Positions 1 through 64,000 of a stretch of 64,000 nucleotides of DNA are shown here, one piece after another. How positions within the stretch are numbered: the stretch's first letter is position 1; each line of letters starts with the position of its first letter. A program made the translations under genes and the position numbers. Source of the DNA: Actinomycetota bacterium (lineage in GTDB: Bacteria; Actinomycetota; UBA4738; HRBIN12); NCBI GenBank assembly GCA_038249195.1, contig JBBRWM010000004.1, positions 138,218 to 202,217 of the forward strand, in the 5' to 3' direction. The notes beneath the pieces are model-generated. The model was not told where the DNA came from and made no database searches. It worked only from the letters and a program-made list of their open reading frames with translations.

Positions 1-1152
1 GTCTACGCCTTGGTCGTCGGGGGCGTGGGCGCCGTCGTCGGCGCCCGCTCGACACCGGTCCTTTCGTTCGGCGCCGCGATGCTCGCCGCCGTGCTGTTCC
101 AACCCGTGCTCGTCCGCGCCCGACGCTTCGCCGACCGGGTCGTGTTCGGCAAGCGAGCCACGCCGTACGAGGTGCTATCGGAGTTCGGCGAACAGCTCTC
201 TGAGACCTACGCCGCGGACGACGTGCTGCCGCGGACCGCCCAGGTGCTCGGCGAGGGCCTGGGGGCAGACCGCGCCCGCGTATGGCTCCTGGAGGGCGGC
301 GCGTTGCGTATCGTGGCTACCTGGCCTGTGGACGACCCCGACCCTACGCGGCCCGACAGCATCCGCACCGACGTTCGACACCGAGGCGAGCCCCTCGGGG
401 CGCTGTCCGTGGCCATGCCGGCCAACGACCCGATGGACCCGGGCAAGGAGAAGTTGATGGCCGACCTGGCAGCGCACGCCGGGCTCGTGTTGCGCAACGT
501 CCGGCTGCTGGAGGACCTTCGGAGCTCCCGCCGACGGCTGGTTGCCGCCCAGGACGAGGAGCGCAGGAAGCTCGAACGCAACATCCACGATGGCGCGCAG
601 CAGCAACTGGTGGCGCTGGCGGTGAAGGCGCGGCTCGCACGGCAACTCGCCACGCGCGATCCGGATGCGGCGGCCGCCATGCTGGAACAGATCGAGGCCG
701 AGACCCAGCGGGCACTCGAGGACCTTCGCGACCTCGCCCGCGGGATCTACCCCCCGCTGCTCGCCGACCAGGGGCTCGCCGACGCCCTCCGGGCCCAGGC
801 GCGCAAGGTTCCGGTCCCGGTGGACGTCGAGGCGGAGGGGATCGGCCGCTACCCGCAGGAGACCGAGGCGGCCGTGTACTTCTCGGTCCTCGAAGCGCTG
901 CAGAACGTCGCGAAGTACGCCGGCGCCTCGCGCGCCTGGATCGAGTTGCGCGAGGATGGCGGGATGTTGACCTTCGAGGCGCACGATGACGGGCAGGGGT
1001 TCGATCCGGCTGCCACCGGGTACGGAACAGGGTTGCAAGGGATGGCCGACCGGCTCGCGGCGCTGGAGGGCCACGTGGAGGTGTCTTCATCGCACGGCGA
1101 AGGGACGATCGTGCGCGGTCGGATCCCCATCCAGCGGGCGGCGGCCGTCTGA
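1..1152 (+). CDS. Sensor histidine kinase, 5'-partial (GAF-like N-terminal region, HisKA_3 dimerisation/H-box, HATPase_c)
   Basis: The track ORF 10..1152 stays open to the window start in the same frame. The H-box 'NIHDGAQQQLVAL' is typical of NarL-type (HisKA_3) kinases. The C-terminal ATPase region shows 'HDDGQGFDP...GYGTGLQGMADRLAAL'. Confidence 0.8.
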   Translation, partial: VYALVVGGVGAVVGARSTPVLSFGAAMLAAVLFQPVLVRARRFADRVVFGKRATPYEVLSEFGEQLSETYAADDVLPRTAQVLGEGLGADRARVWLLEGGALRIVATWPVDDPDPTRPDSIRTDVRHRGEPLGALSVAMPANDPMDPGKEKLMADLAAHAGLVLRNVRLLEDLRSSRRRLVAAQDEERRKLERNIHDGAQQQLVALAVKARLARQLATRDPDAAAAMLEQIEAETQRALEDLRDLARGIYPPLLADQGLADALRAQARKVPVPVDVEAEGIGRYPQETEAAVYFSVLEALQNVAKYAGASRAWIELREDGGMLTFEAHDDGQGFDPAATGYGTGLQGMADRLAALEGHVEVSSSHGEGTIVRGRIPIQRAAAV

Positions 1153-1367
1153 TGCCGGCCCCAACGTCCACGCGGCCGAAGACCTTGTTCCGCAAGGTCG
1201 AACGTGCATCGGTGGGGTTCCTGATGGCGATCATGGCCTGGGCCCTGGAGAGGATCGTGATGCGCGGGATCCGCAAGGAGGGCGGCGATCCGAAGCATCC
1301 GTCGGCGGCGGAGACCACGTCGATCACCACCAAGGGCGGCGACATCGACTTCGAGCCGGAGCTATAG
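1152..1367 (+). CDS. Small hypothetical protein (71 aa) with one amphipathic/hydrophobic helix
   Basis: Its ATG overlaps the histidine kinase stop (TGATG), which suggests translational coupling. There is no recognisable domain and high GC content means it could be a chance ORF. Confidence 0.35.
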   Translation: MPAPTSTRPKTLFRKVERASVGFLMAIMAWALERIVMRGIRKEGGDPKHPSAAETTSITTKGGDIDFEPEL

Positions 1368-1375
1368 CCTGCGGT

Positions 1376-3472
1376 TCAATGCTTGCGGATGACGTCCACG
1401 AGCATGGCCAGCGTGAGGGCGGCGCCGGCCACGCCGAACGCGACGGGGACCCATGTGGGGGCTTTGTCCGAAACGGCGGTCAGGCCGCTCGCCAGCACCG
1501 CCGCGCCGGCCGTCAATGCGAGCGCCAAGCGACGGCCGGCTCGCCGGATCGTGGCCTCCAGGGAGGTCGCGCGGAAGTTGACCTCGAGCTTCTGGCCCGG
1601 GCGCGCGCCGATCAGCCGCTCGACGGCCTCGATCACGCGCATGCCGCGGACCTTGAACTTCTGTGTTTGATAGAAGAGCGCCTTGGGGTCGAGCTTGCCG
1701 CCCATCTCCTTGAAGACGCTCCGCATCAGGAACGAACCGGCCACGTCGAACGGGTCCAGGTCCGGGTCCAGCGCGGCCGTGGCGAGCTGCATCTGCGCGA
1801 GGGCCTTGCCTGTGAGGGTCAGGGACGCCGGGAGGGGCACGCCGTGGCGCAGCGAGATCTCGGTCATCTCTTGCAAGATCGGCCCGAGTTGGATGTCCGC
1901 GAGGTTGGCCGTGCGGTACCGCGCCATCAGCTCGCCGATCTCGGCCTGGAACGCGTCGACGTCCAGGTCGTTGCGGTCGATCGCGCCCGCCAACATCAAC
2001 GTGACGTCCGTGAGGAATCCCACGTCGGACTGCCAGAACGCCATGAGCAGCAGCATCAGCTGCTCACGCATCTGCGCGCCGACCTCGCCCACCATCCCGA
2101 AGTCGAGGAAGTAGATCCGGTCGTTCCACCACATGAGGTTGCCGGGATGCGGGTCGGCGTGGAAGAAGCCGTCGACCAGGATCTGCTTGTAGTAGCTCTC
2201 CAGGAGCTGGCGCGCCGCCTCGCTCCGCGCCATACCCTCGGGCGCCTGCGCGATCGGGATCCCCTGGATCTCCTGCATCACGAGCAGGCGTGACGTGGAC
2301 AGCTCCCCGTGGACATCGGGAACGTCGAGCCGCGGGAAGCTCTCGATCACCCCGCGCATCCGCTCGATGTTGGCAGCCTCCTGACGGAAGTCCAACTCGC
2401 GGTGTAGGGACGAGGAGAGGTGCTCGAACACCGCGCCCATGTCGATCACCTGGTTCAAGCCGGGCCGGGCGCTCACCTTCTCGGCGAAGAGCTCGAGCAG
2501 GGCCAGGTCTTGCTCGATCTCCTCGCGGGCGTTGGGTCGCTGAACCTTCACCACCACGCGTTCGTGGTTCGCGAGCGTGGCGCGGTGGACCTCCGCGATC
2601 GTGCCCGCGGCCAGCGGTTTCGGATCGATGGATACGAACACGTCCTCCCACGGAACGCCGAGCTCCTGTTCCATCACCTCGACGACGGAGGCTTCGGACA
2701 ACGGCGTGACGTGGTCTTGCAGGGTGGCGAGCTCCTCGATGAACTCAGGCGGCAGCAGATCGGGACGGGTCGACAGCACCTGGCCGAGCTTGGCGAACGT
2801 CGGACCCAGCTCCTCGAGTGCCGATCGCAGACGCTTGGCCTGCCGCGCTCGCCCCACCGAGCCCTCGTCGTCGGCTCGCCCGAACAGTTCCTTGGCCCCG
2901 TGTCTGGCGAAGACGGCGGCGATGTGGGAACCGCGGGCCGTGAGACGCGGTTGCACGCTCTGGCGGTCCTCCACGCTGCTGCGGATCACGGTGGGGCGGG
3001 GAGAGCCCGCGGTTCCCGGTTTGCCGTTGGCGCCGATCGTGTTCACGATGATCACGGTGCAGCGGGCGTTGTGGCTGATGCGGTTGGGGACGTTCCCGAG
3101 CAGGAACTCCTTGCGGCCGGCCATGCCGGCGTTGCCCACCACCAGCACGTCGATGGCCTGAGATTCGGCCGCGCTCACGATGGCCATGGCGGGATCGTCG
3201 GCGATCACGACGTGCGCGTGTCCGCGGTCGCCGGCGATCGCTCGGGCATGGTGCTCGAGCTCATCGGCCGCACGCGTGCCTTCGGCCGCGCCGTACTGGG
3301 TCACCCCGGGGTTCTGGGGCAGCACGACCTGCACGACGTGCAGTTCGGCGCCGAAGCGCTCGGCGAATTCCGCCGCCCACCGCACGGCGCGTTCGGCGGT
3401 CTCCGATCGATCCGTGCCGACCATCACGCGGTCGACGGGGCCCATCACCTCGGGTGCGGATGCACGACTCAT
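1376..3472 (-). CDS. Fusion protein: N-terminal universal stress protein (UspA) domain + ABC1/UbiB-family atypical kinase + C-terminal transmembrane helices
   Basis: The Usp motifs are 'VMVGTDRSETAERAVRWAAEFAERFGAELHVVQVV' and 'VLVVGNAGMAGRKEFLLGNVPNRISHNARCTVIIV'. The ABC1 signature is 'LGPTFAKLGQVLSTRPDLLPPEFIEELATLQDHV'. The start was moved to internal Met43 (ATGAGTCGTGCATCC) so the CDS does not run over the tRNA. The C-terminus is hydrophobic. Confidence 0.8.
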   Translation of the reverse strand: MSRASAPEVMGPVDRVMVGTDRSETAERAVRWAAEFAERFGAELHVVQVVLPQNPGVTQYGAAEGTRAADELEHHARAIAGDRGHAHVVIADDPAMAIVSAAESQAIDVLVVGNAGMAGRKEFLLGNVPNRISHNARCTVIIVNTIGANGKPGTAGSPRPTVIRSSVEDRQSVQPRLTARGSHIAAVFARHGAKELFGRADDEGSVGRARQAKRLRSALEELGPTFAKLGQVLSTRPDLLPPEFIEELATLQDHVTPLSEASVVEVMEQELGVPWEDVFVSIDPKPLAAGTIAEVHRATLANHERVVVKVQRPNAREEIEQDLALLELFAEKVSARPGLNQVIDMGAVFEHLSSSLHRELDFRQEAANIERMRGVIESFPRLDVPDVHGELSTSRLLVMQEIQGIPIAQAPEGMARSEAARQLLESYYKQILVDGFFHADPHPGNLMWWNDRIYFLDFGMVGEVGAQMREQLMLLLMAFWQSDVGFLTDVTLMLAGAIDRNDLDVDAFQAEIGELMARYRTANLADIQLGPILQEMTEISLRHGVPLPASLTLTGKALAQMQLATAALDPDLDPFDVAGSFLMRSVFKEMGGKLDPKALFYQTQKFKVRGMRVIEAVERLIGARPGQKLEVNFRATSLEATIRRAGRRLALALTAGAAVLASGLTAVSDKAPTWVPVAFGVAGAALTLAMLVDVIRKH

Positions 3473-3602
3473 GCGCGCATCATGACGGGTAGCGGGGATC
3501 TGAGGAAGGGTGGGCGCCAGTGGACGAGATGCGTTCCTTCGCCACCTCTGCGGGGTGCTGACACCACCCCCGATGAGGCCCTTGATACGCTGGCCCACCC
3601 CC

Positions 3603-3674
3603 GCCGGAGTAGCTCAGGGGCAGAGCAACCGCCTCGTAAGTGGTAGGTCGTGGGTTCGAATCCCACCTCCGGCT
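3603..3674 (+). tRNA. tRNA-Thr (anticodon CGT)
   Basis: Cloverleaf read by hand. The acceptor GCCGGAG pairs with CTCCGGC. D-arm is GCTC...GAGC. The anticodon stem is ACCGC/GTGGT with loop CTCGTAA (anticodon CGU). T-arm is GTGGG TTCGAAT CCCAC. Discriminator is T. Confidence 0.9.
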
Positions 3675-3724
3675 CGTTCGTGATCGCTCCGAAGGGTCTC
3701 GTGCTATTGCTAGACTCCGCCGCG

Positions 3725-4399
3725 ATGAAGATCCGTCGCCGATCTCTCGCCGTCCTGATGGGTTCCGCCTCGATCCTCGTTCTGACGTCGTCCGCTGCAT
3801 GGGCCCAGACCCCCGTGAATCCTTCGACCACGCCGGTCGAGAATCCGGCGGGATCGGGGCCGATCACACCGTTCGGGATCCACACGAGTTTCGCGGCGCT
3901 GCTCGGTCTGCTCGGGCTGGTCGTGGCCGTGATGGTCGTGTTCCTGTATCTGCGATACGCGCCCCATTTCGCCAAGGACGAGGAGTCGTTGAAGGTCGTG
4001 CGCGCGGATCGAGTGTGGCTGGGGCAGGAACTTCCCAGGCGCAACGTCGATCTTTCCCAGGCGAGCCCGGTCCTCGTAGCTCCCCCCGCCATCCCCAGCG
4101 CGGTGGCCGTCCCGTCGCTGCCCGCCCCCGCCGCGGCGCCCGCCCCGGCCGCTGCAGCGCCGGCAAGCCCCGCCCCCGCCGCCGCGGACACCGCCCAGGC
4201 ACCGGCCGCCGAAGCGGCCCCGGCCCCCGCGCCGTCCGCCGCCCCCGCCGAGCGTGTCGAGGTTGTCTTGGACCAGGAGGTCTTCGACGCGACCCTCGAG
4301 GAGCTCCTCGCCGCCGGCACGGACCGCCGCATCGCCGAAGGTAAGGCGAAGCGAGCGGGCATGATCGCGGCCAAGAAGAAGGCGGCGGGCGGGGCCTGA
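3725..4399 (+). CDS. Secreted/membrane-anchored Ala/Pro-rich low-complexity protein
   Basis: It has an N-terminal signal peptide 'MKIRRRSLAVLMGSASILVLTSSAAWAQ' and a TM helix 'LLGLLGLVVAVMVVFLYL'. A long A/P-rich tract and a basic C-terminal tail follow. The start was chosen at the internal Met to avoid overlapping the tRNA. Confidence 0.5.
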   Translation: MKIRRRSLAVLMGSASILVLTSSAAWAQTPVNPSTTPVENPAGSGPITPFGIHTSFAALLGLLGLVVAVMVVFLYLRYAPHFAKDEESLKVVRADRVWLGQELPRRNVDLSQASPVLVAPPAIPSAVAVPSLPAPAAAPAPAAAAPASPAPAAADTAQAPAAEAAPAPAPSAAPAERVEVVLDQEVFDATLEELLAAGTDRRIAEGKAKRAGMIAAKKKAAGGA

Positions 4400-4413
4400 G
4401 CCTCGCGCCTCCT

Positions 4414-5487
4414 ATGGACGCCGCCGCTCACGTCGACTGGTCCATGGGCTCGGCGGCGGCCCGACTCGCCGACTGGGACACGGCGCTGCAGATCGGTCGC
4501 AAGGTCTCGGGGCCGGGGCCGGGCGTTCCGGCCGTGGAGCGGGCGCGGATGCGCGAAGACTTCGCCGAACTGGTGCCGCACGCGGAGGATCTGATCAAGA
4601 CGTTCTGCGGGCTGGAGGTCGGTGGGTTCCGGTCCCGCGCCTGGGTCATGGCGCGCAGCGAATGGATGCGCCAGAACCTCAACGGCGTCCAGCGCCTGTT
4701 GGAGCCGCTCGCGGAGCGCGTGCTCGCCGACCAGAAACATCGCGCAGAGTACAAGCGCAAGGCGATGGGCGCGCAGGCGGGTGCGCTGTTCGGCTACGTC
4801 GCGCGTCGCGTGCTGGGCCAGTACGACGTCTTCTTGCCACCCGATGACGAGGGGCTCTTGTACTTCGTCGGGCCCAACGTCGCGGAGGTCGAGCGACAGT
4901 TCTCGCTCCCGCAGCGCGACTTCCGGCTCTGGATCGCGATCCACGAGGTGACGCACCGGGTGCAGTTCGGAGCCGCGCCGTGGCTGAAGGCCTACCTCGC
5001 GGGACTGGTCGACACCTACATCGCCTCGATCTCTCTGGATTCGCGGGAGCTGATGGATCAGCTGAAGCGCGCCGCCGAAGAGGCTCGGGCGGGCGCCGAC
5101 GTGCGCGGGATGGGCGGGGTGTTCCTCCTGCTCAGTCCCGACCAGCGCGAGCTCTTCGTGCGGATGCAGGGGATGATGGCCTTGCTGGAAGGGCACGCCT
5201 CGTACGTCATGAACGAGGTGGCGCGCGAGCACGTCGCGGACGTCGATCGGATGCGCCGGTCGCTGGCCGCGCGCCGTCGCTCGAACGTCGCGGAGCGGAC
5301 GCTGCAACGCGCGATCGGCTTCGACCAGAAGATCAAGCAGTACGACATCGGGGAGCGTTTCGTTCGGGAGGTCGTGTCCCGAGCGGGCATGGAGACGTTC
5401 AATCAGGTGTGGCGTTCCTCCGACCGGCTCCCCTCCGTCGAGGAGATCGCCGAGCCGGACCGCTGGCTCACCCGCATCGAGGGATAG
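4414..5487 (+). CDS. Zinc-dependent metalloprotease-like protein (DUF2342 / F420-biosynthesis-associated hydrolase family)
   Basis: An HExxH motif 'IHEVTHRVQFGAAPW' is present. The gene sits immediately upstream of tilS, matching the conserved mycobacterial Rv3626c position. Confidence 0.75.
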   Translation: MDAAAHVDWSMGSAAARLADWDTALQIGRKVSGPGPGVPAVERARMREDFAELVPHAEDLIKTFCGLEVGGFRSRAWVMARSEWMRQNLNGVQRLLEPLAERVLADQKHRAEYKRKAMGAQAGALFGYVARRVLGQYDVFLPPDDEGLLYFVGPNVAEVERQFSLPQRDFRLWIAIHEVTHRVQFGAAPWLKAYLAGLVDTYIASISLDSRELMDQLKRAAEEARAGADVRGMGGVFLLLSPDQRELFVRMQGMMALLEGHASYVMNEVAREHVADVDRMRRSLAARRRSNVAERTLQRAIGFDQKIKQYDIGERFVREVVSRAGMETFNQVWRSSDRLPSVEEIAEPDRWLTRIEG

Positions 5488-5490
5488 CCC

Positions 5491-6486
5491 GTGCGCCGTC
5501 CTCCGGCGGTGGCCCGGGTCCTGGAACGGGTGACCCTCACGGCCCGCGCGCACGACCTCTTCATCCCCGGTCGCACCGTGCTCGTCGCGGTGTCGGGAGG
5601 TCCGGATTCGATGTGCTTGCTCGAGTCGCTCGCCCGGCTCCGCAGGCTCTTCGGATATCGCCTCGCCGTCGCGCATGTTGACCACCGATTGCGCCCGGGC
5701 TCCGCGGTGGACGCGGCGTACGTCCGCCGTCGGGCGGGCCGGCTCGGGTTGCCCTTCCATCTCCACGTCGCCTCGAGCGGGCCGGCGCCGGGAGCGTCCG
5801 TGGAGGCTTGGGCGCGAGACGTCCGCAGGGGGGCGCTCGCTCGATTCGCGCGGGACCTCGATGCGGGTGGCATCGCACTGGGTCACACGCGGGACGACCA
5901 AGCCGAGACGGTGTTGCTGAACCTCCTCACCGGGTCCGGACTCGGCGGCCTCGCCGGCATCCGGTACGCGTCGGGCCCCTGGGTCGATCCGCTCCTCGAC
6001 GTGACGCGGACCGAGGTCATGGCGTTCTGCCGCTCGCTCGGGCTCCGCCCCCGCCGCGATCCGACCAACGACGACCGGCGATTCCTGCGGAACGCCCTGC
6101 GACTGGACGGGATGCCGGCGCTCGAACGGGCGCTCGGCCGCGGCCTCCGGGAGCCGCTCGCGCGGACCGCGGCGGTGCTCGCGGAGGATGCCGACGAGCT
6201 CGCCCGACAGGCAAGCGTGGCCGCGGAGTACGTGGTCACCCACACCCTCGAGGGAGCCGACCTTCACGCCGTGGGTTTGCTCGACCTCCCGCGCGCGCTG
6301 TCGGCACGGGCGGCGGCTCAGGCCGTGTACGTGTGCGGGGGCGTCTGCACGCGTGCCGATGTCGAAGCGATCTTGGATCTTGCAGGCGGGCGGTCGGGCC
6401 GAAAGCGCGATCTTTCCGGCGGCGTGCAGGCGCGGCGCGGTCGCACGCTCGTGCACCTCGTGGCCTCGTTAGACTCCGGGCCTTAG
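5491..6486 (+). CDS. tilS: tRNA(Ile)-lysidine synthetase
   Basis: The PP-loop 'VLVAVSGGPDSMCLL' is present. It uses a GTG start and lies upstream of hpt and ftsH as in other actinobacteria. Confidence 0.9.
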   Translation: MRRPPAVARVLERVTLTARAHDLFIPGRTVLVAVSGGPDSMCLLESLARLRRLFGYRLAVAHVDHRLRPGSAVDAAYVRRRAGRLGLPFHLHVASSGPAPGASVEAWARDVRRGALARFARDLDAGGIALGHTRDDQAETVLLNLLTGSGLGGLAGIRYASGPWVDPLLDVTRTEVMAFCRSLGLRPRRDPTNDDRRFLRNALRLDGMPALERALGRGLREPLARTAAVLAEDADELARQASVAAEYVVTHTLEGADLHAVGLLDLPRALSARAAAQAVYVCGGVCTRADVEAILDLAGGRSGRKRDLSGGVQARRGRTLVHLVASLDSGP

Positions 6487-7037
6487 TGGATGTCTACGCC
6501 CCCGACATCGAGCAGGTGCTGATCTCTGAATCGGAGATCCAGGCGAAGCTCGCGGAGATGGGCGCGCGCATCACCGAGGACTACGCAGGCGCTTCATTGC
6601 TCCTGGTGGGCGTGCTCAAAGGCGCGTTCGTGGTGATGGCGGACCTCGCGCGCACCATCGCCCTGCCGCTGGAGTTCGACTTCATGGCCGTCTCGTCCTA
6701 TGGCGCCGCCACCAAGACCTCCGGGGTGGTGCGGATCATGAAGGATCTCGACCACGATCTGGACGGGCGCGACGTTCTGCTGGTCGAGGACATCGTGGAC
6801 TCGGGTCTCACGCTCAAATACCTGCTGAAGAACCTCGCCGGCAGGAAGCCCCGCACGTTGGAGGTGGCCGCTTTGTTGCGCAAGAAGGGGATCCAGCAGG
6901 TCGAACTCGACCTGCGGTACGTGGGGTTCGACATCCCGAATGAGTTCGTGGTGGGCTACGGTCTCGACTATTCGGAGCGGTACCGCAATCTTCCCTACGT
7001 CGGTACGCTCCGCCCCGAGGCATACGGCGGACGGTGA
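6486..7037 (+). CDS. hpt: Hypoxanthine-guanine phosphoribosyltransferase
   Basis: The PRPP-binding motif 'VLLVEDIVDSGLTL' is present. The GTG start overlaps the tilS TAG stop (TAGTG). The protein is 183 aa. Confidence 0.85.
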   Translation: MDVYAPDIEQVLISESEIQAKLAEMGARITEDYAGASLLLVGVLKGAFVVMADLARTIALPLEFDFMAVSSYGAATKTSGVVRIMKDLDHDLDGRDVLLVEDIVDSGLTLKYLLKNLAGRKPRTLEVAALLRKKGIQQVELDLRYVGFDIPNEFVVGYGLDYSERYRNLPYVGTLRPEAYGGR

Positions 7038-7084
7038 GCCGGGGCCGGGAAACCTTCGGCGTGTCGTTCGACGTCCAAGCTCCC

Positions 7085-7471
7085 ATGTTCGCGCGGTTCA
7101 TGTCGATGATCGTCGTGGCCACCCTGATGCTCGGTGCCTGCCGGAGCCCGGCGCAGGCGCCCGCCGCCCAGTCGGGCGTGGAGGGGACCGTCACGTACGG
7201 GCCGACGTGTCCCGTGGCCCGAGCCGGGTCGCCCTGCCCCCCGCGGCCTTGGCAGGGGACCGTGCGGGCGCTCGGGCTCGACGGCGTCACCGTGCGGGGA
7301 ACGGTCGCAACCGATAAGGCGGGCGTGTTCAAGATGGACCTGCCGCCGGGCGGCTACTTCATCACGCCCGTCACCCCCGAGGGTCCGCCCACCACGAAGC
7401 TGCGCCGCCTGAGCGTCATGGCGGGCGCCTACACGTCGGTAGAGCTGAGCGTCGATACCGGCATCCGCTGA
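7085..7471 (+). CDS. Putative lipoprotein
   Basis: It has a signal peptide with the lipobox 'MSMIVVATLMLGAC'. A Gly/Pro/Thr-rich beta-type domain follows. No named family was recognised. Confidence 0.5.
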   Translation: MFARFMSMIVVATLMLGACRSPAQAPAAQSGVEGTVTYGPTCPVARAGSPCPPRPWQGTVRALGLDGVTVRGTVATDKAGVFKMDLPPGGYFITPVTPEGPPTTKLRRLSVMAGAYTSVELSVDTGIR

Positions 7472-7506
7472 GCGGCAGCCGTCGCGAGGACCGGTGTTAC
7501 CATCGC

Positions 7507-9543
7507 TTGGGCTCGGGCGCCGCGCGCGTTCGGCCCGACGCATCTGCGCCACCGACCGTCACGCGCGCCCAGGGCAAGGAGGCCCCCCTGAGCAGCACAC
7601 CGCCGCGTTCGCCCCTGTCGCGAGTCGGCAGAGCCCCGACCATCTGGATCATCGTGGGGACCCTGGTCTTCCTCCTCGTGCTCTCCTTCATGAGTCGCTC
7701 GGGCTCGACCACGGATCTGAAGTTCTCGGATTTCCAGCAGCAGCTCGCGGACGGCAAGGTGGCGACCGCGCAGATCCTGGAGGGCGACCAGAAGGTGGCG
7801 GGGAAGCTGCAGGACGGGACCAGCTACACGACCACGTATCTCGCCGAGTACGCCGATGAGTTACAGGCCCAGCTGGACAAGGCCGGCGTGCCCAACTCCA
7901 CGGACGCGCAGCGCCCCAACCAGTGGATCAGCACGTTCATCACGGTCCTCCTGCCTGTGATCCTCATCGGCGGCCTCCTGTTCTGGTTCATGCAGCGGAC
8001 GCAGGCGGGGGGCGGCCGGGTCATGCAGTTCGGGCGGAGCAAGCACAAGGTGGTGAACAAGGATCAGCCGCAGACCACGTTCGCCGACGTGGCGGGGGTC
8101 GACGAAGCCGTCGAGGAACTCGAGGAGATCAAGGACTTCCTCCAAGACCCGTCGAAGTTCCAGGCGATGGGAGCGAAGATCCCGCGCGGCGTGCTGCTGT
8201 TCGGCCCTCCCGGGACGGGCAAGACCCTGCTCGCCCGCGCGGTGGCGGGTGAGGCAGGCGCTCCGTTCTTCCAGATCAGCGGGTCGGACTTCGTCGAGAT
8301 GTTCGTCGGGGTCGGGGCGGCACGCGTGCGCGACCTCTTCGAGCAGGCCAAGGCCAGCGCACCCGCCATCGTGTTCATCGACGAGATCGACGCGGTGGGG
8401 CGCCAGCGCGGCACCGGGATGGGCGGCGGTCACGACGAGCGCGAGCAGACGCTGAACCAACTCCTGGTCGAGATGGACGGGTTCGACCAGCGCAGCACGG
8501 TGATCCTCATGGCGGCGACCAACCGACCCGACATCTTGGACCCGGCGTTGCTGCGTCCCGGCCGCTTCGACCGCCAGGTCATGATCGACCGACCAGACCT
8601 GGAAGGGCGCAAGGCGATCCTGCGCGTCCACGCGAAAGGCAAGCCGTTCGACCGAAGCGTCGACCTCGACGTGCTCGCGCGGCGCACGCCCGGATTCACG
8701 GGGGCAGATCTCGCCAACGCGATCAACGAGGCGGCGCTGCTGGCCGCGCGTCGGAACAAGCGGGCGATCACGATGGCGGAGATCGAGGAGGCCGTCGACC
8801 GGGTGATGGCGGGTCCCGAGCGCAAGACGAGGGTCATGGACGAGCAGGAACGGCGGTTGATCGCGTATCACGAAGGGGGACACGCCATGGTCGCCCATGT
8901 CTTGCCGAACACCGACGAGGTCCACAAGATCACGGTCATCCCGCGGGGGCGCGCACTCGGCTACACCCTCACGCTTCCCGAGCAGGACAAGTTCCTGATG
9001 ACGCGCGAGCAGCTGCGCGACGAGCTCGCCATGCTGATGGGCGGGCGCGTCGCCGAGGAGATCGTGGCGGGCGACGTCACCACGGGCGCCGGGAACGACA
9101 TCGAGCGCGCCACAAAGGTCGCCCGGCAGATGGTGACCGAGTACGGGATGTCCGACATCATCGGTCCGCGGACGCTCGGCGTGAAGCAAGGCGAGGTCTT
9201 CCTCGGCCGCGACTGGGGATCCACACCGGACTACTCGGACGCGGTCGCGTTCGAGATCGATACCGAGGTCCGTCAGCTGATCGATGAGGCGCACGATGTC
9301 GCCCTCGACATCCTCAGCGAGCATCGCGACAAGCTCGATGCCCTCGCCAAGATCCTCGTCGAGAAGGAGACGCTGGATCGGGACGAGGTGGTCTCGTTCT
9401 TCTCCGACGTCGCGCGTCGGGAGCCTCGTCCGTCGGAGGAGCGCGGTCACTCGCTGGCGGTGAGCCGTCGGGCCATGCGAACCCCCAAGACGCGGCCCTC
9501 GTCGCCGGGCACCCTCGGGGATCCGGGACTCGCCCCCGCGTGA
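7507..9543 (+). CDS. ftsH: ATP-dependent zinc metalloprotease FtsH
   Basis: It has an N-terminal TM region. The Walker A is '[19 protein letters not shown]', the SRH region is '[19 protein letters not shown]', and the HExxH motif is 'HEGGHAMV'. The start codon (TTG at 7507 in the track) is uncertain. The C-terminal tail is extended. Confidence 0.9.
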
Positions 9544-9559
9544 TCTCGGACGGCCGATC

Positions 9560-10225
9560 GTGACGGACGAGCGGTGGGCCACGTTCGACTGCTACGGCAC
9601 CCTGGTCGACTGGTTCGGCGGCGTGCGCACGACGGTGGCCCGACTCTGGCCGGAGGCCGACGCCGACCTGCTCCTGGCCGACTATCACGAGATCGAACCC
9701 ACCGTCCAGGCCCGGCGCGGCGTTGCCTATCGGCAGGTGATGGCGGAGGCTCTCGCCGGCGTCGCGGAGGCCGCCGCGCTCGAGATCCCCGATGGGGGAT
9801 CGGATGCCCTCGCGGTCGGGTTGCCGGCGTGGCCCGTCTTCCCCGAAGTGCCCGGAATCTTGCGTGAGCTCCGAGGGCGGGGATGGATGCTCGGGATCTT
9901 GTCGAATACGGACGCCGACCTTCTCCAGGCGTCGCTGGACGCCATCGGGGTCGCGGTTGACGTGCGCATCGTGGCTTCGGAGGTCGGCAGCTACAAACCG
10001 GCGTTCGCTCACTGGGAGGCGTTCTTCGAGGGCACGCGGGCCGACCGCGCGCGGCACGTGCATGTCGCGGCGTCGTTGTTCCACGACGTCGAGCCGTGCG
10101 CGCAGCTCGGCCTTCCGTGCGTCTGGATCAACCGGCGCCGCGAGACCAGTCGGTTGCCACGCGCGGGGGAGCTGGCCGACCTGCGGGCGCTCCCCGACAC
10201 CCTCGAGGCGCTGGTTCCGACGTAG
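9560..10225 (+). CDS. HAD-superfamily hydrolase (haloacid dehalogenase type II-like)
   Basis: The N-terminal motif is 'ATFDCYGTLVDW' (DxYGT). Downstream HAD motifs are 'ILSNTD' and a conserved Lys region. Confidence 0.75.
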   Translation: MTDERWATFDCYGTLVDWFGGVRTTVARLWPEADADLLLADYHEIEPTVQARRGVAYRQVMAEALAGVAEAAALEIPDGGSDALAVGLPAWPVFPEVPGILRELRGRGWMLGILSNTDADLLQASLDAIGVAVDVRIVASEVGSYKPAFAHWEAFFEGTRADRARHVHVAASLFHDVEPCAQLGLPCVWINRRRETSRLPRAGELADLRALPDTLEALVPT

Positions 10226-10272
10226 CCGATCCCTTCACGCCCCGGGCCCGTCCGCTCTACACTCGTGCGGGC

Positions 10273-10809
10273 ATGGACGGAATCGGACAACGCGATCTGT
10301 ACGGGATCCTGGGAGTGGCCCCGGAGGCCTCCGATGCGGCGATCCGCCATGCGTATCGGACCCTGGCGCGCCGCTATCACCCGGATCTGCACCCCGACGC
10401 GAAGGACGACGAGTTCCGACGGCTGGCCGCCGCCTATCGCGTCCTCGGCGACGGGGGGCGACGCCGCGCGTACGACCGCGAGCGTCGAAGCCCCGGGGGG
10501 ATCGGCGGGCCGACCCCCGAGCGTTGTGCACCCGCACCCGGGGGGCGCCCCGCTCCCATGCGCGATGTCCAGACGGACGCCTCCATCCCCGCGACGAGCC
10601 CGCCCACGGACGAGTGGAGGATCCTGTCACGGGTGGGCACGGTGCTGATCGCTTCGGTGCTGGCCGCCATCATCATCGTCGTCGCCGCCGCGCTCGTGCT
10701 CGGAGGGGATCACGCCATCCTCACCTTGCCGGGCGGCACCTCCGACCAGATGTGCCAGACGCCGGACGGTTGGGTCGATTGCCACATCTTCGACGCAGCC
10801 ACGCCTTGA
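10273..10809 (+). CDS. DnaJ (J-domain) protein with C-terminal transmembrane segment
   Basis: The J domain 'DLYGILGVAPEASDAAIRHAYRTLARRYHPDLHPD' carries the HPD triad. A TM helix 'VLIASVLAAIIIVVAAALVLGG' lies near the C-terminus. The start was taken at the internal Met to avoid a 130-nt overlap with the upstream gene. Confidence 0.7.
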   Translation: MDGIGQRDLYGILGVAPEASDAAIRHAYRTLARRYHPDLHPDAKDDEFRRLAAAYRVLGDGGRRRAYDRERRSPGGIGGPTPERCAPAPGGRPAPMRDVQTDASIPATSPPTDEWRILSRVGTVLIASVLAAIIIVVAAALVLGGDHAILTLPGGTSDQMCQTPDGWVDCHIFDAATP

Positions 10810-10837
10810 CCGTGGTCGGCGCCGCTAAGATGCCCGC

Positions 10838-11413
10838 GTGAGCGAGCGCTTCGACGAGGACAAGATCGCCGACGGCGTACGACTCATCCTCGAAGGTATC
10901 GGAGAGGACACGGGACGCGGCGGCTTGAAGGAGACGCCTCACCGGGTTGCGCGCATGTATCGGGAGATCTGCGCGGGCGTGGGCGAGGACCCCACCCGAC
11001 TGGTCACGGTCGTCGAGGGCGCCGACTTCGACGAGATGATCATGGTTCGCGACATCCCGCTCACGTCTCTTTGCGAACACCACCTCATCCCGTTCAGCGG
11101 GCGGGCGCACGTGGCCTATGTCCCCAACAAGGCGGGGCAGATCACCGGGCTGTCGAAGATCGCCCGAGTGGTGGACGTGCTCGCGAAGAAGCCGCAGGTG
11201 CAAGAGCGCCTCACCACCGAAATCGCGAACACGATCGAGCGCGCGCTGGACCCACGCGGCGTCTTCGTGGTGATCGAGGCGGAGCATCTCTGCATGACCA
11301 TGCGGGGGATCAAGAAGCCCGGATCCGTCACGGTCACCTCCGCCGTGCGGGGTTTGTTCCGCACGGACGCGCGGACGCGTCAGGAGGCCATGACCCACAT
11401 CCGCGATCGCTAG
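10838..11413 (+). CDS. folE: GTP cyclohydrolase I
   Basis: The conserved '[19 protein letters not shown]' and '[10 protein letters not shown]' motifs are present. Confidence 0.95.
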
Positions 11414-11454
11414 CCCACACGCGTCCCGCCGGGCCCGGCAGCCGCGCGACTACG

Positions 11455-12321
11455 ATGGATGACATGGCCGAGGCCTCCATCTGGCGGTGCCGTGACCGCG
11501 ACCTCCGCTCGGGGGCCCGCACGCTCGTCATGGGCATCGTCAACGTCACGCCCGACTCGTTCTCCGACGGCGGCCGCTTCGAGGGTGCCGACGATGCCAT
11601 CAAGCGCGGGCTCCAGCTGATCGCGGACGGTGCGGACATCCTGGACATCGGGGGCGAATCGACGCGCCCCGGCGCGGATCCGGTGTCGGTCGAGGAGGAG
11701 CTCGCCCGGGTCCAGCCGGTCATCCGCGGCCTGCGCCAGGAGTCGCCCGGTATCCCGATCAGCGTGGATACGCGCCATGCCGCCGTCGCCGCCGACGCCA
11801 TCGTGGCCGGCGCAGACATCGTGAACGACGTGAGCGCCGCAGCGGATCCGGCGATGCTCCCGATGGCCAAGCAGACCGGCGTCGGCCTGGTGTTGATGCA
11901 CATGCGAGGCGAGCCCAAGACCATGCATCTTGGGCCGCGCTACCAGGACGTGGTGGCCGAGGTCCGGGACTTCCTCGCCGCGCGACTCGGTGCTGCGGTG
12001 GCCGCCGGCGTCCCCCGCGCGCAGCTCTGCGTGGACCCCGGCATCGGGTTCGGCAAGGACCTCGCGCACAACCTCGCGTTGCTCCACGGCGTGGGGACCT
12101 TCGCCGGCCTCCGGGTCCCCGTGCTGGTGGGGACGTCGCGCAAGCGATTCATCGGCGAGCTCACGGGAGTCGAGGATCCCGTCGACCGCGTCGAGGGAAC
12201 TGCGGGGGCGGTCGCCTGGTGCGTGACGCAGGGCGTGGACATCGTACGCGTCCACGACGTGAAGGAGATGGTGCGCGTCGTCCGCGTCGTGGACGCGATC
12301 GCCCGAGGGTCCGCACCGTGA
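11455..12321 (+). CDS. folP: Dihydropteroate synthase
   Basis: The pterin-binding motif 'VMGIVNVTPDSFSDGG' is present. The start is at the internal ATG (MDDMAEAS). Confidence 0.9.
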   Translation: MDDMAEASIWRCRDRDLRSGARTLVMGIVNVTPDSFSDGGRFEGADDAIKRGLQLIADGADILDIGGESTRPGADPVSVEEELARVQPVIRGLRQESPGIPISVDTRHAAVAADAIVAGADIVNDVSAAADPAMLPMAKQTGVGLVLMHMRGEPKTMHLGPRYQDVVAEVRDFLAARLGAAVAAGVPRAQLCVDPGIGFGKDLAHNLALLHGVGTFAGLRVPVLVGTSRKRFIGELTGVEDPVDRVEGTAGAVAWCVTQGVDIVRVHDVKEMVRVVRVVDAIARGSAP

Positions 12322-12392
12322 GCGAGTCAACAGGAGCGGCCAGGTTCGTCGGCACCGCCCCGCGCCCTCGATTCGACACCACGGGGGGGCCG

Positions 12393-13292
12393 ATGGCGTA
12401 CACCGATGTGGGATCGGGGCCACCTGTGCTGCTGCTGCACGGGTTCCCGTTCTGGTCCATCCAGTGGCGACATTTCCTTCCCGCCCTGCTGGCGCGCTCG
12501 CGCGTGATCGCGCCCGACCTGCTGGGCGCCGGAGGATCCGCGAAGCCCGAGGATCTGCCGCTCGGCATCCACGCGCAGGCCGGGTACGTCCGAGAGCTGC
12601 TCGACCATCTGGGGATCGATCGGCTCGCGGTCGTTGCTCACGGGACCGGTGGTGCGGTGGCTCAGCTCCTGGCCATCGATCTCCCCGGCGTGGCGGCCCT
12701 GGTCTTGCTCGCCCCGTCCCCGCTCGAGGCCCCCGCCGCTCCCGCCGGGCTGAGAGCCCTCGTGCGCCGGGCGGCAACCGAGGACGTCCACGCCACGATC
12801 CGCTCGATCCTGGCCACGGGGGCACGGGCGCACGGGCGCATCACCGACGAGCTCGTCGACGCGTACGCGCGGCCGTACGCCGACGCGCCCGCCGCCCTGC
12901 AGCGGGCGGCCCTGGGCGACGGAGCCTCCCCCCGCCCCGCCGATCCTGCGGGCATCCGCGTGCCGGTCCTCATCCTGTGGGGCGAGGAGGATCCCTTCGC
13001 CCCTACCGAGGAAGCGGATCGGTTGAACGAGGCGGTCGCCTCCTCCACGCTCGGTCTCCTCCCGGGCTGCGGCCACTTCCTGCCCGATGAGGCACCCGAG
13101 ACCCTCGCCCCGATGGTCGCCGAATACCTCCGCGCGATGTACCTGCGCGCGCCCCATGGGCACGCCGGCGACGGCAAGGACGGCGTGGTCATGCTCCAGC
13201 TCGAGCGTCGCCCGCCGTGGGTCGACCTCGCGGAGGACGAGGCGGACGATTGGTTCGTCGACGATGACGATGACGAGGTGCCGGGCCCATGA
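12393..13292 (+). CDS. Alpha/beta-fold hydrolase
   Basis: The N-terminal region 'VLLLHGFPFWSIQWRHFLPAL' resembles haloalkane dehalogenase and epoxide hydrolase. A nucleophile-elbow-like 'VAHGTGGAVA' follows. It is inserted between folP and folB. Confidence 0.75.
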   Translation: MAYTDVGSGPPVLLLHGFPFWSIQWRHFLPALLARSRVIAPDLLGAGGSAKPEDLPLGIHAQAGYVRELLDHLGIDRLAVVAHGTGGAVAQLLAIDLPGVAALVLLAPSPLEAPAAPAGLRALVRRAATEDVHATIRSILATGARAHGRITDELVDAYARPYADAPAALQRAALGDGASPRPADPAGIRVPVLILWGEEDPFAPTEEADRLNEAVASSTLGLLPGCGHFLPDEAPETLAPMVAEYLRAMYLRAPHGHAGDGKDGVVMLQLERRPPWVDLAEDEADDWFVDDDDDEVPGP

Positions 13293-13642
13293 GCGAGGCC
13301 CGACTGTTCCTGAGCGGCATCCGTGCCGACGGGCACCATGGCGCCCGCCCCAAAGAGCAGGAGATCCCGCAGCCGTTCGTGGTCGATCTCGACATCGAGG
13401 TGGCGGTGGAGGACGACACGATCGAGGCCACCGCCGACTACCGAGGGATCACGGACGCGGTCCGGGCCGTGGTGCGGGAGCGGTCGTTCGACCTCATCGA
13501 GGTCATGGCCCGGGCGATCGCCGAGGACGTGCTCGCGATGCCGCACGTCGTCAAGGTCACCGCGGTCGTGCACAAGCCCCGGGCGGCGGAGCGGCTGCAG
13601 ATCGATGGCGTCGCCGCGGCCGCCACGGCGGGCGGGGACTGA
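13289..13642 (+). CDS. folB: Dihydroneopterin aldolase
   Basis: The N-terminus 'LFLSGIRADGHHGARPKEQEIPQPFVVDLDIEV' is typical of FolB. Confidence 0.9.
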   Translation: MSEARLFLSGIRADGHHGARPKEQEIPQPFVVDLDIEVAVEDDTIEATADYRGITDAVRAVVRERSFDLIEVMARAIAEDVLAMPHVVKVTAVVHKPRAAERLQIDGVAAAATAGGD

Positions 13643-13650
13643 GCAGCGTC

Positions 13651-14160
13651 GTGGACGCGTACCTCGGGATCGGTTCGAACCTGGGGGACCGCCTGGGCAT
13701 CCTCCAGGCCGCCGTGAACGCTCTGAACGCGGAGGTCGGGGTCGCGGTGGCGGCCTCGTCGCGGGTCTGGGAGACCGATCCCGTGGGCGGTCCTCCCCAA
13801 CCGGATTTCTTGAACGCGGTCCTTCGCGTGCGCACGGTGCTCGAGCCGATGGCGTTCCTGGAGGCGTGTCAGCGGGTGGAGGCGGCGCTGGGCCGGGTCC
13901 GCGACGTGCCGTGGGGTCCACGCACCCTCGACATCGACATCGAGCTCATCGGCGCCTTGGTGCTGGACGAACCCGCGCTCACGATCCCCCACCCGCTCAT
14001 GACCCAGCGCGCGTTCGTCGTCCTGCCGCTGTTGGAGCTCGATCCGGATCTCGTGCTGCCCGGCGGAAGCCGTCTCGTTGATCTCGCCCTCGGTCCCGAC
14101 GCGCTCGAGGGCGCCCGTCCATTCGCTCCGCCGTTGCGCGTGAGCGCGGTGCACGCGTGA
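13651..14160 (+). CDS. folK: 2-amino-4-hydroxy-6-hydroxymethyldihydropteridine pyrophosphokinase (HPPK)
   Basis: HPPK motifs 'AYLGIGSNLGDRL' and 'GPRTLDIDIEL' are present. The GTG start lies 8 nt after the folB stop. Confidence 0.85.
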   Translation: MDAYLGIGSNLGDRLGILQAAVNALNAEVGVAVAASSRVWETDPVGGPPQPDFLNAVLRVRTVLEPMAFLEACQRVEAALGRVRDVPWGPRTLDIDIELIGALVLDEPALTIPHPLMTQRAFVVLPLLELDPDLVLPGGSRLVDLALGPDALEGARPFAPPLRVSAVHA

Positions 14161-15500
14161 GCGTCGAGCGTCTCTGCCTGCGCTGCGACTGGGCGGGTGT
14201 GACGGTCGCGAGCATCTGCCCGTCCTGTGGCGCCACGCTGTTCCGTCCCGTGTCCTCGACCTTTCCCGACACGAGCGCGACGAGGTCGGGCGACCGAACC
14301 GCGCCGGCGCCCGCCGCCCCGCCTGCCTCCACGCCGCCAGCCGACGACGCGCGAGATGCCCGACACGGCGCCCGGTCGCGGGGGCCGGCCAGGACCGCGC
14401 CAGGGGCGGCCGTGGCCGTGGCCTTCGTGGCGGCCGCGATCGTGGCCGCGGGGGCCTTCGCGTGGATCCGCGTGCACACACCGCCTCCGGCCTCGCCCGC
14501 CACGGGATTGTCCGGTCGACTGGTCTACGCCGTCGCCGACGGCGACGGGTGGTCGCGCCTGTGGATCTGGGACCTCGCGGCGAACGATCCGCACGAAGGC
14601 CCTCGGGTCCGGGAGCCGGTCGAACTCGTGAACGCCTACGGGGCAGGCGCCGGTTGGATCGGCGTCACGTCCCGCCGGGACGATGGCCGGTTCACCGGAG
14701 GCGTTCTGCGCAATCTCGACCCTACCGACCAGGCGACGCCGCTGCTCACCGCGGACCTGATGGCGTGGGGCGCCCGGGGTGAGAGCATCGCGGGCGTGCG
14801 ACGAGCCGGGGGCGTCGGCTGCGGGCATGTCAAGGTGATGTACGCGGGGCTGGTCGCTCCGACGGGAACCGAGGTGCGCGTGGATCGGCGCCTCTGCGGA
14901 GACGTGCTCACGGTCGGCCGCGACGACTTGCGCACGTACCTGACGCTGCGTCACGGGCCGCGCCAACGCATCGTATTCGCGGGCCTCGGCCGGTTCCACC
15001 GCGTGCTGGATGGCTATGCCCTCGCCGCGGTATCGCCCGCGGCCGACATGCTCGTGGTTCCCGCGAGCGGGCGCGCTGGGGCGCCGTCATGGCCGTCCAC
15101 CGCCCAGCCGCACGGGCGCCCTCGCGGTGGGAAGGGGGCCGGGCTGTTCTTCCGTGGTCTCGGGATGCATGGCGCGATCGCCTACGGCGGTCCCGCCGAT
15201 GCCTTCAAGCTCGACGGCGTACTCGGGTGGTCCTCGGACGCGTCGATCGCGCTCGTGACGGGCCGGCTGGGGGACCGTTGGGGCATCTTCGAACTCGACG
15301 CCGGCCCGTCCGCCGGGCAGGGCTCACCCCGCTTCCTCGGCCCCATCAACGGCGGGACGTTCGCCACGTACACCGACGGCGGGACCGGGATCGTTGACAA
15401 CGCAGGAACCTTGTCGACGCTCACAGGCGGGCGGTTGACACCGCTGACGCCCCCCGCGGGGGCGCCGACGCCGACCGGCCCCATCGTGTGGATCCGATGA
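14157..15500 (+). CDS. Hypothetical membrane protein with an N-terminal zinc ribbon and a large C-terminal extracytoplasmic domain
   Basis: A CxxC...CxxC ribbon 'CLRCDWAGVTVASICPSCG' sits at the N-terminus. A Pro/Ala linker and a TM helix 'AVAVAFVAAAIVAAGAFAWI' follow. The ~330-aa C-terminal domain is Gly/Trp-rich. Its start overlaps the folK stop by 4 nt. Confidence 0.5.
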   Translation: MSVERLCLRCDWAGVTVASICPSCGATLFRPVSSTFPDTSATRSGDRTAPAPAAPPASTPPADDARDARHGARSRGPARTAPGAAVAVAFVAAAIVAAGAFAWIRVHTPPPASPATGLSGRLVYAVADGDGWSRLWIWDLAANDPHEGPRVREPVELVNAYGAGAGWIGVTSRRDDGRFTGGVLRNLDPTDQATPLLTADLMAWGARGESIAGVRRAGGVGCGHVKVMYAGLVAPTGTEVRVDRRLCGDVLTVGRDDLRTYLTLRHGPRQRIVFAGLGRFHRVLDGYALAAVSPAADMLVVPASGRAGAPSWPSTAQPHGRPRGGKGAGLFFRGLGMHGAIAYGGPADAFKLDGVLGWSSDASIALVTGRLGDRWGIFELDAGPSAGQGSPRFLGPINGGTFATYTDGGTGIVDNAGTLSTLTGGRLTPLTPPAGAPTPTGPIVWIR

Positions 15501-15519
15501 GCCGCGGCACCGAAGCGCC

Positions 15520-16383
15520 ATGAAGGTCTCCGTGGTCGGCGCCGGCAGGGTCGGGACCGCGATGGCGGTGCTCCTGGGTCGCGCCGGACACGTGGTCGTG
15601 GCGGTGTCGGGGCGCGGCCCCACGCGCGATCGCGCGGCTCGCTACCTGTCGGACGCGGCGCTCCTGGAACCGGCAGAGGCCGCCCGGGCGGGCGAGCTCG
15701 TCTTGCTCGGGGTCCCGGACGACCTCATCGGCAGCACCGCGCGGGACCTCACCGTGGCGAACGCGGTCGGCGAGGGCCAGTTCGTGGCGCACCTTTCAGG
15801 GGCGCTCGGCCTTGCTGTTCTGGAGCCCGTGCGGACGGCGGGGGCGCGGCGGCTGGTCATCCATCCGCTTCAGACATGCCCCGACGTCGCCCGCGCGCTT
15901 GACCGCATCCCCGGGTGCACGATCGCGGTCAGCGCCGACGACGAGGAGGGCTACTTCCTCGCGGAACGGGTCGCCGCCGACCTGCGCGGGGAGCCGTTCC
16001 GCCTGAGCGACGAGCTTCGGCCGCTGTACCACGCGGCGGCCGTGTTCGCGTCGAACTACCTCGTCGCCACCTCGGGGATCGCTGCGAGGCTCTTCGGTGC
16101 GGCGGGGCTCTCGGATCCGGGCGCGGCGATGGCACCCCTGCAGCGCGCCACGGTGGACAACGTCCGCGATCTCGGGCCCGCGAAGGCGCTCACCGGGCCG
16201 GCCGCCCGCGGCGACGCGGGAACGGTCGAGCGCCACCTCGAGTCCTTGGCCGCGCACGCGCCCGAGACTGTGGCCGCGTACGTGGCCATGGGGCGCATGG
16301 CCCTGGATCTCGCAACCGAGTCCGGCTCCCTCGAGCCGCAGCGGCGCGCCGCCGTGGAGGCGGTATTCGACCGGTGGAGCTGA
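15520..16383 (+). CDS. Rossmann-fold NAD(P)-binding protein (DUF2520 / ketopantoate-reductase-like)
   Basis: The dinucleotide-binding motif 'MKVSVVGAGRVGTAMA' is present. It lies directly upstream of panC and is translationally coupled to it. Confidence 0.7.
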   Translation: MKVSVVGAGRVGTAMAVLLGRAGHVVVAVSGRGPTRDRAARYLSDAALLEPAEAARAGELVLLGVPDDLIGSTARDLTVANAVGEGQFVAHLSGALGLAVLEPVRTAGARRLVIHPLQTCPDVARALDRIPGCTIAVSADDEEGYFLAERVAADLRGEPFRLSDELRPLYHAAAVFASNYLVATSGIAARLFGAAGLSDPGAAMAPLQRATVDNVRDLGPAKALTGPAARGDAGTVERHLESLAAHAPETVAAYVAMGRMALDLATESGSLEPQRRAAVEAVFDRWS

Positions 16384-17243
16384 TCCGAACCGCCGAGGCG
16401 CTTCGCTCGTTCTCGCAGGCGCGGGGGAAGGAGGATGCATCCATGGGCCTCGTCCCCACGATGGGCGCGTTGCACGAAGGACACGACGCGCTGATCCGCC
16501 GAGCTCGCCGCGAGCATGATGTCGTGGTGGCGTCGGTCTTCGTGAACCCCTTGCAGTTCGGCGACGAGGGAGACTTCGCCGCCTACCCCCGTGACGAGGA
16601 CACCGACCTCGCGCGGTGCGAGGCCCTCCGCGTCGACGCGGTGTGGGCGCCGAGCGCGACCTCGGTGTTCCCTCCCGGCGTCGATCTGCCCGCGCCGGAC
16701 CCCGGACCGTTGGGCTCGCGGCTTGAGGGAGCCTCGCGCCCGGGCCACTTCGCCGGCGTCCTGCGGGTCGTGCGCCGGCTCCTCGACCTCACCACCCCCG
16801 ACGCCGCCTACTTCGGCGAGAAGGACGCGCAACAGCTTTTCCTCGTGCGGGAGATGGTCAAGCAACTTGACTATCCTGTGAACGTCGTGGGCTGCGCCAC
16901 CGTGCGTGAGGCCGACGGGCTCGCTCGCTCGTCCCGCATCGCCCTCCTCACGCCCGAGGAGCGGACGCAGGCCGGAACCCTCTTCCTCGGTCTGTCCGAA
17001 GCCGCGATCCTGGCGCGGGCGGGCGAACGAGACGCCCATGTCCTGGGGGCCACCGTCGCCCGCGAGGCGGGGACGGCCCCCCTCGCTCGACTCGACTACG
17101 TGGCGATCGTGGACGACGGCACCTTCGAGGTCGTCGACACCCTGGAGCCTGATCGGCCCGCCCGAGCCCTGGTCGCAGCGGTCTTTCCCAGTGCGCGCCT
17201 GATCGACAACCTCCTTCTGCACGGACCCAACGCCGCCGCCTGA
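16374..17243 (+). CDS. panC: Pantoate--beta-alanine ligase
   Basis: PanC motifs 'LVPTMGALHEGHDALI' and 'VVVASVFVNPLQF' are present. The GTG start overlaps the upstream stop. Confidence 0.9.
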   Translation: MELIRTAEALRSFSQARGKEDASMGLVPTMGALHEGHDALIRRARREHDVVVASVFVNPLQFGDEGDFAAYPRDEDTDLARCEALRVDAVWAPSATSVFPPGVDLPAPDPGPLGSRLEGASRPGHFAGVLRVVRRLLDLTTPDAAYFGEKDAQQLFLVREMVKQLDYPVNVVGCATVREADGLARSSRIALLTPEERTQAGTLFLGLSEAAILARAGERDAHVLGATVAREAGTAPLARLDYVAIVDDGTFEVVDTLEPDRPARALVAAVFPSARLIDNLLLHGPNAAA

Positions 17244-17367
17244 CCGACCTCGTCCGGCCGCAGCGGGTTGCCGAGCGACGACGATGATGCTCGCGCCGTC
17301 CGGTTGTCGCGCGGGGAGGCTGTGGGCGACGATGGTCCCCGCATTCACCCGGAGGTGAGGACTGGCC

Positions 17368-18165
17368 GTGCTGCTCGCAGCCGACGTGGGAAACACCGAG
17401 ATCGTTCTGGGGGTCTTTCGGGGCTCCGAGTTGCTGCACACGTGGCGCCTGTCCACGCAGCCCGACCGCACGTCCGACGAGCTTGCCTTGGCGCTCGAGG
17501 GGTTCCTCCAACAGGGAGGCGTGTCGCTGCAGGCCGAGGTGACGGGCCTCGTCGTGGCCTCCGTGGTGCCGGACGTGACGGCCGCGTTCCGGGAGATGGC
17601 CGCCCGATACCTCCCGTTCCCACCGGTCCTGGTGGGACCGGGCACCAGGACGGGCGTGCCGATCCTGACGGAGAACCCGCGGGAGGTGGGCGCCGATCGG
17701 GTGGTGAACACGCTCGCGGCCTTCACGAAGTACGGGGGACCCGCCATCGTGGTGGACTTCGGAACGGCCACGAACTTCGACGTGGTCTCGCCAAAGGGTG
17801 CCTTCATGGGCGGGGTGATCGCGCCGGGCATGCAGGCGAGCGCCGCGAGCCTGTTCGCGCGGACGGCGCGGCTCACGCGCGTGGAACTCGCCGCGCCACC
17901 CAGCGTGGTCGGCAAGAGCACCGTGGAGGCGATCCAGTCCGGTCTGATCTTTGGCACCGCCGGCGAGGTGGACGGCATCGTGACGCGCATCCGCGAGGAA
18001 CTGGGCGAAGCAGCCGTTGTGGCCACCGGCGGGCTCGCCCCGGTGGTGATCCCGCATTGCTCCACCATCGATCACCACGAACCTTGGTTGACGCTCGAAG
18101 GACTCCGGCTGGTGTTCGAGAAGGATCCGGCCGCCGTCGACGAGGTACAGGACCAGCATGGCTGA
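17368..18165 (+). CDS. coaX: Type III pantothenate kinase
   Basis: The N-terminus 'LLAADVGNTEIVLGVF' is typical of CoaX. There is an RBS 'GGAGGTGAGG' before the GTG start. Confidence 0.9.
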   Translation: MLLAADVGNTEIVLGVFRGSELLHTWRLSTQPDRTSDELALALEGFLQQGGVSLQAEVTGLVVASVVPDVTAAFREMAARYLPFPPVLVGPGTRTGVPILTENPREVGADRVVNTLAAFTKYGGPAIVVDFGTATNFDVVSPKGAFMGGVIAPGMQASAASLFARTARLTRVELAAPPSVVGKSTVEAIQSGLIFGTAGEVDGIVTRIREELGEAAVVATGGLAPVVIPHCSTIDHHEPWLTLEGLRLVFEKDPAAVDEVQDQHG

Positions 18166-19717
18166 GCCGCCGCCGGATCAGCCCAACGCTCTGGATGAAC
18201 AGGAGGGCTCGTCGCGAGAGGCCGAGGTCCTCGCGGCTCGGCACGAGAGCCTCGATCGGCTTCGGTCCGCGGGGATCGATCCATTCGCCCTGACGCTGGA
18301 ACGTGTGCTCGGGGAAGCCGAACCCGTGCCGATCGCGCAGATCCGGTCGGCGTTCGCGTCGCTCGCGCCCGGCGAGGCGGCTGCCGAGGTCCTCGTCGCG
18401 GCCGGCAGGGTGGTGCAGAAGCGTGACATGGGCAAGCTGCAGTTCCTCGTGATCCGCGACCGCACCGGCGACATCCAACTGTTCTGCGACGCCGAGCGGA
18501 TGAACCCCCTCTCGCTCGCGGTTCTCGCCGAGGTCGATCTCGGCGACATCGTAGGCGCGGCCGGCACCGTCGGCGTCACGAAGCGCGGCGAGCTCTCCGT
18601 CTTCGTCCAACGGCTCGCCATGCTCACGAAGAGCTTGCGGCCGCTGCCGGAGAAGTGGCACGGGCTCCAAGACCCGGACCTGCAACAGCGCTGGCGCTAC
18701 CTCCACCTCATCGTGGACGACACGCCGCGCCGCTACGCGAGAGCGCGCGCGGAAGTGCTCAAGACCATCCGCAGCGCGCTGGACGACCGAGGGTTCCTCG
18801 AGTTCGAGGGTCCCATGCTCCAGCTGGTGGCGGGCGGGGCGAACGCGCGGCCGTTCACGACGTTCCATCGCGTGCTCGACCAGGAGATGAAGCTCCGCAT
18901 CTCGATGGAGCTCTTCCTCAAGCGCATGCTCGTGGGAGGGCTCGAGCGCGTGTACGAGATGGGGCGCAATTTCCGCAACGAGGGCATCGATCGCGATCAC
19001 AATCCGGAGTTCACGATGCTCGAGGCGTACCAGGCCTACGGGGACTACCACACGATGATGGAGCTCTCCGAGGAGCTCGTTGTCCGATCCGCCCGCGCGG
19101 TCGCGCCCATCTTCGAACGAGACCCCGATCGCCTGTCGATCGACTATCGGGGCCGGGAACTCGACCTCACGCCGCCGTTCGCTCGGATCACCATCCTGGG
19201 GTCGGTCTCGGAGGCAACCGGCGAAGCGGTGACGCTCGAGCGGACCGACCTGCGCACCATCGCCGAACGCCATGACGTCCACGTGGAGGACGGATGGGGA
19301 CCGGGCAAGATCGTGCAAGAGCTCTTCGAGAAGCTCGTGGAGGGAGCGATCGAGCAGCCCACATTCGTGTGCGATTTCCCCCGCGAGGTGTCGCCGCTCG
19401 CGCGACCCCACCGGGATGACCCGGGCCTCACGGAGCATTTCGACCTCGTCGCAGGCGGGCTCGAGCTCGTCACCGCGTTCTCCGAGCTGTCCGACCCGAT
19501 CGAGCAGCGCGCGAAGTTCGAGCTGCAGCAGCGGATGAAGGACACGCTGGGCGAAGAAGCCCACCCCCTGGACGAGGAGTTCTTACGAGCCCTCGAACAC
19601 GGCATGCCCCCCGCCGGCGGTCTCGGCATGGGCATCGACCGGCTCCTGATGCTCCTCACCGACGCCCCGAGCCTTCGGGATCTGATCATGTTCCCCAGCC
19701 AGCGGCCCGGGGTCTGA
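18158..19717 (+). CDS. lysS: Lysine--tRNA ligase (class II)
   Basis: Class II aaRS motifs are present, including 'FRNEGIDRDHNPEFTMLE', 'GMPPAGGLGMGIDRLLMLL' and 'MFPSQRPGV'. The start overlaps the coaX end by 8 nt. Confidence 0.95.
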   Translation: MAEPPPDQPNALDEQEGSSREAEVLAARHESLDRLRSAGIDPFALTLERVLGEAEPVPIAQIRSAFASLAPGEAAAEVLVAAGRVVQKRDMGKLQFLVIRDRTGDIQLFCDAERMNPLSLAVLAEVDLGDIVGAAGTVGVTKRGELSVFVQRLAMLTKSLRPLPEKWHGLQDPDLQQRWRYLHLIVDDTPRRYARARAEVLKTIRSALDDRGFLEFEGPMLQLVAGGANARPFTTFHRVLDQEMKLRISMELFLKRMLVGGLERVYEMGRNFRNEGIDRDHNPEFTMLEAYQAYGDYHTMMELSEELVVRSARAVAPIFERDPDRLSIDYRGRELDLTPPFARITILGSVSEATGEAVTLERTDLRTIAERHDVHVEDGWGPGKIVQELFEKLVEGAIEQPTFVCDFPREVSPLARPHRDDPGLTEHFDLVAGGLELVTAFSELSDPIEQRAKFELQQRMKDTLGEEAHPLDEEFLRALEHGMPPAGGLGMGIDRLLMLLTDAPSLRDLIMFPSQRPGV

Positions 19718-19798
19718 ACGGTCCCGGCGCGGCACGGGGAGCCTTCGGTCTATGCTTCGCTCGCATCGGCAGGAAGACGGACGGAGGCGGGGAGGCCC

Positions 19799-20212
19799 AT
19801 GCTCGAGGAGATCGAATCGCTGCGAGGAGTGCCGCTGTTCAGCGGGATGTCCGAGCGGGATCTGCGCAAGGTGATGGAGATCGCCAAGGTGGTCGTGCAT
19901 TCGTCCGGCCAGCTCGTGGTGGGCGAGGACAACACGGCCGTGGGATTCCATCTCATCCTCGAGGGCACGGCCGATGCCTCGGTCGGCGGCGAGGTCGTGG
20001 GCACCATCGGCGCCGGCGACTACTTCGGGGAGATCTCCCTGATCGACGGGAAGCCCCGGTCCGCGACGGTCACCGCGACCAGCGAGCTGAAGACGCTCGT
20101 GGTCCCTTCCTGGAGCTTCAATCGGATGCTGGACCAGCACCCGGAGATGATGCGGACCTTGTTGATCGAGTTGTGCGCCAGGCTTCGGAAGGTGGAGGCG
20201 GCGCGCACCTGA
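19799..20212 (+). CDS. Stand-alone cyclic-nucleotide-binding (cNMP) domain protein
   Basis: The cNMP-binding signature 'GAGDYFGEISLIDGKPRSATVTA' is present. There is no DNA-binding domain. Confidence 0.8.
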   Translation: MLEEIESLRGVPLFSGMSERDLRKVMEIAKVVVHSSGQLVVGEDNTAVGFHLILEGTADASVGGEVVGTIGAGDYFGEISLIDGKPRSATVTATSELKTLVVPSWSFNRMLDQHPEMMRTLLIELCARLRKVEAART

Positions 20213-20215
20213 GGC

Positions 20216-20623
20216 TCACGTGTCGGGTTCGGTCGCCTCCTGCAGCACCACGACCAGGTCCTGCAGGCCCGAGCCCTTGGCCAGGAAGCCGGAGGCGCCC
20301 GCCTCGCGCGCGGCACGCTCGACTCCGTCGTCCGCGTGCGCCGTGAGGATCACGACCGGCAGGCCCGGCTGCGTCTCGTGGATCTTCTTCATGGCATCGA
20401 TGCCGGACAGATCGGGCATGGACAGATCCATGAGTACCACGTCGGGCTGCAACTCCTGCGCGCCCTCGCACGCCGCCAAGCCGCTGCCGGCCTCGCCCGC
20501 GACCTCGATGTCGCCGACCAGGCGCAGGGCAGATGTCAGCGCCCGGCGGAAGGCAGGATGGTCGTCGACGACGAGCACGCGCAAGTCCTTGTCTCCTTCG
20601 ATCGACGTCGGGAGGCTCCGCAC
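20216..20623 (-). CDS. Single-domain response regulator (receiver only)
   Basis: The REC domain is 'LRVLVVDDHPAFRR...DVVLMDLSMPDLSGIDA...ILTAHAD'. No HTH domain follows before the stop. The start is proposed at a GTG preceded by 'GAGGAAGGA'. The long N-terminal extension shown in the track is probably not coding. Confidence 0.7.
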   Translation of the reverse strand: MRSLPTSIEGDKDLRVLVVDDHPAFRRALTSALRLVGDIEVAGEAGSGLAACEGAQELQPDVVLMDLSMPDLSGIDAMKKIHETQPGLPVVILTAHADDGVERAAREAGASGFLAKGSGLQDLVVVLQEATEPDT

Positions 20624-21071
20624 GGAGACCGTTCCTTCCTCGGATCGCCTCGGATCGCCGGTCACGACCTTCGATCGAAGCACGGGCTGAGCAATTGGAG
20701 AAGGTGGTTGATTCTGCGCCGCAACGTAGGTCGCGTGCAATCTGCCATCCGGGGGACTTTCGTTAGTCCTTCCGGAGGGCCTCCCCGGACTTTGGACCTC
20801 CCCCGTCTCGGGTTGACGAAGGACCTCGAAAAGGCCACTCCACCAGCTCATCCCCGGCCCCCGAACGTCCGAAGTACCCTGCAGGACGTTACGAGAGGGA
20901 GTCGCGAGATGCACGATCCGTTCGGGGGTTACGAAGGCCCGCGGGTATACTTGCCCCCGATGGGCGCTGCGGCCGGATACCGGGTGCGGCGCCCGAGGCA
21001 CCTCGAGGGTAGGACGTGGTCCGTTGATCCCCGAGGGCGGACATGCGGACGAAGGTCCGGAGGACGCTGAC

Positions 21072-23567
<2,496 letters not shown>

Positions 23568-23664
23568 TCGGCACGGATCGCCTCACGGCGGGTCCCGGCT
23601 CCACCCCGGTGCTCGGTTCGGGTTCCGACCTCTGTCCTCCGCTGACGGTGTCGTTCGACCCGCC

Positions 23665-24423
23665 TCAGATGCCCCGCAGCTCTTCCGGCACGAGGTCGGC
23701 GAACGTCCACCCGGTCCACAGGTCGGCCGCGATGTCCGCGAGCGGCACCTCGACACCGTGCCGCTCGAAGTAAGGGCCCATCCGCTCCAGGTCGCGCCGT
23801 AGGAAGGCCTCCGCGTGACGGTTCTTGCGCGGATCGACCGCCTGGGGGAGGTCGATCACCGTGAGGTGCCCCTCCCAGATGAGCACGTTGTACGGGGAGA
23901 GGTCGGCGTGCACGACGTCGTTGAACAGCATCAGCTCGACGGCGCGCAGCAGTTGCTCCAACAGGTCCTGGGCTTCCCCGCGATCGTGGGGGACGTAGGA
24001 CCGAAGCTGCGGTGCCGCGACGTCGAGGTCGCCGAGGTAGGACATCAGGATCGCATCGTCGGTGCGCTCGATGGGCACCGGCACCGGCACCGGTGCCGTT
24101 GCGGCGCTGAGCATCCGAAGGGTTTCCCACTCGCGGTTGACCCAGATGCCGCCCTGCACTTCACGGCCGAACGTGGTCTTCTTCTCCAGCGCGGAACGGA
24201 TGCGCCGCTCCTTGATCCACTCGCCGTCGCGGTAGAGGCCGTCGTCGCGGAAGTCCCGCCGGTTCAGCGGGTGGTACGCCTTCAAGGCCAGGAGATCGTG
24301 GCCCGTGGTGCGGCGGTTGGCGCGGCACAGGTGGACCGAAGCCTCCTTGCCGCGCTTGATCGGTCGGATGATCGATTCGATGAGCCCTTCATCGAGGAAG
24401 TGCTCGAACGCTGCATCGTGCAA
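23665..24423 (-). CDS. RIO-type serine protein kinase
   Basis: The catalytic loop 'VVHADLSPYNVLIWEGHLTVIDLPQAV' is present, with 'ASVHLC' and 'ALKAYH' in the ATP-binding region. The start is proposed at TTG preceded by 'GAAAGGAG'. Confidence 0.75.
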   Translation of the reverse strand: MHDAAFEHFLDEGLIESIIRPIKRGKEASVHLCRANRRTTGHDLLALKAYHPLNRRDFRDDGLYRDGEWIKERRIRSALEKKTTFGREVQGGIWVNREWETLRMLSAATAPVPVPVPIERTDDAILMSYLGDLDVAAPQLRSYVPHDRGEAQDLLEQLLRAVELMLFNDVVHADLSPYNVLIWEGHLTVIDLPQAVDPRKNRHAEAFLRRDLERMGPYFERHGVEVPLADIAADLWTGWTFADLVPEELRGI

Positions 24424-24686
24424 CGTGGTGCTCCTTTCGGGTCGTGGGCATGCAGAGACCACGTCCCCGAAGGAGTTCGAACGACGCCGGCGGATGGCGG
24501 AGTGTTCTACCGCTGGGGCGTGACGGACAGCGAGGGACGCGGCGCGCGCGCGATGTCGAGTACCGAGATGGCGGCCATACCTCATCCCTCCTTCCGGTCG
24601 TCGTGGCGCACGGAACGCGCGCCTTCTGACGAGCATAGTCGCTCACGACCTGCCCGCAACGCGTCGGGGCTGAGGGCCCCTCCGGC

Positions 24687-26078
24687 ATGTCACTTACCGA
24701 CGCTAGGGTCTCGCGTATGGCGAGACCGAGGGTCCAGTTCGCGTGCAGCTCGTGCGAGCAGCCTGCTTCGCAATGGTCGGGGCGGTGCCCAGGGTGCGGA
24801 GCGTGGGGCACCCTGCACGAGCGCGCGCGCTCCGCTCCCGCACGTGGGGCGTCCCCATCGCCATCGGTCCCGCTGATCGGTCTCGGCGCTGCCCCCGAGG
24901 CCGATCAGCGAGTCTCCACGGGGCACGAGGGCATCGACCGGGTGCTGGGCGGCGGTCTGGTGCCGGGATCCGTCGCGCTTCTCGCCGGCGAGCCGGGGAT
25001 CGGCAAGTCCACGTTGCTCCTGCAGCTCATCGCCGCGCTCTCCTCGGCGGGTCGGCCCTGCCTCCTGGTCTCCGGCGAGGAGTCGCGGGGCCAGGTCGCC
25101 GCGCGGGCCCGTCGGCTGGGCATCGCGGACGCGTCCATCGCGTTCGGCCCAGGGCGGGATCTCGAGACGGTGCTCGCCACCGCCCGGGCGACGCGACCCT
25201 TCCTGCTGGCGGTCGATTCCATCCAGACGATCCGCGATCCTTCGGGGACCCAAGTTCCGGGCGGCGTCGCCCAGGTCCGCCTCTGTACGGACGCCCTCCT
25301 CGGGCTCGCCAAGAGCGAGGGCATCGCCGTCGTGCTCACCGGCCACGTCACCAAAGAGGGTGACCTGGCCGGTCCCCGCGCGCTCGAGCACGCGGTGGAC
25401 GTGGTGCTCGCCTTCGATGGCGATCCCAGGTCCGGTCTCCGCGTGCTCACCGGCGGGAAGAACCGGTTCGGGGCCGAGGGCGAGTCGACGTGGTTCGAGA
25501 TGGATGCGCGCGGATTGCGGGAGATCGATCCCACCGACCTGTTGGTGTCGGGCGAGCACCTGCCCGGCGCCGCCACGGCCCTTCCGCGATCCGGTCGTCG
25601 AGCCCTCGCGGTGGAGGTGCAGGCCCTGGTCGGGGCGTGTGAGGGGCCCGCCCGCCGTCAGGTGAGCGGGCTCGACGCCCGACGGTTCCAGTTGGTGGCC
25701 GCGGTTCTCGAGCGCGCGGCCGGTATCGCCATCGGTCGATGTGAGCTCTTCGGGGCCTCGTCGGGCGGCGTGAAGATGGACGACCCCGCCGGGGATCTCG
25801 CGGTCGCCGCCGCCCTCGCCTCTGCCGCCACTCAGGCCACGCCGCCGGTCGGCTCAGCGTTCGTTGGTGAGGTGGCTCTCACGGGTCTCGTTCGGCCGGC
25901 GCCCGGAATGGCTCAGCGGCTCGCCGCAGCGCGCGCAGCCGGTTGCTCGACCGTATTTGCCCCCGCCTCCGAGGCCGATATCGCGCCTGAAGGCGTGAGG
26001 CTCGTCCCCGTCCGAACGCTGGTCGACGCGCTCTCCTGGGCCCTCCCACCTGCTGGAACGCGCCGTCGAACGGCCTGA
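24687..26078 (+). CDS. radA: DNA repair protein RadA/Sms
   Basis: The N-terminal zinc finger is 'CSSCEQPASQWSGRCPGCGAWGTL'. The RecA-like Walker A is 'AGEPGIGKSTLLLQ'. A KNRFG motif and a Lon-like C-terminal domain follow. Confidence 0.9.
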   Translation: MSLTDARVSRMARPRVQFACSSCEQPASQWSGRCPGCGAWGTLHERARSAPARGASPSPSVPLIGLGAAPEADQRVSTGHEGIDRVLGGGLVPGSVALLAGEPGIGKSTLLLQLIAALSSAGRPCLLVSGEESRGQVAARARRLGIADASIAFGPGRDLETVLATARATRPFLLAVDSIQTIRDPSGTQVPGGVAQVRLCTDALLGLAKSEGIAVVLTGHVTKEGDLAGPRALEHAVDVVLAFDGDPRSGLRVLTGGKNRFGAEGESTWFEMDARGLREIDPTDLLVSGEHLPGAATALPRSGRRALAVEVQALVGACEGPARRQVSGLDARRFQLVAAVLERAAGIAIGRCELFGASSGGVKMDDPAGDLAVAAALASAATQATPPVGSAFVGEVALTGLVRPAPGMAQRLAAARAAGCSTVFAPASEADIAPEGVRLVPVRTLVDALSWALPPAGTRRRTA

Positions 26079-26232
26079 CGGACGCCATGGGACCTAGTTC
26101 GGATGAGCCATGTCCGTGAGAGGATTAGCCCTCTGACCTGCGGTTTTGGGTTGCGCCGCAAGGCGGGTCCGTGCTAGCCTCGTAAGGAGCGCATCTCCGT
26201 CGGCGCACCCCGCAGGTCTCCAGGGAGGTCCC

Positions 26233-26742
26233 GTGTTCCGCAAGGGCGATACCGTCGTGCATCCCGAACATGGTGCTGCCGTCATCGAAGAGCTCCGCGA
26301 GAAGGAATTCCTGGGCGAGAAGCGCACGTACCTGGTCTTACGGGTCGCCTACGGGGACCTCACGCTCATGATCCCCACGGACTCCACGGATCAGGTCGGG
26401 CTGCGCTCGGTCGTGAGCAAGGCCGAGGTCAAGAAGGTGCTCAAGGTGCTGACGGAGGAAGAGTCCTCCATGGCCGCCAACTGGTCGCGCCGCTTCAAGA
26501 ACAACATGGAGAAGCTGCATTCGGGCGACCCGTACCAGGTGGCCGAGGTTCTGCGGAACCTCTCGATCCGCGATCGCGAGAAGGGGCTGTCGGCCGGCGA
26601 GAAGCGCATGATCACCAAGGCGCGCCAGATCTTGATCTCGGAGCTTTCCCACGCCACCGGCAAGTCCGAGGAGGACGCCGAACTCATGATCGATGAGGTC
26701 CTCGATGACGCGCATGGCGCCAAGGTCGTGGCCGAGGCCTAG
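26233..26742 (+). CDS. carD: CarD-family RNA polymerase-binding transcriptional regulator
   Basis: The N-terminus 'FRKGDTVVHPEHGAAVIEELREKEFLGEKRTYLVLRV' is typical of CarD/CdnL. The GTG start is preceded by 'GGGAGG'. Confidence 0.85.
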   Translation: MFRKGDTVVHPEHGAAVIEELREKEFLGEKRTYLVLRVAYGDLTLMIPTDSTDQVGLRSVVSKAEVKKVLKVLTEEESSMAANWSRRFKNNMEKLHSGDPYQVAEVLRNLSIRDREKGLSAGEKRMITKARQILISELSHATGKSEEDAELMIDEVLDDAHGAKVVAEA

Positions 26743-26776
26743 GCCGGCGGCGCCCTTCCCTTCCCTTGCTTCGGTT

Positions 26777-26792
26777 CTGAGGACGCCCTCAG
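26777..26792 (+). terminator. Possible terminator hairpin after carD (CTGAGG-ACGC-CCTCAG)
   Basis: A perfect 6-bp stem with a 4-nt loop lies 35 nt after the carD stop. There is no U-tract, so support is weak. Confidence 0.25.
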
Positions 26793-26888
26793 GGTCCCGC
26801 TGGCGTGCGCCGATGACCCATCCGTAGGGGTTGCCGCGTTCCGAGAGAACGTGGCCGCCCCGGTACTCGTCGGAAGGGTGAGCCGGGG

Positions 26889-27968
26889 ATGAGCGAGCGG
26901 GAACGCCGCGCGGGCGCGATACGTGGCCGCCTGGTCGAGGGCGTGCGCTTGATCTTCATCGCCCTACTCGCGACCGCCGGCTACCAGATCGGCGCTTCCT
27001 ACGCGGCTGAAAGCACGAGCCGGGCGCTGATGTTCATCTTCCTCGGGGCCGCCATCGGCTTCGTGATCGGCGGTGTGGTGGGCCGACTCACCCTGCGGGC
27101 GGTCAGCGGCATGGAGAAGGAACTTCGCCGCAAACCGGCTCCGCAGCTTGCGGGGGGGGTCGTCGGGCTCGTGATCGGCTTGATCATCGGCGTGTTGATG
27201 ATGATCCCTCTGCTGTTCGTGCCCCCCGGCTTCGCCTGGCCCGCGATCGTCTTCTTGTACCTGGTCCTCGGCTCGCTGGGATTCCGCCTGGGCGAGGCCC
27301 GCTACGAAGATATCTTCGCCTTGGTGGGCATGAAGCCGCAGGCGTCCGCGGCTTCGGCACGCGGCGACCTGCATGTGCTCGACACGAGCGCCCTGATCGA
27401 CGGCCGGGTGGCCGACCTGGTGGCCACGGGCTTCGTGAGCGGCACCATCTTGCTGCACGACGGCGTCCTGCGCGAGCTCCAGGCGATCAGCGATTCGTCC
27501 GACCCCCGGCGCCGGACGCGGGGCCGGCGCGGCCTCGACGTTCTAGTGGAACTGCAGAAGGCCCCCACCGTGCAGTTCCAGCTGATCGAGGAGAACGGCG
27601 TCATCGACGTGGATGCGGCATTGGTGCGGCTCGCGCGCGAACGCGGCGCCTCGTTGATCACCGTCGATCACAACCTCGCGAAGATCGCCGAGGCGCTCCG
27701 TGTTCCCGTGGCCCAGATCAACGCGCTCGCGTCGAAGTTCCGGGTGCCGTACACGGCCGGGGATGAGATCACCGTCCGCCTCGTCAAGGAAGGGCGGGAG
27801 CACGGGCAGGGCGTGGGCTACATGGAGGACGGCACCATGGTGGTTGTGGAGCGCGCCGACCAGCACATCGGCACCTCGGTTGAGATCCGGGTCACGAACG
27901 TGATCCAGACCACGACCGGCCGGATGGTGTTCGCCGCCCTCGCGGCCGAGGCCGCCGTCGAGGCCTGA
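26889..27968 (+). CDS. Membrane-anchored PIN + TRAM domain protein (YacL-like)
   Basis: N-terminal TM helices are followed by a PIN domain 'LHVLDTSALIDGRVADLV' and a C-terminal TRAM-like beta domain 'GDEITVRLVKEGREHGQGVGYMEDGTMVVVE'. It lies directly upstream of ispD-ispF, as yacL does in Bacillus. Confidence 0.8.
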   Translation: MSERERRAGAIRGRLVEGVRLIFIALLATAGYQIGASYAAESTSRALMFIFLGAAIGFVIGGVVGRLTLRAVSGMEKELRRKPAPQLAGGVVGLVIGLIIGVLMMIPLLFVPPGFAWPAIVFLYLVLGSLGFRLGEARYEDIFALVGMKPQASAASARGDLHVLDTSALIDGRVADLVATGFVSGTILLHDGVLRELQAISDSSDPRRRTRGRRGLDVLVELQKAPTVQFQLIEENGVIDVDAALVRLARERGASLITVDHNLAKIAEALRVPVAQINALASKFRVPYTAGDEITVRLVKEGREHGQGVGYMEDGTMVVVERADQHIGTSVEIRVTNVIQTTTGRMVFAALAAEAAVEA

Positions 27969-28007
27969 CGCGTCACCTGCCGAGCGGCCGTCTGCCATGC
28001 TTGGGCC

Positions 28008-28703
28008 ATGGCACCCGCATCTCGATCGGCAGCGATCATCCTGGCGGCCGGCGCCGGGCGCCGGCTGGGGGCCGACGATCCGAAGGCGTTCGTGACGATC
28101 GGCGATCGGCCCGTGCTGGCCGTGGCCGCCGCCGCCGCGGCCATCTCCGACGCGGTCACCGAACTCGTCGTGACGGCGCCACCCGGCCTGGAGCATCGCG
28201 CGGCGGGCTGCGTGGAGTTCTTGGGGAAGCCGGTCGTGGTGGTCCCGGGTGGCGAAACGCGGCAAGCCTCGGTCCGCGCCGCCCTGGCCGCGCTCGATGA
28301 GGCGATCGACGTGGTGGCTGTGCACGACGCGGCGCGCCCCTTCGCCCCACCCGACCTGTTCACGGCCGTGATCCGGGCCGTGCGCGCCGGCGCCGCGGGC
28401 GCGATCCCGGTGATCCCGGTTGCCGACACCGTCAAGCGCGTGCACGACGGGGTAGTCGTGACGACGGTCGACCGCGAGGAGCTCGTGCTCGCGCAAACGC
28501 CGCAGGCCTTCCGTGCAGATCTGCTGCGAGAGGCGCATCAGCAGGCGGAGGCCTCGGGTCTCGGGGTGACCGATGACGCCTCGCTGTTGGAACTGGCCGG
28601 CGGGACCGTGCGCGCCGTCCCGGGCGACCCGCAGAACTTCAAGATCACCACGCTCCTGGATCTCGCGCATGCCGAAACCCGGATCGGTGGCGCCCGTGGG
28701 TGA
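28008..28703 (+). CDS. ispD: 2-C-methyl-D-erythritol 4-phosphate cytidylyltransferase
   Basis: The N-terminal motif 'AIILAAGAGRRLG' is typical of IspD. Confidence 0.9.
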   Translation: MAPASRSAAIILAAGAGRRLGADDPKAFVTIGDRPVLAVAAAAAAISDAVTELVVTAPPGLEHRAAGCVEFLGKPVVVVPGGETRQASVRAALAALDEAIDVVAVHDAARPFAPPDLFTAVIRAVRAGAAGAIPVIPVADTVKRVHDGVVVTTVDREELVLAQTPQAFRADLLREAHQQAEASGLGVTDDASLLELAGGTVRAVPGDPQNFKITTLLDLAHAETRIGGARG

Positions 28704-29169
28704 GGCCCCGCGCGTGGGGCTGGGGTTCGATGTTCACCCGTGGGACGCCGAACGGCCGCTGTGGCTCGGAGGGCTTCGGTTCGACGGCGAAGAGGGCCTC
28801 GCCGGGCACTCGGACGGGGACGCCGTGTGTCACGCTCTCGCGGACGCGATCTTGGGCGCGGCCACGCTGGGCGACGTCGGTGAGCACTTCCCCGATACGG
28901 ATCCGGCCGCGGAGGGGATCTCGGGCTCGGATATGCTCGCGAGGGTTGTGGATGTCGCCGGGGCGGCCGGTTTGGCACCGTCGTCATGCGACGTCACGGT
29001 GATCGCGGATCGTCCCATGATCGGGCCAAGGCGAACCGCGATGCGAGAGCGGTTGGGTGGTGTGCTGGGCCTGCCGGTGGAGCGTGTCTCCGTGAAGGCG
29101 ACGAGGCCGGAGGGACTTGGCCTGTCGGGCGACGGCGTGGGATGCATGGCCGTCGTCGTCCTGACGTGA
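28696..29169 (+). CDS. ispF: 2-C-methyl-D-erythritol 2,4-cyclodiphosphate synthase
   Basis: The IspF motif 'RVGLGFDVHPW...GHSDGDAVCHALADAILGA' is present. The GTG start overlaps the ispD stop (GTGGGTGA) in a different frame. Confidence 0.9.
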   Translation: MGEAPRVGLGFDVHPWDAERPLWLGGLRFDGEEGLAGHSDGDAVCHALADAILGAATLGDVGEHFPDTDPAAEGISGSDMLARVVDVAGAAGLAPSSCDVTVIADRPMIGPRRTAMRERLGGVLGLPVERVSVKATRPEGLGLSGDGVGCMAVVVLT

Positions 29170-29990
29170 CGCCGGACCGTTCGAGGCCCCGCCGGCCCAC
29201 CTCGCACCGAACCGATGCGGGCACGGTGGGCGGGCGACGTGCCGTCACCGAGGCGATCCGCGCAGGCGCCGCGAAGGAGGTGCTGATGACGGAGCCGGCG
29301 AAGACCACGCAGGGCTCGCGAGCGCTCCTGCAGGCCGCCGCGGCGGCCCAGGTTCCCGTGCGCGTCGTCGGGCGGGAGCGGCTCGACGCCCTCGCGGACG
29401 ATCATCAGGGCGTCGTGGCTCGCCTCCGCGCCGCCGCCGCCGTGGCGGCCGCGCGCGAACTGACGGAACGCGACCTCGCGGGGTTCCCCTTCGGCCCCGA
29501 TGCGATCGTCGTGATCCTCGATGGGGTGACGGACCCCCAGAACCTCGGCGCCGCCGGGCGCTCGGCCGAGGCCGCCGGTGCCGCCATGCTCGTGACGCGG
29601 ACCCGCCGCGCCGCGGGTGTCACCGACGCCGCCGTGCGCGCATCGGCCGGCGCCCTGATGCACCTGCCTCACGCGAGGGTCGCGAACATCCCGCGCGCGA
29701 TCGAGCGCCTCCAGGCGTCCGGGTTCTGGGTGGTGGGGCTCGACGCGGATGCGGTCGACACGATCTACGCGGCGTCCTGCCCCGACGGCCGCGTGGCCGT
29801 GGTGATCGGCAGCGAAGACGAGGGAATGGCGCGACTCACCCGAGAACGCTGTGACGCCCTCGTCTCGCTTCCGGTCCAGGGACGCGTCGCGTCGCTGAAT
29901 GCCGCGGCCTCGCTCGCCGCTACCCTCTACGGATTCGTCCTGGCCTCGCCCGGCCGGGCCGGGCGCCTTCGCGCCAGGGAGCCGGAGTAA
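29166..29990 (+). CDS. TrmH/SpoU-family rRNA 2'-O-methyltransferase (RlmB-like)
   Basis: SpoU motifs 'VILDGVTDPQNLGAAGRSAEAAG' and 'VIGSEDEGM' are present. The GTG start overlaps the ispF stop (GTGA). Confidence 0.85.
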   Translation: MTPDRSRPRRPTSHRTDAGTVGGRRAVTEAIRAGAAKEVLMTEPAKTTQGSRALLQAAAAAQVPVRVVGRERLDALADDHQGVVARLRAAAAVAAARELTERDLAGFPFGPDAIVVILDGVTDPQNLGAAGRSAEAAGAAMLVTRTRRAAGVTDAAVRASAGALMHLPHARVANIPRAIERLQASGFWVVGLDADAVDTIYAASCPDGRVAVVIGSEDEGMARLTRERCDALVSLPVQGRVASLNAAASLAATLYGFVLASPGRAGRLRAREPE

Positions 29991-30000
29991 ACTCGCCGCG

Positions 30001-30074
30001 GCCGGCGTGGCGCAGTCTGGTAGCGCAAGCGATTTGTAATCGCTAGGTCGTCGGTTCGAATCCGACCGCCGGCT
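30001..30074 (+). tRNA. tRNA-Thr (anticodon TGT)
   Basis: Cloverleaf read by hand. The acceptor GCCGGCG pairs with CGCCGGC. D-arm is GCGC...GCGC. The anticodon stem is AGCGA/TCGCT with loop TTTGTAA (anticodon UGU). T-arm is GTCGG TTCGAAT CCGAC. Confidence 0.9.
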
Positions 30075-30083
30075 CCGTGTAGT

Positions 30084-30118
30084 CATCGGGTGGATGTCCT
30101 CGATGACGACCGGAACCA
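30084..30118. repeat. Direct repeat copy 1 (catcgggtggatgtcctcgatgacgaccggaacca); the partner is at 32229..32264
   Basis: The two copies are about 90% identical and 35-36 bp long. Together they bracket the LipJ-like paralog array. Confidence 0.5.
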
Positions 30119-30156
30119 CATGTCGAAGAGGTCGGACTCGTCCGGATCCCAACGGC

Positions 30157-31515
30157 TCAGGCCGTCTCGCTCACCACCCCGTACAGGTGCCAGCGGTCGG
30201 GGACACCCTTGAGCTCATGCTCCCCGGCGTCGTCGAACGCGAGGCCTGAGCCGGCGACGAGATTCTTGACCGTCGAGGAAACGAGGACCTGCGAGGGCTC
30301 CGCGAGCCCTGCGACGCGAGCACCGACATGTACCGCCAAGCCTTGCACGTCTTCGTCGGCAAGCTCGACCTCGCCCGTGTGGCATCCGGCGCGCACTTCG
30401 AGTCCGAGGTCACGAACGCAGCGGACGATCGCTTGTGCGCATCGCACCGCGCGCGCCGGTCCATCGAAGGTGGCCAAGAGCCCGTCGCCGGTTGTGTGGA
30501 CATAGGTGCCTCGGTAGCGTTCGATCTCGGACTTCGCTCGGCTCGTATGCGCGGCCAGGACCTCCTTCCACGCAGCGTCGCCGATGGCAGCAGCCCGCTC
30601 GGTCGATCCGACGATATCGGTGAACAAGACCGTCAGGAGGATCCGATCGGGCGGTCGAGCGGCGGGACGTCCCGTGACGAACGCCTCGATCGCATCGGCC
30701 ACAGCGTCGACGGGACCGAGGTACTCAGGCGTGTCGTGCCCGGGAAGCTCGATGAGCGTTCCAGCCGGCACCCGATCGGCGACGTACCGAGAGACACCGA
30801 AGGACTCGCCCGGGTCATCCGCCCGATGAAGGACGAGCGTGGGGACGCGGATCGTCGACAGGATCGGTCGGATGTCGGTGGCCCTGTACAAGGACATCAG
30901 GGCGGCAGCACCCGTTGGGCTCGCAGCCATCTGGGTCAGCTGCAGCCCCCAGTCGAACGCATGCTCATCCCCCAGGACACTGGGGGCGGACTCGACCAGG
31001 TTCTTCCTGAACCACTCGCGGGTTCCCCAGCCGATCGCGACGCCATCGATGTACTTGTCCCACTCCTCGTCGGTCCAGCCGAACGGGTAGTCCTCGGTGG
31101 CAAGGCCACCGGGATTCATCGCGTACAGGATCAGCGCACGGGTCCGCTCGGGATGGGAGGCCGCGAACAGCGCCGCCTGATGGCCGCCTTCCTGGAAACC
31201 CGCGATCACGGCGTCCGTCGATCCCACCTCGTTCAACACGGCGGTGAGATCCTCCACGAGCACCTCGAGCGAGGGGAGGTCGCCCGGTGAGAATCGATCC
31301 GACAGTCCGACTCCTCGCCGGTCCACCACGATGAGTCGAGCGAACGACGCGATCCGACGCAAGAGATGTGCCCAGGGTGGGTAATGCCACATCCACACGA
31401 GATGGGAAACGAATCCCTCGAGGTACACGAGGTCCACAGGACCGTCGCCGACGACCTGATAGGCGATGATGGCCCCATCCGTAGCCTTCGCGTATCGAAC
31501 TTCAGGAACCTTCAC
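30157..31515 (-). CDS. Alpha/beta-hydrolase + class III adenylate/guanylate cyclase fusion protein (LipJ-like)
   Basis: The N-terminus carries an alpha/beta-hydrolase fold. The C-terminal cyclase homology domain is 'LTVLFTDIVGSTERAAAIGDAAWKEVLAAH...GTYVHTTGDGLLATF'. The GTG start is preceded by 'GGAAGGA'. Confidence 0.85.
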   Translation of the reverse strand: MKVPEVRYAKATDGAIIAYQVVGDGPVDLVYLEGFVSHLVWMWHYPPWAHLLRRIASFARLIVVDRRGVGLSDRFSPGDLPSLEVLVEDLTAVLNEVGSTDAVIAGFQEGGHQAALFAASHPERTRALILYAMNPGGLATEDYPFGWTDEEWDKYIDGVAIGWGTREWFRKNLVESAPSVLGDEHAFDWGLQLTQMAASPTGAAALMSLYRATDIRPILSTIRVPTLVLHRADDPGESFGVSRYVADRVPAGTLIELPGHDTPEYLGPVDAVADAIEAFVTGRPAARPPDRILLTVLFTDIVGSTERAAAIGDAAWKEVLAAHTSRAKSEIERYRGTYVHTTGDGLLATFDGPARAVRCAQAIVRCVRDLGLEVRAGCHTGEVELADEDVQGLAVHVGARVAGLAEPSQVLVSSTVKNLVAGSGLAFDDAGEHELKGVPDRWHLYGVVSETA

Positions 31516-31639
31516 CCTCGAATCCTTCCCCTAGGAGGGTCGCGCTGCAACCGAGCTCCCCACCATCTGCGACCCGTAGAGTTGAGAGATCAGGGTCGAG
31601 TCGCAACCAGACCGTATGTCACAAGGATGATGGTCAACC

Positions 31640-32170
31640 CGTCTCACTCATCACCTTGTACAGGTGCCAGCGGTCGGGCACGCCCTTCAGCCCGTGTTCA
31701 CCGGGCGTCCTCGAACGCGAACCCACAACCTGCGACGAGATCCTTGACCGTGGACGACACGAGGGCCTCGGACGCAGCCGCACGGTTCGATCTCATCCGT
31801 GATGTGCTCCTGATCCTTGTAAGGGAGGCGATCCTCGCCCGGGAGTTGCACGTACTCGGCGCCGAGGATGGGTTCGGCGAAGTAGCGGTTGTCGTTGGGC
31901 ATGTCCCCGGCGCGATAAATGATCAGTCGTGGGAACGTGGATCGCCGGCAGGATGGCTCGGACGTCGTTTCCGCCAGCGAACTTGATCAGCCGGAGAACG
32001 GCCAGCGTCATGAGCAGGCGCTCTTTGAGGGATCTCCCACCCCTACTCGATGTGAGAGGACCACGGCTTGAGGTAGACCATGTCCACGGGTGCGTCGCCG
32101 ACGACCTGGTGCGCGATGTGCACCCCGTCTACGGTCTTCGCGTACCGGGTCTCCGGGATCTCCTCCGGCA
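31640..32170 (-). pseudogene. Decayed paralog of the adjacent LipJ-like hydrolase-cyclase gene, with an internal deletion and frameshifts
   Basis: The N-terminal fragment 'MPEEIPETRYAKTVDGVHIAHQVVGDAPVDMVYL' matches 'MKVPEVRYAKATDGAIIAYQVVGDGPVDLVYL' of the intact copy and is followed by a stop. Downstream pieces match in shifting frames ('DVRAILPAIHVPT', 'IYRAGDMPNDNRYFAEPILGAEYVQLPGED'). The C-terminal remnant 'ALVSSTVKDLVAG' is also recognisable. At 31640-31700 the DNA is ~80% identical to the 3' end of the intact gene. Confidence 0.6.
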
Positions 32171-32228
32171 TCCTGACCTTCCCCACCCACCCGGCGGCAA
32201 GGGCTGAGGCCCGCGACGCCGAGAAGTC

Positions 32229-32264
32229 CATCGGGTGGACGTCCTCGACCGACGACCGGAACCA
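32229..32264. repeat. Direct repeat copy 2 (catcgggtggacgtcctcgaccgacgaccggaacca)
   Basis: This is the partner of 30084..30118. Confidence 0.5.
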
Positions 32265-32325
32265 GCACCTCAAGCCTGTCAGCCACGATGCCGATGTTCC
32301 GGTGGTCGGACGGGCATCGGCGCTC

Positions 32326-32396
32326 GCGTACGTAGCGCGACGTACGCAAGCTCAGGGAATCGCGGAATTCCCGGGCGGGATCGCCCGCCGTACGGT
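32326..32396. promoter_or_regulatory. Cluster of inverted repeats upstream of the Tad-like operon
   Basis: Three palindromes lie within 70 bp and about 100 nt upstream of the TadE-like start. They are GCGTACGT-AGCGCG-ACGTACGC, GGGAAT-CGCGGA-ATTCCC and GGCGGG-ATCG-CCCGCC. A fourth, CCGTACGG, follows. The hexamer CGTACG recurs three times. Confidence 0.3.
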
Positions 32397-32463
32397 TTCG
32401 GCGGACGGGACGAGCGGACCATTTGGCCCGGCGTTCGGGCGGATGAGGACGGAGAGGACACCC

Positions 32464-32955
32464 ATGCACGAGCATCGCCGGCTCGCAGTGGCAGAGCGGA
32501 GGGGGCCATCGAAGGATCGTCGCGGCGCGGGCTCGCTCCGCGACGAGGGAGGCGCGGCGGCCGTCGAGTTCGCGATCGTGGCTTCTATCTTCTTCCTCCT
32601 GGTCTTCGGGATCATCGACTTCGGGTTCGGGTTCCACACCTGGAACGGGACCGCGAACGCGGCGCGCGAAGGGGCTCGGCGCGCCGCGGTCGACCCGGTC
32701 GTCGGCGACATCGTGGCCCGCACGACGCAGTCCGTCGACTACCTCGACCCGGCTCGCTTGACGGTCTCCGTCACCTGCAGCAGCGGTGGTGGCGCCTTCA
32801 CCGGTTGCCCGGCCTCCTCGGGCTGGGTGGAAGGCGATCTGGTGCGCGTCACCGTGGACTATCGGTATCAGTACCTCACGCCCCTGGGGAGCATGGTCGG
32901 CCTCGGCGACGACCTGAACCTGCACTCGGTCTCGGAAGCACGGTACGAAGGGTGA
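32464..32955 (+). CDS. TadE-like (Flp pilus assembly pseudopilin-like) protein
   Basis: The TadE-domain signature 'GAAAVEFAIVASIFFLLVFGIIDFGFG' is present. An RBS 'GGAGAGGA' precedes the ATG. Confidence 0.75.
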   Translation: MHEHRRLAVAERRGPSKDRRGAGSLRDEGGAAAVEFAIVASIFFLLVFGIIDFGFGFHTWNGTANAAREGARRAAVDPVVGDIVARTTQSVDYLDPARLTVSVTCSSGGGAFTGCPASSGWVEGDLVRVTVDYRYQYLTPLGSMVGLGDDLNLHSVSEARYEG

Positions 32956-34337
32956 GGCGCCCGCTGGCGGTTCGTCGTGGCCGGTTCTCCGAAGAGGGGG
33001 GTGCGGTCGTCGTCCTGTTCGCGTTGCTCTTGACGGTCCTGTTCGCGGCGGTCGCGTTCGCCGTCGACCTCTCCCGTCTGTATCACGAGCGCCAGGTGCT
33101 CCAGAACTCCGTGGACTTCGGCGCGCTGGCGGGCGCCCGCGAGCTGCCGGCGCAGGGATCGGTGCAGGGTTCGCTCGCCTCCGCCGAGGCGCTTCGCGTG
33201 ACGCTCGACAACGCGCCGCAGCTGACGCCGGGGCAGGTCTCGATCAACTTCCGATGCATCGTGGGCGACCGCGACGACGACGGCGCTCCTGACCTCGAGG
33301 ACGTGCCGTACGTGTGCGGGCCCACGACGGGGACGTGGGCGGCCGGTGACTGGCGCACGAAGCGTGGACGCTCGTCGCACGCCTGCGACCCGTTCGCCGG
33401 CGACAAGTGCAACACGATCCTGGTGTCGACCAGCAACGACGTCAACTACGCGTTCGCGCCCGTGATCGGGATCAACCAGGGGAACACGGGAGCGGTGAGC
33501 GCCGCATCCTGCAACGGCTCGTGCGGCGCCGCGCCATCTCCGTTGGACGTGGTGATGGTGCTCGACCGCACCGGCAGCATGACGGCCGCCGACATCGTCA
33601 ACGTCAAGAACGCGGCACTCTCGATCCTGGGGTTCTACAACTCCGCGGAGCAATGGGTGGGTGTCGCCGCCCTCCCGTACGGACTCGCGAACAAGTGCAC
33701 CGTCAACGATCCTCAGAACTACCCGGACTCCAACTACTCGGATTGGCAGACGATACCGCTGAGCAAGAACTTCTCGAACCCCGACGGGACCGTGAACATG
33801 GGGAGTCAGATCGTGCAGAGCATCAACTGCCTGCAGCGCGCCGGGAGCCCGCGCGTCAACGTGAACGGAACCAACTGGACGAAAGATGGCCATACCAACC
33901 TGGGCGATCCGCTCGACGCCGCCCGGGACATGCTCGCCCTCGAGGGGCGCGCGAGTGTCCCCGACGTGATCATCTTCGAGACGGACGGCCAGGCGAACCA
34001 GCCCCACGGCTACAACCCGTGCAACTACCTGAACAACAAGGCCAACATCGCGAAGGCCGCGGGCCAGACGATCTACACGATCGCCTACGGCCTGGACAGC
34101 CCGCCGGTGCGGTGCACGTACGACACGGGCGGGCCCTTCGTCAATGCCTACGCCACCGGAAACATCGCGGCGGCAGCCACCAGCTCGACGGATGACGTGC
34201 CCGGAGGCTGCGGGCCGAACGAGAACAAGGATGGAGACAACTACTTCTGCGTCCCGGGCAGCGCCGATCTCGAGCCTGTGTTCCGCCAAGTGGCGGAGGC
34301 CAGTGTCGGCAACGCTCGACTCGTAGATGACGTCTGA
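32952..34337 (+). CDS. TadG-like (Tad_N) protein with von Willebrand factor A domain
   Basis: The N-terminus 'GGAVVVLFALLLTVLFAAVAFAVDLSRLYHERQVLQNSVDFGALAGAREL' is the TadE/G-like Tad_N region. The vWA MIDAS motif is 'VVMVLDRTGSMT'. The GTG start overlaps the TadE-like stop (GTGA). Confidence 0.75.
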   Translation: MRRPLAVRRGRFSEEGGAVVVLFALLLTVLFAAVAFAVDLSRLYHERQVLQNSVDFGALAGARELPAQGSVQGSLASAEALRVTLDNAPQLTPGQVSINFRCIVGDRDDDGAPDLEDVPYVCGPTTGTWAAGDWRTKRGRSSHACDPFAGDKCNTILVSTSNDVNYAFAPVIGINQGNTGAVSAASCNGSCGAAPSPLDVVMVLDRTGSMTAADIVNVKNAALSILGFYNSAEQWVGVAALPYGLANKCTVNDPQNYPDSNYSDWQTIPLSKNFSNPDGTVNMGSQIVQSINCLQRAGSPRVNVNGTNWTKDGHTNLGDPLDAARDMLALEGRASVPDVIIFETDGQANQPHGYNPCNYLNNKANIAKAAGQTIYTIAYGLDSPPVRCTYDTGGPFVNAYATGNIAAAATSSTDDVPGGCGPNENKDGDNYFCVPGSADLEPVFRQVAEASVGNARLVDDV

Positions 34338-34340
34338 CAT

Positions 34341-35069
34341 GTGCGTCGGAACAGGAGGACGGAAATGAAGATGCGGAACCTCGCGCTGCCAGCGGCCTTG
34401 CTCTTGGCCGTCCTGGCGGCCGCTGCCATGCTGCTGTACACCACGACCGTGAAGCATGACGCCGCCACCGGCGGAAACACCATCGCGGTCGTGGTGGCGA
34501 CCCAGGATGTACGGGCCGGTACCCAACTCGATGGGCTCATCGACGACGGGACCCTGACCGTGCAGGAGATCCCCAAGAACTACGTCGCCCCCGGGGCGAT
34601 CACGTCGCTCGACGACCTGCGGGGCAAGACCAGCAGCCAGCCGATCGTGCGGGGCGAGCAAGTGCTGTCGAATCGCATCGCGGAGCTCGGCTCGACGCTC
34701 GGCGGCGGCCTCGGGATCCCGGATGGCTACACGGCGATCTCCGTGCAGCTGCCGACTCCTCAGGGCGTGGGCCAAGCTGTGCACCGCGGCGATCACGTCC
34801 AGATCTTCGCCACCTTCCACGGGCTGGGCAACGGATCCGAGACCAAGACGGTGACGCTGATCCCCGACGTCGAGGTGCTCGACGCCGTGGGGCAGGGGAC
34901 CGATCAGGCCAAGAGCGACAACATCCTGTTCACGTTCGCGCTCAAGCCCCTGGATGCCGGGCGGTTGACCTTCGGCATCGATAACGCGAGCGTGTGGCTG
35001 ACCTTGCTGCCGCCGGACGCCAAGGGTCAGACCATCCCGCCGGTGACGCTCGGCAACGTTTCGAAGTAA
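34341..35069 (+). CDS. Flp pilus assembly protein CpaB/RcpC family (SAF + RcpC domains)
   Basis: It has an N-terminal TM/signal 'MRNLALPAALLLAVLAAAAMLLY'. SAF-like motifs 'VVVATQDVRAGTQL' and 'PKNYVAPGAI' are followed by an RcpC-like C-terminal domain. It starts 3 nt after the TadG-like stop. Confidence 0.8.
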   Translation: MRRNRRTEMKMRNLALPAALLLAVLAAAAMLLYTTTVKHDAATGGNTIAVVVATQDVRAGTQLDGLIDDGTLTVQEIPKNYVAPGAITSLDDLRGKTSSQPIVRGEQVLSNRIAELGSTLGGGLGIPDGYTAISVQLPTPQGVGQAVHRGDHVQIFATFHGLGNGSETKTVTLIPDVEVLDAVGQGTDQAKSDNILFTFALKPLDAGRLTFGIDNASVWLTLLPPDAKGQTIPPVTLGNVSK

Positions 35070-35091
35070 CGCACGACCCGCTCGAACCGCA

Positions 35092-36324
35092 TCATCCGCG
35101 GACCTGCAGTCCTCCCAGGCCGCGGATGATGTAGTTCGGCTTCCACGTCGGCGTCTCGACGAGTTCGAGCTCGGGCATCCTGCGCATCACCGTGCCGAAC
35201 GACACCTCGAGCTCGAGGCGCGCCAACGGCGCGCCGAGGCAGAAATGGATCCCCGCTCCGAACGTCAGATGGGGGTTGGGCTCCCGGCCCAGGTCGAGGT
35301 GCTCCGGGCGCTCGAAGACGGCCGGGTCGCGGTTGGCCGAGCCGAAGACCAATCCCAGCTCCGCGCCCCGCGGTATCCTCCCGCCGTCCAGCTCCAGGTC
35401 CTCGAGCGCCCAGCGTTCGAACAGCTGCAGGGGCGTGTCCCACCGCATGAGCTCATCGACGGCGGTGGGGATCGAGGCCGGCTCGGCCCGCAGCCGAGCC
35501 AGTTGCTCGGGGTGACGCAAGAGCGCCCACCACCCGTTGCCCGTCATGTTGACGGTGGCTTCGTGACCGGCGTTCAGCAGCAACACACACGTCCCGATCA
35601 ACTCGTCCTCGCTGAGCCTGACCCCGTCATCCGCGACGAGGACGAGTTCGCTGATCAGGTCACCCGTGGGCAGCGCTCGCCGCTCCCGGGAGAGCGCGCG
35701 GAGGTACGCGGAGAACTCGGAACAGGCCCGGACGGCGATCCGCTCGTCATCGGCGATCGGCCGCAGCTCGTACATCCGGCAGATGTCCGCCGACCACGGA
35801 CGCAGGAGCCCCCGGTCTCGTTCGGGGACGCCCAGGAGCTCGGCGATCACGGCCACGGGCAACGGTTCCGCGAGGGAGGGCACCAGGTCGAACGGACCTG
35901 CCCCCTGCACGCGGTCCACGAGGGCGTCCATCGTTCGTTGGATCGGCTCGCCCATCGAGGCGACCATCCGCGGCGTGAACGCCTTGGACATGAGCCGCCG
36001 CACGCGGGTGTGGACCGGAGGCTCCATGTCGAGGATGCCGTGCTCGATGAGGTGCCAGAAGGGCCCGAGCGATGGGTCGGGCGGCGTGCGTCCCATCTCC
36101 TCGTCGGTGGCAACGTGGCGGTAGGTTCGTCCCAGGCGCCGGTCCTGCAGCAACGCGGCGACGTCGCGATGCCGCGTGATGAGCCAATGGTCCGTCGCCT
36201 CGTCGTAGAGGACCGGATGCTCCTCCCGGAGCCTTCGGTAGACGGGGTAGGGATCGGCGATGAACCCGACATCGTCGGGCGCGAAGCCCAGCCCCCTCGC
36301 CGAAACGGTTCCCACACGCCCCAC
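35092..36324 (-). CDS. Cytochrome P450
   Basis: The heme-binding loop 'FGAGIHFCLGAPLARLE' is present. The K-helix 'ELMRWD' (ExxR) and the I-helix 'LLLNAGHEAT' are also present. The start is set at a GTG to give ~410 aa, because the 488-aa track ORF is over-extended. Confidence 0.85.
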   Translation of the reverse strand: MGRVGTVSARGLGFAPDDVGFIADPYPVYRRLREEHPVLYDEATDHWLITRHRDVAALLQDRRLGRTYRHVATDEEMGRTPPDPSLGPFWHLIEHGILDMEPPVHTRVRRLMSKAFTPRMVASMGEPIQRTMDALVDRVQGAGPFDLVPSLAEPLPVAVIAELLGVPERDRGLLRPWSADICRMYELRPIADDERIAVRACSEFSAYLRALSRERRALPTGDLISELVLVADDGVRLSEDELIGTCVLLLNAGHEATVNMTGNGWWALLRHPEQLARLRAEPASIPTAVDELMRWDTPLQLFERWALEDLELDGGRIPRGAELGLVFGSANRDPAVFERPEHLDLGREPNPHLTFGAGIHFCLGAPLARLELEVSFGTVMRRMPELELVETPTWKPNYIIRGLGGLQVRG

Positions 36325-36358
36325 GGTAGCGGGACGGCGTGCGCTGGGACGCGCGTGA

Positions 36359-38545
36359 TCAGGGCTGGCCGGGCAAGAACACCGAGAACCGCGATCCTCC
36401 CTGCGGTCGGTCCTCCATCCAGGCCCTTCCCCCGTGGAGCTCGGCGAACCGAAGCACGAGCGACAACCCGACGCCGACACCGGGGGAGTGCTCCGCCGCG
36501 GACCCGGGCGCTTGGCGGAACGGCTCGAAGACGGCCTCGTGCAGGTCCGACGGAACACCAGGACCCTCGTCCTCGACCACGATCAGCACGCCGCCCTCCT
36601 GGGCACGCGCGCGCACCCAGATCTTCGCCTCGGGCGGGGTATGGCGGATGGCGTTGGACAAGAGGTTCTCGAAGATGCGCTCTACCTTGGCGCCGTCGAG
36701 CGACACCGTGATGGCCTCCACCTCCACCTCGATCTGATGCCCGGCGGGATTCTCGGTCTCCTCGACGCCGCGACGTACGAGCTGCGCGAGGTCCGTTGGA
36801 CGCCGCTGAGGCGAGACGATCCCCCGCTGAAGGCGGTCGAGGTCGAGGAGGTCGGAGAGCAGGCGCTCGAGCTTGCGCGCGTTGGCGGCGATGCGATGGA
36901 CCAGGTCGACCGCGTCTTCGCCTGAGAGGTCGAACTGTGCCTGTTCGAGCGTCAAGGCTGAGCCGAGGATCGACGTCAGCGGTGTCCTCAGGTCGTGCGA
37001 CACGGCCTCGAGGAAGGTGTTCTTCATGTCGTCGAGGGCCCGGAGGCGCTGGGACGCTTCGCGCTCGCGCCGGAAGGCCTCCGAGTACTTGCGTTCGCTC
37101 TGTTGCAGGGCGTGTTCGGCCCGCTTGCGCTCGGTGACGTCCACCATGAGCCCACGCAGCTGACGCGGTCCCTGAGCCCCTCGCACGACGTGGAACATGT
37201 CGCGGATCCATACTGTGGAGCGGTCGGGCCGCTCGACGCGATACTCCACGCTCCCGTCCCGTCCCGCCTCGGCGGCGGCGTGGAGGGTCATCAGGGCCTC
37301 GGTCCGATCTGCCTCGGCGATGTGGTCTCCCCACGCGCGGCTGTCGGAGGGCCACGCGGCGGTCGAGCGGCCGAGCAGCTCGTCGACCCTTCCTCCCATG
37401 AACGTGAAGGCGCGCGAGGAAGCATCCGCCTCCCAGAACCCCGCGTCGAGCGTCTCGACGAGTTCGTGGAAGCGTTCCAGCTCGGAGATCCTTCGGGCGT
37501 TGCCGAGCGCGAGCGACGTGATGTCCGCCAGCCCGCGCGCCATCCGCAGCTCCGGTTCCCCGAACGGGGTGCTGCCCGGTCCGCTGACGAGCGCGAGCGC
37601 CCCGCGACCGTCCGGCTCCCACCGCAGCGGGGCGACCAGGACGTCGCCTGGTTCGTGCACGAAGTACAGGTCGTGGGGGATGTCCCGCACCATGACCTCG
37701 GGGATGACGAACGGCACCGTCTCACCGGAGAGGAACGCCGCCGCGATGTCGGCGGGAATCTCGGCGATCTCCGCGCGGGCGCGCGCTCGGCCCTCGCCGA
37801 CCTCGTGCAGCCGTGCGAGCCGGAAGTCGCCGGTCTCCGCGTCCAACACGTACGCGCCGGCCGCTACGCACGGGACCAGGCCGTTCACGGACTCGACCGC
37901 CTCCTGGAGGATGTCGCCGACGGTGTGCTTGCCCGTCAGTGTCTGGGAAAGCCGCAGGAGCGAGGCAGCCGTTTCGGCCGCATGACGGGCCGATTGGAAG
38001 AGCTTCGCGTTCTCGAAGGCCACCGCCGCGTGCGAGGCGAGCACCTCCAAGAGGCGCCGGTCCTCCTCGTCGAACTTCCCGAATCCGAGGCTCGACAGGA
38101 CGATCACGCCGATGACGGGCTCTCCGAGGCGCATGGGAACCAAGAGCATGGACTCGACGATGTCCTCGGTTCCTTCGATCTGGATCGCGTATCCCACCTC
38201 TTGGGCGTTCGGCGTGAGGAGGGACTCGCCCGTCGCGGCGACGTGTCCCGTGAGACCTTCGCCCATCAGGGTGACGAGCTCCTCGAGGGTTTCTTCCTCG
38301 TAGTCCTTGAACAGCTCGCCGCGGAAGGCGATGGGCATCAGGGTCACGCCGTCGTCCTGGAGCAGGTAGACGCGGCAGTTGTGATAGTCGATGAGCGTGC
38401 GGAGCTCGGCGGTGATCGCGGCGCCGATCTCTTCGACCGTCCCGAGCGCGTTGAGCTTTGCCGCCAGGCTGTGGAGCATGTTGAGCTGGGCCACGGATCG
38501 GATCCGGTCGGATCCCCGCTCGTGCTCGCCCAAGGCTTTCACCAT
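36359..38545 (-). CDS. Multi-sensor histidine kinase (GAF, PAS, HisKA, HATPase_c)
   Basis: The HisKA H-box is 'EAVSHDLRTPLTSILGSA'. The HATPase region shows 'GVGVGLSLVLRFAELHGGRAWMEDRPQGGSRFSVFLP'. Two GAF-like regions and a PAS region lie N-terminal. The start is the ATG of 'MVKALGEH'. Confidence 0.85.
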   Translation of the reverse strand: MVKALGEHERGSDRIRSVAQLNMLHSLAAKLNALGTVEEIGAAITAELRTLIDYHNCRVYLLQDDGVTLMPIAFRGELFKDYEEETLEELVTLMGEGLTGHVAATGESLLTPNAQEVGYAIQIEGTEDIVESMLLVPMRLGEPVIGVIVLSSLGFGKFDEEDRRLLEVLASHAAVAFENAKLFQSARHAAETAASLLRLSQTLTGKHTVGDILQEAVESVNGLVPCVAAGAYVLDAETGDFRLARLHEVGEGRARARAEIAEIPADIAAAFLSGETVPFVIPEVMVRDIPHDLYFVHEPGDVLVAPLRWEPDGRGALALVSGPGSTPFGEPELRMARGLADITSLALGNARRISELERFHELVETLDAGFWEADASSRAFTFMGGRVDELLGRSTAAWPSDSRAWGDHIAEADRTEALMTLHAAAEAGRDGSVEYRVERPDRSTVWIRDMFHVVRGAQGPRQLRGLMVDVTERKRAEHALQQSERKYSEAFRREREASQRLRALDDMKNTFLEAVSHDLRTPLTSILGSALTLEQAQFDLSGEDAVDLVHRIAANARKLERLLSDLLDLDRLQRGIVSPQRRPTDLAQLVRRGVEETENPAGHQIEVEVEAITVSLDGAKVERIFENLLSNAIRHTPPEAKIWVRARAQEGGVLIVVEDEGPGVPSDLHEAVFEPFRQAPGSAAEHSPGVGVGLSLVLRFAELHGGRAWMEDRPQGGSRFSVFLPGQP

Positions 38546-38669
38546 CGTCTCACCGTCGCCGCTTCCTCGTTGTGGCGATGCTCTCACAGGCAGCTGGCCT
38601 CCCCTGGAGGTGTCGGGAGCCCGCGCGGGGTGCTTGAACGGACCCCTCGCGGATGCGAGCCTCACAGAC

Positions 38670-38957
38670 ATGAGAACCTCCGGTGCCGAGCGGACCGCCT
38701 GCGCGCCCGGTCTCGCCGAGCGCGAGCGGCTCGTGCTGGACTTCGAGCGCCAGAGCTGGAAACTGACGGTGCCCAAGGAGCGTGCCATCCGCGAACGGTT
38801 CGGGTTCTCGGCGGCGCGTTACCACCAGTTGCTCAACCGGGTGATCGAGCACCCGGAGGCTCTCGCGTACGATCCGATGTTGGTACGTCGCCTGCGCCGC
38901 GTCCGGGAGGTGCGCCGCCGGCGCCGCGTCGCGGGTCAACTCGGCGTCCGCGTCTGA
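38670..38957 (+). CDS. DUF3263-family protein
   Basis: The diagnostic region 'RERLVLDFERQSWKLTVPKERAIRERFGFSAARYHQLLNRVIEHPEALAYDPMLVRRLRR' is present. It is paired with a LytR_C gene as in mycobacteria. Confidence 0.7.
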   Translation: MRTSGAERTACAPGLAERERLVLDFERQSWKLTVPKERAIRERFGFSAARYHQLLNRVIEHPEALAYDPMLVRRLRRVREVRRRRRVAGQLGVRV

Positions 38958-38986
38958 GCCCCATCACCCTGGGGTAGGATTGGCCC

Positions 38987-39526
38987 GTGAACCTCGGCAC
39001 CGCTCGGATCGTCGTCCTCGTTGCGCTCGTCGTGGCCGGCGTCGCCATCTTGGTCAACGGTTTCGGCGGTCAGAGCGTCGCCCTGCCGAACGCAGCGGCG
39101 CCCAGCGGGAGCCCCTCAGCGAGCGCAACGTCCCGGCCCTCGGGAGGTGCCACCAGCGACAGCCCCTCCACGGCGCCGCTCCCGGATCCCCAGCCCCCCG
39201 CCGATGTCACGGTGGCGGTGTTCAACGGTACCGCCACCACGGGCCTCGCGGCCCAGGGAGATCAGACGCTCACCGATGCCGGCTACGTCGCCGGTCAGGC
39301 TCCCGCGGACTCACCAGTCAAGCCCATCCCCAAGACCACCGTCTACTACCGCGGCGGACCCGATGCCGATCAGAACCAGGCCAACGCCCAGGCCGTCGCC
39401 GCCGTCGTGTTCAAGGGCGCGCAGGTGGCGCAGCTCGGAACGGACTTCGACAACCCCGCCACGCTCAAGAAGGGCGTCCAGGTGGTCGTGGTGCTGGGTG
39501 AGGACTACGCGAAGAAGCACGGCTGA
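38987..39526 (+). CDS. LytR C-terminal domain (LytR_C) membrane protein
   Basis: It has an N-terminal TM helix and a Ser/Pro-rich linker. The LytR_C domain is 'VTVAVFNGTATTGLAAQGDQTLTDAGYVAG...VYYRGGPDA'. Confidence 0.75.
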   Translation: MNLGTARIVVLVALVVAGVAILVNGFGGQSVALPNAAAPSGSPSASATSRPSGGATSDSPSTAPLPDPQPPADVTVAVFNGTATTGLAAQGDQTLTDAGYVAGQAPADSPVKPIPKTTVYYRGGPDADQNQANAQAVAAVVFKGAQVAQLGTDFDNPATLKKGVQVVVVLGEDYAKKHG

Positions 39527-39952
39527 TCAGACCGCGTCGCGCAACCCTCGAAGCATCCTCGCGCGCAGATCCGCGCGTTCGTCCAAGGTCATCGCCGTGA
39601 TCCGATCGAGCGCGTTCAGCAGCTCCTCAGGCGGGAACGGCTTCAGCACGAACTCGGAGGCGCCGTCTTCCCAACAACGGATCCGGTCCTCGACCTGAGA
39701 CTTGGCGGTCAAGATCACCACCGGGAGGTGACGCGTCGCCTCGTCTTCCTGCAGGGCCGCGAGGATCTGGTAACCGTTCACCCACGGAAGCATGAGGTCG
39801 AGGACCACGATGTCCGGATGCTCCTCGCGCGCCATCATCAGTCCCCGGGCGCCTTCCTGCGCCTCGATCACCTCGTGGCCCGCATGCTCCAGGTTCAGCT
39901 TGCAGAGCAGCAGGACGTCGGGTTCGTCGTCGATCACGAGCACGCGAGACAT
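39527..39952 (-). CDS. Single-domain response regulator (receiver, CheY-like)
   Basis: The REC domain is 'VLVIDDEPDVLLLCKLNLEHAGHEV...IVVLDLMLPWVNGYQIL...LTAKSQ'. There is no output domain. Confidence 0.85.
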   Translation of the reverse strand: MSRVLVIDDEPDVLLLCKLNLEHAGHEVIEAQEGARGLMMAREEHPDIVVLDLMLPWVNGYQILAALQEDEATRHLPVVILTAKSQVEDRIRCWEDGASEFVLKPFPPEELLNALDRITAMTLDERADLRARMLRGLRDAV

Positions 39953-40116
39953 CTACGTTTCCTTGACCTTCCCGTGCGGTGGTTACCGTTCCCCTGGTTT
40001 CCCATCGGCATCCACGTGCGTCGCTGACATACCCGGAACCGGGGAGCCGGGGCGGATGGCCTTCGTCGTTGACGGGAGATGGGACCCCCCCTACGCTGCC
40101 TCAAGGAGGCGTCGGC

Positions 40117-40590
40117 ATGTTGAAGGTGTCCCAGAAGCTCGAGTACGCCATGCGTGCCATGATCGAGCTCGCGCAGCGTCGCTCGGACGATCGGCTGGTG
40201 ACGGCCCGGGAGATCGCTGAACGCCAGCATGTTCCGCTGCGATTCCTGGAGCAACAGCTCGGCGCCCTCACGAAGGCCGGGCTGGTGCAGAGCTTCCGAG
40301 GCGCCGGCGGGGGCTGCCGGATCGCGCGCGATCCCGCGGAGATCACGGTGGCGGAGATCGCCGACGCCATCGAGGGCCAGCTATTCCCGATGTTCTGCCT
40401 GGAGCCCTCGGATCACACGTGCTTCCAGGATTCCCGGTGCGGGCTCCAGGGGTTCTGGGCCGACGTTGCGCGCGCCATCCAGGACGTCTTCCGCGCCACC
40501 ACCGTGGCCCAGCTCGCGGCCCGCCACAAGGGGATGACGCCCGCGCCCGTTCTCGTCCGACCCGACGAGCTCCTGTCCCGTCTCACCTGA
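40117..40590 (+). CDS. Rrf2-family transcriptional regulator (IscR/NsrR-like, three Cys ligands)
   Basis: The N-terminus '[19 protein letters not shown]' is the wHTH. The cysteine cluster is '[15 protein letters not shown]'. An RBS 'AAGGAGG' lies 7 nt upstream of the ATG. Confidence 0.85.
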
Positions 40591-40625
40591 GCGGCCCGGG
40601 GGAGCGTCGGTCCTGCGAACGGAAC

Positions 40626-40787
40626 CTACTTGCCGGCTTCGGCCTTGCTGAGGATCCTCGTGAGCTTGGTCCCGCACACCGAGCACGTGCCCTGAGCCGC
40701 GGGGCGACCGTTCTTGAGCTCAACGACCTGACCCTCGAACATCCGCTTCTCGCGGCACTTCATGCAATAGGCCTCGTACTGCGCCAC
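40626..40787 (-). CDS. Small zinc-ribbon protein (DUF5679-like), 53 aa
   Basis: It was translated by hand as '[53 protein letters not shown]' with a CxxC...CxxC ribbon. An RBS 'GAAGGGAGG' precedes the GTG start. It is absent from the ORF track because it is short. Confidence 0.6.
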
Positions 40788-41012
40788 CGCAGCCTCCCTT
40801 CCCGTTCCCGCCGCCGGTCGGCCGGCAGGCCTCGATGTTTCGCCGCAGGGCCCGGCCCTGGAGCTTCAAGGCCGCCTCGTTGGGCGGCCCCTTGGACGAT
40901 GGTGGCCCCGCGGGCGTGTGGTTGCAAGCACATCGGCCCTCGGACGAATCGCGTCCCAAGGCCATCCTGCGTACGATGCCCCCCCGTCCCCGACGCCAGG
41001 AGGAAGCCGCAG

Positions 41013-42974
41013 ATGAGCGACCCACAGCGACACATCGAGGCCCTGCTGTCGGAGGAGCGCCTCTTCGAGCCACCGCCCTCGTTCATCGAGCGCGCGGTCG
41101 TCACCGACCCGGGCGTCTACGAGCGCGCCAACGCGGACTTCGAGGGCTTCTGGGCAGAGCAGGCCGAGCGGCTCGCGTGGTACACGCGCTGGGACACCGT
41201 CATGGAGTGGACGCCCCCCTGGGTGAAGTGGTTCGTTGGGGGCACCCTGAACGTGTCCTATAACTGCCTGGACCGCCACGTCGAGGCGGGCGGCGGCGAC
41301 AAGGTCGCCTACTACTGGGAGGGTGAACCCGAGGACCGGCGCACGGTCACGTACCGGGACCTCTACGAGGAGACGTGCCGGTTCGCCAATGCGCTGAAGT
41401 CCCTGGGGGTGACGAAAGGCGATCGCGTCGCGATCTACCTCGGGATGGTGCCGGAGTTACCCGTGGCGATGCTGGCGTGCGCGCGCATCGGCGCGGCGCA
41501 TTCGGTGGTGTTCGGCGGATTCAGTGCGGAGGCCTTGAAGGATCGGATCAACGACGCCGAGGCCAAGGTGCTCATCACGGCTGATGGCGGCTATCGGCGC
41601 GGAATGGTCGTGCCGCTGAAGCAGAACGCAGACGAGGCCGTCGCCGGATGTCCCTCGATCGAGCACGTGATCACGGTGCGGCGAACCGGGTCGGAGCACG
41701 CATTCGAGTCGGGGCGCGACCTGTGGTACCACGAGGTGATCGCCGACCAACCCGCGGAGTGCGCGCCCGAGCCGATGGGCTCCGAGGATCTCCTCTACCT
41801 GCTGTACACGAGCGGCACCACGGGCAACCCGAAGGGGATCGCGCACACCACTGGCGGCTACCTGACCCAGGTGGCCGCGACGCACCGGATGGTCTTCGAC
41901 ATCAAGGACGACGACGTGTACTGGTGCGCCGCTGACATCGGCTGGGTCACGGGCCACTCGTACATCGTGTATGGCCCGCTCGCCAACCACTGCACCGGGA
42001 TCATCTACGAGGGAGCGCCGGACTGGCCCGAACAGGATCGCCTGTGGGCGATCGCGGAACGCTATCGAGCCACGATCTTGTACACGGCTCCCACGGCGAT
42101 CCGCGCGTTCATGCGCTGGGGCACCGAGCTTCCGGCTCGGCACGACCTCTCCTCGCTGCGGCTGCTCGGCTCCGTGGGGGAGCCCATCAACCCGGAGGCA
42201 TGGGTCTGGTACTGGACCTACATCGGGGGGGAGCGATGCCCCATCGTCGATACGTGGTGGCAGACGGAGACGGGGGCGATCCTCGTGACGCCGCTGCCCG
42301 GTATCACGTCGCTGAAGCCCGGATCCGCCACGTTCCCCTTCCCGGGGATCGAGGCGGACGTCGTGGATGAGGCGGGTGCGTCGGTGCCACCGGGAGGGGG
42401 CGGGTACCTCGTGCTGAAGCACCCTTGGCCCTCGATCGCGCGGACCATCTGGGGCGATCCGGACCGCTACGTCGACACCTACTTCGGCAAGTACGGGACC
42501 GACGTGTACGTGGCAGGCGACGGGTGTCGCCGCGACGAGCAGGGCTACTACTGGCTCCTCGGCCGGATCGACGACGTCATGAACGTCGCGGGACACCGGC
42601 TGTCCACCTACGAGATCGAGAGCGCCCTCGTGGACGACCAACGCGTCGCCGAAGCGGCGGTCGTCTCGCGTCCCCACGAACTCAAGGGGGAGGGCATCGT
42701 GGCGTTCGTGACGTTGAAGGGCGGCGCGGCGGGCGACGAAGCCACGGCGCAGGCGCTCCGCGAGCACGTCGCGAAGATGATCGGGCCTATCGCCAAGCCG
42801 GACAACATCGTGTTCACGCCGGATCTGCCCAAGACGCGTTCGGGCAAGATCATGCGCAGGCTGCTTCGCGACGTGGCGCGCGGGGACTCGTTGGGCGACG
42901 TCACGACCCTCGCGAACGCCGAGATCGTGGACGAGATCCGCACCCGGGCGGCAACGGCGCCCAGTGAGGAGTGA
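41013..42974 (+). CDS. acs: Acetyl-coenzyme A synthetase (AMP-forming)
   Basis: The N-terminus '[45 protein letters not shown]' is typical of Acs. The AMP-binding motifs are '[11 protein letters not shown]' and 'WQTETG'. The acetylatable Lys region is '[11 protein letters not shown]'. An RBS 'AGGAGGAAG' is present. Confidence 0.95.
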
Positions 42975-43395
42975 CGTGAGCGTCGATGAGCGCGTGCTCT
43001 CGGGCCCCGAGGCAGCCTTCGTCGATGAACGGCGCGTCGCCTATCTCGCCACGGTATACGCCGACGGCCGCCCGCACGTCGTCCCCATCTCCCCCGTGCT
43101 CGACCTCAACCGCCTGGTGTTCGCGTCCGAACGCGACGCCCAGAAGGTCCGCAACCTGCAGGGAGATCCCGCCGTGTCCGTGGGATGCGACGAGTACCAC
43201 GAGGACTGGAACGAGCTGAGGCAGGTGCTCATGCACGGCCAGGCCTATGTCGTGGACGGCGGTCCCGAGTTCGAGCGGGATCGGGATCTGCTCTACGGGA
43301 AGTTCCCCCAGTACGAGACGATGGCGCCGATCACACGGGAAACGTCCGTGATCGTGGAGGTCCGCGTCGACCGCGTGGTCAGCTGGGGGCTGTAG
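42964..43395 (+). CDS. Pyridoxamine 5'-phosphate oxidase-like (PPOX class, possibly F420-dependent) protein
   Basis: The split-barrel motif '[20 protein letters not shown]' is present. The protein is ~140 aa. The start is uncertain (ATG 42964 or GTG 42976) and overlaps the acs end. Confidence 0.7.
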
Positions 43396-43498
43396 CTCGT
43401 CTACTGAGCTGGCCGGACGACGGCGCGTCCCTCGAACTTGACCGATGACGGAGACGGGCGTATCCAGGAGGGGTTCATCGAGGAAAGGGGAGGAAGCG

Positions 43499-43885
43499 AT
43501 GGCGACCGATCTCACGATCTCCGTCGAGGACCGCCCGGGCGGGCTCGCGGCCGTCGGCGAGGCGCTCGGCAAGGCGGGGATCAACGTCGAGGGCGTCTGC
43601 GGCCACGGGTTCGACGGGCGCGGCATGATCCACATCTGCGTGCAAGATGGTGCGGCGGCCCGGAGCGCGCTCGAGGCCGCAGGCATCAAGGTGGAGGGTG
43701 AAGCCGAGGCGATCCTCGGGGAGTCCGTGCCGGGCGCGGACACGCCCGGGACGATGGGCGCGATGACGCGGCAGGTCGCCGACGCCGGGATCAACGTTCG
43801 CTCCGTCTACCTGGCCACGAACTCGCGCGTCGTGATGGTGACCGACGACAACGCGAAGATGATGGGGCTCATGGCGCAGATGTAG
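43499..43885 (+). CDS. Tandem ACT-domain protein
   Basis: Two beta-alpha-beta-beta-alpha-beta repeats are visible. They begin 'LTISVEDRPGGLAAVGEALGKAGINVEGV' and 'PGTMGAMTRQVADAGINVRSVYLA'. An RBS 'GAAAGGGGAGGAAG' is present. Confidence 0.7.
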   Translation: MATDLTISVEDRPGGLAAVGEALGKAGINVEGVCGHGFDGRGMIHICVQDGAAARSALEAAGIKVEGEAEAILGESVPGADTPGTMGAMTRQVADAGINVRSVYLATNSRVVMVTDDNAKMMGLMAQM

Positions 43886-43904
43886 GGCGAAGCCAACCCG
43901 GTCC

Positions 43905-45707
43905 TCAGTTCAGATGCCGCGCGAAGAAGTCCAACGCCAGGCGAACGTGCGCGATCTGCTCGTCCACGTCGTTCGCGTGGTGACCGCTGGGGTACAGATG
44001 CACTTCGACCTCGCGACCCCGGGCGCGGAGGGCGTGCGCGTACGTCATCACCTGACCGAGCGGACAGCGACTGTCGTGCTCCCCGGCGATGATGAGCATG
44101 GGCGCGATCACCCGGTCGACGTAGGTCATGGGGTTCCGCTCTCGGTAGAGCTCCGGCAAGTCCATCGGGCCGCCGCCGAGCGTCGCGAGGTCCCACGCAC
44201 GTTGCGGGGGTGCGCACTCGTAGTGGGACGCCACGTAGTCGCCCACCGGGATCCCCGCGAGGACCGCGCGCCACCGGTGCGGATGCAGGCCCGCGTTGAG
44301 GGTCGCCAGATACCCTCCCCAGGACCACCCTTCGATGAACAACCGGCCGGGGTCCGCGACGCCCTCGGCCACGAGAGAGTCCACCCCGGCGTTGAGGTCT
44401 TCGGACTCGGGGAACCCGATGTTGCCGTGGATCGCTTCGCGGAACGCCGTGCCGTAGCCCGTAGAGCCACGGTAGTTCACCGTCAGCACCGCGAAGCCGT
44501 GATCGGCATAGGCCTGCTCGGCGGGATCGAACCGGTCGGTCTCGTGATAGTCGGGACCGCCATGCACGGTCACGATCGTGGGGTGGGGTCCGGGACCGTC
44601 GGGGCGCGTGAGCCATCCCTGGATCGCCTCCCCGTCGGGGTTGTCGAACCACACCTCCTCCCGCGGGCGGCCGACCGGCGCGCGTGGGGCATCTGGGATC
44701 AGCAGGATCTCGTCGTCGGCCGCGTTCAGGATCCGGGGCGGCCGAACGCCGTCCTCGGACCGATACCAGAGGTCTCCCTCCGGGCGGATCGATGCCTGGG
44801 TGATGGTTCCTCCGGGGGGCACGAGCACCGTGGACCTCCCCTCGAGCAGGTCGAAGCGGATGAGGGCGTCGCGCGCACGGTTGTCCTGACGCAGCAGCAG
44901 CGCCGACCCGTCCGGGTACCAGCCCTCCAAGAAGAGAGCTCCGGGAGCCTCGATCGCGAGGGGCTCCAGGATCGATGCGGCCGGGTCCCAGCGCCAGGGG
45001 CGCTCGATCCCGTCCACCTCGCGGATCACGATGAGGCGCTGGTCGCCGGGCAGGGGAGACCAGCCCGCGGGGGCCAAGGAGCGGCCCTCGTCGCGCAGGT
45101 CGCCCACGAGCGCGCCCGAACGAGCCTCGACGACTCGCAGCGCCATGTGCGCGATGTCGCCCTCCTCGGCGTGTCGGATGCAGAGCAAGGTCCCGTCGCT
45201 GCAGAGGCCTCCGGCACCCTGAGGCCACTCGAGGCCGACCCCGGCCGGCCGTTCGTGCCGGTAGCGGACCTGGGCCGGATCCGCGCCGTGGGCCACGTAC
45301 ACCACGTAGTCGTCGTCGGTCGCATACCCCGCGGCGATCACACCCGGGACCATCGACAGGCCCGCCATCCACGCGTCCGGCGCCTCCGGCATGAGCGGGC
45401 TCGATGCGCCTCCGGCAAACGGCGTGAGCATCCAGCGGCCCCGCTCGTCGCCGAGCTCGTCGAGCCACCAGACGACCCCTTCACCGTCGGGCGTGATGTG
45501 GACCTCCTCCGCGCCGACGCCTCCGTTCGAGGCTTGGCGACGCTCCCCGGTGGCGAGATCCCACGCCCACGCCTGCGACCGACCGGACTCCGTCGAGACC
45601 ACGCCGAGCCGTTCGGCCGCCCCGGCCGCCCATCGGACCTCCTCGATCCGCGGTGCCGTGAAGCGGAGCTCCCAGGGGTCGGTCATGGCCGAAGCGTAGC
45701 GTTCCAC
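43905..45707 (-). CDS. S9-family serine peptidase (prolyl oligopeptidase/acylaminoacyl-peptidase-like) with N-terminal beta-propeller
   Basis: The catalytic Ser motif is 'IEGWSWGGYLA'. The conserved 'TVHGGPDYHE' and 'VNYRGSTGYG' regions are also present. Confidence 0.85.
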   Translation of the reverse strand: MERYASAMTDPWELRFTAPRIEEVRWAAGAAERLGVVSTESGRSQAWAWDLATGERRQASNGGVGAEEVHITPDGEGVVWWLDELGDERGRWMLTPFAGGASSPLMPEAPDAWMAGLSMVPGVIAAGYATDDDYVVYVAHGADPAQVRYRHERPAGVGLEWPQGAGGLCSDGTLLCIRHAEEGDIAHMALRVVEARSGALVGDLRDEGRSLAPAGWSPLPGDQRLIVIREVDGIERPWRWDPAASILEPLAIEAPGALFLEGWYPDGSALLLRQDNRARDALIRFDLLEGRSTVLVPPGGTITQASIRPEGDLWYRSEDGVRPPRILNAADDEILLIPDAPRAPVGRPREEVWFDNPDGEAIQGWLTRPDGPGPHPTIVTVHGGPDYHETDRFDPAEQAYADHGFAVLTVNYRGSTGYGTAFREAIHGNIGFPESEDLNAGVDSLVAEGVADPGRLFIEGWSWGGYLATLNAGLHPHRWRAVLAGIPVGDYVASHYECAPPQRAWDLATLGGGPMDLPELYRERNPMTYVDRVIAPMLIIAGEHDSRCPLGQVMTYAHALRARGREVEVHLYPSGHHANDVDEQIAHVRLALDFFARHLN

Positions 45708-45751
45708 ATCCGACGGTAGGCAGAGGGGGCCGAGCGCCTACTCGCTCTCCC

Positions 45752-48154
<2,403 letters not shown>

Positions 48155-48196
48155 CCGTTCAGCGAAGTCGGTGCGTGCGGGTGGCGACCTCGATCC

Positions 48197-48679
48197 TCAG
48201 CTGACCGCCTTCTTCACGAGAGCGCCGATCTTTGCCCCGTCGGCCTCGGTCAACTTCGTCAGCGCGAAGGCGGTCGGCCACACGGCGCCCTTGTCGAGGT
48301 TCGCCTCGTCGCTGAATCCGAATGACGCGTACCTCGTCTTGAACTTCTGCGCGCTTTGGAAGAAGCAGACGACCTTGCCGTCCTTGGCGTACGCGGGCAT
48401 CCCGTACCAGAGTCTCGGCGAGAGCGACGGCGCGTTGGCTTTGACGATCGCGTGGAGCCGCTTGCCCAACGCGCGGTCCGGTGCAGGCATCTCGGCGATC
48501 TTCGCAAGCACCTCGCGCTCACCGTCCGCCTCGTCCGCGCGCGACCCGCGCCGTGCGGACGCCTTCAGCTCTTGGGCGCGGTCCTTCATCGCGGCCCGTT
48601 CCTCGTCCGAGAATCCCTTGGATGTCTTGCCGCGCGCGGTGGTGGTCTTGGCGGACTTCCTCGTGTCCTTCATCGCCAT
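48197..48679 (-). CDS. DUF1801-family (YdhG-like) protein
   Basis: The region '[33 protein letters not shown]' is typical of DUF1801. The start is the internal ATG, preceded by 'AGGGAGGG'. Confidence 0.7.
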
Positions 48680-48864
48680 GTTCCCTCCCTGGGAGATCTG
48701 AGGGTGGTCGGATCCTCCTGTTGGGGGCCGGATGCATCGACCACGGGTGGAATGGTTCCGTCCTTGGCGGCCATCATAGGTAGCGACTTCGTGAGTAGCC
48801 TCCGGAGAGCGGCAGGACTCGTGCGAATCACTTGTCACCGATGGGGTGGTTGCCGCTATCATGG

Positions 48865-48891
48865 TTAGCACTCGCCGCCCCTGAGTGCTAG
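48865..48891 (+). promoter_or_regulatory. CIRCE operator (HrcA binding site) upstream of groEL
   Basis: The sequence is TTAGCACTC-gccgcccct-GAGTGCTAG. The left arm matches the consensus TTAGCACTC-N9-GAGTGCTAA perfectly and the right arm has one mismatch. It lies 64 nt upstream of the groEL ATG. Confidence 0.8.
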
Positions 48892-50583
<1,692 letters not shown>

Positions 50584-50666
50584 TCCGTTACAGAACCGCA
50601 ACAATCTCCACCGAACCGTCCGCGGGGGGAGGCCGAATGACAGGTGGAGCCCCTCTCTCCAACGAG

Positions 50667-50695
50667 AAGGCCTCGAGCCCCCCGCTCGGGGCCTT
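50667..50695 (+). terminator. Terminator-like hairpin downstream of groEL
   Basis: AAGGCCTCGAGC-ccccc-GCTCGGGGCCTT forms a ~12-bp stem with one mismatch, about 85 nt after the groEL stop. There is no clear U-tract, which is usual in high-GC actinobacteria. Confidence 0.45.
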
Positions 50696-50760
50696 CTCCG
50701 CGTCTCGGGGCGCCCGGGAAGGGACCCGGCGCCCGCCGTAGGACGTGGCAGAATCGCGCG

Positions 50761-51246
50761 GTGACCGAGGTTCGGATCAAGATCCGCTGGCGCGACATGG
50801 ACCCATACGGCCACGTCAACAACGCCGTCTACCTCAACTATCTGGAGGAATGCCGCGATCGCTTGGTCGAGGAGCTGTTCGGGACCGGCGAGGCCTGGGA
50901 CTTCGTGCTGGTGCACGTCGGCATCGACTACCGCAACGAGCTGACCCAGGTCGACGGGGAGATCACGGTGCGCTGCGACGTGTCCGGATTCGGCACATCG
51001 AGCGTCCGGACCCGGGAAACGATCCTCACGAAAGCAGGCACCGTGGCCGCCGAGGCCGAGTCCGTGATCGTGCCGAGGGCGCCCGAGGGGTCCCGGTCGC
51101 GACCGCTCACGGACCGGGAACGCGGGGCCCTTCGCGATGCCGTGAACGAGACCGGCAAGAGCGATCTCCTCAGGCGCGAGGGGCCGGGATCAAGCGGCGG
51201 CCGTGGACGAAGTGATCGCGATACCAGCCGTCGCCCACGCGCATGA
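50761..51246 (+). CDS. Hotdog-fold acyl-CoA thioesterase (4HBT/YbgC-like)
   Basis: The N-terminus 'VRIKIRWRDMDPYGHVNNAVYLNYLEECR' is typical of this family. It uses a GTG start. The 3' ~75 nt overlap the convergent NlpC/P60 gene, so the true C-terminus is uncertain. Confidence 0.65.
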   Translation: MTEVRIKIRWRDMDPYGHVNNAVYLNYLEECRDRLVEELFGTGEAWDFVLVHVGIDYRNELTQVDGEITVRCDVSGFGTSSVRTRETILTKAGTVAAEAESVIVPRAPEGSRSRPLTDRERGALRDAVNETGKSDLLRREGPGSSGGRGRSDRDTSRRPRA

Positions 51247-52477
51247 TCGTCACGCCCCCGGGGGTGCTCGAGGAGTCCAGGGCATAGCCGTTGCCGATGT
51301 ATACGTCGACGTGGTCGACCGTCCCGTCACGGTTGCCGTCATAGAACGCCAAGTCCCCGGGCAGTAGATCGTCGTACCTGAGCGACCCGATGCGCGCCAT
51401 GTCCGCGGAGGAGCGCTGCGGGAGGGCCCACCCCACGTAGGGTCGAGGTGGCGCCACGTTCCACGAGCCTCCATCGTTCGCGCGCAGGGCCCACCAAGAG
51501 AGCCCGGAGCAATCGAACCCCGCGATCGGCTGTCCGCCGAGCCCTGAAGGCTCGGGCGATCCGAGGCCCCACTCTCCGCCCCAAACGTAGGGGTACCCGA
51601 CGTAGCGGAGACCCCACCGCACGATGTCCTGTCTCGCCGGCCCCATCTTCGGCAGCCGGATGCCGTCGTACTGGCCGGCCAGCCACGGCACGACCCAGCT
51701 CGAGAGGGTGCTCGCCTTGTACAGCGAGTAGGCCACCTGGGAGCGCGGCATCCGGCTGGTGGGGCCGACGTCCTGTCCCTCGATGGCGCTGTTGTACCGG
51801 AGCCCGAGTCGCATGCCGAGCAGCGTGGTGCCGAAGTTGATCGGCGTGGGGAACCCGACGCCGTCGGCGGTGTGCAGCGCATCCAGCTGGCGCGCGGTGT
51901 CACGCAGGCCGAGCGCGAGCACGAGCACGCGGTGCACGGTCGTCATCGTGACTGCCTTGTCCGGCATGAAGCGACCGTCGGCCGACCGCCGCATCCACCC
52001 ACGGTCCACGGCGATGTTCGCCCATCGGTAGAAGGGATGGGTCGCATCGAGGTCGGTGAATGCGATGGAGCCGTCGACGGCGCCGTGCGGTGCGAACGCA
52101 CGCACCACGGCGCGGGCGAAGTACTTGCGGGTCTCGATCACGCCCGGTCGGAACGGATACGAGCCGTCGGCGTTCGAAGGGAAGTCGCGCATCCAGTCGT
52201 TCAGCGCGCCCACGTAGTTGACGGCCGGGCGTACCCAGGCGGTGTTCGCGCCGAGATCGCTCCACTTGATCTTGGGACCGGCGCGGAGCGCTCGAGGACG
52301 TAGGTGAACGGGGAGCGGGGCGGGTCCCGATCCGTCATCGCCGGCCGTGACGCCCGCCCGCGATACGGGCGTCGCTACCGCGTTCTGCGTAGTCCCGATC
52401 GGCAAGAGCGCGAGGGACGACGCGGTGATCGCCAGCGTTAGCACGCGTCGACGGATCCTCTCACCCCCACAGACCAT
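51170..52477 (-). CDS. Secreted NlpC/P60-family peptidoglycan hydrolase with large N-terminal domain
   Basis: The catalytic Cys/His region is 'GFDCSGLSWWAL...DLAFY...HVDVYIGNGYALDS'. There is an N-terminal signal peptide. The start was chosen at an internal Met. Confidence 0.8.
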   Translation of the reverse strand: MVCGGERIRRRVLTLAITASSLALLPIGTTQNAVATPVSRAGVTAGDDGSGPAPLPVHLRPRALRAGPKIKWSDLGANTAWVRPAVNYVGALNDWMRDFPSNADGSYPFRPGVIETRKYFARAVVRAFAPHGAVDGSIAFTDLDATHPFYRWANIAVDRGWMRRSADGRFMPDKAVTMTTVHRVLVLALGLRDTARQLDALHTADGVGFPTPINFGTTLLGMRLGLRYNSAIEGQDVGPTSRMPRSQVAYSLYKASTLSSWVVPWLAGQYDGIRLPKMGPARQDIVRWGLRYVGYPYVWGGEWGLGSPEPSGLGGQPIAGFDCSGLSWWALRANDGGSWNVAPPRPYVGWALPQRSSADMARIGSLRYDDLLPGDLAFYDGNRDGTVDHVDVYIGNGYALDSSSTPGGVTIMRVGDGWYRDHFVHGRRLIPAPRA

Positions 52478-52611
52478 GCAGGGAAGTTCGGCCCTTTGAC
52501 CAGGGAACTTGAGGCGCTCGCGGTCGATCCTCATGCCTCGAGACCGTAGCCCCGCCCGCCCGGGTCGGGGCAGCGAGCCCGGACCTACGCAGGGTGCGGT
52601 AGGGTCGCGTC

Positions 52612-52830
52612 ATGCTCGGTGAACGCGAGGCCATCGTGGTGGAGGTGGCGCCCTTCAACGTCCACGGCGTCGCGCACGTGGACGTTCGCGTTGCCTACCG
52701 AGACCGGTCGACGGCCTCGGCGCGCCTCGGCGCAGAGAGCATCCCGGCGGGGCTGGCGCGCGGCGATGAGGTGGTCGTGAGCACGGCCCTCAACATGATC
52801 GTGGCGGTGCGCAGACCGCAGATCAGCTGA
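52612..52830 (+). CDS. Small hypothetical protein (72 aa)
   Basis: This is an ORF with a weak SD and no recognised motif. It may be a high-GC artefact. Confidence 0.3.
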   Translation: MLGEREAIVVEVAPFNVHGVAHVDVRVAYRDRSTASARLGAESIPAGLARGDEVVVSTALNMIVAVRRPQIS

Positions 52831-52848
52831 GCTCGACCGGGGACGCCC

Positions 52849-53379
52849 TCATTCGTTGGGACCTTCGCCGCGGACCTGCTCGACCTTCTCCAACGCCTGA
52901 CGCAGGTCCTTCAACCAGTCCTCCTGCCGCTCGGCGACCATGCGCACGCACCAGGCGAGCGCGTGGCTCCTGCTGCGGGCGACCCCCGCGTCCACCAGCG
53001 TGTCGAGCACCTTGCGCTCGGGCATGCGCAAGCGCGTCATCGCGGGGATGGACAGCGTGGTGAACAGGTGGAGCTGGTCGCCGCATCGCGCCCCCCAGGA
53101 AACCTTGCGCCCGAAGCGGCGCTGGGCCTCGTCGGCGACCTGCATGCGCTTGCCGCGCGTGTCCTCGCGGAAGCCCGCGATCCGGGAACCGAGCGCCGCG
53201 TCCCGTGTGTCCGACGTTGCGTCGGCGGGGAGCTCGGGTTCGGGGAGCGTGCCCACGACGAGGATCTCGTCGCGATCGTTCGTGACCTCGGGCGGCCCGG
53301 CGAACCACTCGGAGGGGAGCCGGCCCGCGAACCAGCCCTGCAAGTGCTCCGCGGATGAGGTGGTCTCGTTGGGAGTCAT
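52849..53379 (-). CDS. Conserved hypothetical protein with C-terminal ribbon-helix-helix-like region
   Basis: The N-terminal 'SAEHLQGWFAGRLPSEWFAGPPEV' region looks like a conserved motif. The C-terminal 'MPERKVLDTLVDAGVARSRSHALAWCVRMVAER' has an RHH-like strand-helix-helix pattern. Confidence 0.5.
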   Translation of the reverse strand: MTPNETTSSAEHLQGWFAGRLPSEWFAGPPEVTNDRDEILVVGTLPEPELPADATSDTRDAALGSRIAGFREDTRGKRMQVADEAQRRFGRKVSWGARCGDQLHLFTTLSIPAMTRLRMPERKVLDTLVDAGVARSRSHALAWCVRMVAERQEDWLKDLRQALEKVEQVRGEGPNE

Positions 53380-53540
53380 ACTCGGAGATTACATGATTAC
53401 ATACGTACGACAACCGGCCCGAGACCGGTGGGACGCGTCGGCGGAGGGATCCGTGGCTTGAATCGGCGAGCCACGGTGGTTCCGTCGCACGCGCGCCCGT
53501 GCCATGCTGGAGATCGAAACGAACGAGGGAGGGCTCGGTA

Positions 53541-54393
53541 ATGGATGCGCGACCCGCAGCGAAAGCCTCACCGCTGCCGATGATCCTGGGGATCGTCGGC
53601 GGACTCTTGTTTGTTCATCGGCGCGTTCCTGACCTGGGTCACGGCCTCGTTCGACGTTTCGAAACTGGCGCAGGCGCTCGGGGTGGACCCGGCCCTGATG
53701 CAGGGTGCGGTGGGCTCGAAGTCGCAGTCCGCGTCGGGCCTGCACAGCCAACTCCACGGAACCTTCGCCTTGATCGCGGGCATCCTCGTCGTCGCGTGCG
53801 CCGTGGTCCTGTTCGTCAGGGCCGACCTCGGCAAGATCATGGGCGCGCTGATGATCGTGTTCGGCGTGATCGGTGCCGGAGTGGCTCTGTATGACATCAG
53901 CAGGGTGAACCACCTGAAGAACGACGTGCTCGGCTCGGCGGCCGGCCTCCTTCAGGGTGCCGGGGTCGATCCCGGCGTTCTCGGTGACGCGATCAAGGTG
54001 ACCCCGGGCATCGGCATCTGGATATGCATCGCCGGCGGGCTTGTCGCGGTGGTAGGCGGCATCTTGGCGCTCATGACTAAGCCCGCGGCTCCCGCGACGA
54101 TGGCATCCGCGGGCACCGGCGTGCCTGCCGCATCGAGCGGGTTCGAGTCCTCTCCGGTCACGTCGACCCCGCCGGCCCCCGAACCGCCGCCCGTGCGCGC
54201 GCCGGAGACGCCCGCGGCCACCCCGGAGCCGCCACCGGCAGACACGACCATGACCGCCCACGAGCCGCCACCGTCCGACATGGGCACGACGGCCGCTCCG
54301 GAACCGCCGCCGGCCGACATGGGCACGAGCGCCGCCCCGGAGCCGCCGCCCGCACCCGAGACCGGGGGCGATGAGGGAGCCGGAACGACGTAG
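53541..54393 (+). CDS. Multi-pass membrane protein with Pro-rich repetitive C-terminus; apparent +1 frameshift near 53607-53615
   Basis: The ATG-started ORF at 53541 encodes 'MDARPAAKASPLPMILGIVGGLLFV' and then drifts out of frame. The 53611..54393 ORF continues the same TM helix as 'FIGAFLTWVTASF'. Removing one T from the run 'cttgtttgtt' joins them. Four to five TM helices are followed by EPPP(S/A)DMGT(T/S)AAP repeats. Confidence 0.55.
54262..54360 (+). repeat. Tandem 39-bp coding repeat (2.5 copies) encoding EPPPxDMGTxAAP
   Basis: Unit 1 is gagccgccaccgtccgacatgggcacgacggccgctccg. Unit 2 is gaaccgccgccggccgacatgggcacgagcgccgccccg. Unit 3 is partial. Confidence 0.6.
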
Positions 54394-54396
54394 CCG

Positions 54397-54801
54397 GTGC
54401 GGACGCGAGAGCTCCGGATCGACACAACGGACCGGCGGGTCGTGGACCTAACGGGGGACGTGGGTGCCTTCGCGGCCGAGACCGCCGCCGACGGACTCCT
54501 CCACGTGTTCGCGCCCCACGCCACGGTCGGCGTGGCGCTGATCGAAACGGGCGCCGGCACCGAGGGCGACCTCGAGGCCACGATCGAGCGGTTGCTGCCG
54601 CGGGACGATCGGTACGCGCACCGGCACGGGTCGGTGGGTCACGGGGGCGACCACGTCCTGCCCGCGTTCGTCTCGCCCTCACTGATCATCCCGGTGATCC
54701 AGGGCAGGCCGGCCCTCGGGACCTGGCAATCGGTCGTCTTGGTGGATCCGAACCGCGAGAACGACGTGCGGACCATCCGGCTCTCGTTCGTGCCGGGCTA
54801 G
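54397..54801 (+). CDS. YjbQ/UPF0047-family protein (secondary thiamine-phosphate synthase-like)
   Basis: The conserved 'HVFAPHATVGVALIETGAG' and 'HRHGSVGHGGDHVLPAF' motifs are present. It uses a GTG start. Confidence 0.8.
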   Translation: MRTRELRIDTTDRRVVDLTGDVGAFAAETAADGLLHVFAPHATVGVALIETGAGTEGDLEATIERLLPRDDRYAHRHGSVGHGGDHVLPAFVSPSLIIPVIQGRPALGTWQSVVLVDPNRENDVRTIRLSFVPG

Positions 54802-54809
54802 GTCGAGGC

Positions 54810-55220
54810 TCAGAGGTACTGGCCGGGCGCGCGGTCAGCGCGATCGTCCGACGGGGTCTGCACCGCCTGGACGTCCCGCTCGCGCAGGAGGACGAGGTCT
54901 TCGCCTTCGAGCTCCACCTCCAGGCCCGACGACGGCAGGAACAGCACCTGATCGCCGGGCCTCGCCACCCGGACATCCGGTCCGGTGAGCGCGACGTCCC
55001 CCCAGGCCAGGCGCTTGGGCGCCGGCATCGCCGTCGCGGGGATGAGCAGCCCTCCCGAAGACGTGCGCTCGCCGTTCCCCGGAAGGCGCACCACCAGCCG
55101 GTCCCCGGTCAGCCGTACGTCGGGGGGCACGGTCGCCGGCTTCTTGCCCCTGGGACCTCGCGGCTTCGTCGCGGGCTTGGAGAGCTCGGCGGCGGATCGG
55201 GCATCGCTCACGCGGGGCAT
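54810..55220 (-). CDS. GroES-family (Cpn10) co-chaperonin paralog with basic Lys/Pro-rich N-terminal extension
   Basis: The sequence 'DRLVVRLPGNGERTSSGGLLIPATAMPAPKRLAWGDVALTGPDVRVARPGDQVLFLPSSGLEVELEGEDLVLLRERDVQAV' aligns along its full length with GroES. This includes the mobile loop 'TSSGGLLIP' and 'VGDxVLF...EEYLIL'. It is preceded by 'MPRVSDARSAAELSKPATKPRGPRGKKPATVPP'. An alternative ATG at 55253 is possible. Confidence 0.7.
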   Translation of the reverse strand: MPRVSDARSAAELSKPATKPRGPRGKKPATVPPDVRLTGDRLVVRLPGNGERTSSGGLLIPATAMPAPKRLAWGDVALTGPDVRVARPGDQVLFLPSSGLEVELEGEDLVLLRERDVQAVQTPSDDRADRAPGQYL

Positions 55221-55251
55221 CCGCCGAGTGTAGCGAGCGCCAGCGGGTACC

Positions 55252-56121
55252 ATGCGCCGCGTGAACGCGCACGAGGCCATCGGCAGTGGGGAGAAGATCC
55301 TTCGGGCGTCGCCGGCCATCGACCACTGGCAGAAGGGTCGCGAGCGGATCGAGTCCGAAGAGCTGCTCGGCTTCGTGCTCGGCGAAGAGCCCCTCGGCGG
55401 GCAGGAGCTGCCGGAGCGGGCCCGCCGTTCGTTCATGGAGTTGGTCGAGCGGCGCGCGAGTGGCGAGCCCGTCGCCTTGATCACCGGGTCCATCGAGTTC
55501 CTCGGGTTGGACGTGCTGGCGGAGGCCGGGGTGTTCATCCCACGGCATTCATCTGAGTTCCTCGCGATCCAGGCGATCCGTCGGCTCAAGGGCCGGAAGC
55601 GCCCGATCCATGCGGACATCGCGACGGGGTCCGGCGCCGTGGCGTTGGCGGTGGCAGACCGGGTGCCGCGCGCCGGCGTGTACGGAACGGACATGGCCGC
55701 CGACGCCGTCAAGCTCGCGCGCCGCAACGCGAAGCGGCTCGGACTGAAGGCGTCGTTCGCACGAGGCGACCTTTTCGCGGGACTGCCGGATGCGCTCGAG
55801 GGAAGCGTCGACGTCATCACGATCCACCCTCCTTACGTGCCGGTGGATGAGGTCGAAGATCTTCCCGACGAAGTGCGCGCGTTCGAGCCGACGCACACGC
55901 TCACGGACGGGAGCCTCGACGGCATGGAGCTCGTTCGACGCACGGCCGAGGAGGGGCCTGCCTGGCTCACGAAGCAGGGATGGGTGTTGGTCGAGGCAGA
56001 TCCCGACGCCGCGCGCGACGTGAAGCGCGTTCTGGTCCGGGCGGGGTTCCGTGGCGTCGCGAGCACGAAGGGTGGCGAGCTCAAGGTGACCCGCGTCGTG
56101 GTGGGAAGGAGGCCGAGATGA
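55252..56121 (+). CDS. HemK/PrmC-family N5-glutamine methyltransferase-like protein
   Basis: The SAM-binding motif 'HADIATGSGAVALAVA' is present. The substrate motif is 'VITIHPPYVP' where NPPY is expected. It is about 290 aa. Confidence 0.8.
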   Translation: MRRVNAHEAIGSGEKILRASPAIDHWQKGRERIESEELLGFVLGEEPLGGQELPERARRSFMELVERRASGEPVALITGSIEFLGLDVLAEAGVFIPRHSSEFLAIQAIRRLKGRKRPIHADIATGSGAVALAVADRVPRAGVYGTDMAADAVKLARRNAKRLGLKASFARGDLFAGLPDALEGSVDVITIHPPYVPVDEVEDLPDEVRAFEPTHTLTDGSLDGMELVRRTAEEGPAWLTKQGWVLVEADPDAARDVKRVLVRAGFRGVASTKGGELKVTRVVVGRRPR

Positions 56122-58076
56122 GCGAGCCGCGCGTGGCCCCCTACGGCACTTGGCCCTCCCCGATCACGCCCGCCATGCTCGCGGGCTCCGGCGTGGAGCT
56201 GGCCGAGCCGTGGATCGAGGACGGGGCGCTCTGGTGGCTCGAGTCACGGCCGGCGGAGGCGGGCCGCGGCGTGATCGTGCGCTCGGATCCGTGGTCCTCG
56301 CCCGCCGACATAACCCCTTCCGGCTTCAACGTGCGCACGAAGGTGCACGAGTACGGTGGCGGATCCTTCGCGCTGCATCGCGGCGTGGTGTTCTTCTCCA
56401 ACTTCGAGGACCAACGCCTGTACCGCCAGGTGCCGGGGGAGCCCCCGCGGCCGATCACACCGGACACGCAAGGGCGCCACCGATATGCCGACGCGAGGGT
56501 GACCGACGACGGGGCGCGTCTGATCTGCGTGCGGGAGCGTCATGAGGACGACGCGGTCCTCAACGAGCTGGTCGTCCTCGCGACCGACGGCACCGGCGAG
56601 CCGCGGGCGATCGCGCAGGGTCGCGACTTCTACGCGGCGCCGCGGCTGTCTCCCAGCGGCACGCAACTCGCCTGGATCAGCTGGGACCTTCCCTGGATGC
56701 CGTGGGACGGATGCGAGCTGTGGGTGGCCGAGGTCGGGGCGGACGGCTCCCTGGGTGACGGACGGAAGGTCGCCGGCTCCGACGGGACCGAGTCGATCTG
56801 GCAGCCGGCATGGAGTCCGCTGGGCGACCTCCACTTCGTCAGCGATCGAACGGGCTGGTGGAACCTGTACCGCGAGCGCGATGGCCGCGTCGACGCCCTC
56901 CATCCCTCGGATGCCGAATACGGCTGGCCGCACTGGGTGTTCGGGGGCAGTTCCTACGCGTTCCTGGGAGACGGTCGCATCGCGTGTCTGTACGACGACA
57001 GCGGCGTGCAGCACGTGGGCGCGCTCGACCCCGGCACGGGCGAGCTCATCGACCTGGACCTCCCCTACACCGCCGTCGTCTATCCCTATCTGGTCGCCGA
57101 GGGCGAGCACATCGCGTTCGTCGCGGGATCCCCCACCATGCCCGAGCAACTCGTGTCCCTGGACTTCACGAGCCGAAGCGTGGAGGTGCTCCGCGAGTCT
57201 GCCGAGCTGGCCCTGGACGCTTCCCACGTGTCGAGCTCACGGGCGATCGCGTTCCCGACCGAAGGGGGGCTCACCGCGTATGCGCACTTCTACCCCCCGG
57301 CGAACCCCGAGGTGATCGCGCCCGCGGACGAACGACCGCCGTTGATCGTGATGAGCCACGGCGGCCCCACCTCGTCGCGGACGAACATCTTCGATCTCGC
57401 CAAACAGTTCTGGACCACCCGCGGGTTCGCCGTGGTGGACGTGAACTACGGAGGGAGCACCGGACATGGGCGCGCGTATCGCGAGCGGCTGAACGGCACC
57501 TGGGGCATCACCGACATGGAGGATTGCCGCAACGCCGCGCGATCCCTCGCCCGGGAGGGTGCCGTGGACCCGGAACGGTTCCTGATCCGCGGCGGCAGCG
57601 CCGGCGGTTACACGACGCTGTGCGCGCTCACGTTTCAAGACGACTACGCGGCCGGGACGAGCTACTTCGGGATCAGCGATCTCGAGCCGTTCGCGCAGCC
57701 CGGCGGTACGCACAAGTTCGAGTCGCGCTACGAGCACACGCTGATCGGGCCCTATCCGCAGGAGGTCGAGCGCTACCGTGCCCGGTCCCCGATCCATTTC
57801 GTCGATCGGATCTCCACGCCCATGCTGGTCCTGCAGGGTGCCGAGGACGAGGTCGTGCCTCCCGCGCAAGCGGAGGTGATGGTCGAGGCGCTCGAGGCCA
57901 AGGGTCTGCCCCACGCCTACCTCCTGTTCGAGGGCGAGCAGCACGGGTTCCGGGCGGCCGAGACGATCCGGGCCTCGTACGAGGCGGAGCTGTCCTTCTA
58001 CGCACAGATCCTGCGGTTCGAGCCTGATGGCGACATCCCACGGCTCGCGATCGAACACCTGGGCGACCGAGCCTGA
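56118..58076 (+). CDS. S9-family serine peptidase (dipeptidyl aminopeptidase/acylaminoacyl-peptidase-like)
   Basis: The catalytic Ser motif is 'IRGGSAGGYTT'. 'VDVNYGGSTGHG' and 'SHGGPTS' are also present. The N-terminal half is a beta-propeller. An RBS 'GGAAGGAGG' is present and the start overlaps the upstream methyltransferase end. Confidence 0.85.
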   Translation: MSEPRVAPYGTWPSPITPAMLAGSGVELAEPWIEDGALWWLESRPAEAGRGVIVRSDPWSSPADITPSGFNVRTKVHEYGGGSFALHRGVVFFSNFEDQRLYRQVPGEPPRPITPDTQGRHRYADARVTDDGARLICVRERHEDDAVLNELVVLATDGTGEPRAIAQGRDFYAAPRLSPSGTQLAWISWDLPWMPWDGCELWVAEVGADGSLGDGRKVAGSDGTESIWQPAWSPLGDLHFVSDRTGWWNLYRERDGRVDALHPSDAEYGWPHWVFGGSSYAFLGDGRIACLYDDSGVQHVGALDPGTGELIDLDLPYTAVVYPYLVAEGEHIAFVAGSPTMPEQLVSLDFTSRSVEVLRESAELALDASHVSSSRAIAFPTEGGLTAYAHFYPPANPEVIAPADERPPLIVMSHGGPTSSRTNIFDLAKQFWTTRGFAVVDVNYGGSTGHGRAYRERLNGTWGITDMEDCRNAARSLAREGAVDPERFLIRGGSAGGYTTLCALTFQDDYAAGTSYFGISDLEPFAQPGGTHKFESRYEHTLIGPYPQEVERYRARSPIHFVDRISTPMLVLQGAEDEVVPPAQAEVMVEALEAKGLPHAYLLFEGEQHGFRAAETIRASYEAELSFYAQILRFEPDGDIPRLAIEHLGDRA

Positions 58077-58233
58077 CCCGGGCCGTCGTCGGCGGTAGAG
58101 GGGTCGCAGGGAGCCGGGCGGAACCCGGCTCCCTGCGCAGGAGAGGGGGCGCGTCCTCTCGTGTCCAACGGTGCCAGGCCCGCATGAACACGGGGTGTCC
58201 GGCGGGGGGCGGGTCGGGGAACAGCCCGAACGG

Positions 58234-59262
58234 CTACCCGCCGATCATCGACATGCTGCGCTCGGGCTGGACGAAGTCCGGGTGGTTGATGCGGTGCCCG
58301 GACCACTTGGCCCAGACGTTGGAGCGCATGAGGGCGACGAGATCCTCATCGGAGGCCCCCGCGCGCATCGGGCCCCGGAGGTCCGTTTCCTCCAGCGAGA
58401 ACAGGCATGATCGCATCTGGCCCTCGGCCGTGAGCCGTAGGCGGTTGCACGTATCGCAGAAGGGCTTGGTCACGCTCGCGATCACGCCGATCCCGCCCGG
58501 GGCGCCGTCCGCGAAGCCGTAGGACGCCGCCGGTTCCACTCCATGGGACGTGGCCCGCAAGGGGTAGGCCGCGTCGACGGCATCGAGGATGCGTTGGGCG
58601 GGGACCACCTTCTCGCGCTCCCACTTGTGCTCGGCATCGAGCGGCATGTACTCGATGAAACGAACCTCGAACCCAGTCTCGCGGGCCCACCTGGCGAACG
58701 CGACCACCTCGTCGTCGTTCGTCCCGCCGATCACGACGGTGTTGATCTTCACGGGCGTGAGCCCGGCGCCGACGGCGGCCCTGAGGCCGCTCAGCACCTT
58801 CTCCAGGGCGTCGCGCCTGGTCATCTCGGCGAACCGATGCTGCATCAGCGAGTCGCAGGACACGGTGGCACGGTCGACGCCGGCCTCGGCCAGCGGTGCG
58901 GCGAGCCGATCCAGGAGCACCCCGTTGGTGGTGATGGAGATGTCCAGGTCCGGTCCCACGCCGCGGAACATCCGCACGAGCGTGGGGAGATCGGCCCGGA
59001 CGGTGGGCTCTCCGCCCGTGACCTTGATCGATCGCACCCCCAAACCCACGAAGATCCCCAAAAGCCGCGTGAGCTCCTCGAACGTGAGGATCTCTTCCTT
59101 GGGCAGCCAGGCGAGGCCCTCTGCGGGCATGCAGTACGTACAGCGGAAATTGCACCGATCCGTCACGGAGACCCGCAGGTCATCGGCGACGCGCCCGAAG
59201 GAGTCGACCAACGGGCCGTCGGACGGCGCGGGTTCCGTGGGTGGTGACCATGACGTCGTCAT
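58234..59262 (-). CDS. moaA: GTP 3',8-cyclase (molybdenum cofactor biosynthesis protein A)
   Basis: The radical-SAM motif is '[14 protein letters not shown]'. The C-terminal auxiliary cluster Cys residues are '[18 protein letters not shown]'. The start is at the internal ATG (MTTSW). Confidence 0.9.
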
Positions 59263-59296
59263 CGAAGTCAGGGTAACCCGTCCGACGCTCAATGGG

Positions 59297-59545
59297 CTAT
59301 GGCCCGGGGACCTGCATCGTCGAGCGGACGGTTTCCAGCACCGCGCCGAGGGCCTCGGCCGGCGTGGCACCACCGGCCACGCGCACGCCCGCTGCGACGC
59401 CGGCGAGGTAGGCCGACAGGGGCGCGTCTTTGCGCTGCGCGTGGTGGGCGACGTCCCGCGAGACCAGGAGCAGCGACGCCTCCTGCGCCTCATCGAGGGG
59501 GGAGACCCCCAACGCGAGCGCCAGCGCGTCAGTCCACTCGCTCAT
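59297..59545 (-). CDS. Small conserved hypothetical protein (82 aa) upstream of moaA, possibly DUF6457-like
   Basis: The sequence begins '[53 protein letters not shown]'. An RBS 'AGGAGG' precedes the ATG and there is a 35-nt gap to moaA on the same strand. The track hides it inside a 1075-aa antisense artefact ORF. Confidence 0.5.
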
Positions 59546-59626
59546 GTCGTCCTCCTGCGGGCTCGGTGGCGACGAGTGTCCCATGCGGGGCGGGTCGCGA
59601 ACCGTTCCAGATGCGAGGATGGACCC

Positions 59627-60874
59627 ATGATCGAAGCGGTGCGCGCGGCGGTCCTCACGGTCTCCGACGGAGTCACGGGCGGGACGCGCGATGACGTCTC
59701 GGGCGACCTCGCCGAAGAGCTGTTGCGCGGGGCGGGGTTCGATGTGGCCACGCGCGCCGCGACGCCCGATGAGCGACCGCCGATCGAGGCGGCGCTGCGC
59801 GAGCTCGCGTCGTCCCACGCCGTGGTCGTCTCCACCGGAGGAACCGGGTTCGGCCCCCGCGACGTGACGCCCGAGGCTACCCGTGCGGTGATCGACCGAG
59901 AGGCGCCGGGCCTGGCGGAACTCATGCGCGGGAAGGGACTTGCGCATACGCCCATGGCCGCCCTGTCGCGCGCCGTGGTCGGCACCCTCGGTTCGGCGCT
60001 CGTGGTCAACCTGCCGGGCAGCCCCAGTGCGGTCCGCGAAGGCCTCGAGGCCATCCTTCCGCTCGTGCCCCATGCCGTGGAGCTCATGGGAGGGCGGACG
60101 GGCGCGCATCCCACCGGCCATGCGGACCTGCCGACCGCCGCATCCGAGACCGCCGACGCGCCCCGCGGGGACGGAACCGTCACCATCACGGCCGTGAAGC
60201 AGATCGGCGCCCCGCCGTGTCCGGTGGGCGCTCGGATCGTGCTGGGGGCGGGTGGACCGCTCGAGGGGACGCTCGGGTGCGCGGAGTTCGACGCCGCCGC
60301 CCTGGACGTGGCTGCCGAGGTGCTCGCGTCCGGCGAGGGACCGAGTACCAGGACGTTCCATCACGACCTCGGCGATCTCGAGGTCTTCGTCGAGCCCGCC
60401 CACCTCTCGCCGTCGTTGGTGGTCATCTCGGCGAACCCCGTGTCGCTCGCGCTCCTCGCGCTCGGCAAACGACTGGCCTACCGCACGATCCTCGTGGAGC
60501 CGCGCGCCGAGCGGATCACGGCCGAGCATCGCCGGGAGGCAGACGCGGTGGTCGGCGCGATCGCGGACCTGCGTCTCGATGCGAGGACCGACGCCGTGCT
60601 GACGGATCACGACGCGCCTGGCGTCGCGTCCTCGATCGCGGCCATCCTGCGATCCCCTGTTCGCTTCGTGGGAGTGATGGGGAGCCGTCGCCACGTCGGT
60701 CCGTATGTCGAGGAGCTCAAGGCGAACGGGTTCGGGCAGGAGGATCTGGCCCGGATCCGGTCCCCGGTGGGGATCGACGTCGGTGCGAGGTCTCCGGAGG
60801 AGATCGCCTTGTCGATCGCCGCGGGTCTGGTGGCGGCGAGCGCCGGCCGCGACGGCGGATGGCTCGACCGTTGA
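59627..60874 (+). CDS. Fusion protein: MogA/MoaB-like molybdopterin adenylyltransferase domain + XdhC/CoxI-family accessory (XdhC_CoxI + Rossmann XdhC_C) domains
   Basis: The MogA region is '[13 protein letters not shown]...[19 protein letters not shown]...[10 protein letters not shown]'. The XdhC region is '[22 protein letters not shown]...[30 protein letters not shown]...[10 protein letters not shown]'. Confidence 0.8.
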
Positions 60875-60886
60875 GCGGCCGGCCCG

Positions 60887-62329
60887 GTGGAACCCCCGCG
60901 GCGTAGGCGGCGGATCCGCCGCTGGTTCGCCGCTTCGGTGGTCGCGCTCGCGGCAGCGGCGGTGCTCCCGTGGACCGGAGCCGTGTCCCCAGCGCGCGTG
61001 CTTCCCAACGTGATCATCATCCTCACGGACGACCAGACGCTCGACACGTTGCCCTCGGACCCCCCGGCGATGCCCTGGCTCCAGTCGCAGATCTTCCAAG
61101 GAGCCGCCGGCGGCTGGCGCTGGTTCCCCGACGCTATCTTGAGCACGCCACTGTGCTGCCCGTCCCGGGCCACCATCCTCACGGGCCGCTACGCCCACAA
61201 CACGGGTGTTCAGGGCAACGGCGAGGGCGAGAACCTCGACGAGTCGCAGACGCTCGCCACCTGGCTGAGCGCCGCCGGCTACCGGACCGGTTTGTTCGGC
61301 AAGTACCTGAACGGCTATCCGTGGGATCGCGGTCCCTACGTGCCTGCGGGCTGGTCGCGGTTCGTCGGCAAGAGCAACCGCGACCAGGGTCAGACCTACT
61401 ACGGCTACGAGGAGATCGATCAGGGCGTTCCCTTGTTCCCCGGCCGGGGGCCCGACGCCTACGCCACCGACCACTTCGCGGATCTCACCGTGTCGTTCCT
61501 GCGCTCGACGCCCATCGACCAGCCCTTCTTCGCGATGTATACCCCGTCGGCACCGCACGCCCCGTGGCTCCCGGCGCCTCGAGACGCGGGCGCCTTCGCG
61601 GATGCGCCCGTGCCCGTGGCGTCCCAGCGCCTCCTGAACGATGTGCGCGGCAAGCCGTTGTGGATCCGCGAGCGCCCACCGATCTCGGCCGCGCGCGCGG
61701 CGAAATACCGACGGGAGGATCGGCAAGAGCGCGCGACCCTGCTCGCCGTGGATGACGCGGTCCGGCGGATCGTCGAGACGGTAGCCGCGCGCTGGGAGCT
61801 CGATCGAACGGTGATCTTCTTCCTCACCGACAACGGCTACGCCTTCGGAGAACACCGGTGGCACGGCAAGAAATGCGCCTATGAGCCCTGCATCCGGACC
61901 CCGTTCGCGGTGCTGGCGCCCTGGGGCGGACCCGCCACCGTTCCCCAACTCGTTTCCAACGTCGATCTCGCGGCGACGGTGGCCGATCTCGCGGGCGTAG
62001 ACCCGGGGGTGCCGCAGGACGGCCAGAGCCTCGCGGCCCTCCTGGGCGCCCCAGGCGCCGCGCCACCTCCCGATCCCGCGCGTCCCCTGCTGATCGAGTG
62101 GGCCGGGGACCGGGACGTGCCGCCGTGGCGAGGGGTGCGCACGCCGAACTTCGCCTACATCGAGAACGCGGACGGGACCGTGGAGCTCTACGACCTCGGC
62201 GGCCGGCTGGGTCCGCCGGATCCCGACGAGATCCACAACGTCGCCGCTCTCCCCCGGTACACGCGCGTGCGCAGGGAACTCGCAAACACGCTGGTCGTAC
62301 TGGCTTCTCGCGGCAAAGGCGCCGAGTAG
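60887..62329 (+). CDS. Sulfatase (arylsulfatase/N-acetylgalactosamine-sulfatase family) with Arg-rich signal peptide
   Basis: The FGly-modification motif is 'PLCCPSRATILTGRY'. 'VIIILTDDQ' and 'GKYLNGYP' are also present. The N-terminus is 'RRRRRIRRWFAASVVALAAAAVL'. Confidence 0.85.
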   Translation: MEPPRRRRRIRRWFAASVVALAAAAVLPWTGAVSPARVLPNVIIILTDDQTLDTLPSDPPAMPWLQSQIFQGAAGGWRWFPDAILSTPLCCPSRATILTGRYAHNTGVQGNGEGENLDESQTLATWLSAAGYRTGLFGKYLNGYPWDRGPYVPAGWSRFVGKSNRDQGQTYYGYEEIDQGVPLFPGRGPDAYATDHFADLTVSFLRSTPIDQPFFAMYTPSAPHAPWLPAPRDAGAFADAPVPVASQRLLNDVRGKPLWIRERPPISAARAAKYRREDRQERATLLAVDDAVRRIVETVAARWELDRTVIFFLTDNGYAFGEHRWHGKKCAYEPCIRTPFAVLAPWGGPATVPQLVSNVDLAATVADLAGVDPGVPQDGQSLAALLGAPGAAPPPDPARPLLIEWAGDRDVPPWRGVRTPNFAYIENADGTVELYDLGGRLGPPDPDEIHNVAALPRYTRVRRELANTLVVLASRGKGAE

Positions 62330-62408
62330 ACTGCCGCCGAGCATGCAACAGCGCCCCGGCCCCATCCTTCGGCCCGCCCGATCCCGCCGACCTAGCCACC
62401 AGCAGGTC

Positions 62409-63911
62409 ATGCGTCGGCGCGCGTTCGTCGCGTTCGCCCTGGTCGCCCTGATCGCCATCGTGTGGTTCGTGTTCCAGCCGTTCGGTGGCGGCACCCAGCA
62501 GGCGGGTGGGAAGGCAGGCGGCACGTTCGGCGGTCAGGCGCAGGGCGTCGGCTCGGACGGATCCAACCCCGGGGCCATCGTGGCGGGGGACAACCCCATC
62601 AAGCACGTGGTCTTCATCGTCAAGGAGAACCGGACGTTCAACAACTACTTCGCCGCCTACGGCCACGGGGCCGTCGGAACCACGAGCGGGAAGACCATCA
62701 CGTGCTCGACCTCGACACACTCGTGCCAGCCGGGCGACAACTACGAGCTCACGAAGGCCCCCGACATCGCGGCGCACGACATCACGCACGGGTTCTCCTC
62801 GGGGCTGTACTCCATCAACGGCGGGCAGATGAACGGGTTCAACATCATCGGGCTGGGCGCGGACATGTCCGGCTACTCCTACTTCGACCGCGAGGGGCTC
62901 CCCGCGTATTGGAAGTATGCGGATCGTTTCGTGCTCGCGGATCATTTCTTCACATCGATGTACGGGCCCACCTTCCCCGAGCACCTCTACACCGTGGCCG
63001 CCCAGGCGTACGGGATCGTGGACAACAAGCAAACGGTGGACCACCCGGGGAGCTACTGCGACGACCCCACCGAGTTCACCCCGCATTTCCCCCTCGACAA
63101 GCTGTCCCAGCAGGACCTTGCGACCATCATGCAGACGGAGAACCACATCACGAAGGACTACCCGAACCAGCTCTTCAAGATCTCTGCCTACTGGGAACCC
63201 ACGCGCACGTGCGTGCCCATCCGCTCGCTCCCGGCCAAGTTGCAGGATGCCGGCATCGACTGGAAGTACTACGCCGAGAAGGACCACTGGATGAACGCGC
63301 TGCAGGCCATCCGCCACGATCGCAACACGCCGGCCGTATGGTCCAAGGTGCAGGACCCCGAGAACTTCATCACCGACATCAAGGACGGCAACATGCCCGC
63401 GGTGTCGTGGCTCATCCCGCCGGAGCCGTACAACGAGCATCCCGGCGACAACGATCCCAACAGCCCCTCCTACTCGCCCATCTCCGTGTGCGCGGGCGAG
63501 AACTGGACCGTGAACCAGATCAACACGGTGATGGATTCTCAGTACTGGCCGTCGACCACGATCGTCGTTGTCTGGGACGACTTCGGGGGGTTCTACGACC
63601 CCGTGAAGCCGCCCCACTACGACGTGATGGGCTTCGGGCCTCGCACGCCCGCGTTGATCATCTCGCCGTACACGCGCGCCGGGGGGAACCCGGACGGAGG
63701 GTCGGTCGACCACACGACGTACGAGTTCTCCTCCGTCCTCAAGTTCATCGAGGAGCTCCACGGCTTGAAGCCCCTCACGGACCGTGACGCACAGGCCGAC
63801 CCGCTCCGCGGAGCGTTCGACTTCACCCAGCCCCCGCGCCTGGACAAGGTCGATCTCCCGCTTCGCAGCGATTGCCCTTACGGCACGAACGCGAGCGACC
63901 TGGGCGGCTGA
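62409..63911 (+). CDS. Phosphoesterase-family protein (phospholipase C/acid phosphatase AcpA-like)
   Basis: The family motif 'HVVFIVKENRTFNNYFAAYGH' is present. There is an N-terminal TM/signal 'RRRAFVAFALVALIAIVWFV'. It is about 500 aa. Confidence 0.8.
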   Translation: MRRRAFVAFALVALIAIVWFVFQPFGGGTQQAGGKAGGTFGGQAQGVGSDGSNPGAIVAGDNPIKHVVFIVKENRTFNNYFAAYGHGAVGTTSGKTITCSTSTHSCQPGDNYELTKAPDIAAHDITHGFSSGLYSINGGQMNGFNIIGLGADMSGYSYFDREGLPAYWKYADRFVLADHFFTSMYGPTFPEHLYTVAAQAYGIVDNKQTVDHPGSYCDDPTEFTPHFPLDKLSQQDLATIMQTENHITKDYPNQLFKISAYWEPTRTCVPIRSLPAKLQDAGIDWKYYAEKDHWMNALQAIRHDRNTPAVWSKVQDPENFITDIKDGNMPAVSWLIPPEPYNEHPGDNDPNSPSYSPISVCAGENWTVNQINTVMDSQYWPSTTIVVVWDDFGGFYDPVKPPHYDVMGFGPRTPALIISPYTRAGGNPDGGSVDHTTYEFSSVLKFIEELHGLKPLTDRDAQADPLRGAFDFTQPPRLDKVDLPLRSDCPYGTNASDLGG

Positions 63912-63921
63912 TCCTGGGGGC

Positions 63922-64000
63922 TCAGGCGGGGGTCGGCTCGACCCAGCGCGCGTCGGGGAGCCCCGCGGCGATCTGCGCGCGCCACCACGCCTGGCCCTCT
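63922..64000 (-). CDS. 3' end of an unidentified minus-strand gene (partial)
   Basis: A TCA stop complement at 63922-63924 is followed by an open frame to the window end ('...LPDARWVEPTPA*'). The gene is not identified. Confidence 0.2.
   Translation of the reverse strand, partial: EGQAWWRAQIAAGLPDARWVEPTPA

What the first reader, a model, noticed from the sequence alone, without database searches (positions are those of the whole stretch)
30076..32290. Tandem array of LipJ-like hydrolase-cyclase genes, one intact and one decaying, next to tRNA-Thr
Immediately 3' of tRNA-Thr(TGT) lies an intact alpha/beta-hydrolase + class III nucleotidyl cyclase gene (30157..31515). A second copy follows that has lost most of its hydrolase core and cyclase domain and carries frameshifts. 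Its N-terminal, middle and C-terminal fragments are still readable at 32170, ~31800-31990 and ~31650-31760. A 35-36-bp direct repeat (~90% identical) occurs 3' of the intact gene's stop, between the tRNA and that stop. It occurs again in the N-terminal extension of the decayed copy (where it encodes 'SSVEDVHPMDF'; the copy at 30084 encodes 'VVIEDIHPMTT'). This suggests unequal crossing-over generated the array and that a further copy may once have extended into the tRNA locus. This is a snapshot of the birth and death of a cAMP/cGMP signalling gene family.
Basis: seen in the sequence. Interest (0 to 1): 0.6.

Follow-up and report, generated by a model that had tools for sequence, protein, structure and literature searches.

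The report
Foreign cyclase gene block beside tRNA-Thr
A 2.2-kb block found only in this lineage, carrying one intact LipJ-like cyclase gene, the wreck of an old paralogue and two scraps of an unrelated small gene, was inserted next to tRNA-Thr; it is an ordinary decaying gene islet, not a gene family born on the spot.

Summary
This includes tRNA-Thr(TGT), an intact 452-aa alpha/beta-hydrolase + class III cyclase gene, a collapsed second copy, and a ~40-nt direct repeat.

The interpretation does not hold, for three reasons.

1. Four close relatives (82-95% nt identity in the flanks, full synteny) have no copy at this tRNA. Window 30079-32265 is a 2,187-nt insertion specific to this lineage.
2. 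The repeat is not an N-terminal extension of the cyclase gene. Both copies are truncated 3' fragments of an unrelated, very conserved ~108-aa gene ("Z", weakly DUF6176-like). That conservation, not recent duplication, explains the ~92% identity.
3. The pseudogene is not a recent duplicate of its neighbour. Gene1 ranks 73rd of 120 family members in similarity to it, and the 82% identity at the 3' ends reflects a C-terminus conserved across the whole family.

The junctions show only short microhomology. There is no integrase and no tRNA-derived att repeat.

The most likely story is that a fragment of a decaying LipJ-like array from elsewhere was captured by illegitimate recombination, and only gene1 was kept intact. 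Such arrays, littered with internally deleted copies, are common in related soil Actinomycetota.

This is ordinary biology and of low interest.

The parts
30001..30076 (+). tRNA-Thr (anticodon TGT). This is the conserved chromosomal landmark immediately left of the insertion.
   Evidence: ARAGORN and Rfam tRNA at 70.6 bits. It is present in the same position after rlmB in relatives L046, L047, L049 and L090.
30079..32265 (.). Lineage-specific insertion of 2,187 nt. In L046 and L090 the same site holds a 100-134-nt filler; in L047 and L049 it holds only ~10 nt.
   Evidence: blastn homology with the relatives stops at window 30078 and resumes at 32266, with 92-96% identity to L046 and 94-95% to L090. 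For L047 and L049 (82-83% identity) the breaks are at 30075/76 and 32283/84. GC is 64.9% against 69.1% for the window.
30080..30133 (-). Z_A, an internal 3' fragment of a small conserved gene 'Z'. It reads ..SDLFDMWFRSS/IEDIHPM.., carries two 1-nt deletions, and butts against the tRNA 3' end.
   Evidence: nhmmer with a Z DNA profile matches window 30133->30070 to profile positions 244-312 of 342, E 5.8e-12. tblastn finds the pieces FDMWFRSS and IEDIHPM in two frames. Aligned sequences are shown.
30081..30118 (+). It lies inside Z_A.
30157..31515 (-). Gene1, an intact LipJ-like protein of 452 aa. It has an N-terminal alpha/beta-hydrolase fold with Gln108 at the nucleophile position, and a C-terminal class III nucleotidyl cyclase domain with Asp300, Asp344 and Arg400 present. 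It has a GTG start with GGAAGGA 7-13 nt upstream.
   Evidence: ORF; Pfam; NCBIfam NF058673 at 390 bits over residues 2-446; PDB 1YBT at E 1e-47; column counts. The start context was read.
31516..31633 (.). 118-nt spacer between the two cyclase genes. It is 59% GC and nothing recognisable was found in it.
   Evidence: There is no significant Z or LipJ match. A protein-level Z hit at E~0.6 is no better than background, and nhmmer finds nothing here.
31634..32171 (-). LipJ-like pseudogene. It retains family positions ~1-48, ~203-276 and ~402-451. Two large deletions removed ~154 aa (including the nucleophile elbow) and ~125 aa (most of the cyclase domain). There are four frame changes and an in-frame TGA at 32043-32045.
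   Evidence: The stop codon is from the ORF list.
32196..32264 (-). Z_B, the 3'-terminal fragment of gene Z. It reads WFRSSVEDVHPMDFSA.. and then diverges, with a 3-nt insertion and the stop codon lost. It ends ~25 nt upstream of the pseudogene's ATG.
   Evidence: nhmmer matches window 32264->32196 to profile positions 262-326 of 342, E 1.4e-12. tblastn gives E down to 8e-8 against Z proteins. It is 39/40 identical to the Z gene of L051.
32225..32264 (+). Copy B of the direct repeat. It lies inside Z_B.
32266..32463 (+). Conserved leader upstream of tadE, left intact by the insertion. Chromosomal homology resumes here.
   Evidence: Alignments A1 and A2. TadE (163 aa in the relatives) starts at 32464.

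Best explanation
Window 30079-32265 is a small, decaying, horizontally or illegitimately acquired gene islet. It sits between the 3' end of tRNA-Thr(TGT) and the conserved leader of the tad pilus operon.

Read on the minus strand, the contents are:
1. the last ~70 nt of an unrelated small gene Z;
2. a LipJ-like gene collapsed by two large internal deletions plus frameshifts;
3. a 118-nt spacer;
4. an intact LipJ-like gene (gene1);
5. a second ~55-nt fragment of Z.

The 'direct repeat' is simply the overlap of the two Z fragments (profile positions 262-~300). It is similar because that stretch of Z is almost invariant wherever Z occurs.

The two cyclase genes are old paralogues of the kind found side by side in tandem arrays in other soil Actinomycetota. 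They did not duplicate here. The block arrived after this lineage split from relatives that differ by ~5% in DNA. It replaced ~14-100 nt of spacer, and its junctions show only short microhomology. This points to illegitimate recombination rather than an integrase (inferred).

Gene1 alone has been kept intact and is probably functional. By analogy with M. tuberculosis LipJ/Rv1900c (inferred, not shown here) it would be a homodimeric class III cyclase making cAMP, with a hydrolase-fold domain that lacks the serine nucleophile and is probably regulatory rather than catalytic.
For: Empty sites.
- L046 (rlmB 95% identical), L090 (94-95% nt), L047 and L049 (82-83% nt) share the order clpC..carD-ispDF-rlmB-tRNA-Thr | tadE-tad/VWA-rcpC-P450-GAF kinase.
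- None has any gene between the tRNA and tadE.
- The breakpoints are at window 30078 and 32266.
- The relatives hold no Z or LipJ remnants.
- The spacer end TCCTCAC..ACCA, shared by the relatives, is missing from the window. This fits an insertion accompanied by a small deletion.

The repeat is gene Z.
- The 20-mer core hits 40 metagenome contigs.
- About 20 of these carry a 108-aa ORF ending ..SDHEFDTWFRSSIEDIHPMDFSAPPPPMPVRQL*.
- A Z DNA profile hits the window only at the two repeat sites, at E 1e-12 and 6e-12.
- X_A and X_B are not each other's nearest Z relatives.

Old paralogues.
- Gene1 ranks 73rd of 120 against the pseudogene overall.
- Per fragment its ranks are 17, 86, 97, 82 and 4.
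- The C-terminal 30 residues are nearly invariant across the family.

Related arrays.
- Tandem arrays occur in L002, L006, L009, L010 and L020.
- Internally deleted N+C derivatives and C-terminal stubs sit inside arrays in L091-L094.

Gene1 intact.
- It matches LipJ over its full length.
- Its cyclase domain is ~60% identical to Rv1900c.
- The invariant cyclase residues are present.
- It has no frameshift in 1,359 nt, whereas ~660 nt of neighbouring remnants carry about five small indels and two large deletions (the comparison is my inference).

No integrase or att site.
- Synteny with the relatives is complete on both sides.
- The repeat does not resemble the tRNA (p 0.5-0.7).

Composition.
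- Insert GC is 64.9% against 69.1% for the window.
- Gene1 GC3 is 0.78 against 0.81-0.89 in neighbouring genes.
Against: - No donor was found. The best non-self homologue of gene1 is 58% identical. No public locus examined has Z next to a LipJ-like gene.
- The order of the Z fragments is circularly permuted: the 3' end lies upstream of the genes and a more 5' piece lies downstream. A single simple capture does not explain this, so an extra event or a repeated or circular donor must be assumed.
- The compositional deviation is mild.
- The tree of window, L046 and L090 is unresolved (all pairs ~5-6% apart). 'Insertion after the split' therefore rests on parsimony, with L047 and L049 as outgroups.
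- Microhomology at the junctions (11/14 at the left, 4 nt at the right) could be chance in 69% GC DNA.
- Expression and activity of gene1 were not tested.
Confidence: 0.7

Rival explanations
1. The array was born in place at tRNA-Thr by unequal crossing-over. One copy then decayed, and a third copy was lost into the tRNA locus. The repeat marks the unit boundary.
For: Two homologous genes lie in tandem on the same strand. A repeat follows gene1 and precedes the pseudogene. The terminal pseudogene fragments are somewhat closer to gene1 than to the typical family member, with ranks 17 and 4 of 120.
Against: Four syntenic relatives have zero copies at the site. The middle fragments are further from gene1 than the family median. 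The divergence between the two copies (30-56% aa identity) far exceeds the ~5% DNA divergence that bounds the age of the insertion. The repeat is a fragment of an unrelated gene and is absent from the spacer between the two copies.
Confidence: 0.05
2. The block is the remnant of an integrase-mediated genomic island that targeted tRNA-Thr, and the ~40-nt repeats are its attL and attR.
For: The location is right at a tRNA 3' end. The block is bracketed by direct repeats, specific to this lineage, and lower in GC. The site is a hotspot: L046 carries two extra 15/16-nt copies of the tRNA 3' end (p 0.0005).
Against: There is no integrase or recombinase in or beside the block. The repeats do not include or resemble tRNA sequence. 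The repeats are absent from all the empty sites, so there is no attB. They are coding fragments of a conserved gene found in ~20 unrelated contigs with no tRNA nearby.
Confidence: 0.07
3. The block derives from a circular or tandemly repeated 2,145-bp unit [Z 3' fragment - LipJ2 - LipJ1] that was opened or copied within Z. This gives slightly more than one unit length and therefore terminal redundancy. Alternatively, a local tandem duplication of the unit was followed by deletion of most of the copy nearest the tRNA.
For: The two Z fragments overlap (profile 244-312 and 262-326). Their order is circularly permuted, which is what a unit cut within Z predicts. The outer ends of the repeats coincide within 1-3 nt with the insertion boundaries.
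Against: The two copies differ by two indels and two substitutions in 40 nt, and they are not each other's closest Z relatives. A recent common origin is therefore not shown. No such unit was found in any public contig. Arrays in relatives have 2-8-nt spacers and no Z.
Confidence: 0.12
4. The block is ancestral, and all four relatives lost it by deletion.
For: L046 and L090 hold an unexplained 100-134-nt filler at the site, which could be a deletion scar.
Against: This requires at least two independent deletions with the same boundaries, which also restored the short spacer shared with the outgroups L047 and L049. The filler has no similarity to the block. No orthologue of gene1 above 58% identity exists in 5.8 billion proteins.
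Confidence: 0.04
5. The block is an assembly chimera or a product of sequencing errors.
For: The window comes from a metagenome-assembled genome.
Against: An independent Logan assembly reproduces 16 kb across both junctions with 2 mismatches and 0 gaps.
Confidence: 0.02

Closest known systems
Mycobacterium tuberculosis LipJ / Rv1900c (NCBIfam NF058673; cyclase domain structures PDB 1YBT, 1YBU)
   Same: It has the same two-domain architecture over the full length: alpha/beta-hydrolase fold followed by a class III cyclase homology domain (residues 2-446 on profile 6-448/449). The cyclase domain is ~60% identical, E 1e-47. The metal-binding Asp pair and the transition-state Arg are present.
   Different: Gene1 scores 390 bits against an equivalog cut-off of 800, so it is a homologue and not an orthologue. 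The nucleophile position of the hydrolase fold is Gln, not Ser. It comes from an uncultured soil actinomycete, in a lineage where the family forms tandem arrays.
Tandem arrays of LipJ-like paralogues in other Actinomycetota MAGs (L002, L006, L009, L091-L094)
   Same: These have several diverged copies (40-50% identical) head to tail on one strand. They are interspersed with internally deleted derivatives that retain the N- and C-termini, and with C-terminal stubs. The window's pair looks like a two-member sample of such an array.
   Different: Copies in those arrays are separated by 1-8 nt, and their short derivatives are still open reading frames. In the window the spacer is 118 nt, the derivative is frameshifted, and the pair is flanked by fragments of an unrelated gene.
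tRNA-linked genomic islands and islets
   Same: The block lies within 3 nt of a tRNA 3' end. It is absent from close relatives, has lower GC, carries accessory cargo and is decaying.
   Different: It has no integrase, and no direct repeats derived from the tRNA 3' end. The repeats are absent from the empty sites. The junctions show only microhomology.
Gene Z: an uncharacterised ~108-aa protein family, weakly similar to Pfam DUF6176
   Same: The two repeat copies match its 3' coding region at E ~1e-12 at the DNA level and 81-94% at the protein level over 16 residues.
   Different: Only ~55 and ~70 nt survive, and both fragments are disrupted. Intact Z genes elsewhere are not linked to cyclase genes or tRNAs. 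The DUF6176 match is below Pfam's cut-off (21.5 against 27 bits).

Membership tests
Class III nucleotidyl cyclase (Pfam PF00211 Guanylate_cyc) | Profile score above the gathering threshold | tested here: met
   Gene1 residues 295-441 score 34.0 bits against a cut-off of 21.9. The match to the solved Rv1900c cyclase domain is E 1e-47.
Class III nucleotidyl cyclase (Pfam PF00211 Guanylate_cyc) | Two metal-binding aspartates and the transition-state arginine | tested here: met
   Asp300 (FTDIVGST), Asp344 (GDG) and Arg400 are present, and each is invariant in 120/120 family members. Assigning these columns to those roles rests on general knowledge of class III cyclases.
Class III nucleotidyl cyclase (Pfam PF00211 Guanylate_cyc) | Cyclase activity and substrate (ATP or GTP) | not testable with these tools
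   This needs an enzyme assay. The position aligned with the substrate-specifying residue is His340, and the family shows Asp/His/Asn/Lys there.
LipJ equivalog (NCBIfam NF058673) | Full-length hydrolase + cyclase architecture | tested here: met
   Residues 2-446 align to profile positions 6-448 of 449.
LipJ equivalog (NCBIfam NF058673) | Score above the curated equivalog cut-off | tested here: not met
   390.4 bits against a cut-off of 800. Gene1 is a homologue, not an orthologue of mycobacterial LipJ.
Catalytic alpha/beta-hydrolase (lipase/esterase) | Nucleophile Ser in the G-x-S-x-G elbow | tested here: not met
   Gene1 reads G-F-Q-E-G, with Gln108 at that position. Only 33 of 120 family members have Ser there.
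In-situ tandem duplicate (unequal crossing-over) | The two copies are each other's closest relatives | tested here: not met
   Gene1 ranks 73rd of 120 against the pseudogene. The middle fragments rank 86th and 97th.
In-situ tandem duplicate (unequal crossing-over) | Related genomes carry at least one copy at the same site | tested here: not met
   There are zero copies in L046, L047, L049 and L090.
Integrase-type tRNA genomic island | Integrase or recombinase gene in the island | tested here: not met
   The 2,187-nt block holds only gene1, the pseudogene and the Z fragments. The flanks are syntenic with the relatives.
Integrase-type tRNA genomic island | Flanking direct repeats that duplicate the tRNA 3' end, or an attB present in empty sites | tested here: not met
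   The repeat versus the tRNA gives p 0.47-0.68. The repeat is absent from all four empty sites.
Integrase-type tRNA genomic island | Absent from close relatives, with deviant composition | tested here: met
   Absence. Composition: GC 64.9% against 69.1%, and GC3 0.78 against 0.81-0.89, which is only a mild deviation.
Pseudogene | Homology to a coding family interrupted by frameshifts, stop codons or deletions | tested here: met
   Five colinear fragments lie in three frames. Family positions ~49-202 and ~277-401 are missing, and there is an in-frame TGA at 32043-32045.
Pfam DUF6176 (for gene Z) | Profile score above the gathering threshold | tested here: not met
   The best intact Z homologue scores 21.5 bits against 27. 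There is no NCBIfam hit.

The most novel reading that the evidence does not exclude
The block is one copy, plus ~50 nt of terminal redundancy, of a 2,145-bp circular or tandemly amplified cassette [Z fragment - LipJ - LipJ] that can move between sites without an integrase. This would be a vehicle spreading LipJ-like cyclase genes, and could help explain their expansion into arrays in soil Actinomycetota.
Probability: 0.06. Interest if true: 0.55.

Novelty: new member of a known kind. Interest (0 to 1): 0.2.

Why it matters
This matters mainly as a correction. What looked like a gene family being born at a tRNA is a small foreign block in decay, and the tell-tale 'repeat' is two scraps of an unrelated gene. 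The case shows that short, well-conserved direct repeats can be coding relics rather than recombination footprints. It also shows that similarity between the 3' ends of paralogues can reflect family-wide constraint rather than recency.

Biologically it adds one more example of three things:
- tRNA 3' flanks as hotspots for indels;
- the rapid turnover (tandem arrays, internally deleted derivatives) of LipJ-like hydrolase-fold/cyclase genes in uncultured soil Actinomycetota;
- selective retention of one cAMP-signalling gene while its neighbours rot.

Nothing here opens a long-standing question.

Tried and rejected
- Repeat as a degenerate copy of the tRNA 3' half (att site). Local alignment was no better than shuffles.
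- Repeat as a known RNA or motif. Rfam finds only the tRNA. There is no other copy in the window, none in viral contigs, and none in the 44 LipJ-like loci.
- A third Z remnant in the 118-nt spacer, which would have made a [Z-LipJ] repeating unit. The protein-level hit at E~0.6 is no better than dozens of background hits, and the DNA profile finds nothing. Rejected.
- Z as a regular partner or N-terminal extension of LipJ-like genes. There is no Z in any LipJ locus and no LipJ gene in any Z locus. The N-terminal extensions of long family members are unrelated.
- Z next to tRNAs elsewhere. None was found in 18 Z loci.
- LipJ-like genes preferentially next to tRNAs. This holds for 2 of ~24 related loci (L004 tRNA-Gln, L013 tRNA-Ala). 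By my estimate that is not beyond chance (p~0.08).
- Plasmid or phage origin. No meaningful DNA or protein match was found in PLSDB.
- Remnants of the block in the relatives' fillers. None were found.
- A donor for the pseudogene. The search with the concatenated fragments found no close orthologue, only family members and short derivatives.
- Conserved neighbours of Z. ORF lists around Z in eight loci were too noisy to show any.
- Literature. The Shenoy 2004 survey is not held as body text, and no paper mentions DUF6176.
Full report
**1.

- ARAGORN and Rfam place tRNA-Thr(TGT) at 30001-30076 on the + strand.
- On the minus strand, 30157-31515 is an uninterrupted 452-codon ORF.
  - It has Pfam Abhydrolase_1 and Guanylate_cyc domains, both above threshold.
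  - It matches NCBIfam 'bifunctional lipase/adenylate cyclase LipJ' over its full length at 390 bits. This is below the 800-bit equivalog cut-off.
  - Its cyclase domain matches the solved Rv1900c/LipJ domain at E 1e-47 (PDB 1YBT/1YBU).
- Upstream of it on the same strand, 31634-32171 holds five colinear pieces of a second family member in three reading frames.
  - These correspond to family positions 2-48, 203-226, 223-276, 402-431 and 429-447.
  - About 154 residues are missing, including the nucleophile elbow. About 125 more are missing, covering most of the cyclase domain.
  - There are frameshifts and an in-frame TGA.
- Against gene1 alone the three best tblastn scores are 56.6, 44.3 and 26.9 bits. 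In 200 shuffles the best score averaged 16.5 and never exceeded 24.3.
- The direct repeat is real. 30081-30118 and 32225-32264 share 37 of 40 positions with two 1-nt gaps. Its 20-mer core occurs exactly twice in 64 kb, against 0.04 expected.
- An independent Logan assembly reproduces the region with 2 mismatches and no gaps in 16 kb.

**2. Close relatives have nothing at this site**

I used the adjacent rlmB gene (29286-29990) as an anchor and retrieved four relatives:

| Locus | Similarity to the window |
|---|---|
| L046 | rlmB 95% identical; flanks 92-96% nt |
| L090 | flanks 94-95% nt |
| L047 | flanks ~82% nt |
| L049 | flanks ~83% nt |

- All four share the gene order clpC ... radA-like, carD, ispD, ispF, rlmB, tRNA-Thr | tadE, tad/VWA, rcpC, P450, GAF-histidine kinase.
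- In all four the tRNA is followed within 330-420 nt by tadE, with no gene in between.
- Homology with the window stops at 30078 and resumes at 32266. The window therefore carries a 2,187-nt block that the others lack.
- In L047 and L049 the tRNA is followed after ~10 nt by CCTCAAGCC, which is the start of a strongly conserved tadE leader.
- L046 and L090 share a 100-134-nt filler there. Its last ~14 nt (TCCTCAC..ACCA) are homologous to the short spacer of L047 and L049, and are missing from the window.
- With L047 and L049 as outgroups, the parsimonious reading is an insertion with a small deletion in the window's lineage, after a split marked by only ~5% DNA divergence.
- The relatives' spacers contain no trace of the block.
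- No protein above 58% identity to gene1 exists in the 5.8-billion-protein collection.

**3. The repeat is two scraps of an unrelated gene**

- A metagenome scan with the 20-mer core returned 40 contigs.
- In about 20 of these the match extends tens of bases both ways. It lies at the 3' end of a ~108-codon ORF ending ...ATSDHEFDTWFRSSIEDIHPMDFSAPPPPMPVRQL*. I call this gene Z.
- Z is 70-84% identical in protein across those contigs. It has only a sub-threshold resemblance to DUF6176, no NCBIfam model, and no mention in the literature library.
- A DNA profile of Z hits the window at exactly two places:
  - 32264->32196 matches profile positions 262-326 of 342, E 1.4e-12.
  - 30133->30070 matches profile positions 244-312, E 5.8e-12.
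'SSVEDVHPMDF' is in frame. 'VVIEDIHPMTT' follows a 1-nt deletion.
- Long family members have unrelated extensions.
- Z is not linked to LipJ-like genes in any of 20 Z loci, 44 LipJ loci or 4 further array loci. It is also not linked to tRNAs.
- This stretch of Z is almost invariant at the DNA level. X_B is 39-40 of 40-44 positions identical to the Z of contig L051. X_A is closer to L069 (40/44) than to X_B (38/44). The ~92% identity of the two copies therefore says nothing about a recent duplication.

**4. The two cyclase genes are old paralogues**

- I compared 120 family proteins against the pseudogene region. Gene1 ranks 73rd by summed score.
- Fragment by fragment it ranks 17th (N), 86th and 97th (middle), 82nd and 4th (C-terminal).
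- The 82% nucleotide identity at the 3' ends (30162-30290 versus 31639-31768) falls on the segment STVKDLVAGSGLxFEDAGEHELKGVPDRWHLYRVV. This segment is nearly invariant in the whole family.
- The copies are 30-56% identical in protein. Their duplication is therefore far older than the ≤5% divergence that bounds the insertion. They arrived together, already diverged.

**5. Context from related arrays**

- LipJ-like genes form tight tandem arrays of 2-4 diverged copies in many Actinomycetota MAGs, including L001, L002, L006, L009, L010 and L020.
- Searching with the concatenated pseudogene fragments revealed short annotated ORFs. These fuse the N-terminal ~25-45 residues directly to part of the cyclase C-terminus (P0243 116 aa, P0258 180 aa, P0302, P0317 and others).
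- Two that I looked up sit inside arrays of three or four full-length copies, alongside 87-aa C-terminal stubs.
- Deletions with endpoints in different array members necessarily leave N...C fusions. The window's pseudogene may therefore be the collapsed remnant of more than one copy. This is an inference, and it fits the uneven fragment ranks.
- The family's birth-and-death dynamics are thus real, but they play out in arrays elsewhere. The window holds a transplanted two-member sample.

**6. How the block got there**

- There is no recombinase in the block, and the flanks are syntenic.
- The repeat neither contains nor resembles tRNA sequence, and it is absent from the empty sites. An integrase/att mechanism is therefore not supported.
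- At the left junction, Z homology runs on into the complement of the tRNA 3' end (ACTxCxCGGxGCCG, 11 of 14). At the right junction, 4 nt (ACCA) are shared with the relatives' filler.
- I read these as microhomologies of an illegitimate recombination event. This is inferred, and chance cannot be excluded in 69% GC DNA.
- One feature remains unexplained. On the coding strand the 3' end of Z comes first and a more 5' piece comes last, with a ~40-50-nt overlap.
  - That permuted order is what a unit cut within Z would give if the donor were circular or tandemly repeated with a period of 2,145 nt.
  - It would also arise if a local duplication were later mostly deleted.
  - I could not discriminate these options, and no donor was found.
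- The site is clearly unstable. L046 has two extra 15/16-nt copies of the tRNA 3' end.

**7. Gene1 is probably functional**

- It has a plausible ribosome-binding site, GGAAGGA, 7-13 nt before the GTG start (read).
- It is homologous to LipJ over its full length, and every invariant cyclase residue is present (D300, D344, H379, E382, R400).
- The ~660 nt of neighbouring remnants carry about five small indels, two large deletions and a stop codon. Gene1 has none in 1,359 nt. At the same indel density roughly ten would be expected, so selection has protected it. This is an inference, and some of the decay may predate the juxtaposition.
- Its hydrolase fold has Gln at the nucleophile position. 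Only 33 of 120 relatives have Ser there. In this family the domain is probably a regulatory or ligand-binding module rather than a lipase.
- By analogy with Rv1900c, whose cyclase domain forms dimers (PDB 1YBT/1YBU; mechanistic details are from my own knowledge), gene1 would act as a dimeric adenylyl cyclase.

**8. Verdict**

The features are real and the story is ordinary. A decaying, lineage-specific islet sits at a tRNA flank and carries one retained cAMP-signalling gene. The 'repeat' and the 'similar 3' ends' are products of sequence conservation, not of recent recombination. It is a new member of known kinds and of low interest. A small residual possibility remains that the permuted Z ends betray a circular or tandem cassette.

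Noticed in passing
window 32266-32463 (+), upstream of tadE; also L046:10928-11128, L090:2818-3018, L047:10880-11076, L049:10812-11009: The ~200-nt leader of the tad pilus operon is far better conserved than the neighbouring coding DNA. It is nearly identical even in relatives whose flanks are only 82% identical. It contains perfect palindromes (GCGTACGTAGCGCTACGTACGC and GGGAATCGCGGAATTCCC). It has no Rfam match. It may be a regulatory region or a structured RNA. With five sequences only one compensatory pair was seen.
   Followed up: partly
L046:10794-10835 (relative of the window; same site as window 30079): Directly after tRNA-Thr, L046 has two extra degenerate copies of the tRNA 3' end (GACCGCCAGCTCCGT, 15/16). 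These look like att scars of past integration and excision. L090 has the same filler without them. The tRNA flank is a hotspot in this clade.
   Followed up: partly
window 23571-23671 versus L046:2672-4378 (also L047, L049): The relatives carry about 1.7 kb between clpC and the RIO1 kinase gene, encoding an ECF-type sigma factor and a 320-aa protein. The window has only ~100 nt there. This is a second indel between these close genomes.
   Followed up: no
gene1 residue 108 (window ~31192-31194) and the family alignment: In this LipJ-like family the alpha/beta-hydrolase nucleophile position is Ser in only 33 of 120 members; the others have Leu, Glu or Gln. The cyclase catalytic residues are invariant. 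In most members the 'lipase' domain looks like a pseudo-enzyme or sensor module.
   Followed up: partly
L091:6001-6351 (P0243), L092:1032-1574 (P0258, seen in 7 contigs), L091:2274-2537 and L092:3-266: Arrays of LipJ-like genes in other metagenomes contain in-frame, internally deleted 'mini' genes with the N-terminal ~40 aa fused to part of the cyclase C-terminus. They also contain 87-aa C-terminal stubs, tightly packed between full-length copies. P0258 recurs in several samples, so some of these may be expressed proteins rather than debris.
   Followed up: partly
window 32080-32955 (+): The automatic gene call for TadE (291 aa) is over-extended. It runs back across the Z_B fragment and the pseudogene N-terminus. 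Relatives have a 163-aa TadE whose start corresponds to ATG 32464.
   Followed up: yes
L004:7445-7516 (tRNA-Gln) and L013:7378-7453 (tRNA-Ala): In two other MAGs a LipJ-like gene ends 30-90 nt from the 3' end of a convergent tRNA gene, the same geometry as in the window. Two of ~24 loci is not clearly more than chance.
   Followed up: partly
window 30186-30200 and 31663-31677 versus 30062-30076: The coding sequence of the conserved VPDRWH motif in both cyclase copies is a 13/15 inverted match to the tRNA-Thr 3' end (CCGACCGCCGGCTCC). This is probably coincidence in GC-rich DNA.
   Followed up: no
window 3603-3675 (+): A second tRNA-Thr (anticodon CGT) lies 26 kb upstream.
   Followed up: no

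Follow-up and report, generated by a model that had tools for sequence, protein, structure and literature searches.

An orphan TadE–TadG(vWA)–CpaB operon of an uncultured actinobacterium, a probable tip and alignment module of a type IV pilus encoded apart from its motor

In Caulobacter, CpaL and its small minor pilins have been modelled as a tip complex on a Tad pilus. CpaL combines a pilin-like N-terminal module with a C-terminal vWA domain, proposed for adhesion or mechanosensing, and is encoded beside a small TadE-type pilin. In Myxococcus xanthus, the Kil 'Tip' clusters KilL/M/N (TadE/F/G-like) are encoded away from the Tad-like machine on which they act in trans, and they include a large TadG-like protein with a variable C-terminal domain (PMC12075869). 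There are four interchangeable Tip sets, which are involved in predation, contribute three pilins per tip and lack CpaB (PMC12075869). The monoderm Streptococcus sanguinis has a minor pilin, PilB, with a vWA/MIDAS adhesion domain (PMC6916266, PMC12075869). In RcpC of Pseudomonas aeruginosa (9GZR; PMC12307814), SAF-like and RcpC domains come after a membrane helix at the N-terminus; the protein assembles into a dodecameric alignment ring (PMC12307814). According to Pelicic (2019), the Tad systems of monoderms have no RcpC (PMC6916266). Type IVa and Tad pili can both be present in Actinomycetota (PMC13091076).

We analysed a 64-kb stretch of an actinobacterial contig (hereafter the window), in which three adjacent genes encode a TadE-type protein, a TadG-like protein with a vWA domain and a CpaB protein (Table 1). 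This composition had been proposed in a preliminary description of the DNA. All three proteins scored above the curated HMM cut-offs, and the domain assignments held under HMM search. The TadG-like protein resembles CpaL in domain build; Caulobacter is a diderm with two small minor pilins, whereas the window encodes one TadE, and its genes lie apart from any motor. The distance of at least about 30 kb to any machine gene recalls the Tip clusters of Myxococcus, and the set may act in trans here as well. In contrast to these clusters, the window, which comes from a monoderm, has a single set that is fixed in the core genome and consists of CpaB and two pilin-like proteins. S. sanguinis PilB belongs to a type IVa pilus and carries an N_methyl (PF07963) class III signal, whereas the TadG-like protein has a Tad/TadE-type N-terminus; a Pfam search found no match to PF07963 in either TadE or TadG. 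CpaB of the window is 19% identical to RcpC over the structural alignment. RcpC docks on a secretin, which would not be expected in a monoderm actinobacterium.

The window also resembles complete actinobacterial Tad operons. The nearest non-orphan relatives of CpaB are found in operons of the order flp-tadE-tadG-cpaB-tadZ(-tadA). Three such operons (L065, L067, L068; flp-tadE-tadG-cpaB-tadZ-tadA), together with a Propionicimonas locus (L055), have in common with the window the order tadE-tadG-cpaB, the 4-nt tadE/tadG overlap and the same TadE motif, and the CpaB proteins of this set are 26–41% identical to that of the window. Unlike these operons, the window has no flp upstream and no tadZ/A/B/C/V downstream. 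Furthermore, no vWA domain was detectable in TadG of L065, L067 and L068, and the L065 protein can be aligned with that of the window over the N-terminus only. In Propionicimonas (L055), a distant vWA-TadG pair is divergent to a full flp-cpaB-tadZABC-tadV locus, and TadB/TadC, TadZ and TadV/CpaA are present beside distant homologs in L055, L058 and L060. Tad loci of monoderms would regularly include CpaB/RcpC, against the earlier generalisation.

Table 1. Features of the TadE–TadG–CpaB operon and their positions in the window.
Feature	Position	Strand	Domain match or remark
TadE-type minor (pseudo)pilin, 163 aa	32464-32955	+	PF07811 TadE, E=5e-17, 62 bits, cut-off 22.9
TadG-like protein with vWA domain, whole gene	32952-34337	+	PF13400 Tad + PF00092 VWA
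TadG-like N-terminal part, residues 1-190	32952-33521	+	PF13400 Tad, E=5e-10
TadG-like vWA domain, residues 198-458	33543-34325	+	PF00092 VWA, E=5e-8
MIDAS of TadG-like protein	D205-x-T207-x-S209 33564-33578; T315 33894-33896; D345 33984-33986	+	
CpaB/RcpC-type alignment-ring protein, 234 aa	34365-35069	+	PF16976 RcpC + PF08666 SAF
Predicted prepilin-peptidase site of TadE, G30↓AAAVEF, Glu at +5	32551-32571	+	
Conserved upstream region (promoter/5' UTR) of operon	32266-32463	+	with GGAGAGGA ribosome-binding site just 5' of ATG

The first two genes overlap by a GTGA stop/start, as had been read from the sequence before. The 3-nt gap that had been given for the second junction applies only to a start at GTG 34341, from which the CpaB reading frame is open. 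The ATG at 34365 is the more likely start, as inferred from an AGGAGGA motif at 34353-34359 and from a 234-aa database protein (P0241) that is 100% identical to CpaB and matches this start; the gap between TadG and CpaB then becomes 27 nt. The end of CpaB lies 22 nt from the stop of a convergent P450 gene. In the region upstream of TadE, a 95%-identical DNA alignment with the related locus L006 (window 32266-33000) restarts exactly after a strain-specific insertion. A promoter/terminator consensus scan was uninformative; in the upstream region of this high-GC actinobacterium it gave no match to the sigma-70 consensus.

On sequence grounds, TadE is a TadE/TadF-type pseudopilin (PF07811) with a predicted peptidase site and Glu5. 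A six-frame scan of the window revealed no Flp-type G-xxxx-E[YF] motif other than this site. The motif G↓A[AS]AVEFA is near-invariant among TadE orthologs, also where these stand in type IVa clusters or beside Tad loci, and varies at +1 to +4 in a few distant orthologs. No NCBIfam model captures the TadE or the vWA-containing TadG of this lineage.

The N-terminal part of the TadG-like protein comprises a basic leader, a conserved G17, a hydrophobic alpha-1 helix and a pilin-like beta module, and these N-termini are conserved across the family. Structure prediction, one of the checks suggested in the preliminary description, returned a long N-terminal helix (residues 6-62), a pilin-like module (beta strands 96-188) and a vWA domain (AlphaFold2, pLDDT 83), in agreement with the PF13400 match and with a Tad/TadE-like hydrophobic N-terminal helix followed by a pilin-like fold. 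TadG has no Glu at +5, and its own processing and incorporation are therefore uncertain. The vWA fold carries a complete MIDAS (D-x-S/T-x-S, T, D); the 'DRTGS' motif noticed earlier is present, and its key residues are conserved. In 22 homologs (52–90% identity) D205, S209, D345 and 12 Cys are invariant; position 207 is occupied by T or S throughout, and T315 hardly varies. The best Foldseek matches were the vWA domains of CMG2/ANTXR, I domains of integrins, and SpaC and RrgA, two adhesins of pilus tips, with E-values of the vWA and I-domain matches down to 5e-9.

CpaB matched RcpC (PF16976, E=2e-10) and SAF (PF08666, E=1e-8) in Pfam, and it scored 79.6 bits against the NCBIfam equivalog TIGR03177 (cut-off 71). 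It is built of an N-terminal membrane helix, a SAF domain and an RcpC domain. The best PDB match of its AlphaFold2 model, the pLDDT of which was only 72, was RcpC (9GZR, E=4.6e-10). A phmmer search of CpaB against PDB sequences gave no match; RcpC was recovered by fold comparison only.

No pilus ATPase, platform protein, prepilin peptidase or Flp was detectable in the 64-kb window, which bears out the earlier statement that tadA/cpaF, tadB/C, a prepilin peptidase and flp are lacking nearby. The Pfam scans covered nearly all coding-like ORFs up to 62.3 kb, with the exception of a few that include the last one (about 62094-63911), and elsewhere in the window they returned only housekeeping or unrelated genes. 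A T2SSE ATPase of the TadA/CpaF type was not found in the window by Pfam, motif scan or tblastn (E<=0.1), nor were a TadB/TadC platform (T2SSF), a ParA-like TadZ or a TadV/CpaA A24 peptidase by Pfam and tblastn. Similarly, tblastn with PilB/T/C/D/M, TadZ/A/B/C/V and Flp queries yielded no machine gene in the window at E<=0.1. A Flp major pilin (PF04964; G↓xxxxEY) was found neither in a six-frame motif scan of the window nor by tblastn with three Flp queries; one chance-level Flp match (E=0.006) corresponded to the N-terminal helix of TadG. Motif scan and tblastn revealed no hidden or decayed flp 5' of TadE and no tadZ remnant 3' of CpaB. Hence the trio is separated from any machine gene by at least about 30 kb, and no tad locus flanks it up to about 30 kb in either direction. 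At the locus of one family member (L021), a stand-alone Flp gene is found 6.4 kb away, which indicates that dispersed Flp-type genes exist in the lineage.

We read the neighbourhoods of the source contig and of L006 over ±10 kb around the trio. Look-ups with the exact proteins yielded short Logan contigs of the same strain (L064, L070), which bring nothing past the window. The arrangement rlmB/tRNA-Thr - TadE - TadG (- CpaB) ... histidine kinase is shared, in synteny, by more than 12 species that belong to an uncultured clade of Actinomycetes. The trio had been placed in an accessory-looking stretch, and a comparison of gene neighbourhoods in related Actinomycetota had been advised. On this comparison we reject an accessory island: the same synteny with rlmB and the histidine kinase recurs in these species, and the strain-specific segment consists only of 30079-32265 (2.19 kb; a cyclase gene and a decayed paralog), between tRNA-Thr and the TadE upstream region. 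Judged by these comparisons, the trio is a core, vertically inherited module. Its dN/dS in comparison with the closest species was 0.03–0.08 (0.08 for TadE, versus L006; 0.06 for TadG; 0.03 for CpaB), against 0.11 for rlmB. CpaB is lost in several syntenic relatives. TadE and TadG are adjacent in all 55 related loci, with a 4-nt overlap, and in most of these loci the pair is an orphan in a housekeeping neighbourhood. Cultured Nocardioides, among them Nocardioides furvisabuli JCM 13813 (L050), likewise have an orphan pair beside groEL; this version is distant (about 30% identical) and would offer a tractable model.

In our view, the trio is probably one operon for the tip or priming parts and the envelope alignment parts of a type IV pilus, most likely of the Tad type (type IVc); motor, peptidase and major pilin would be encoded at other sites in the genome. 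The universal adjacency of TadE and TadG and the gene order of the canonical operons lead us to see in the trio those genes of an actinobacterial Tad operon that serve tip and alignment, split from the motor. Several points tell against this view: no motor, peptidase or major pilin gene turned up in the window, the pair is an orphan in most relatives, TadG has no Glu at +5, one subclade has the pair in a type IVa cluster, and the secretin that is the known partner of RcpC would be missing in a monoderm. Among the three options raised in the preliminary description, the use of a machine encoded elsewhere is best supported, by purifying selection, synteny, the intact TadE motif and the operon gene order; the part of that proposal that did not stand is the need for Tad as the partner. 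A different function, the third option, is conceivable. The partner need not be Tad because a sister subclade carries the TadE–TadG pair inside a type IVa PilB/T/C/D/M cluster. In four loci (L033, L032, L036, L047) the pair lies in a pilB-pilT-pilC-pilins-tadE-tadG-pilD-HTH-pilM cluster, between N_methyl pilins and pilD; genuine N_methyl pilins adjoin it in L033. The TadG proteins of these loci are 50–55% identical, and their TadE cleavage motif is the same as in the window. An alternative explanation might therefore be that a type IVa-like pilus (PilB/PilT/PilC/PilD/PilMNO) uses the pair, with or without CpaB, as extra minor pilins and tip adhesin, processed by PilD. In favour of this explanation are the embedded pairs with their identical motif, the ability of Actinomycetota to have both pilus types (PMC13091076), and the fact that such clusters are very common in related MAGs, with PilB at least 85% identical in more than 120 clusters among the matches listed (including L071 and L072). 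However, other type IVa clusters of the lineage are without the pair, which marks the embedded pair as an insertion limited to one subclade. CpaB, a Tad-specific component, is absent beside the embedded pairs, the gene order of the trio is that of Tad operons, and no type IVa gene was found in the window. Overall, a type IVa partner seems rather unlikely to us. A small and a large gene before pilD in L071 and L072 were considered as a diverged TadE/TadG pair and rejected: an HMM from alignment A1 gave no match, and the two genes correspond to the third pilin of L033.

A pilus might also not be involved at all. TadG, with its N-terminal helix as membrane anchor, could display the vWA domain as a surface module, with TadE and CpaB as membrane partners and neither filament nor motor. 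The orphan position of the pair in most of the 55 loci, including Nocardioides, the missing Glu5 of TadG and the distance of about 30 kb to any machine gene would fit such a module. We nevertheless consider it unlikely, since the near-invariant TadE peptidase site with Glu5 is hard to explain without processing and incorporation into a filament. Moreover, the informative neighbours of the pair are always pilus genes, either Tad or type IVa, and the modelled fold of CpaB is that of a ring around a filament (PMC12307814). Finally, the genes might be what is left, without function, of a tad locus from which flp and tadZABC were lost. Their order is indeed that found in the 5' half of complete operons, no Flp or motor gene lies nearby, and CpaB has disappeared from several syntenic relatives. 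In a historical sense, as a split operon, this earlier suggestion is supported; as a description of decaying genes it was rejected. The three ORFs are intact, their dN/dS does not exceed that of rlmB, the MIDAS residues, the 12 Cys and the cleavage site are kept at 50–90% identity, and the position is maintained across many species. Decay therefore appears highly improbable.

If the trio acts as the tip and alignment part of a pilus, TadE would be made as a prepilin and cut by an A24 peptidase after Gly30, which would yield a mature N-terminus with Glu5. The TadG-like protein would be a modular minor pilin that binds TadE through its N-terminal helix and its pilin-like module. The resulting TadE–TadG complex would start filament assembly and end up at the pilus tip, where the disulfide-rich vWA domain may present its MIDAS for ligand binding or force sensing. 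CpaB, held by its single membrane helix, would form a ring round the filament at the outer face of the membrane. Formation of this complex, its location at the tip and its effect in trans on a motor that is encoded beyond the window would all follow from this scheme.

A broader version of the same idea is also conceivable, albeit doubtful. The TadE–TadG(vWA) pair might be a tip cassette that is portable rather than bound to a single class of type IV machine. In the clade of the window it would be used by a type IVa machine, or by type IVa and Tad machines alike, with CpaB as an envelope ring that works without a secretin in a monoderm. The pair is found beside Tad loci in some Actinomycetota, before pilD in the type IVa sister subclade, and as an orphan in most others. 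A portable cassette, if true, would mean cross-class use of Tad-type minor pilins.

A split between tip genes and motor genes is already known from other bacteria, and in that sense the arrangement favoured here, a tip and alignment operon apart from its motor, is fairly ordinary. For annotation, our results imply that an orphan TadE/TadG/CpaB set is no sign of a degraded locus. The capture of the pair by a type IVa cluster makes the exchange of minor-pilin tip complexes between pilus classes testable. If our preferred explanation is true, the operon would be an actinobacterial counterpart of the recently described Tad tip modules, with a conserved pair of vWA tip adhesin and partner pilin at a distance from the motor genes, and the split arrangement would be old and stable in a widespread uncultured clade of soil Actinomycetes.

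The module formed by the TadE, TadG-like and CpaB genes is real and well conserved. The three genes are co-directional, downstream of rlmB and tRNA-Thr, and a Pfam profile search supports all domain assignments of the preliminary description (TadE; Tad_N plus vWA; CpaB/RcpC with SAF domain). CpaB also scores above the cut-off of the NCBIfam equivalog TIGR03177 (79.6 vs 71 bits). The GTGA overlap of TadE and TadG is seen in the sequence. However, the supposed 3-nt gap between TadG and CpaB would be 27 nt instead, because the most probable start codon of CpaB is ATG 34365. AGGAGGA lies five bases ahead of this ATG, and the database protein P0241 (234 aa), which is 100% identical to CpaB, agrees with this start.

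Features of the window and of a related locus (window positions unless a locus is named)
Feature	Location	Strand	Remarks
tRNA-Thr(TGT)	30001-30076		3' of rlmB, 5' of trio
Strain-specific insertion, 2.19 kb	30079-32265		directly 3' of tRNA-Thr(TGT); extra DNA relative to L006
Alpha/beta-hydrolase-adenylate/guanylate-cyclase gene, intact	30157-31515	minus	inside insertion
Decayed cyclase paralog	about 31640-32162	minus	inside insertion; internally deleted, with stop codons
TadE	32464-32955	plus	PF07811, E=5e-17
TadG-like	32952-34337	plus	Tad N-terminal PF13400, 5e-10; vWA PF00092, 5e-8
CpaB	34341/34365-35069	plus	SAF, 1e-8; RcpC, 2e-10
Type IVa-like cluster with TadE-TadG pair	L033 869-13625		also in L032, L036, L047

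TadG-like homologs number in the hundreds, almost all of those with a source name being Actinomycetota, and form a family of modest size (153 clusters at 50% identity, E<=1e-30). A scan with one genome per species found 58 loci. The closest, L006 (MAG MFD04944.bin.1.51, 2.66-Mb contig), is 96-98% identical over the trio. The order radA-carD-PIN/TRAM-ispD-ispF-rlmB-TadE-TadG(-CpaB)...HK-DUF3263-LytR_C-RR-Rrf2-acs (HK, histidine kinase) is shared by L001, L006-8, L013, L015, L016, L019, L024, L037, L041 and L059, and partially by L022 and L023. Relative to L006, dN/dS was 0.08 for TadE, 0.06 for TadG, 0.03 for CpaB and 0.11 for rlmB; values against more distant species were still below about 0.5. 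TadE or TadG is split over reading frames in the long-read MAG loci L004, L005, L013, L041 and L043-L047. These splits are most likely assembly indels, and such apparent pseudogenes are therefore not readable as decay.

The trio had been placed in an accessory stretch, but it is syntenic across species. A 36-bp direct repeat, whose copies (30084-30118 and 32229-32264) share 92% identity, flanks the inserted DNA downstream of the tRNA; this DNA is lacking in L006 and found in the same-strain Logan contig L064. Since this insertion is strain-specific and the region upstream of TadE (32266-32463) is conserved relative to L006, the accessory look is a property of the insertion. GC content is ~69% across the window, which carries the actinobacterial housekeeping genes tilS, hpt, ftsH, fol genes, panC, coaX, lysS, clpC, radA, carD, ispD, ispF and rlmB, and later acs, groEL/ES and molybdenum cofactor genes. 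Three coding-like ORFs inside housekeeping operons (14157-15500, plus; 7034-7471, plus; 52849-53379, minus) had no Pfam match at E<=0.01. The 447-aa ORF among these sits between folK and the DUF2520/panC genes, and for the 176-aa ORF 52849-53379 the families Rv1265_N and Mb1296_C are recorded in the same-strain contig L070.

Tad machine genes had been described as absent near the trio, and this orphan state is confirmed because Pfam, tblastn and motif searches of the window were all negative. The Pfam scan covered nearly all coding-like ORFs to 62.3 kb (a few were left out, including the last, about 62094-63911) and detected no match to a T2SSE ATPase, a T2SSF platform protein, an A24 peptidase, TadZ, Flp or an N_methyl pilin. 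The tblastn queries, drawn from related loci, were verified PilB/T/C/D/M, TadZ/A/B/C/V and Flp proteins; even at E<=0.1 they revealed no machine gene. Apart from the TadE site, no Flp-type processing motif occurs in any of the six frames.

TadE has a basic leader of 30 residues, then G|AAAVEF (Glu at +5), kept in nearly all orthologs, and a hydrophobic helix. In the AlphaFold2 model of the TadG-like protein (pLDDT 83), a helix spans residues 6-62, a pilin-like beta module residues 96-188 and a vWA domain residues 198-458. At its N-terminus Gly17 is conserved, and +5 is Leu, Ile or Val, not Glu. The nearest solved folds are those of the vWA domains of CMG2/ANTXR, of integrin I domains and of two tip adhesins of Gram-positive pili, SpaC and RrgA; a profile search of PDB sequences matched vWA adhesins, including the fimbrial subunit Mfa5. 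Among 22 TadG homologs (52-90% identity), MIDAS residues D205, S209 and D345 do not vary, position 207 is T or S throughout, and T315 is almost fully conserved. Twelve cysteines are likewise invariant, a number that points to six disulfide bonds in a protein outside the cytoplasm. Some relatives, of up to about 1000 aa in a representative library, share only the N-terminal pilin module (residues about 8-250) and carry other C-terminal domains, so that tip domains look modular. The CpaB model (pLDDT 72) comprises a membrane helix, a SAF-like domain and a beta domain, with RcpC of the Tad alignment complex as best PDB match (9GZR, E=4.6e-10).

In neighbourhoods read +/-10 kb around the trio, TadE directly precedes TadG in 55/55 loci with upstream sequence. 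CpaB directly follows the pair in only eight species loci (L006-8, L015, L022, L023, L037, L041), with a patchy distribution inside the syntenic clade. The pair occurs in four contexts: (i) the rlmB-HK site, to which the window belongs; (ii) a housekeeping site of the eno/ppx...fba kind; (iii) a type IVa-like cluster of uncultured Actinomycetes MAGs; and (iv) adjoining a Tad locus, in distant homologs (28-35% identity). Context (iii) has the order pilB-pilT-pilC, three N_methyl pilins (one with a PKD domain), tadE-tadG, pilD, HTH, pilM, the pair standing just before pilD. In the sister clusters L071 and L072 the order is the same but the pair is lacking, so that context (iii) is an insertion in one early-branching subclade, as placed by a rapid neighbour-joining tree with no support values. 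In context (iv), the set flp-cpaB-tadZ-tadA-tadB-tadC-tadV is complete in Propionicimonas (L055); the assignment of L058 and L060 rests on tblastn matches only.

Cultured Nocardioides (L048-L051; N. lacusdianchii, N. furvisabuli and others) carry a pair homolog at about 9400-11480. It is about 30% identical, has the vWA domain, and stands as an orphan directly before groEL, near DUF3263. The orphan state of the pair is therefore old. Both groEL and DUF3263 also lie near the window's trio, which suggests old regional synteny. A stand-alone Flp gene lies 6.4 kb from the pair in L021 (17773-18030; Pfam Flp_Fap, 3e-14), and a putative one, recognised by motif only, in L039 (about 19280-19470). Both are 6-8 kb from orphan pairs and have no further tad gene in their vicinity; Tad-type genes thus appear scattered in this lineage.

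Only 17 relatives of the window CpaB are detectable. The three non-orphan ones examined (L065, L067, L068) all lie in flp-tadE-tadG-cpaB-tadZ(-tadA) operons, exactly the trio's gene order. CpaB/RcpC was regular in the five Tad loci examined, i.e., L055, L060 (Actinomycetota MAG) and the metagenome contigs L065, L067 and L068, as flp-(tadE-tadG)-cpaB-tadZ-tadA... A previous review had described the type IVc systems of monoderms as lacking RcpC (PMC6916266).

Most likely, TadE and the vWA-bearing TadG are the tip or priming part, and CpaB the alignment part, of an actinobacterial operon of Tad type that has been parted from flp and tadZABC yet kept functional. This reading fits published work. 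Complex formation and tip location would follow literature models, in which CpaL/TadG, a minor pilin fused to vWA, sits with small minor pilins at the Tad pilus tip (PMC12607857). RcpC forms a ring that the filament threads (PMC12307814). In Myxococcus, 3/4 TadE/F/G-like Tip complexes are encoded away from the machine (PMC12075869); B. breve keeps its prepilin peptidase gene apart, at another locus, and two tad loci are present in M. luteus (PMC6916266).

We favour a Tad machine as the trio's partner on three grounds: the presence of CpaB, the gene order of the operon, and the Flp gene found in L021. A type IVa partner is a less probable alternative, suggested by the pairs embedded in type IVa-like clusters; both systems occur in Actinomycetota, sometimes within one genome (PMC13091076). 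A surface role independent of pili is less likely, since the prepilin site of TadE is conserved. Decay, as in a remnant of a lost tad locus, was also considered for the trio, but is contradicted by the selection data (dN/dS 0.03-0.08).

The trio is of a known sort, namely a stand-alone Tad-type minor-pilin/tip-adhesin module, accompanied in the window by CpaB. Nocardioides offers a tractable model organism for the pair homolog, and the cross-class association of the pair with type IVa clusters is the one point worth follow-up.
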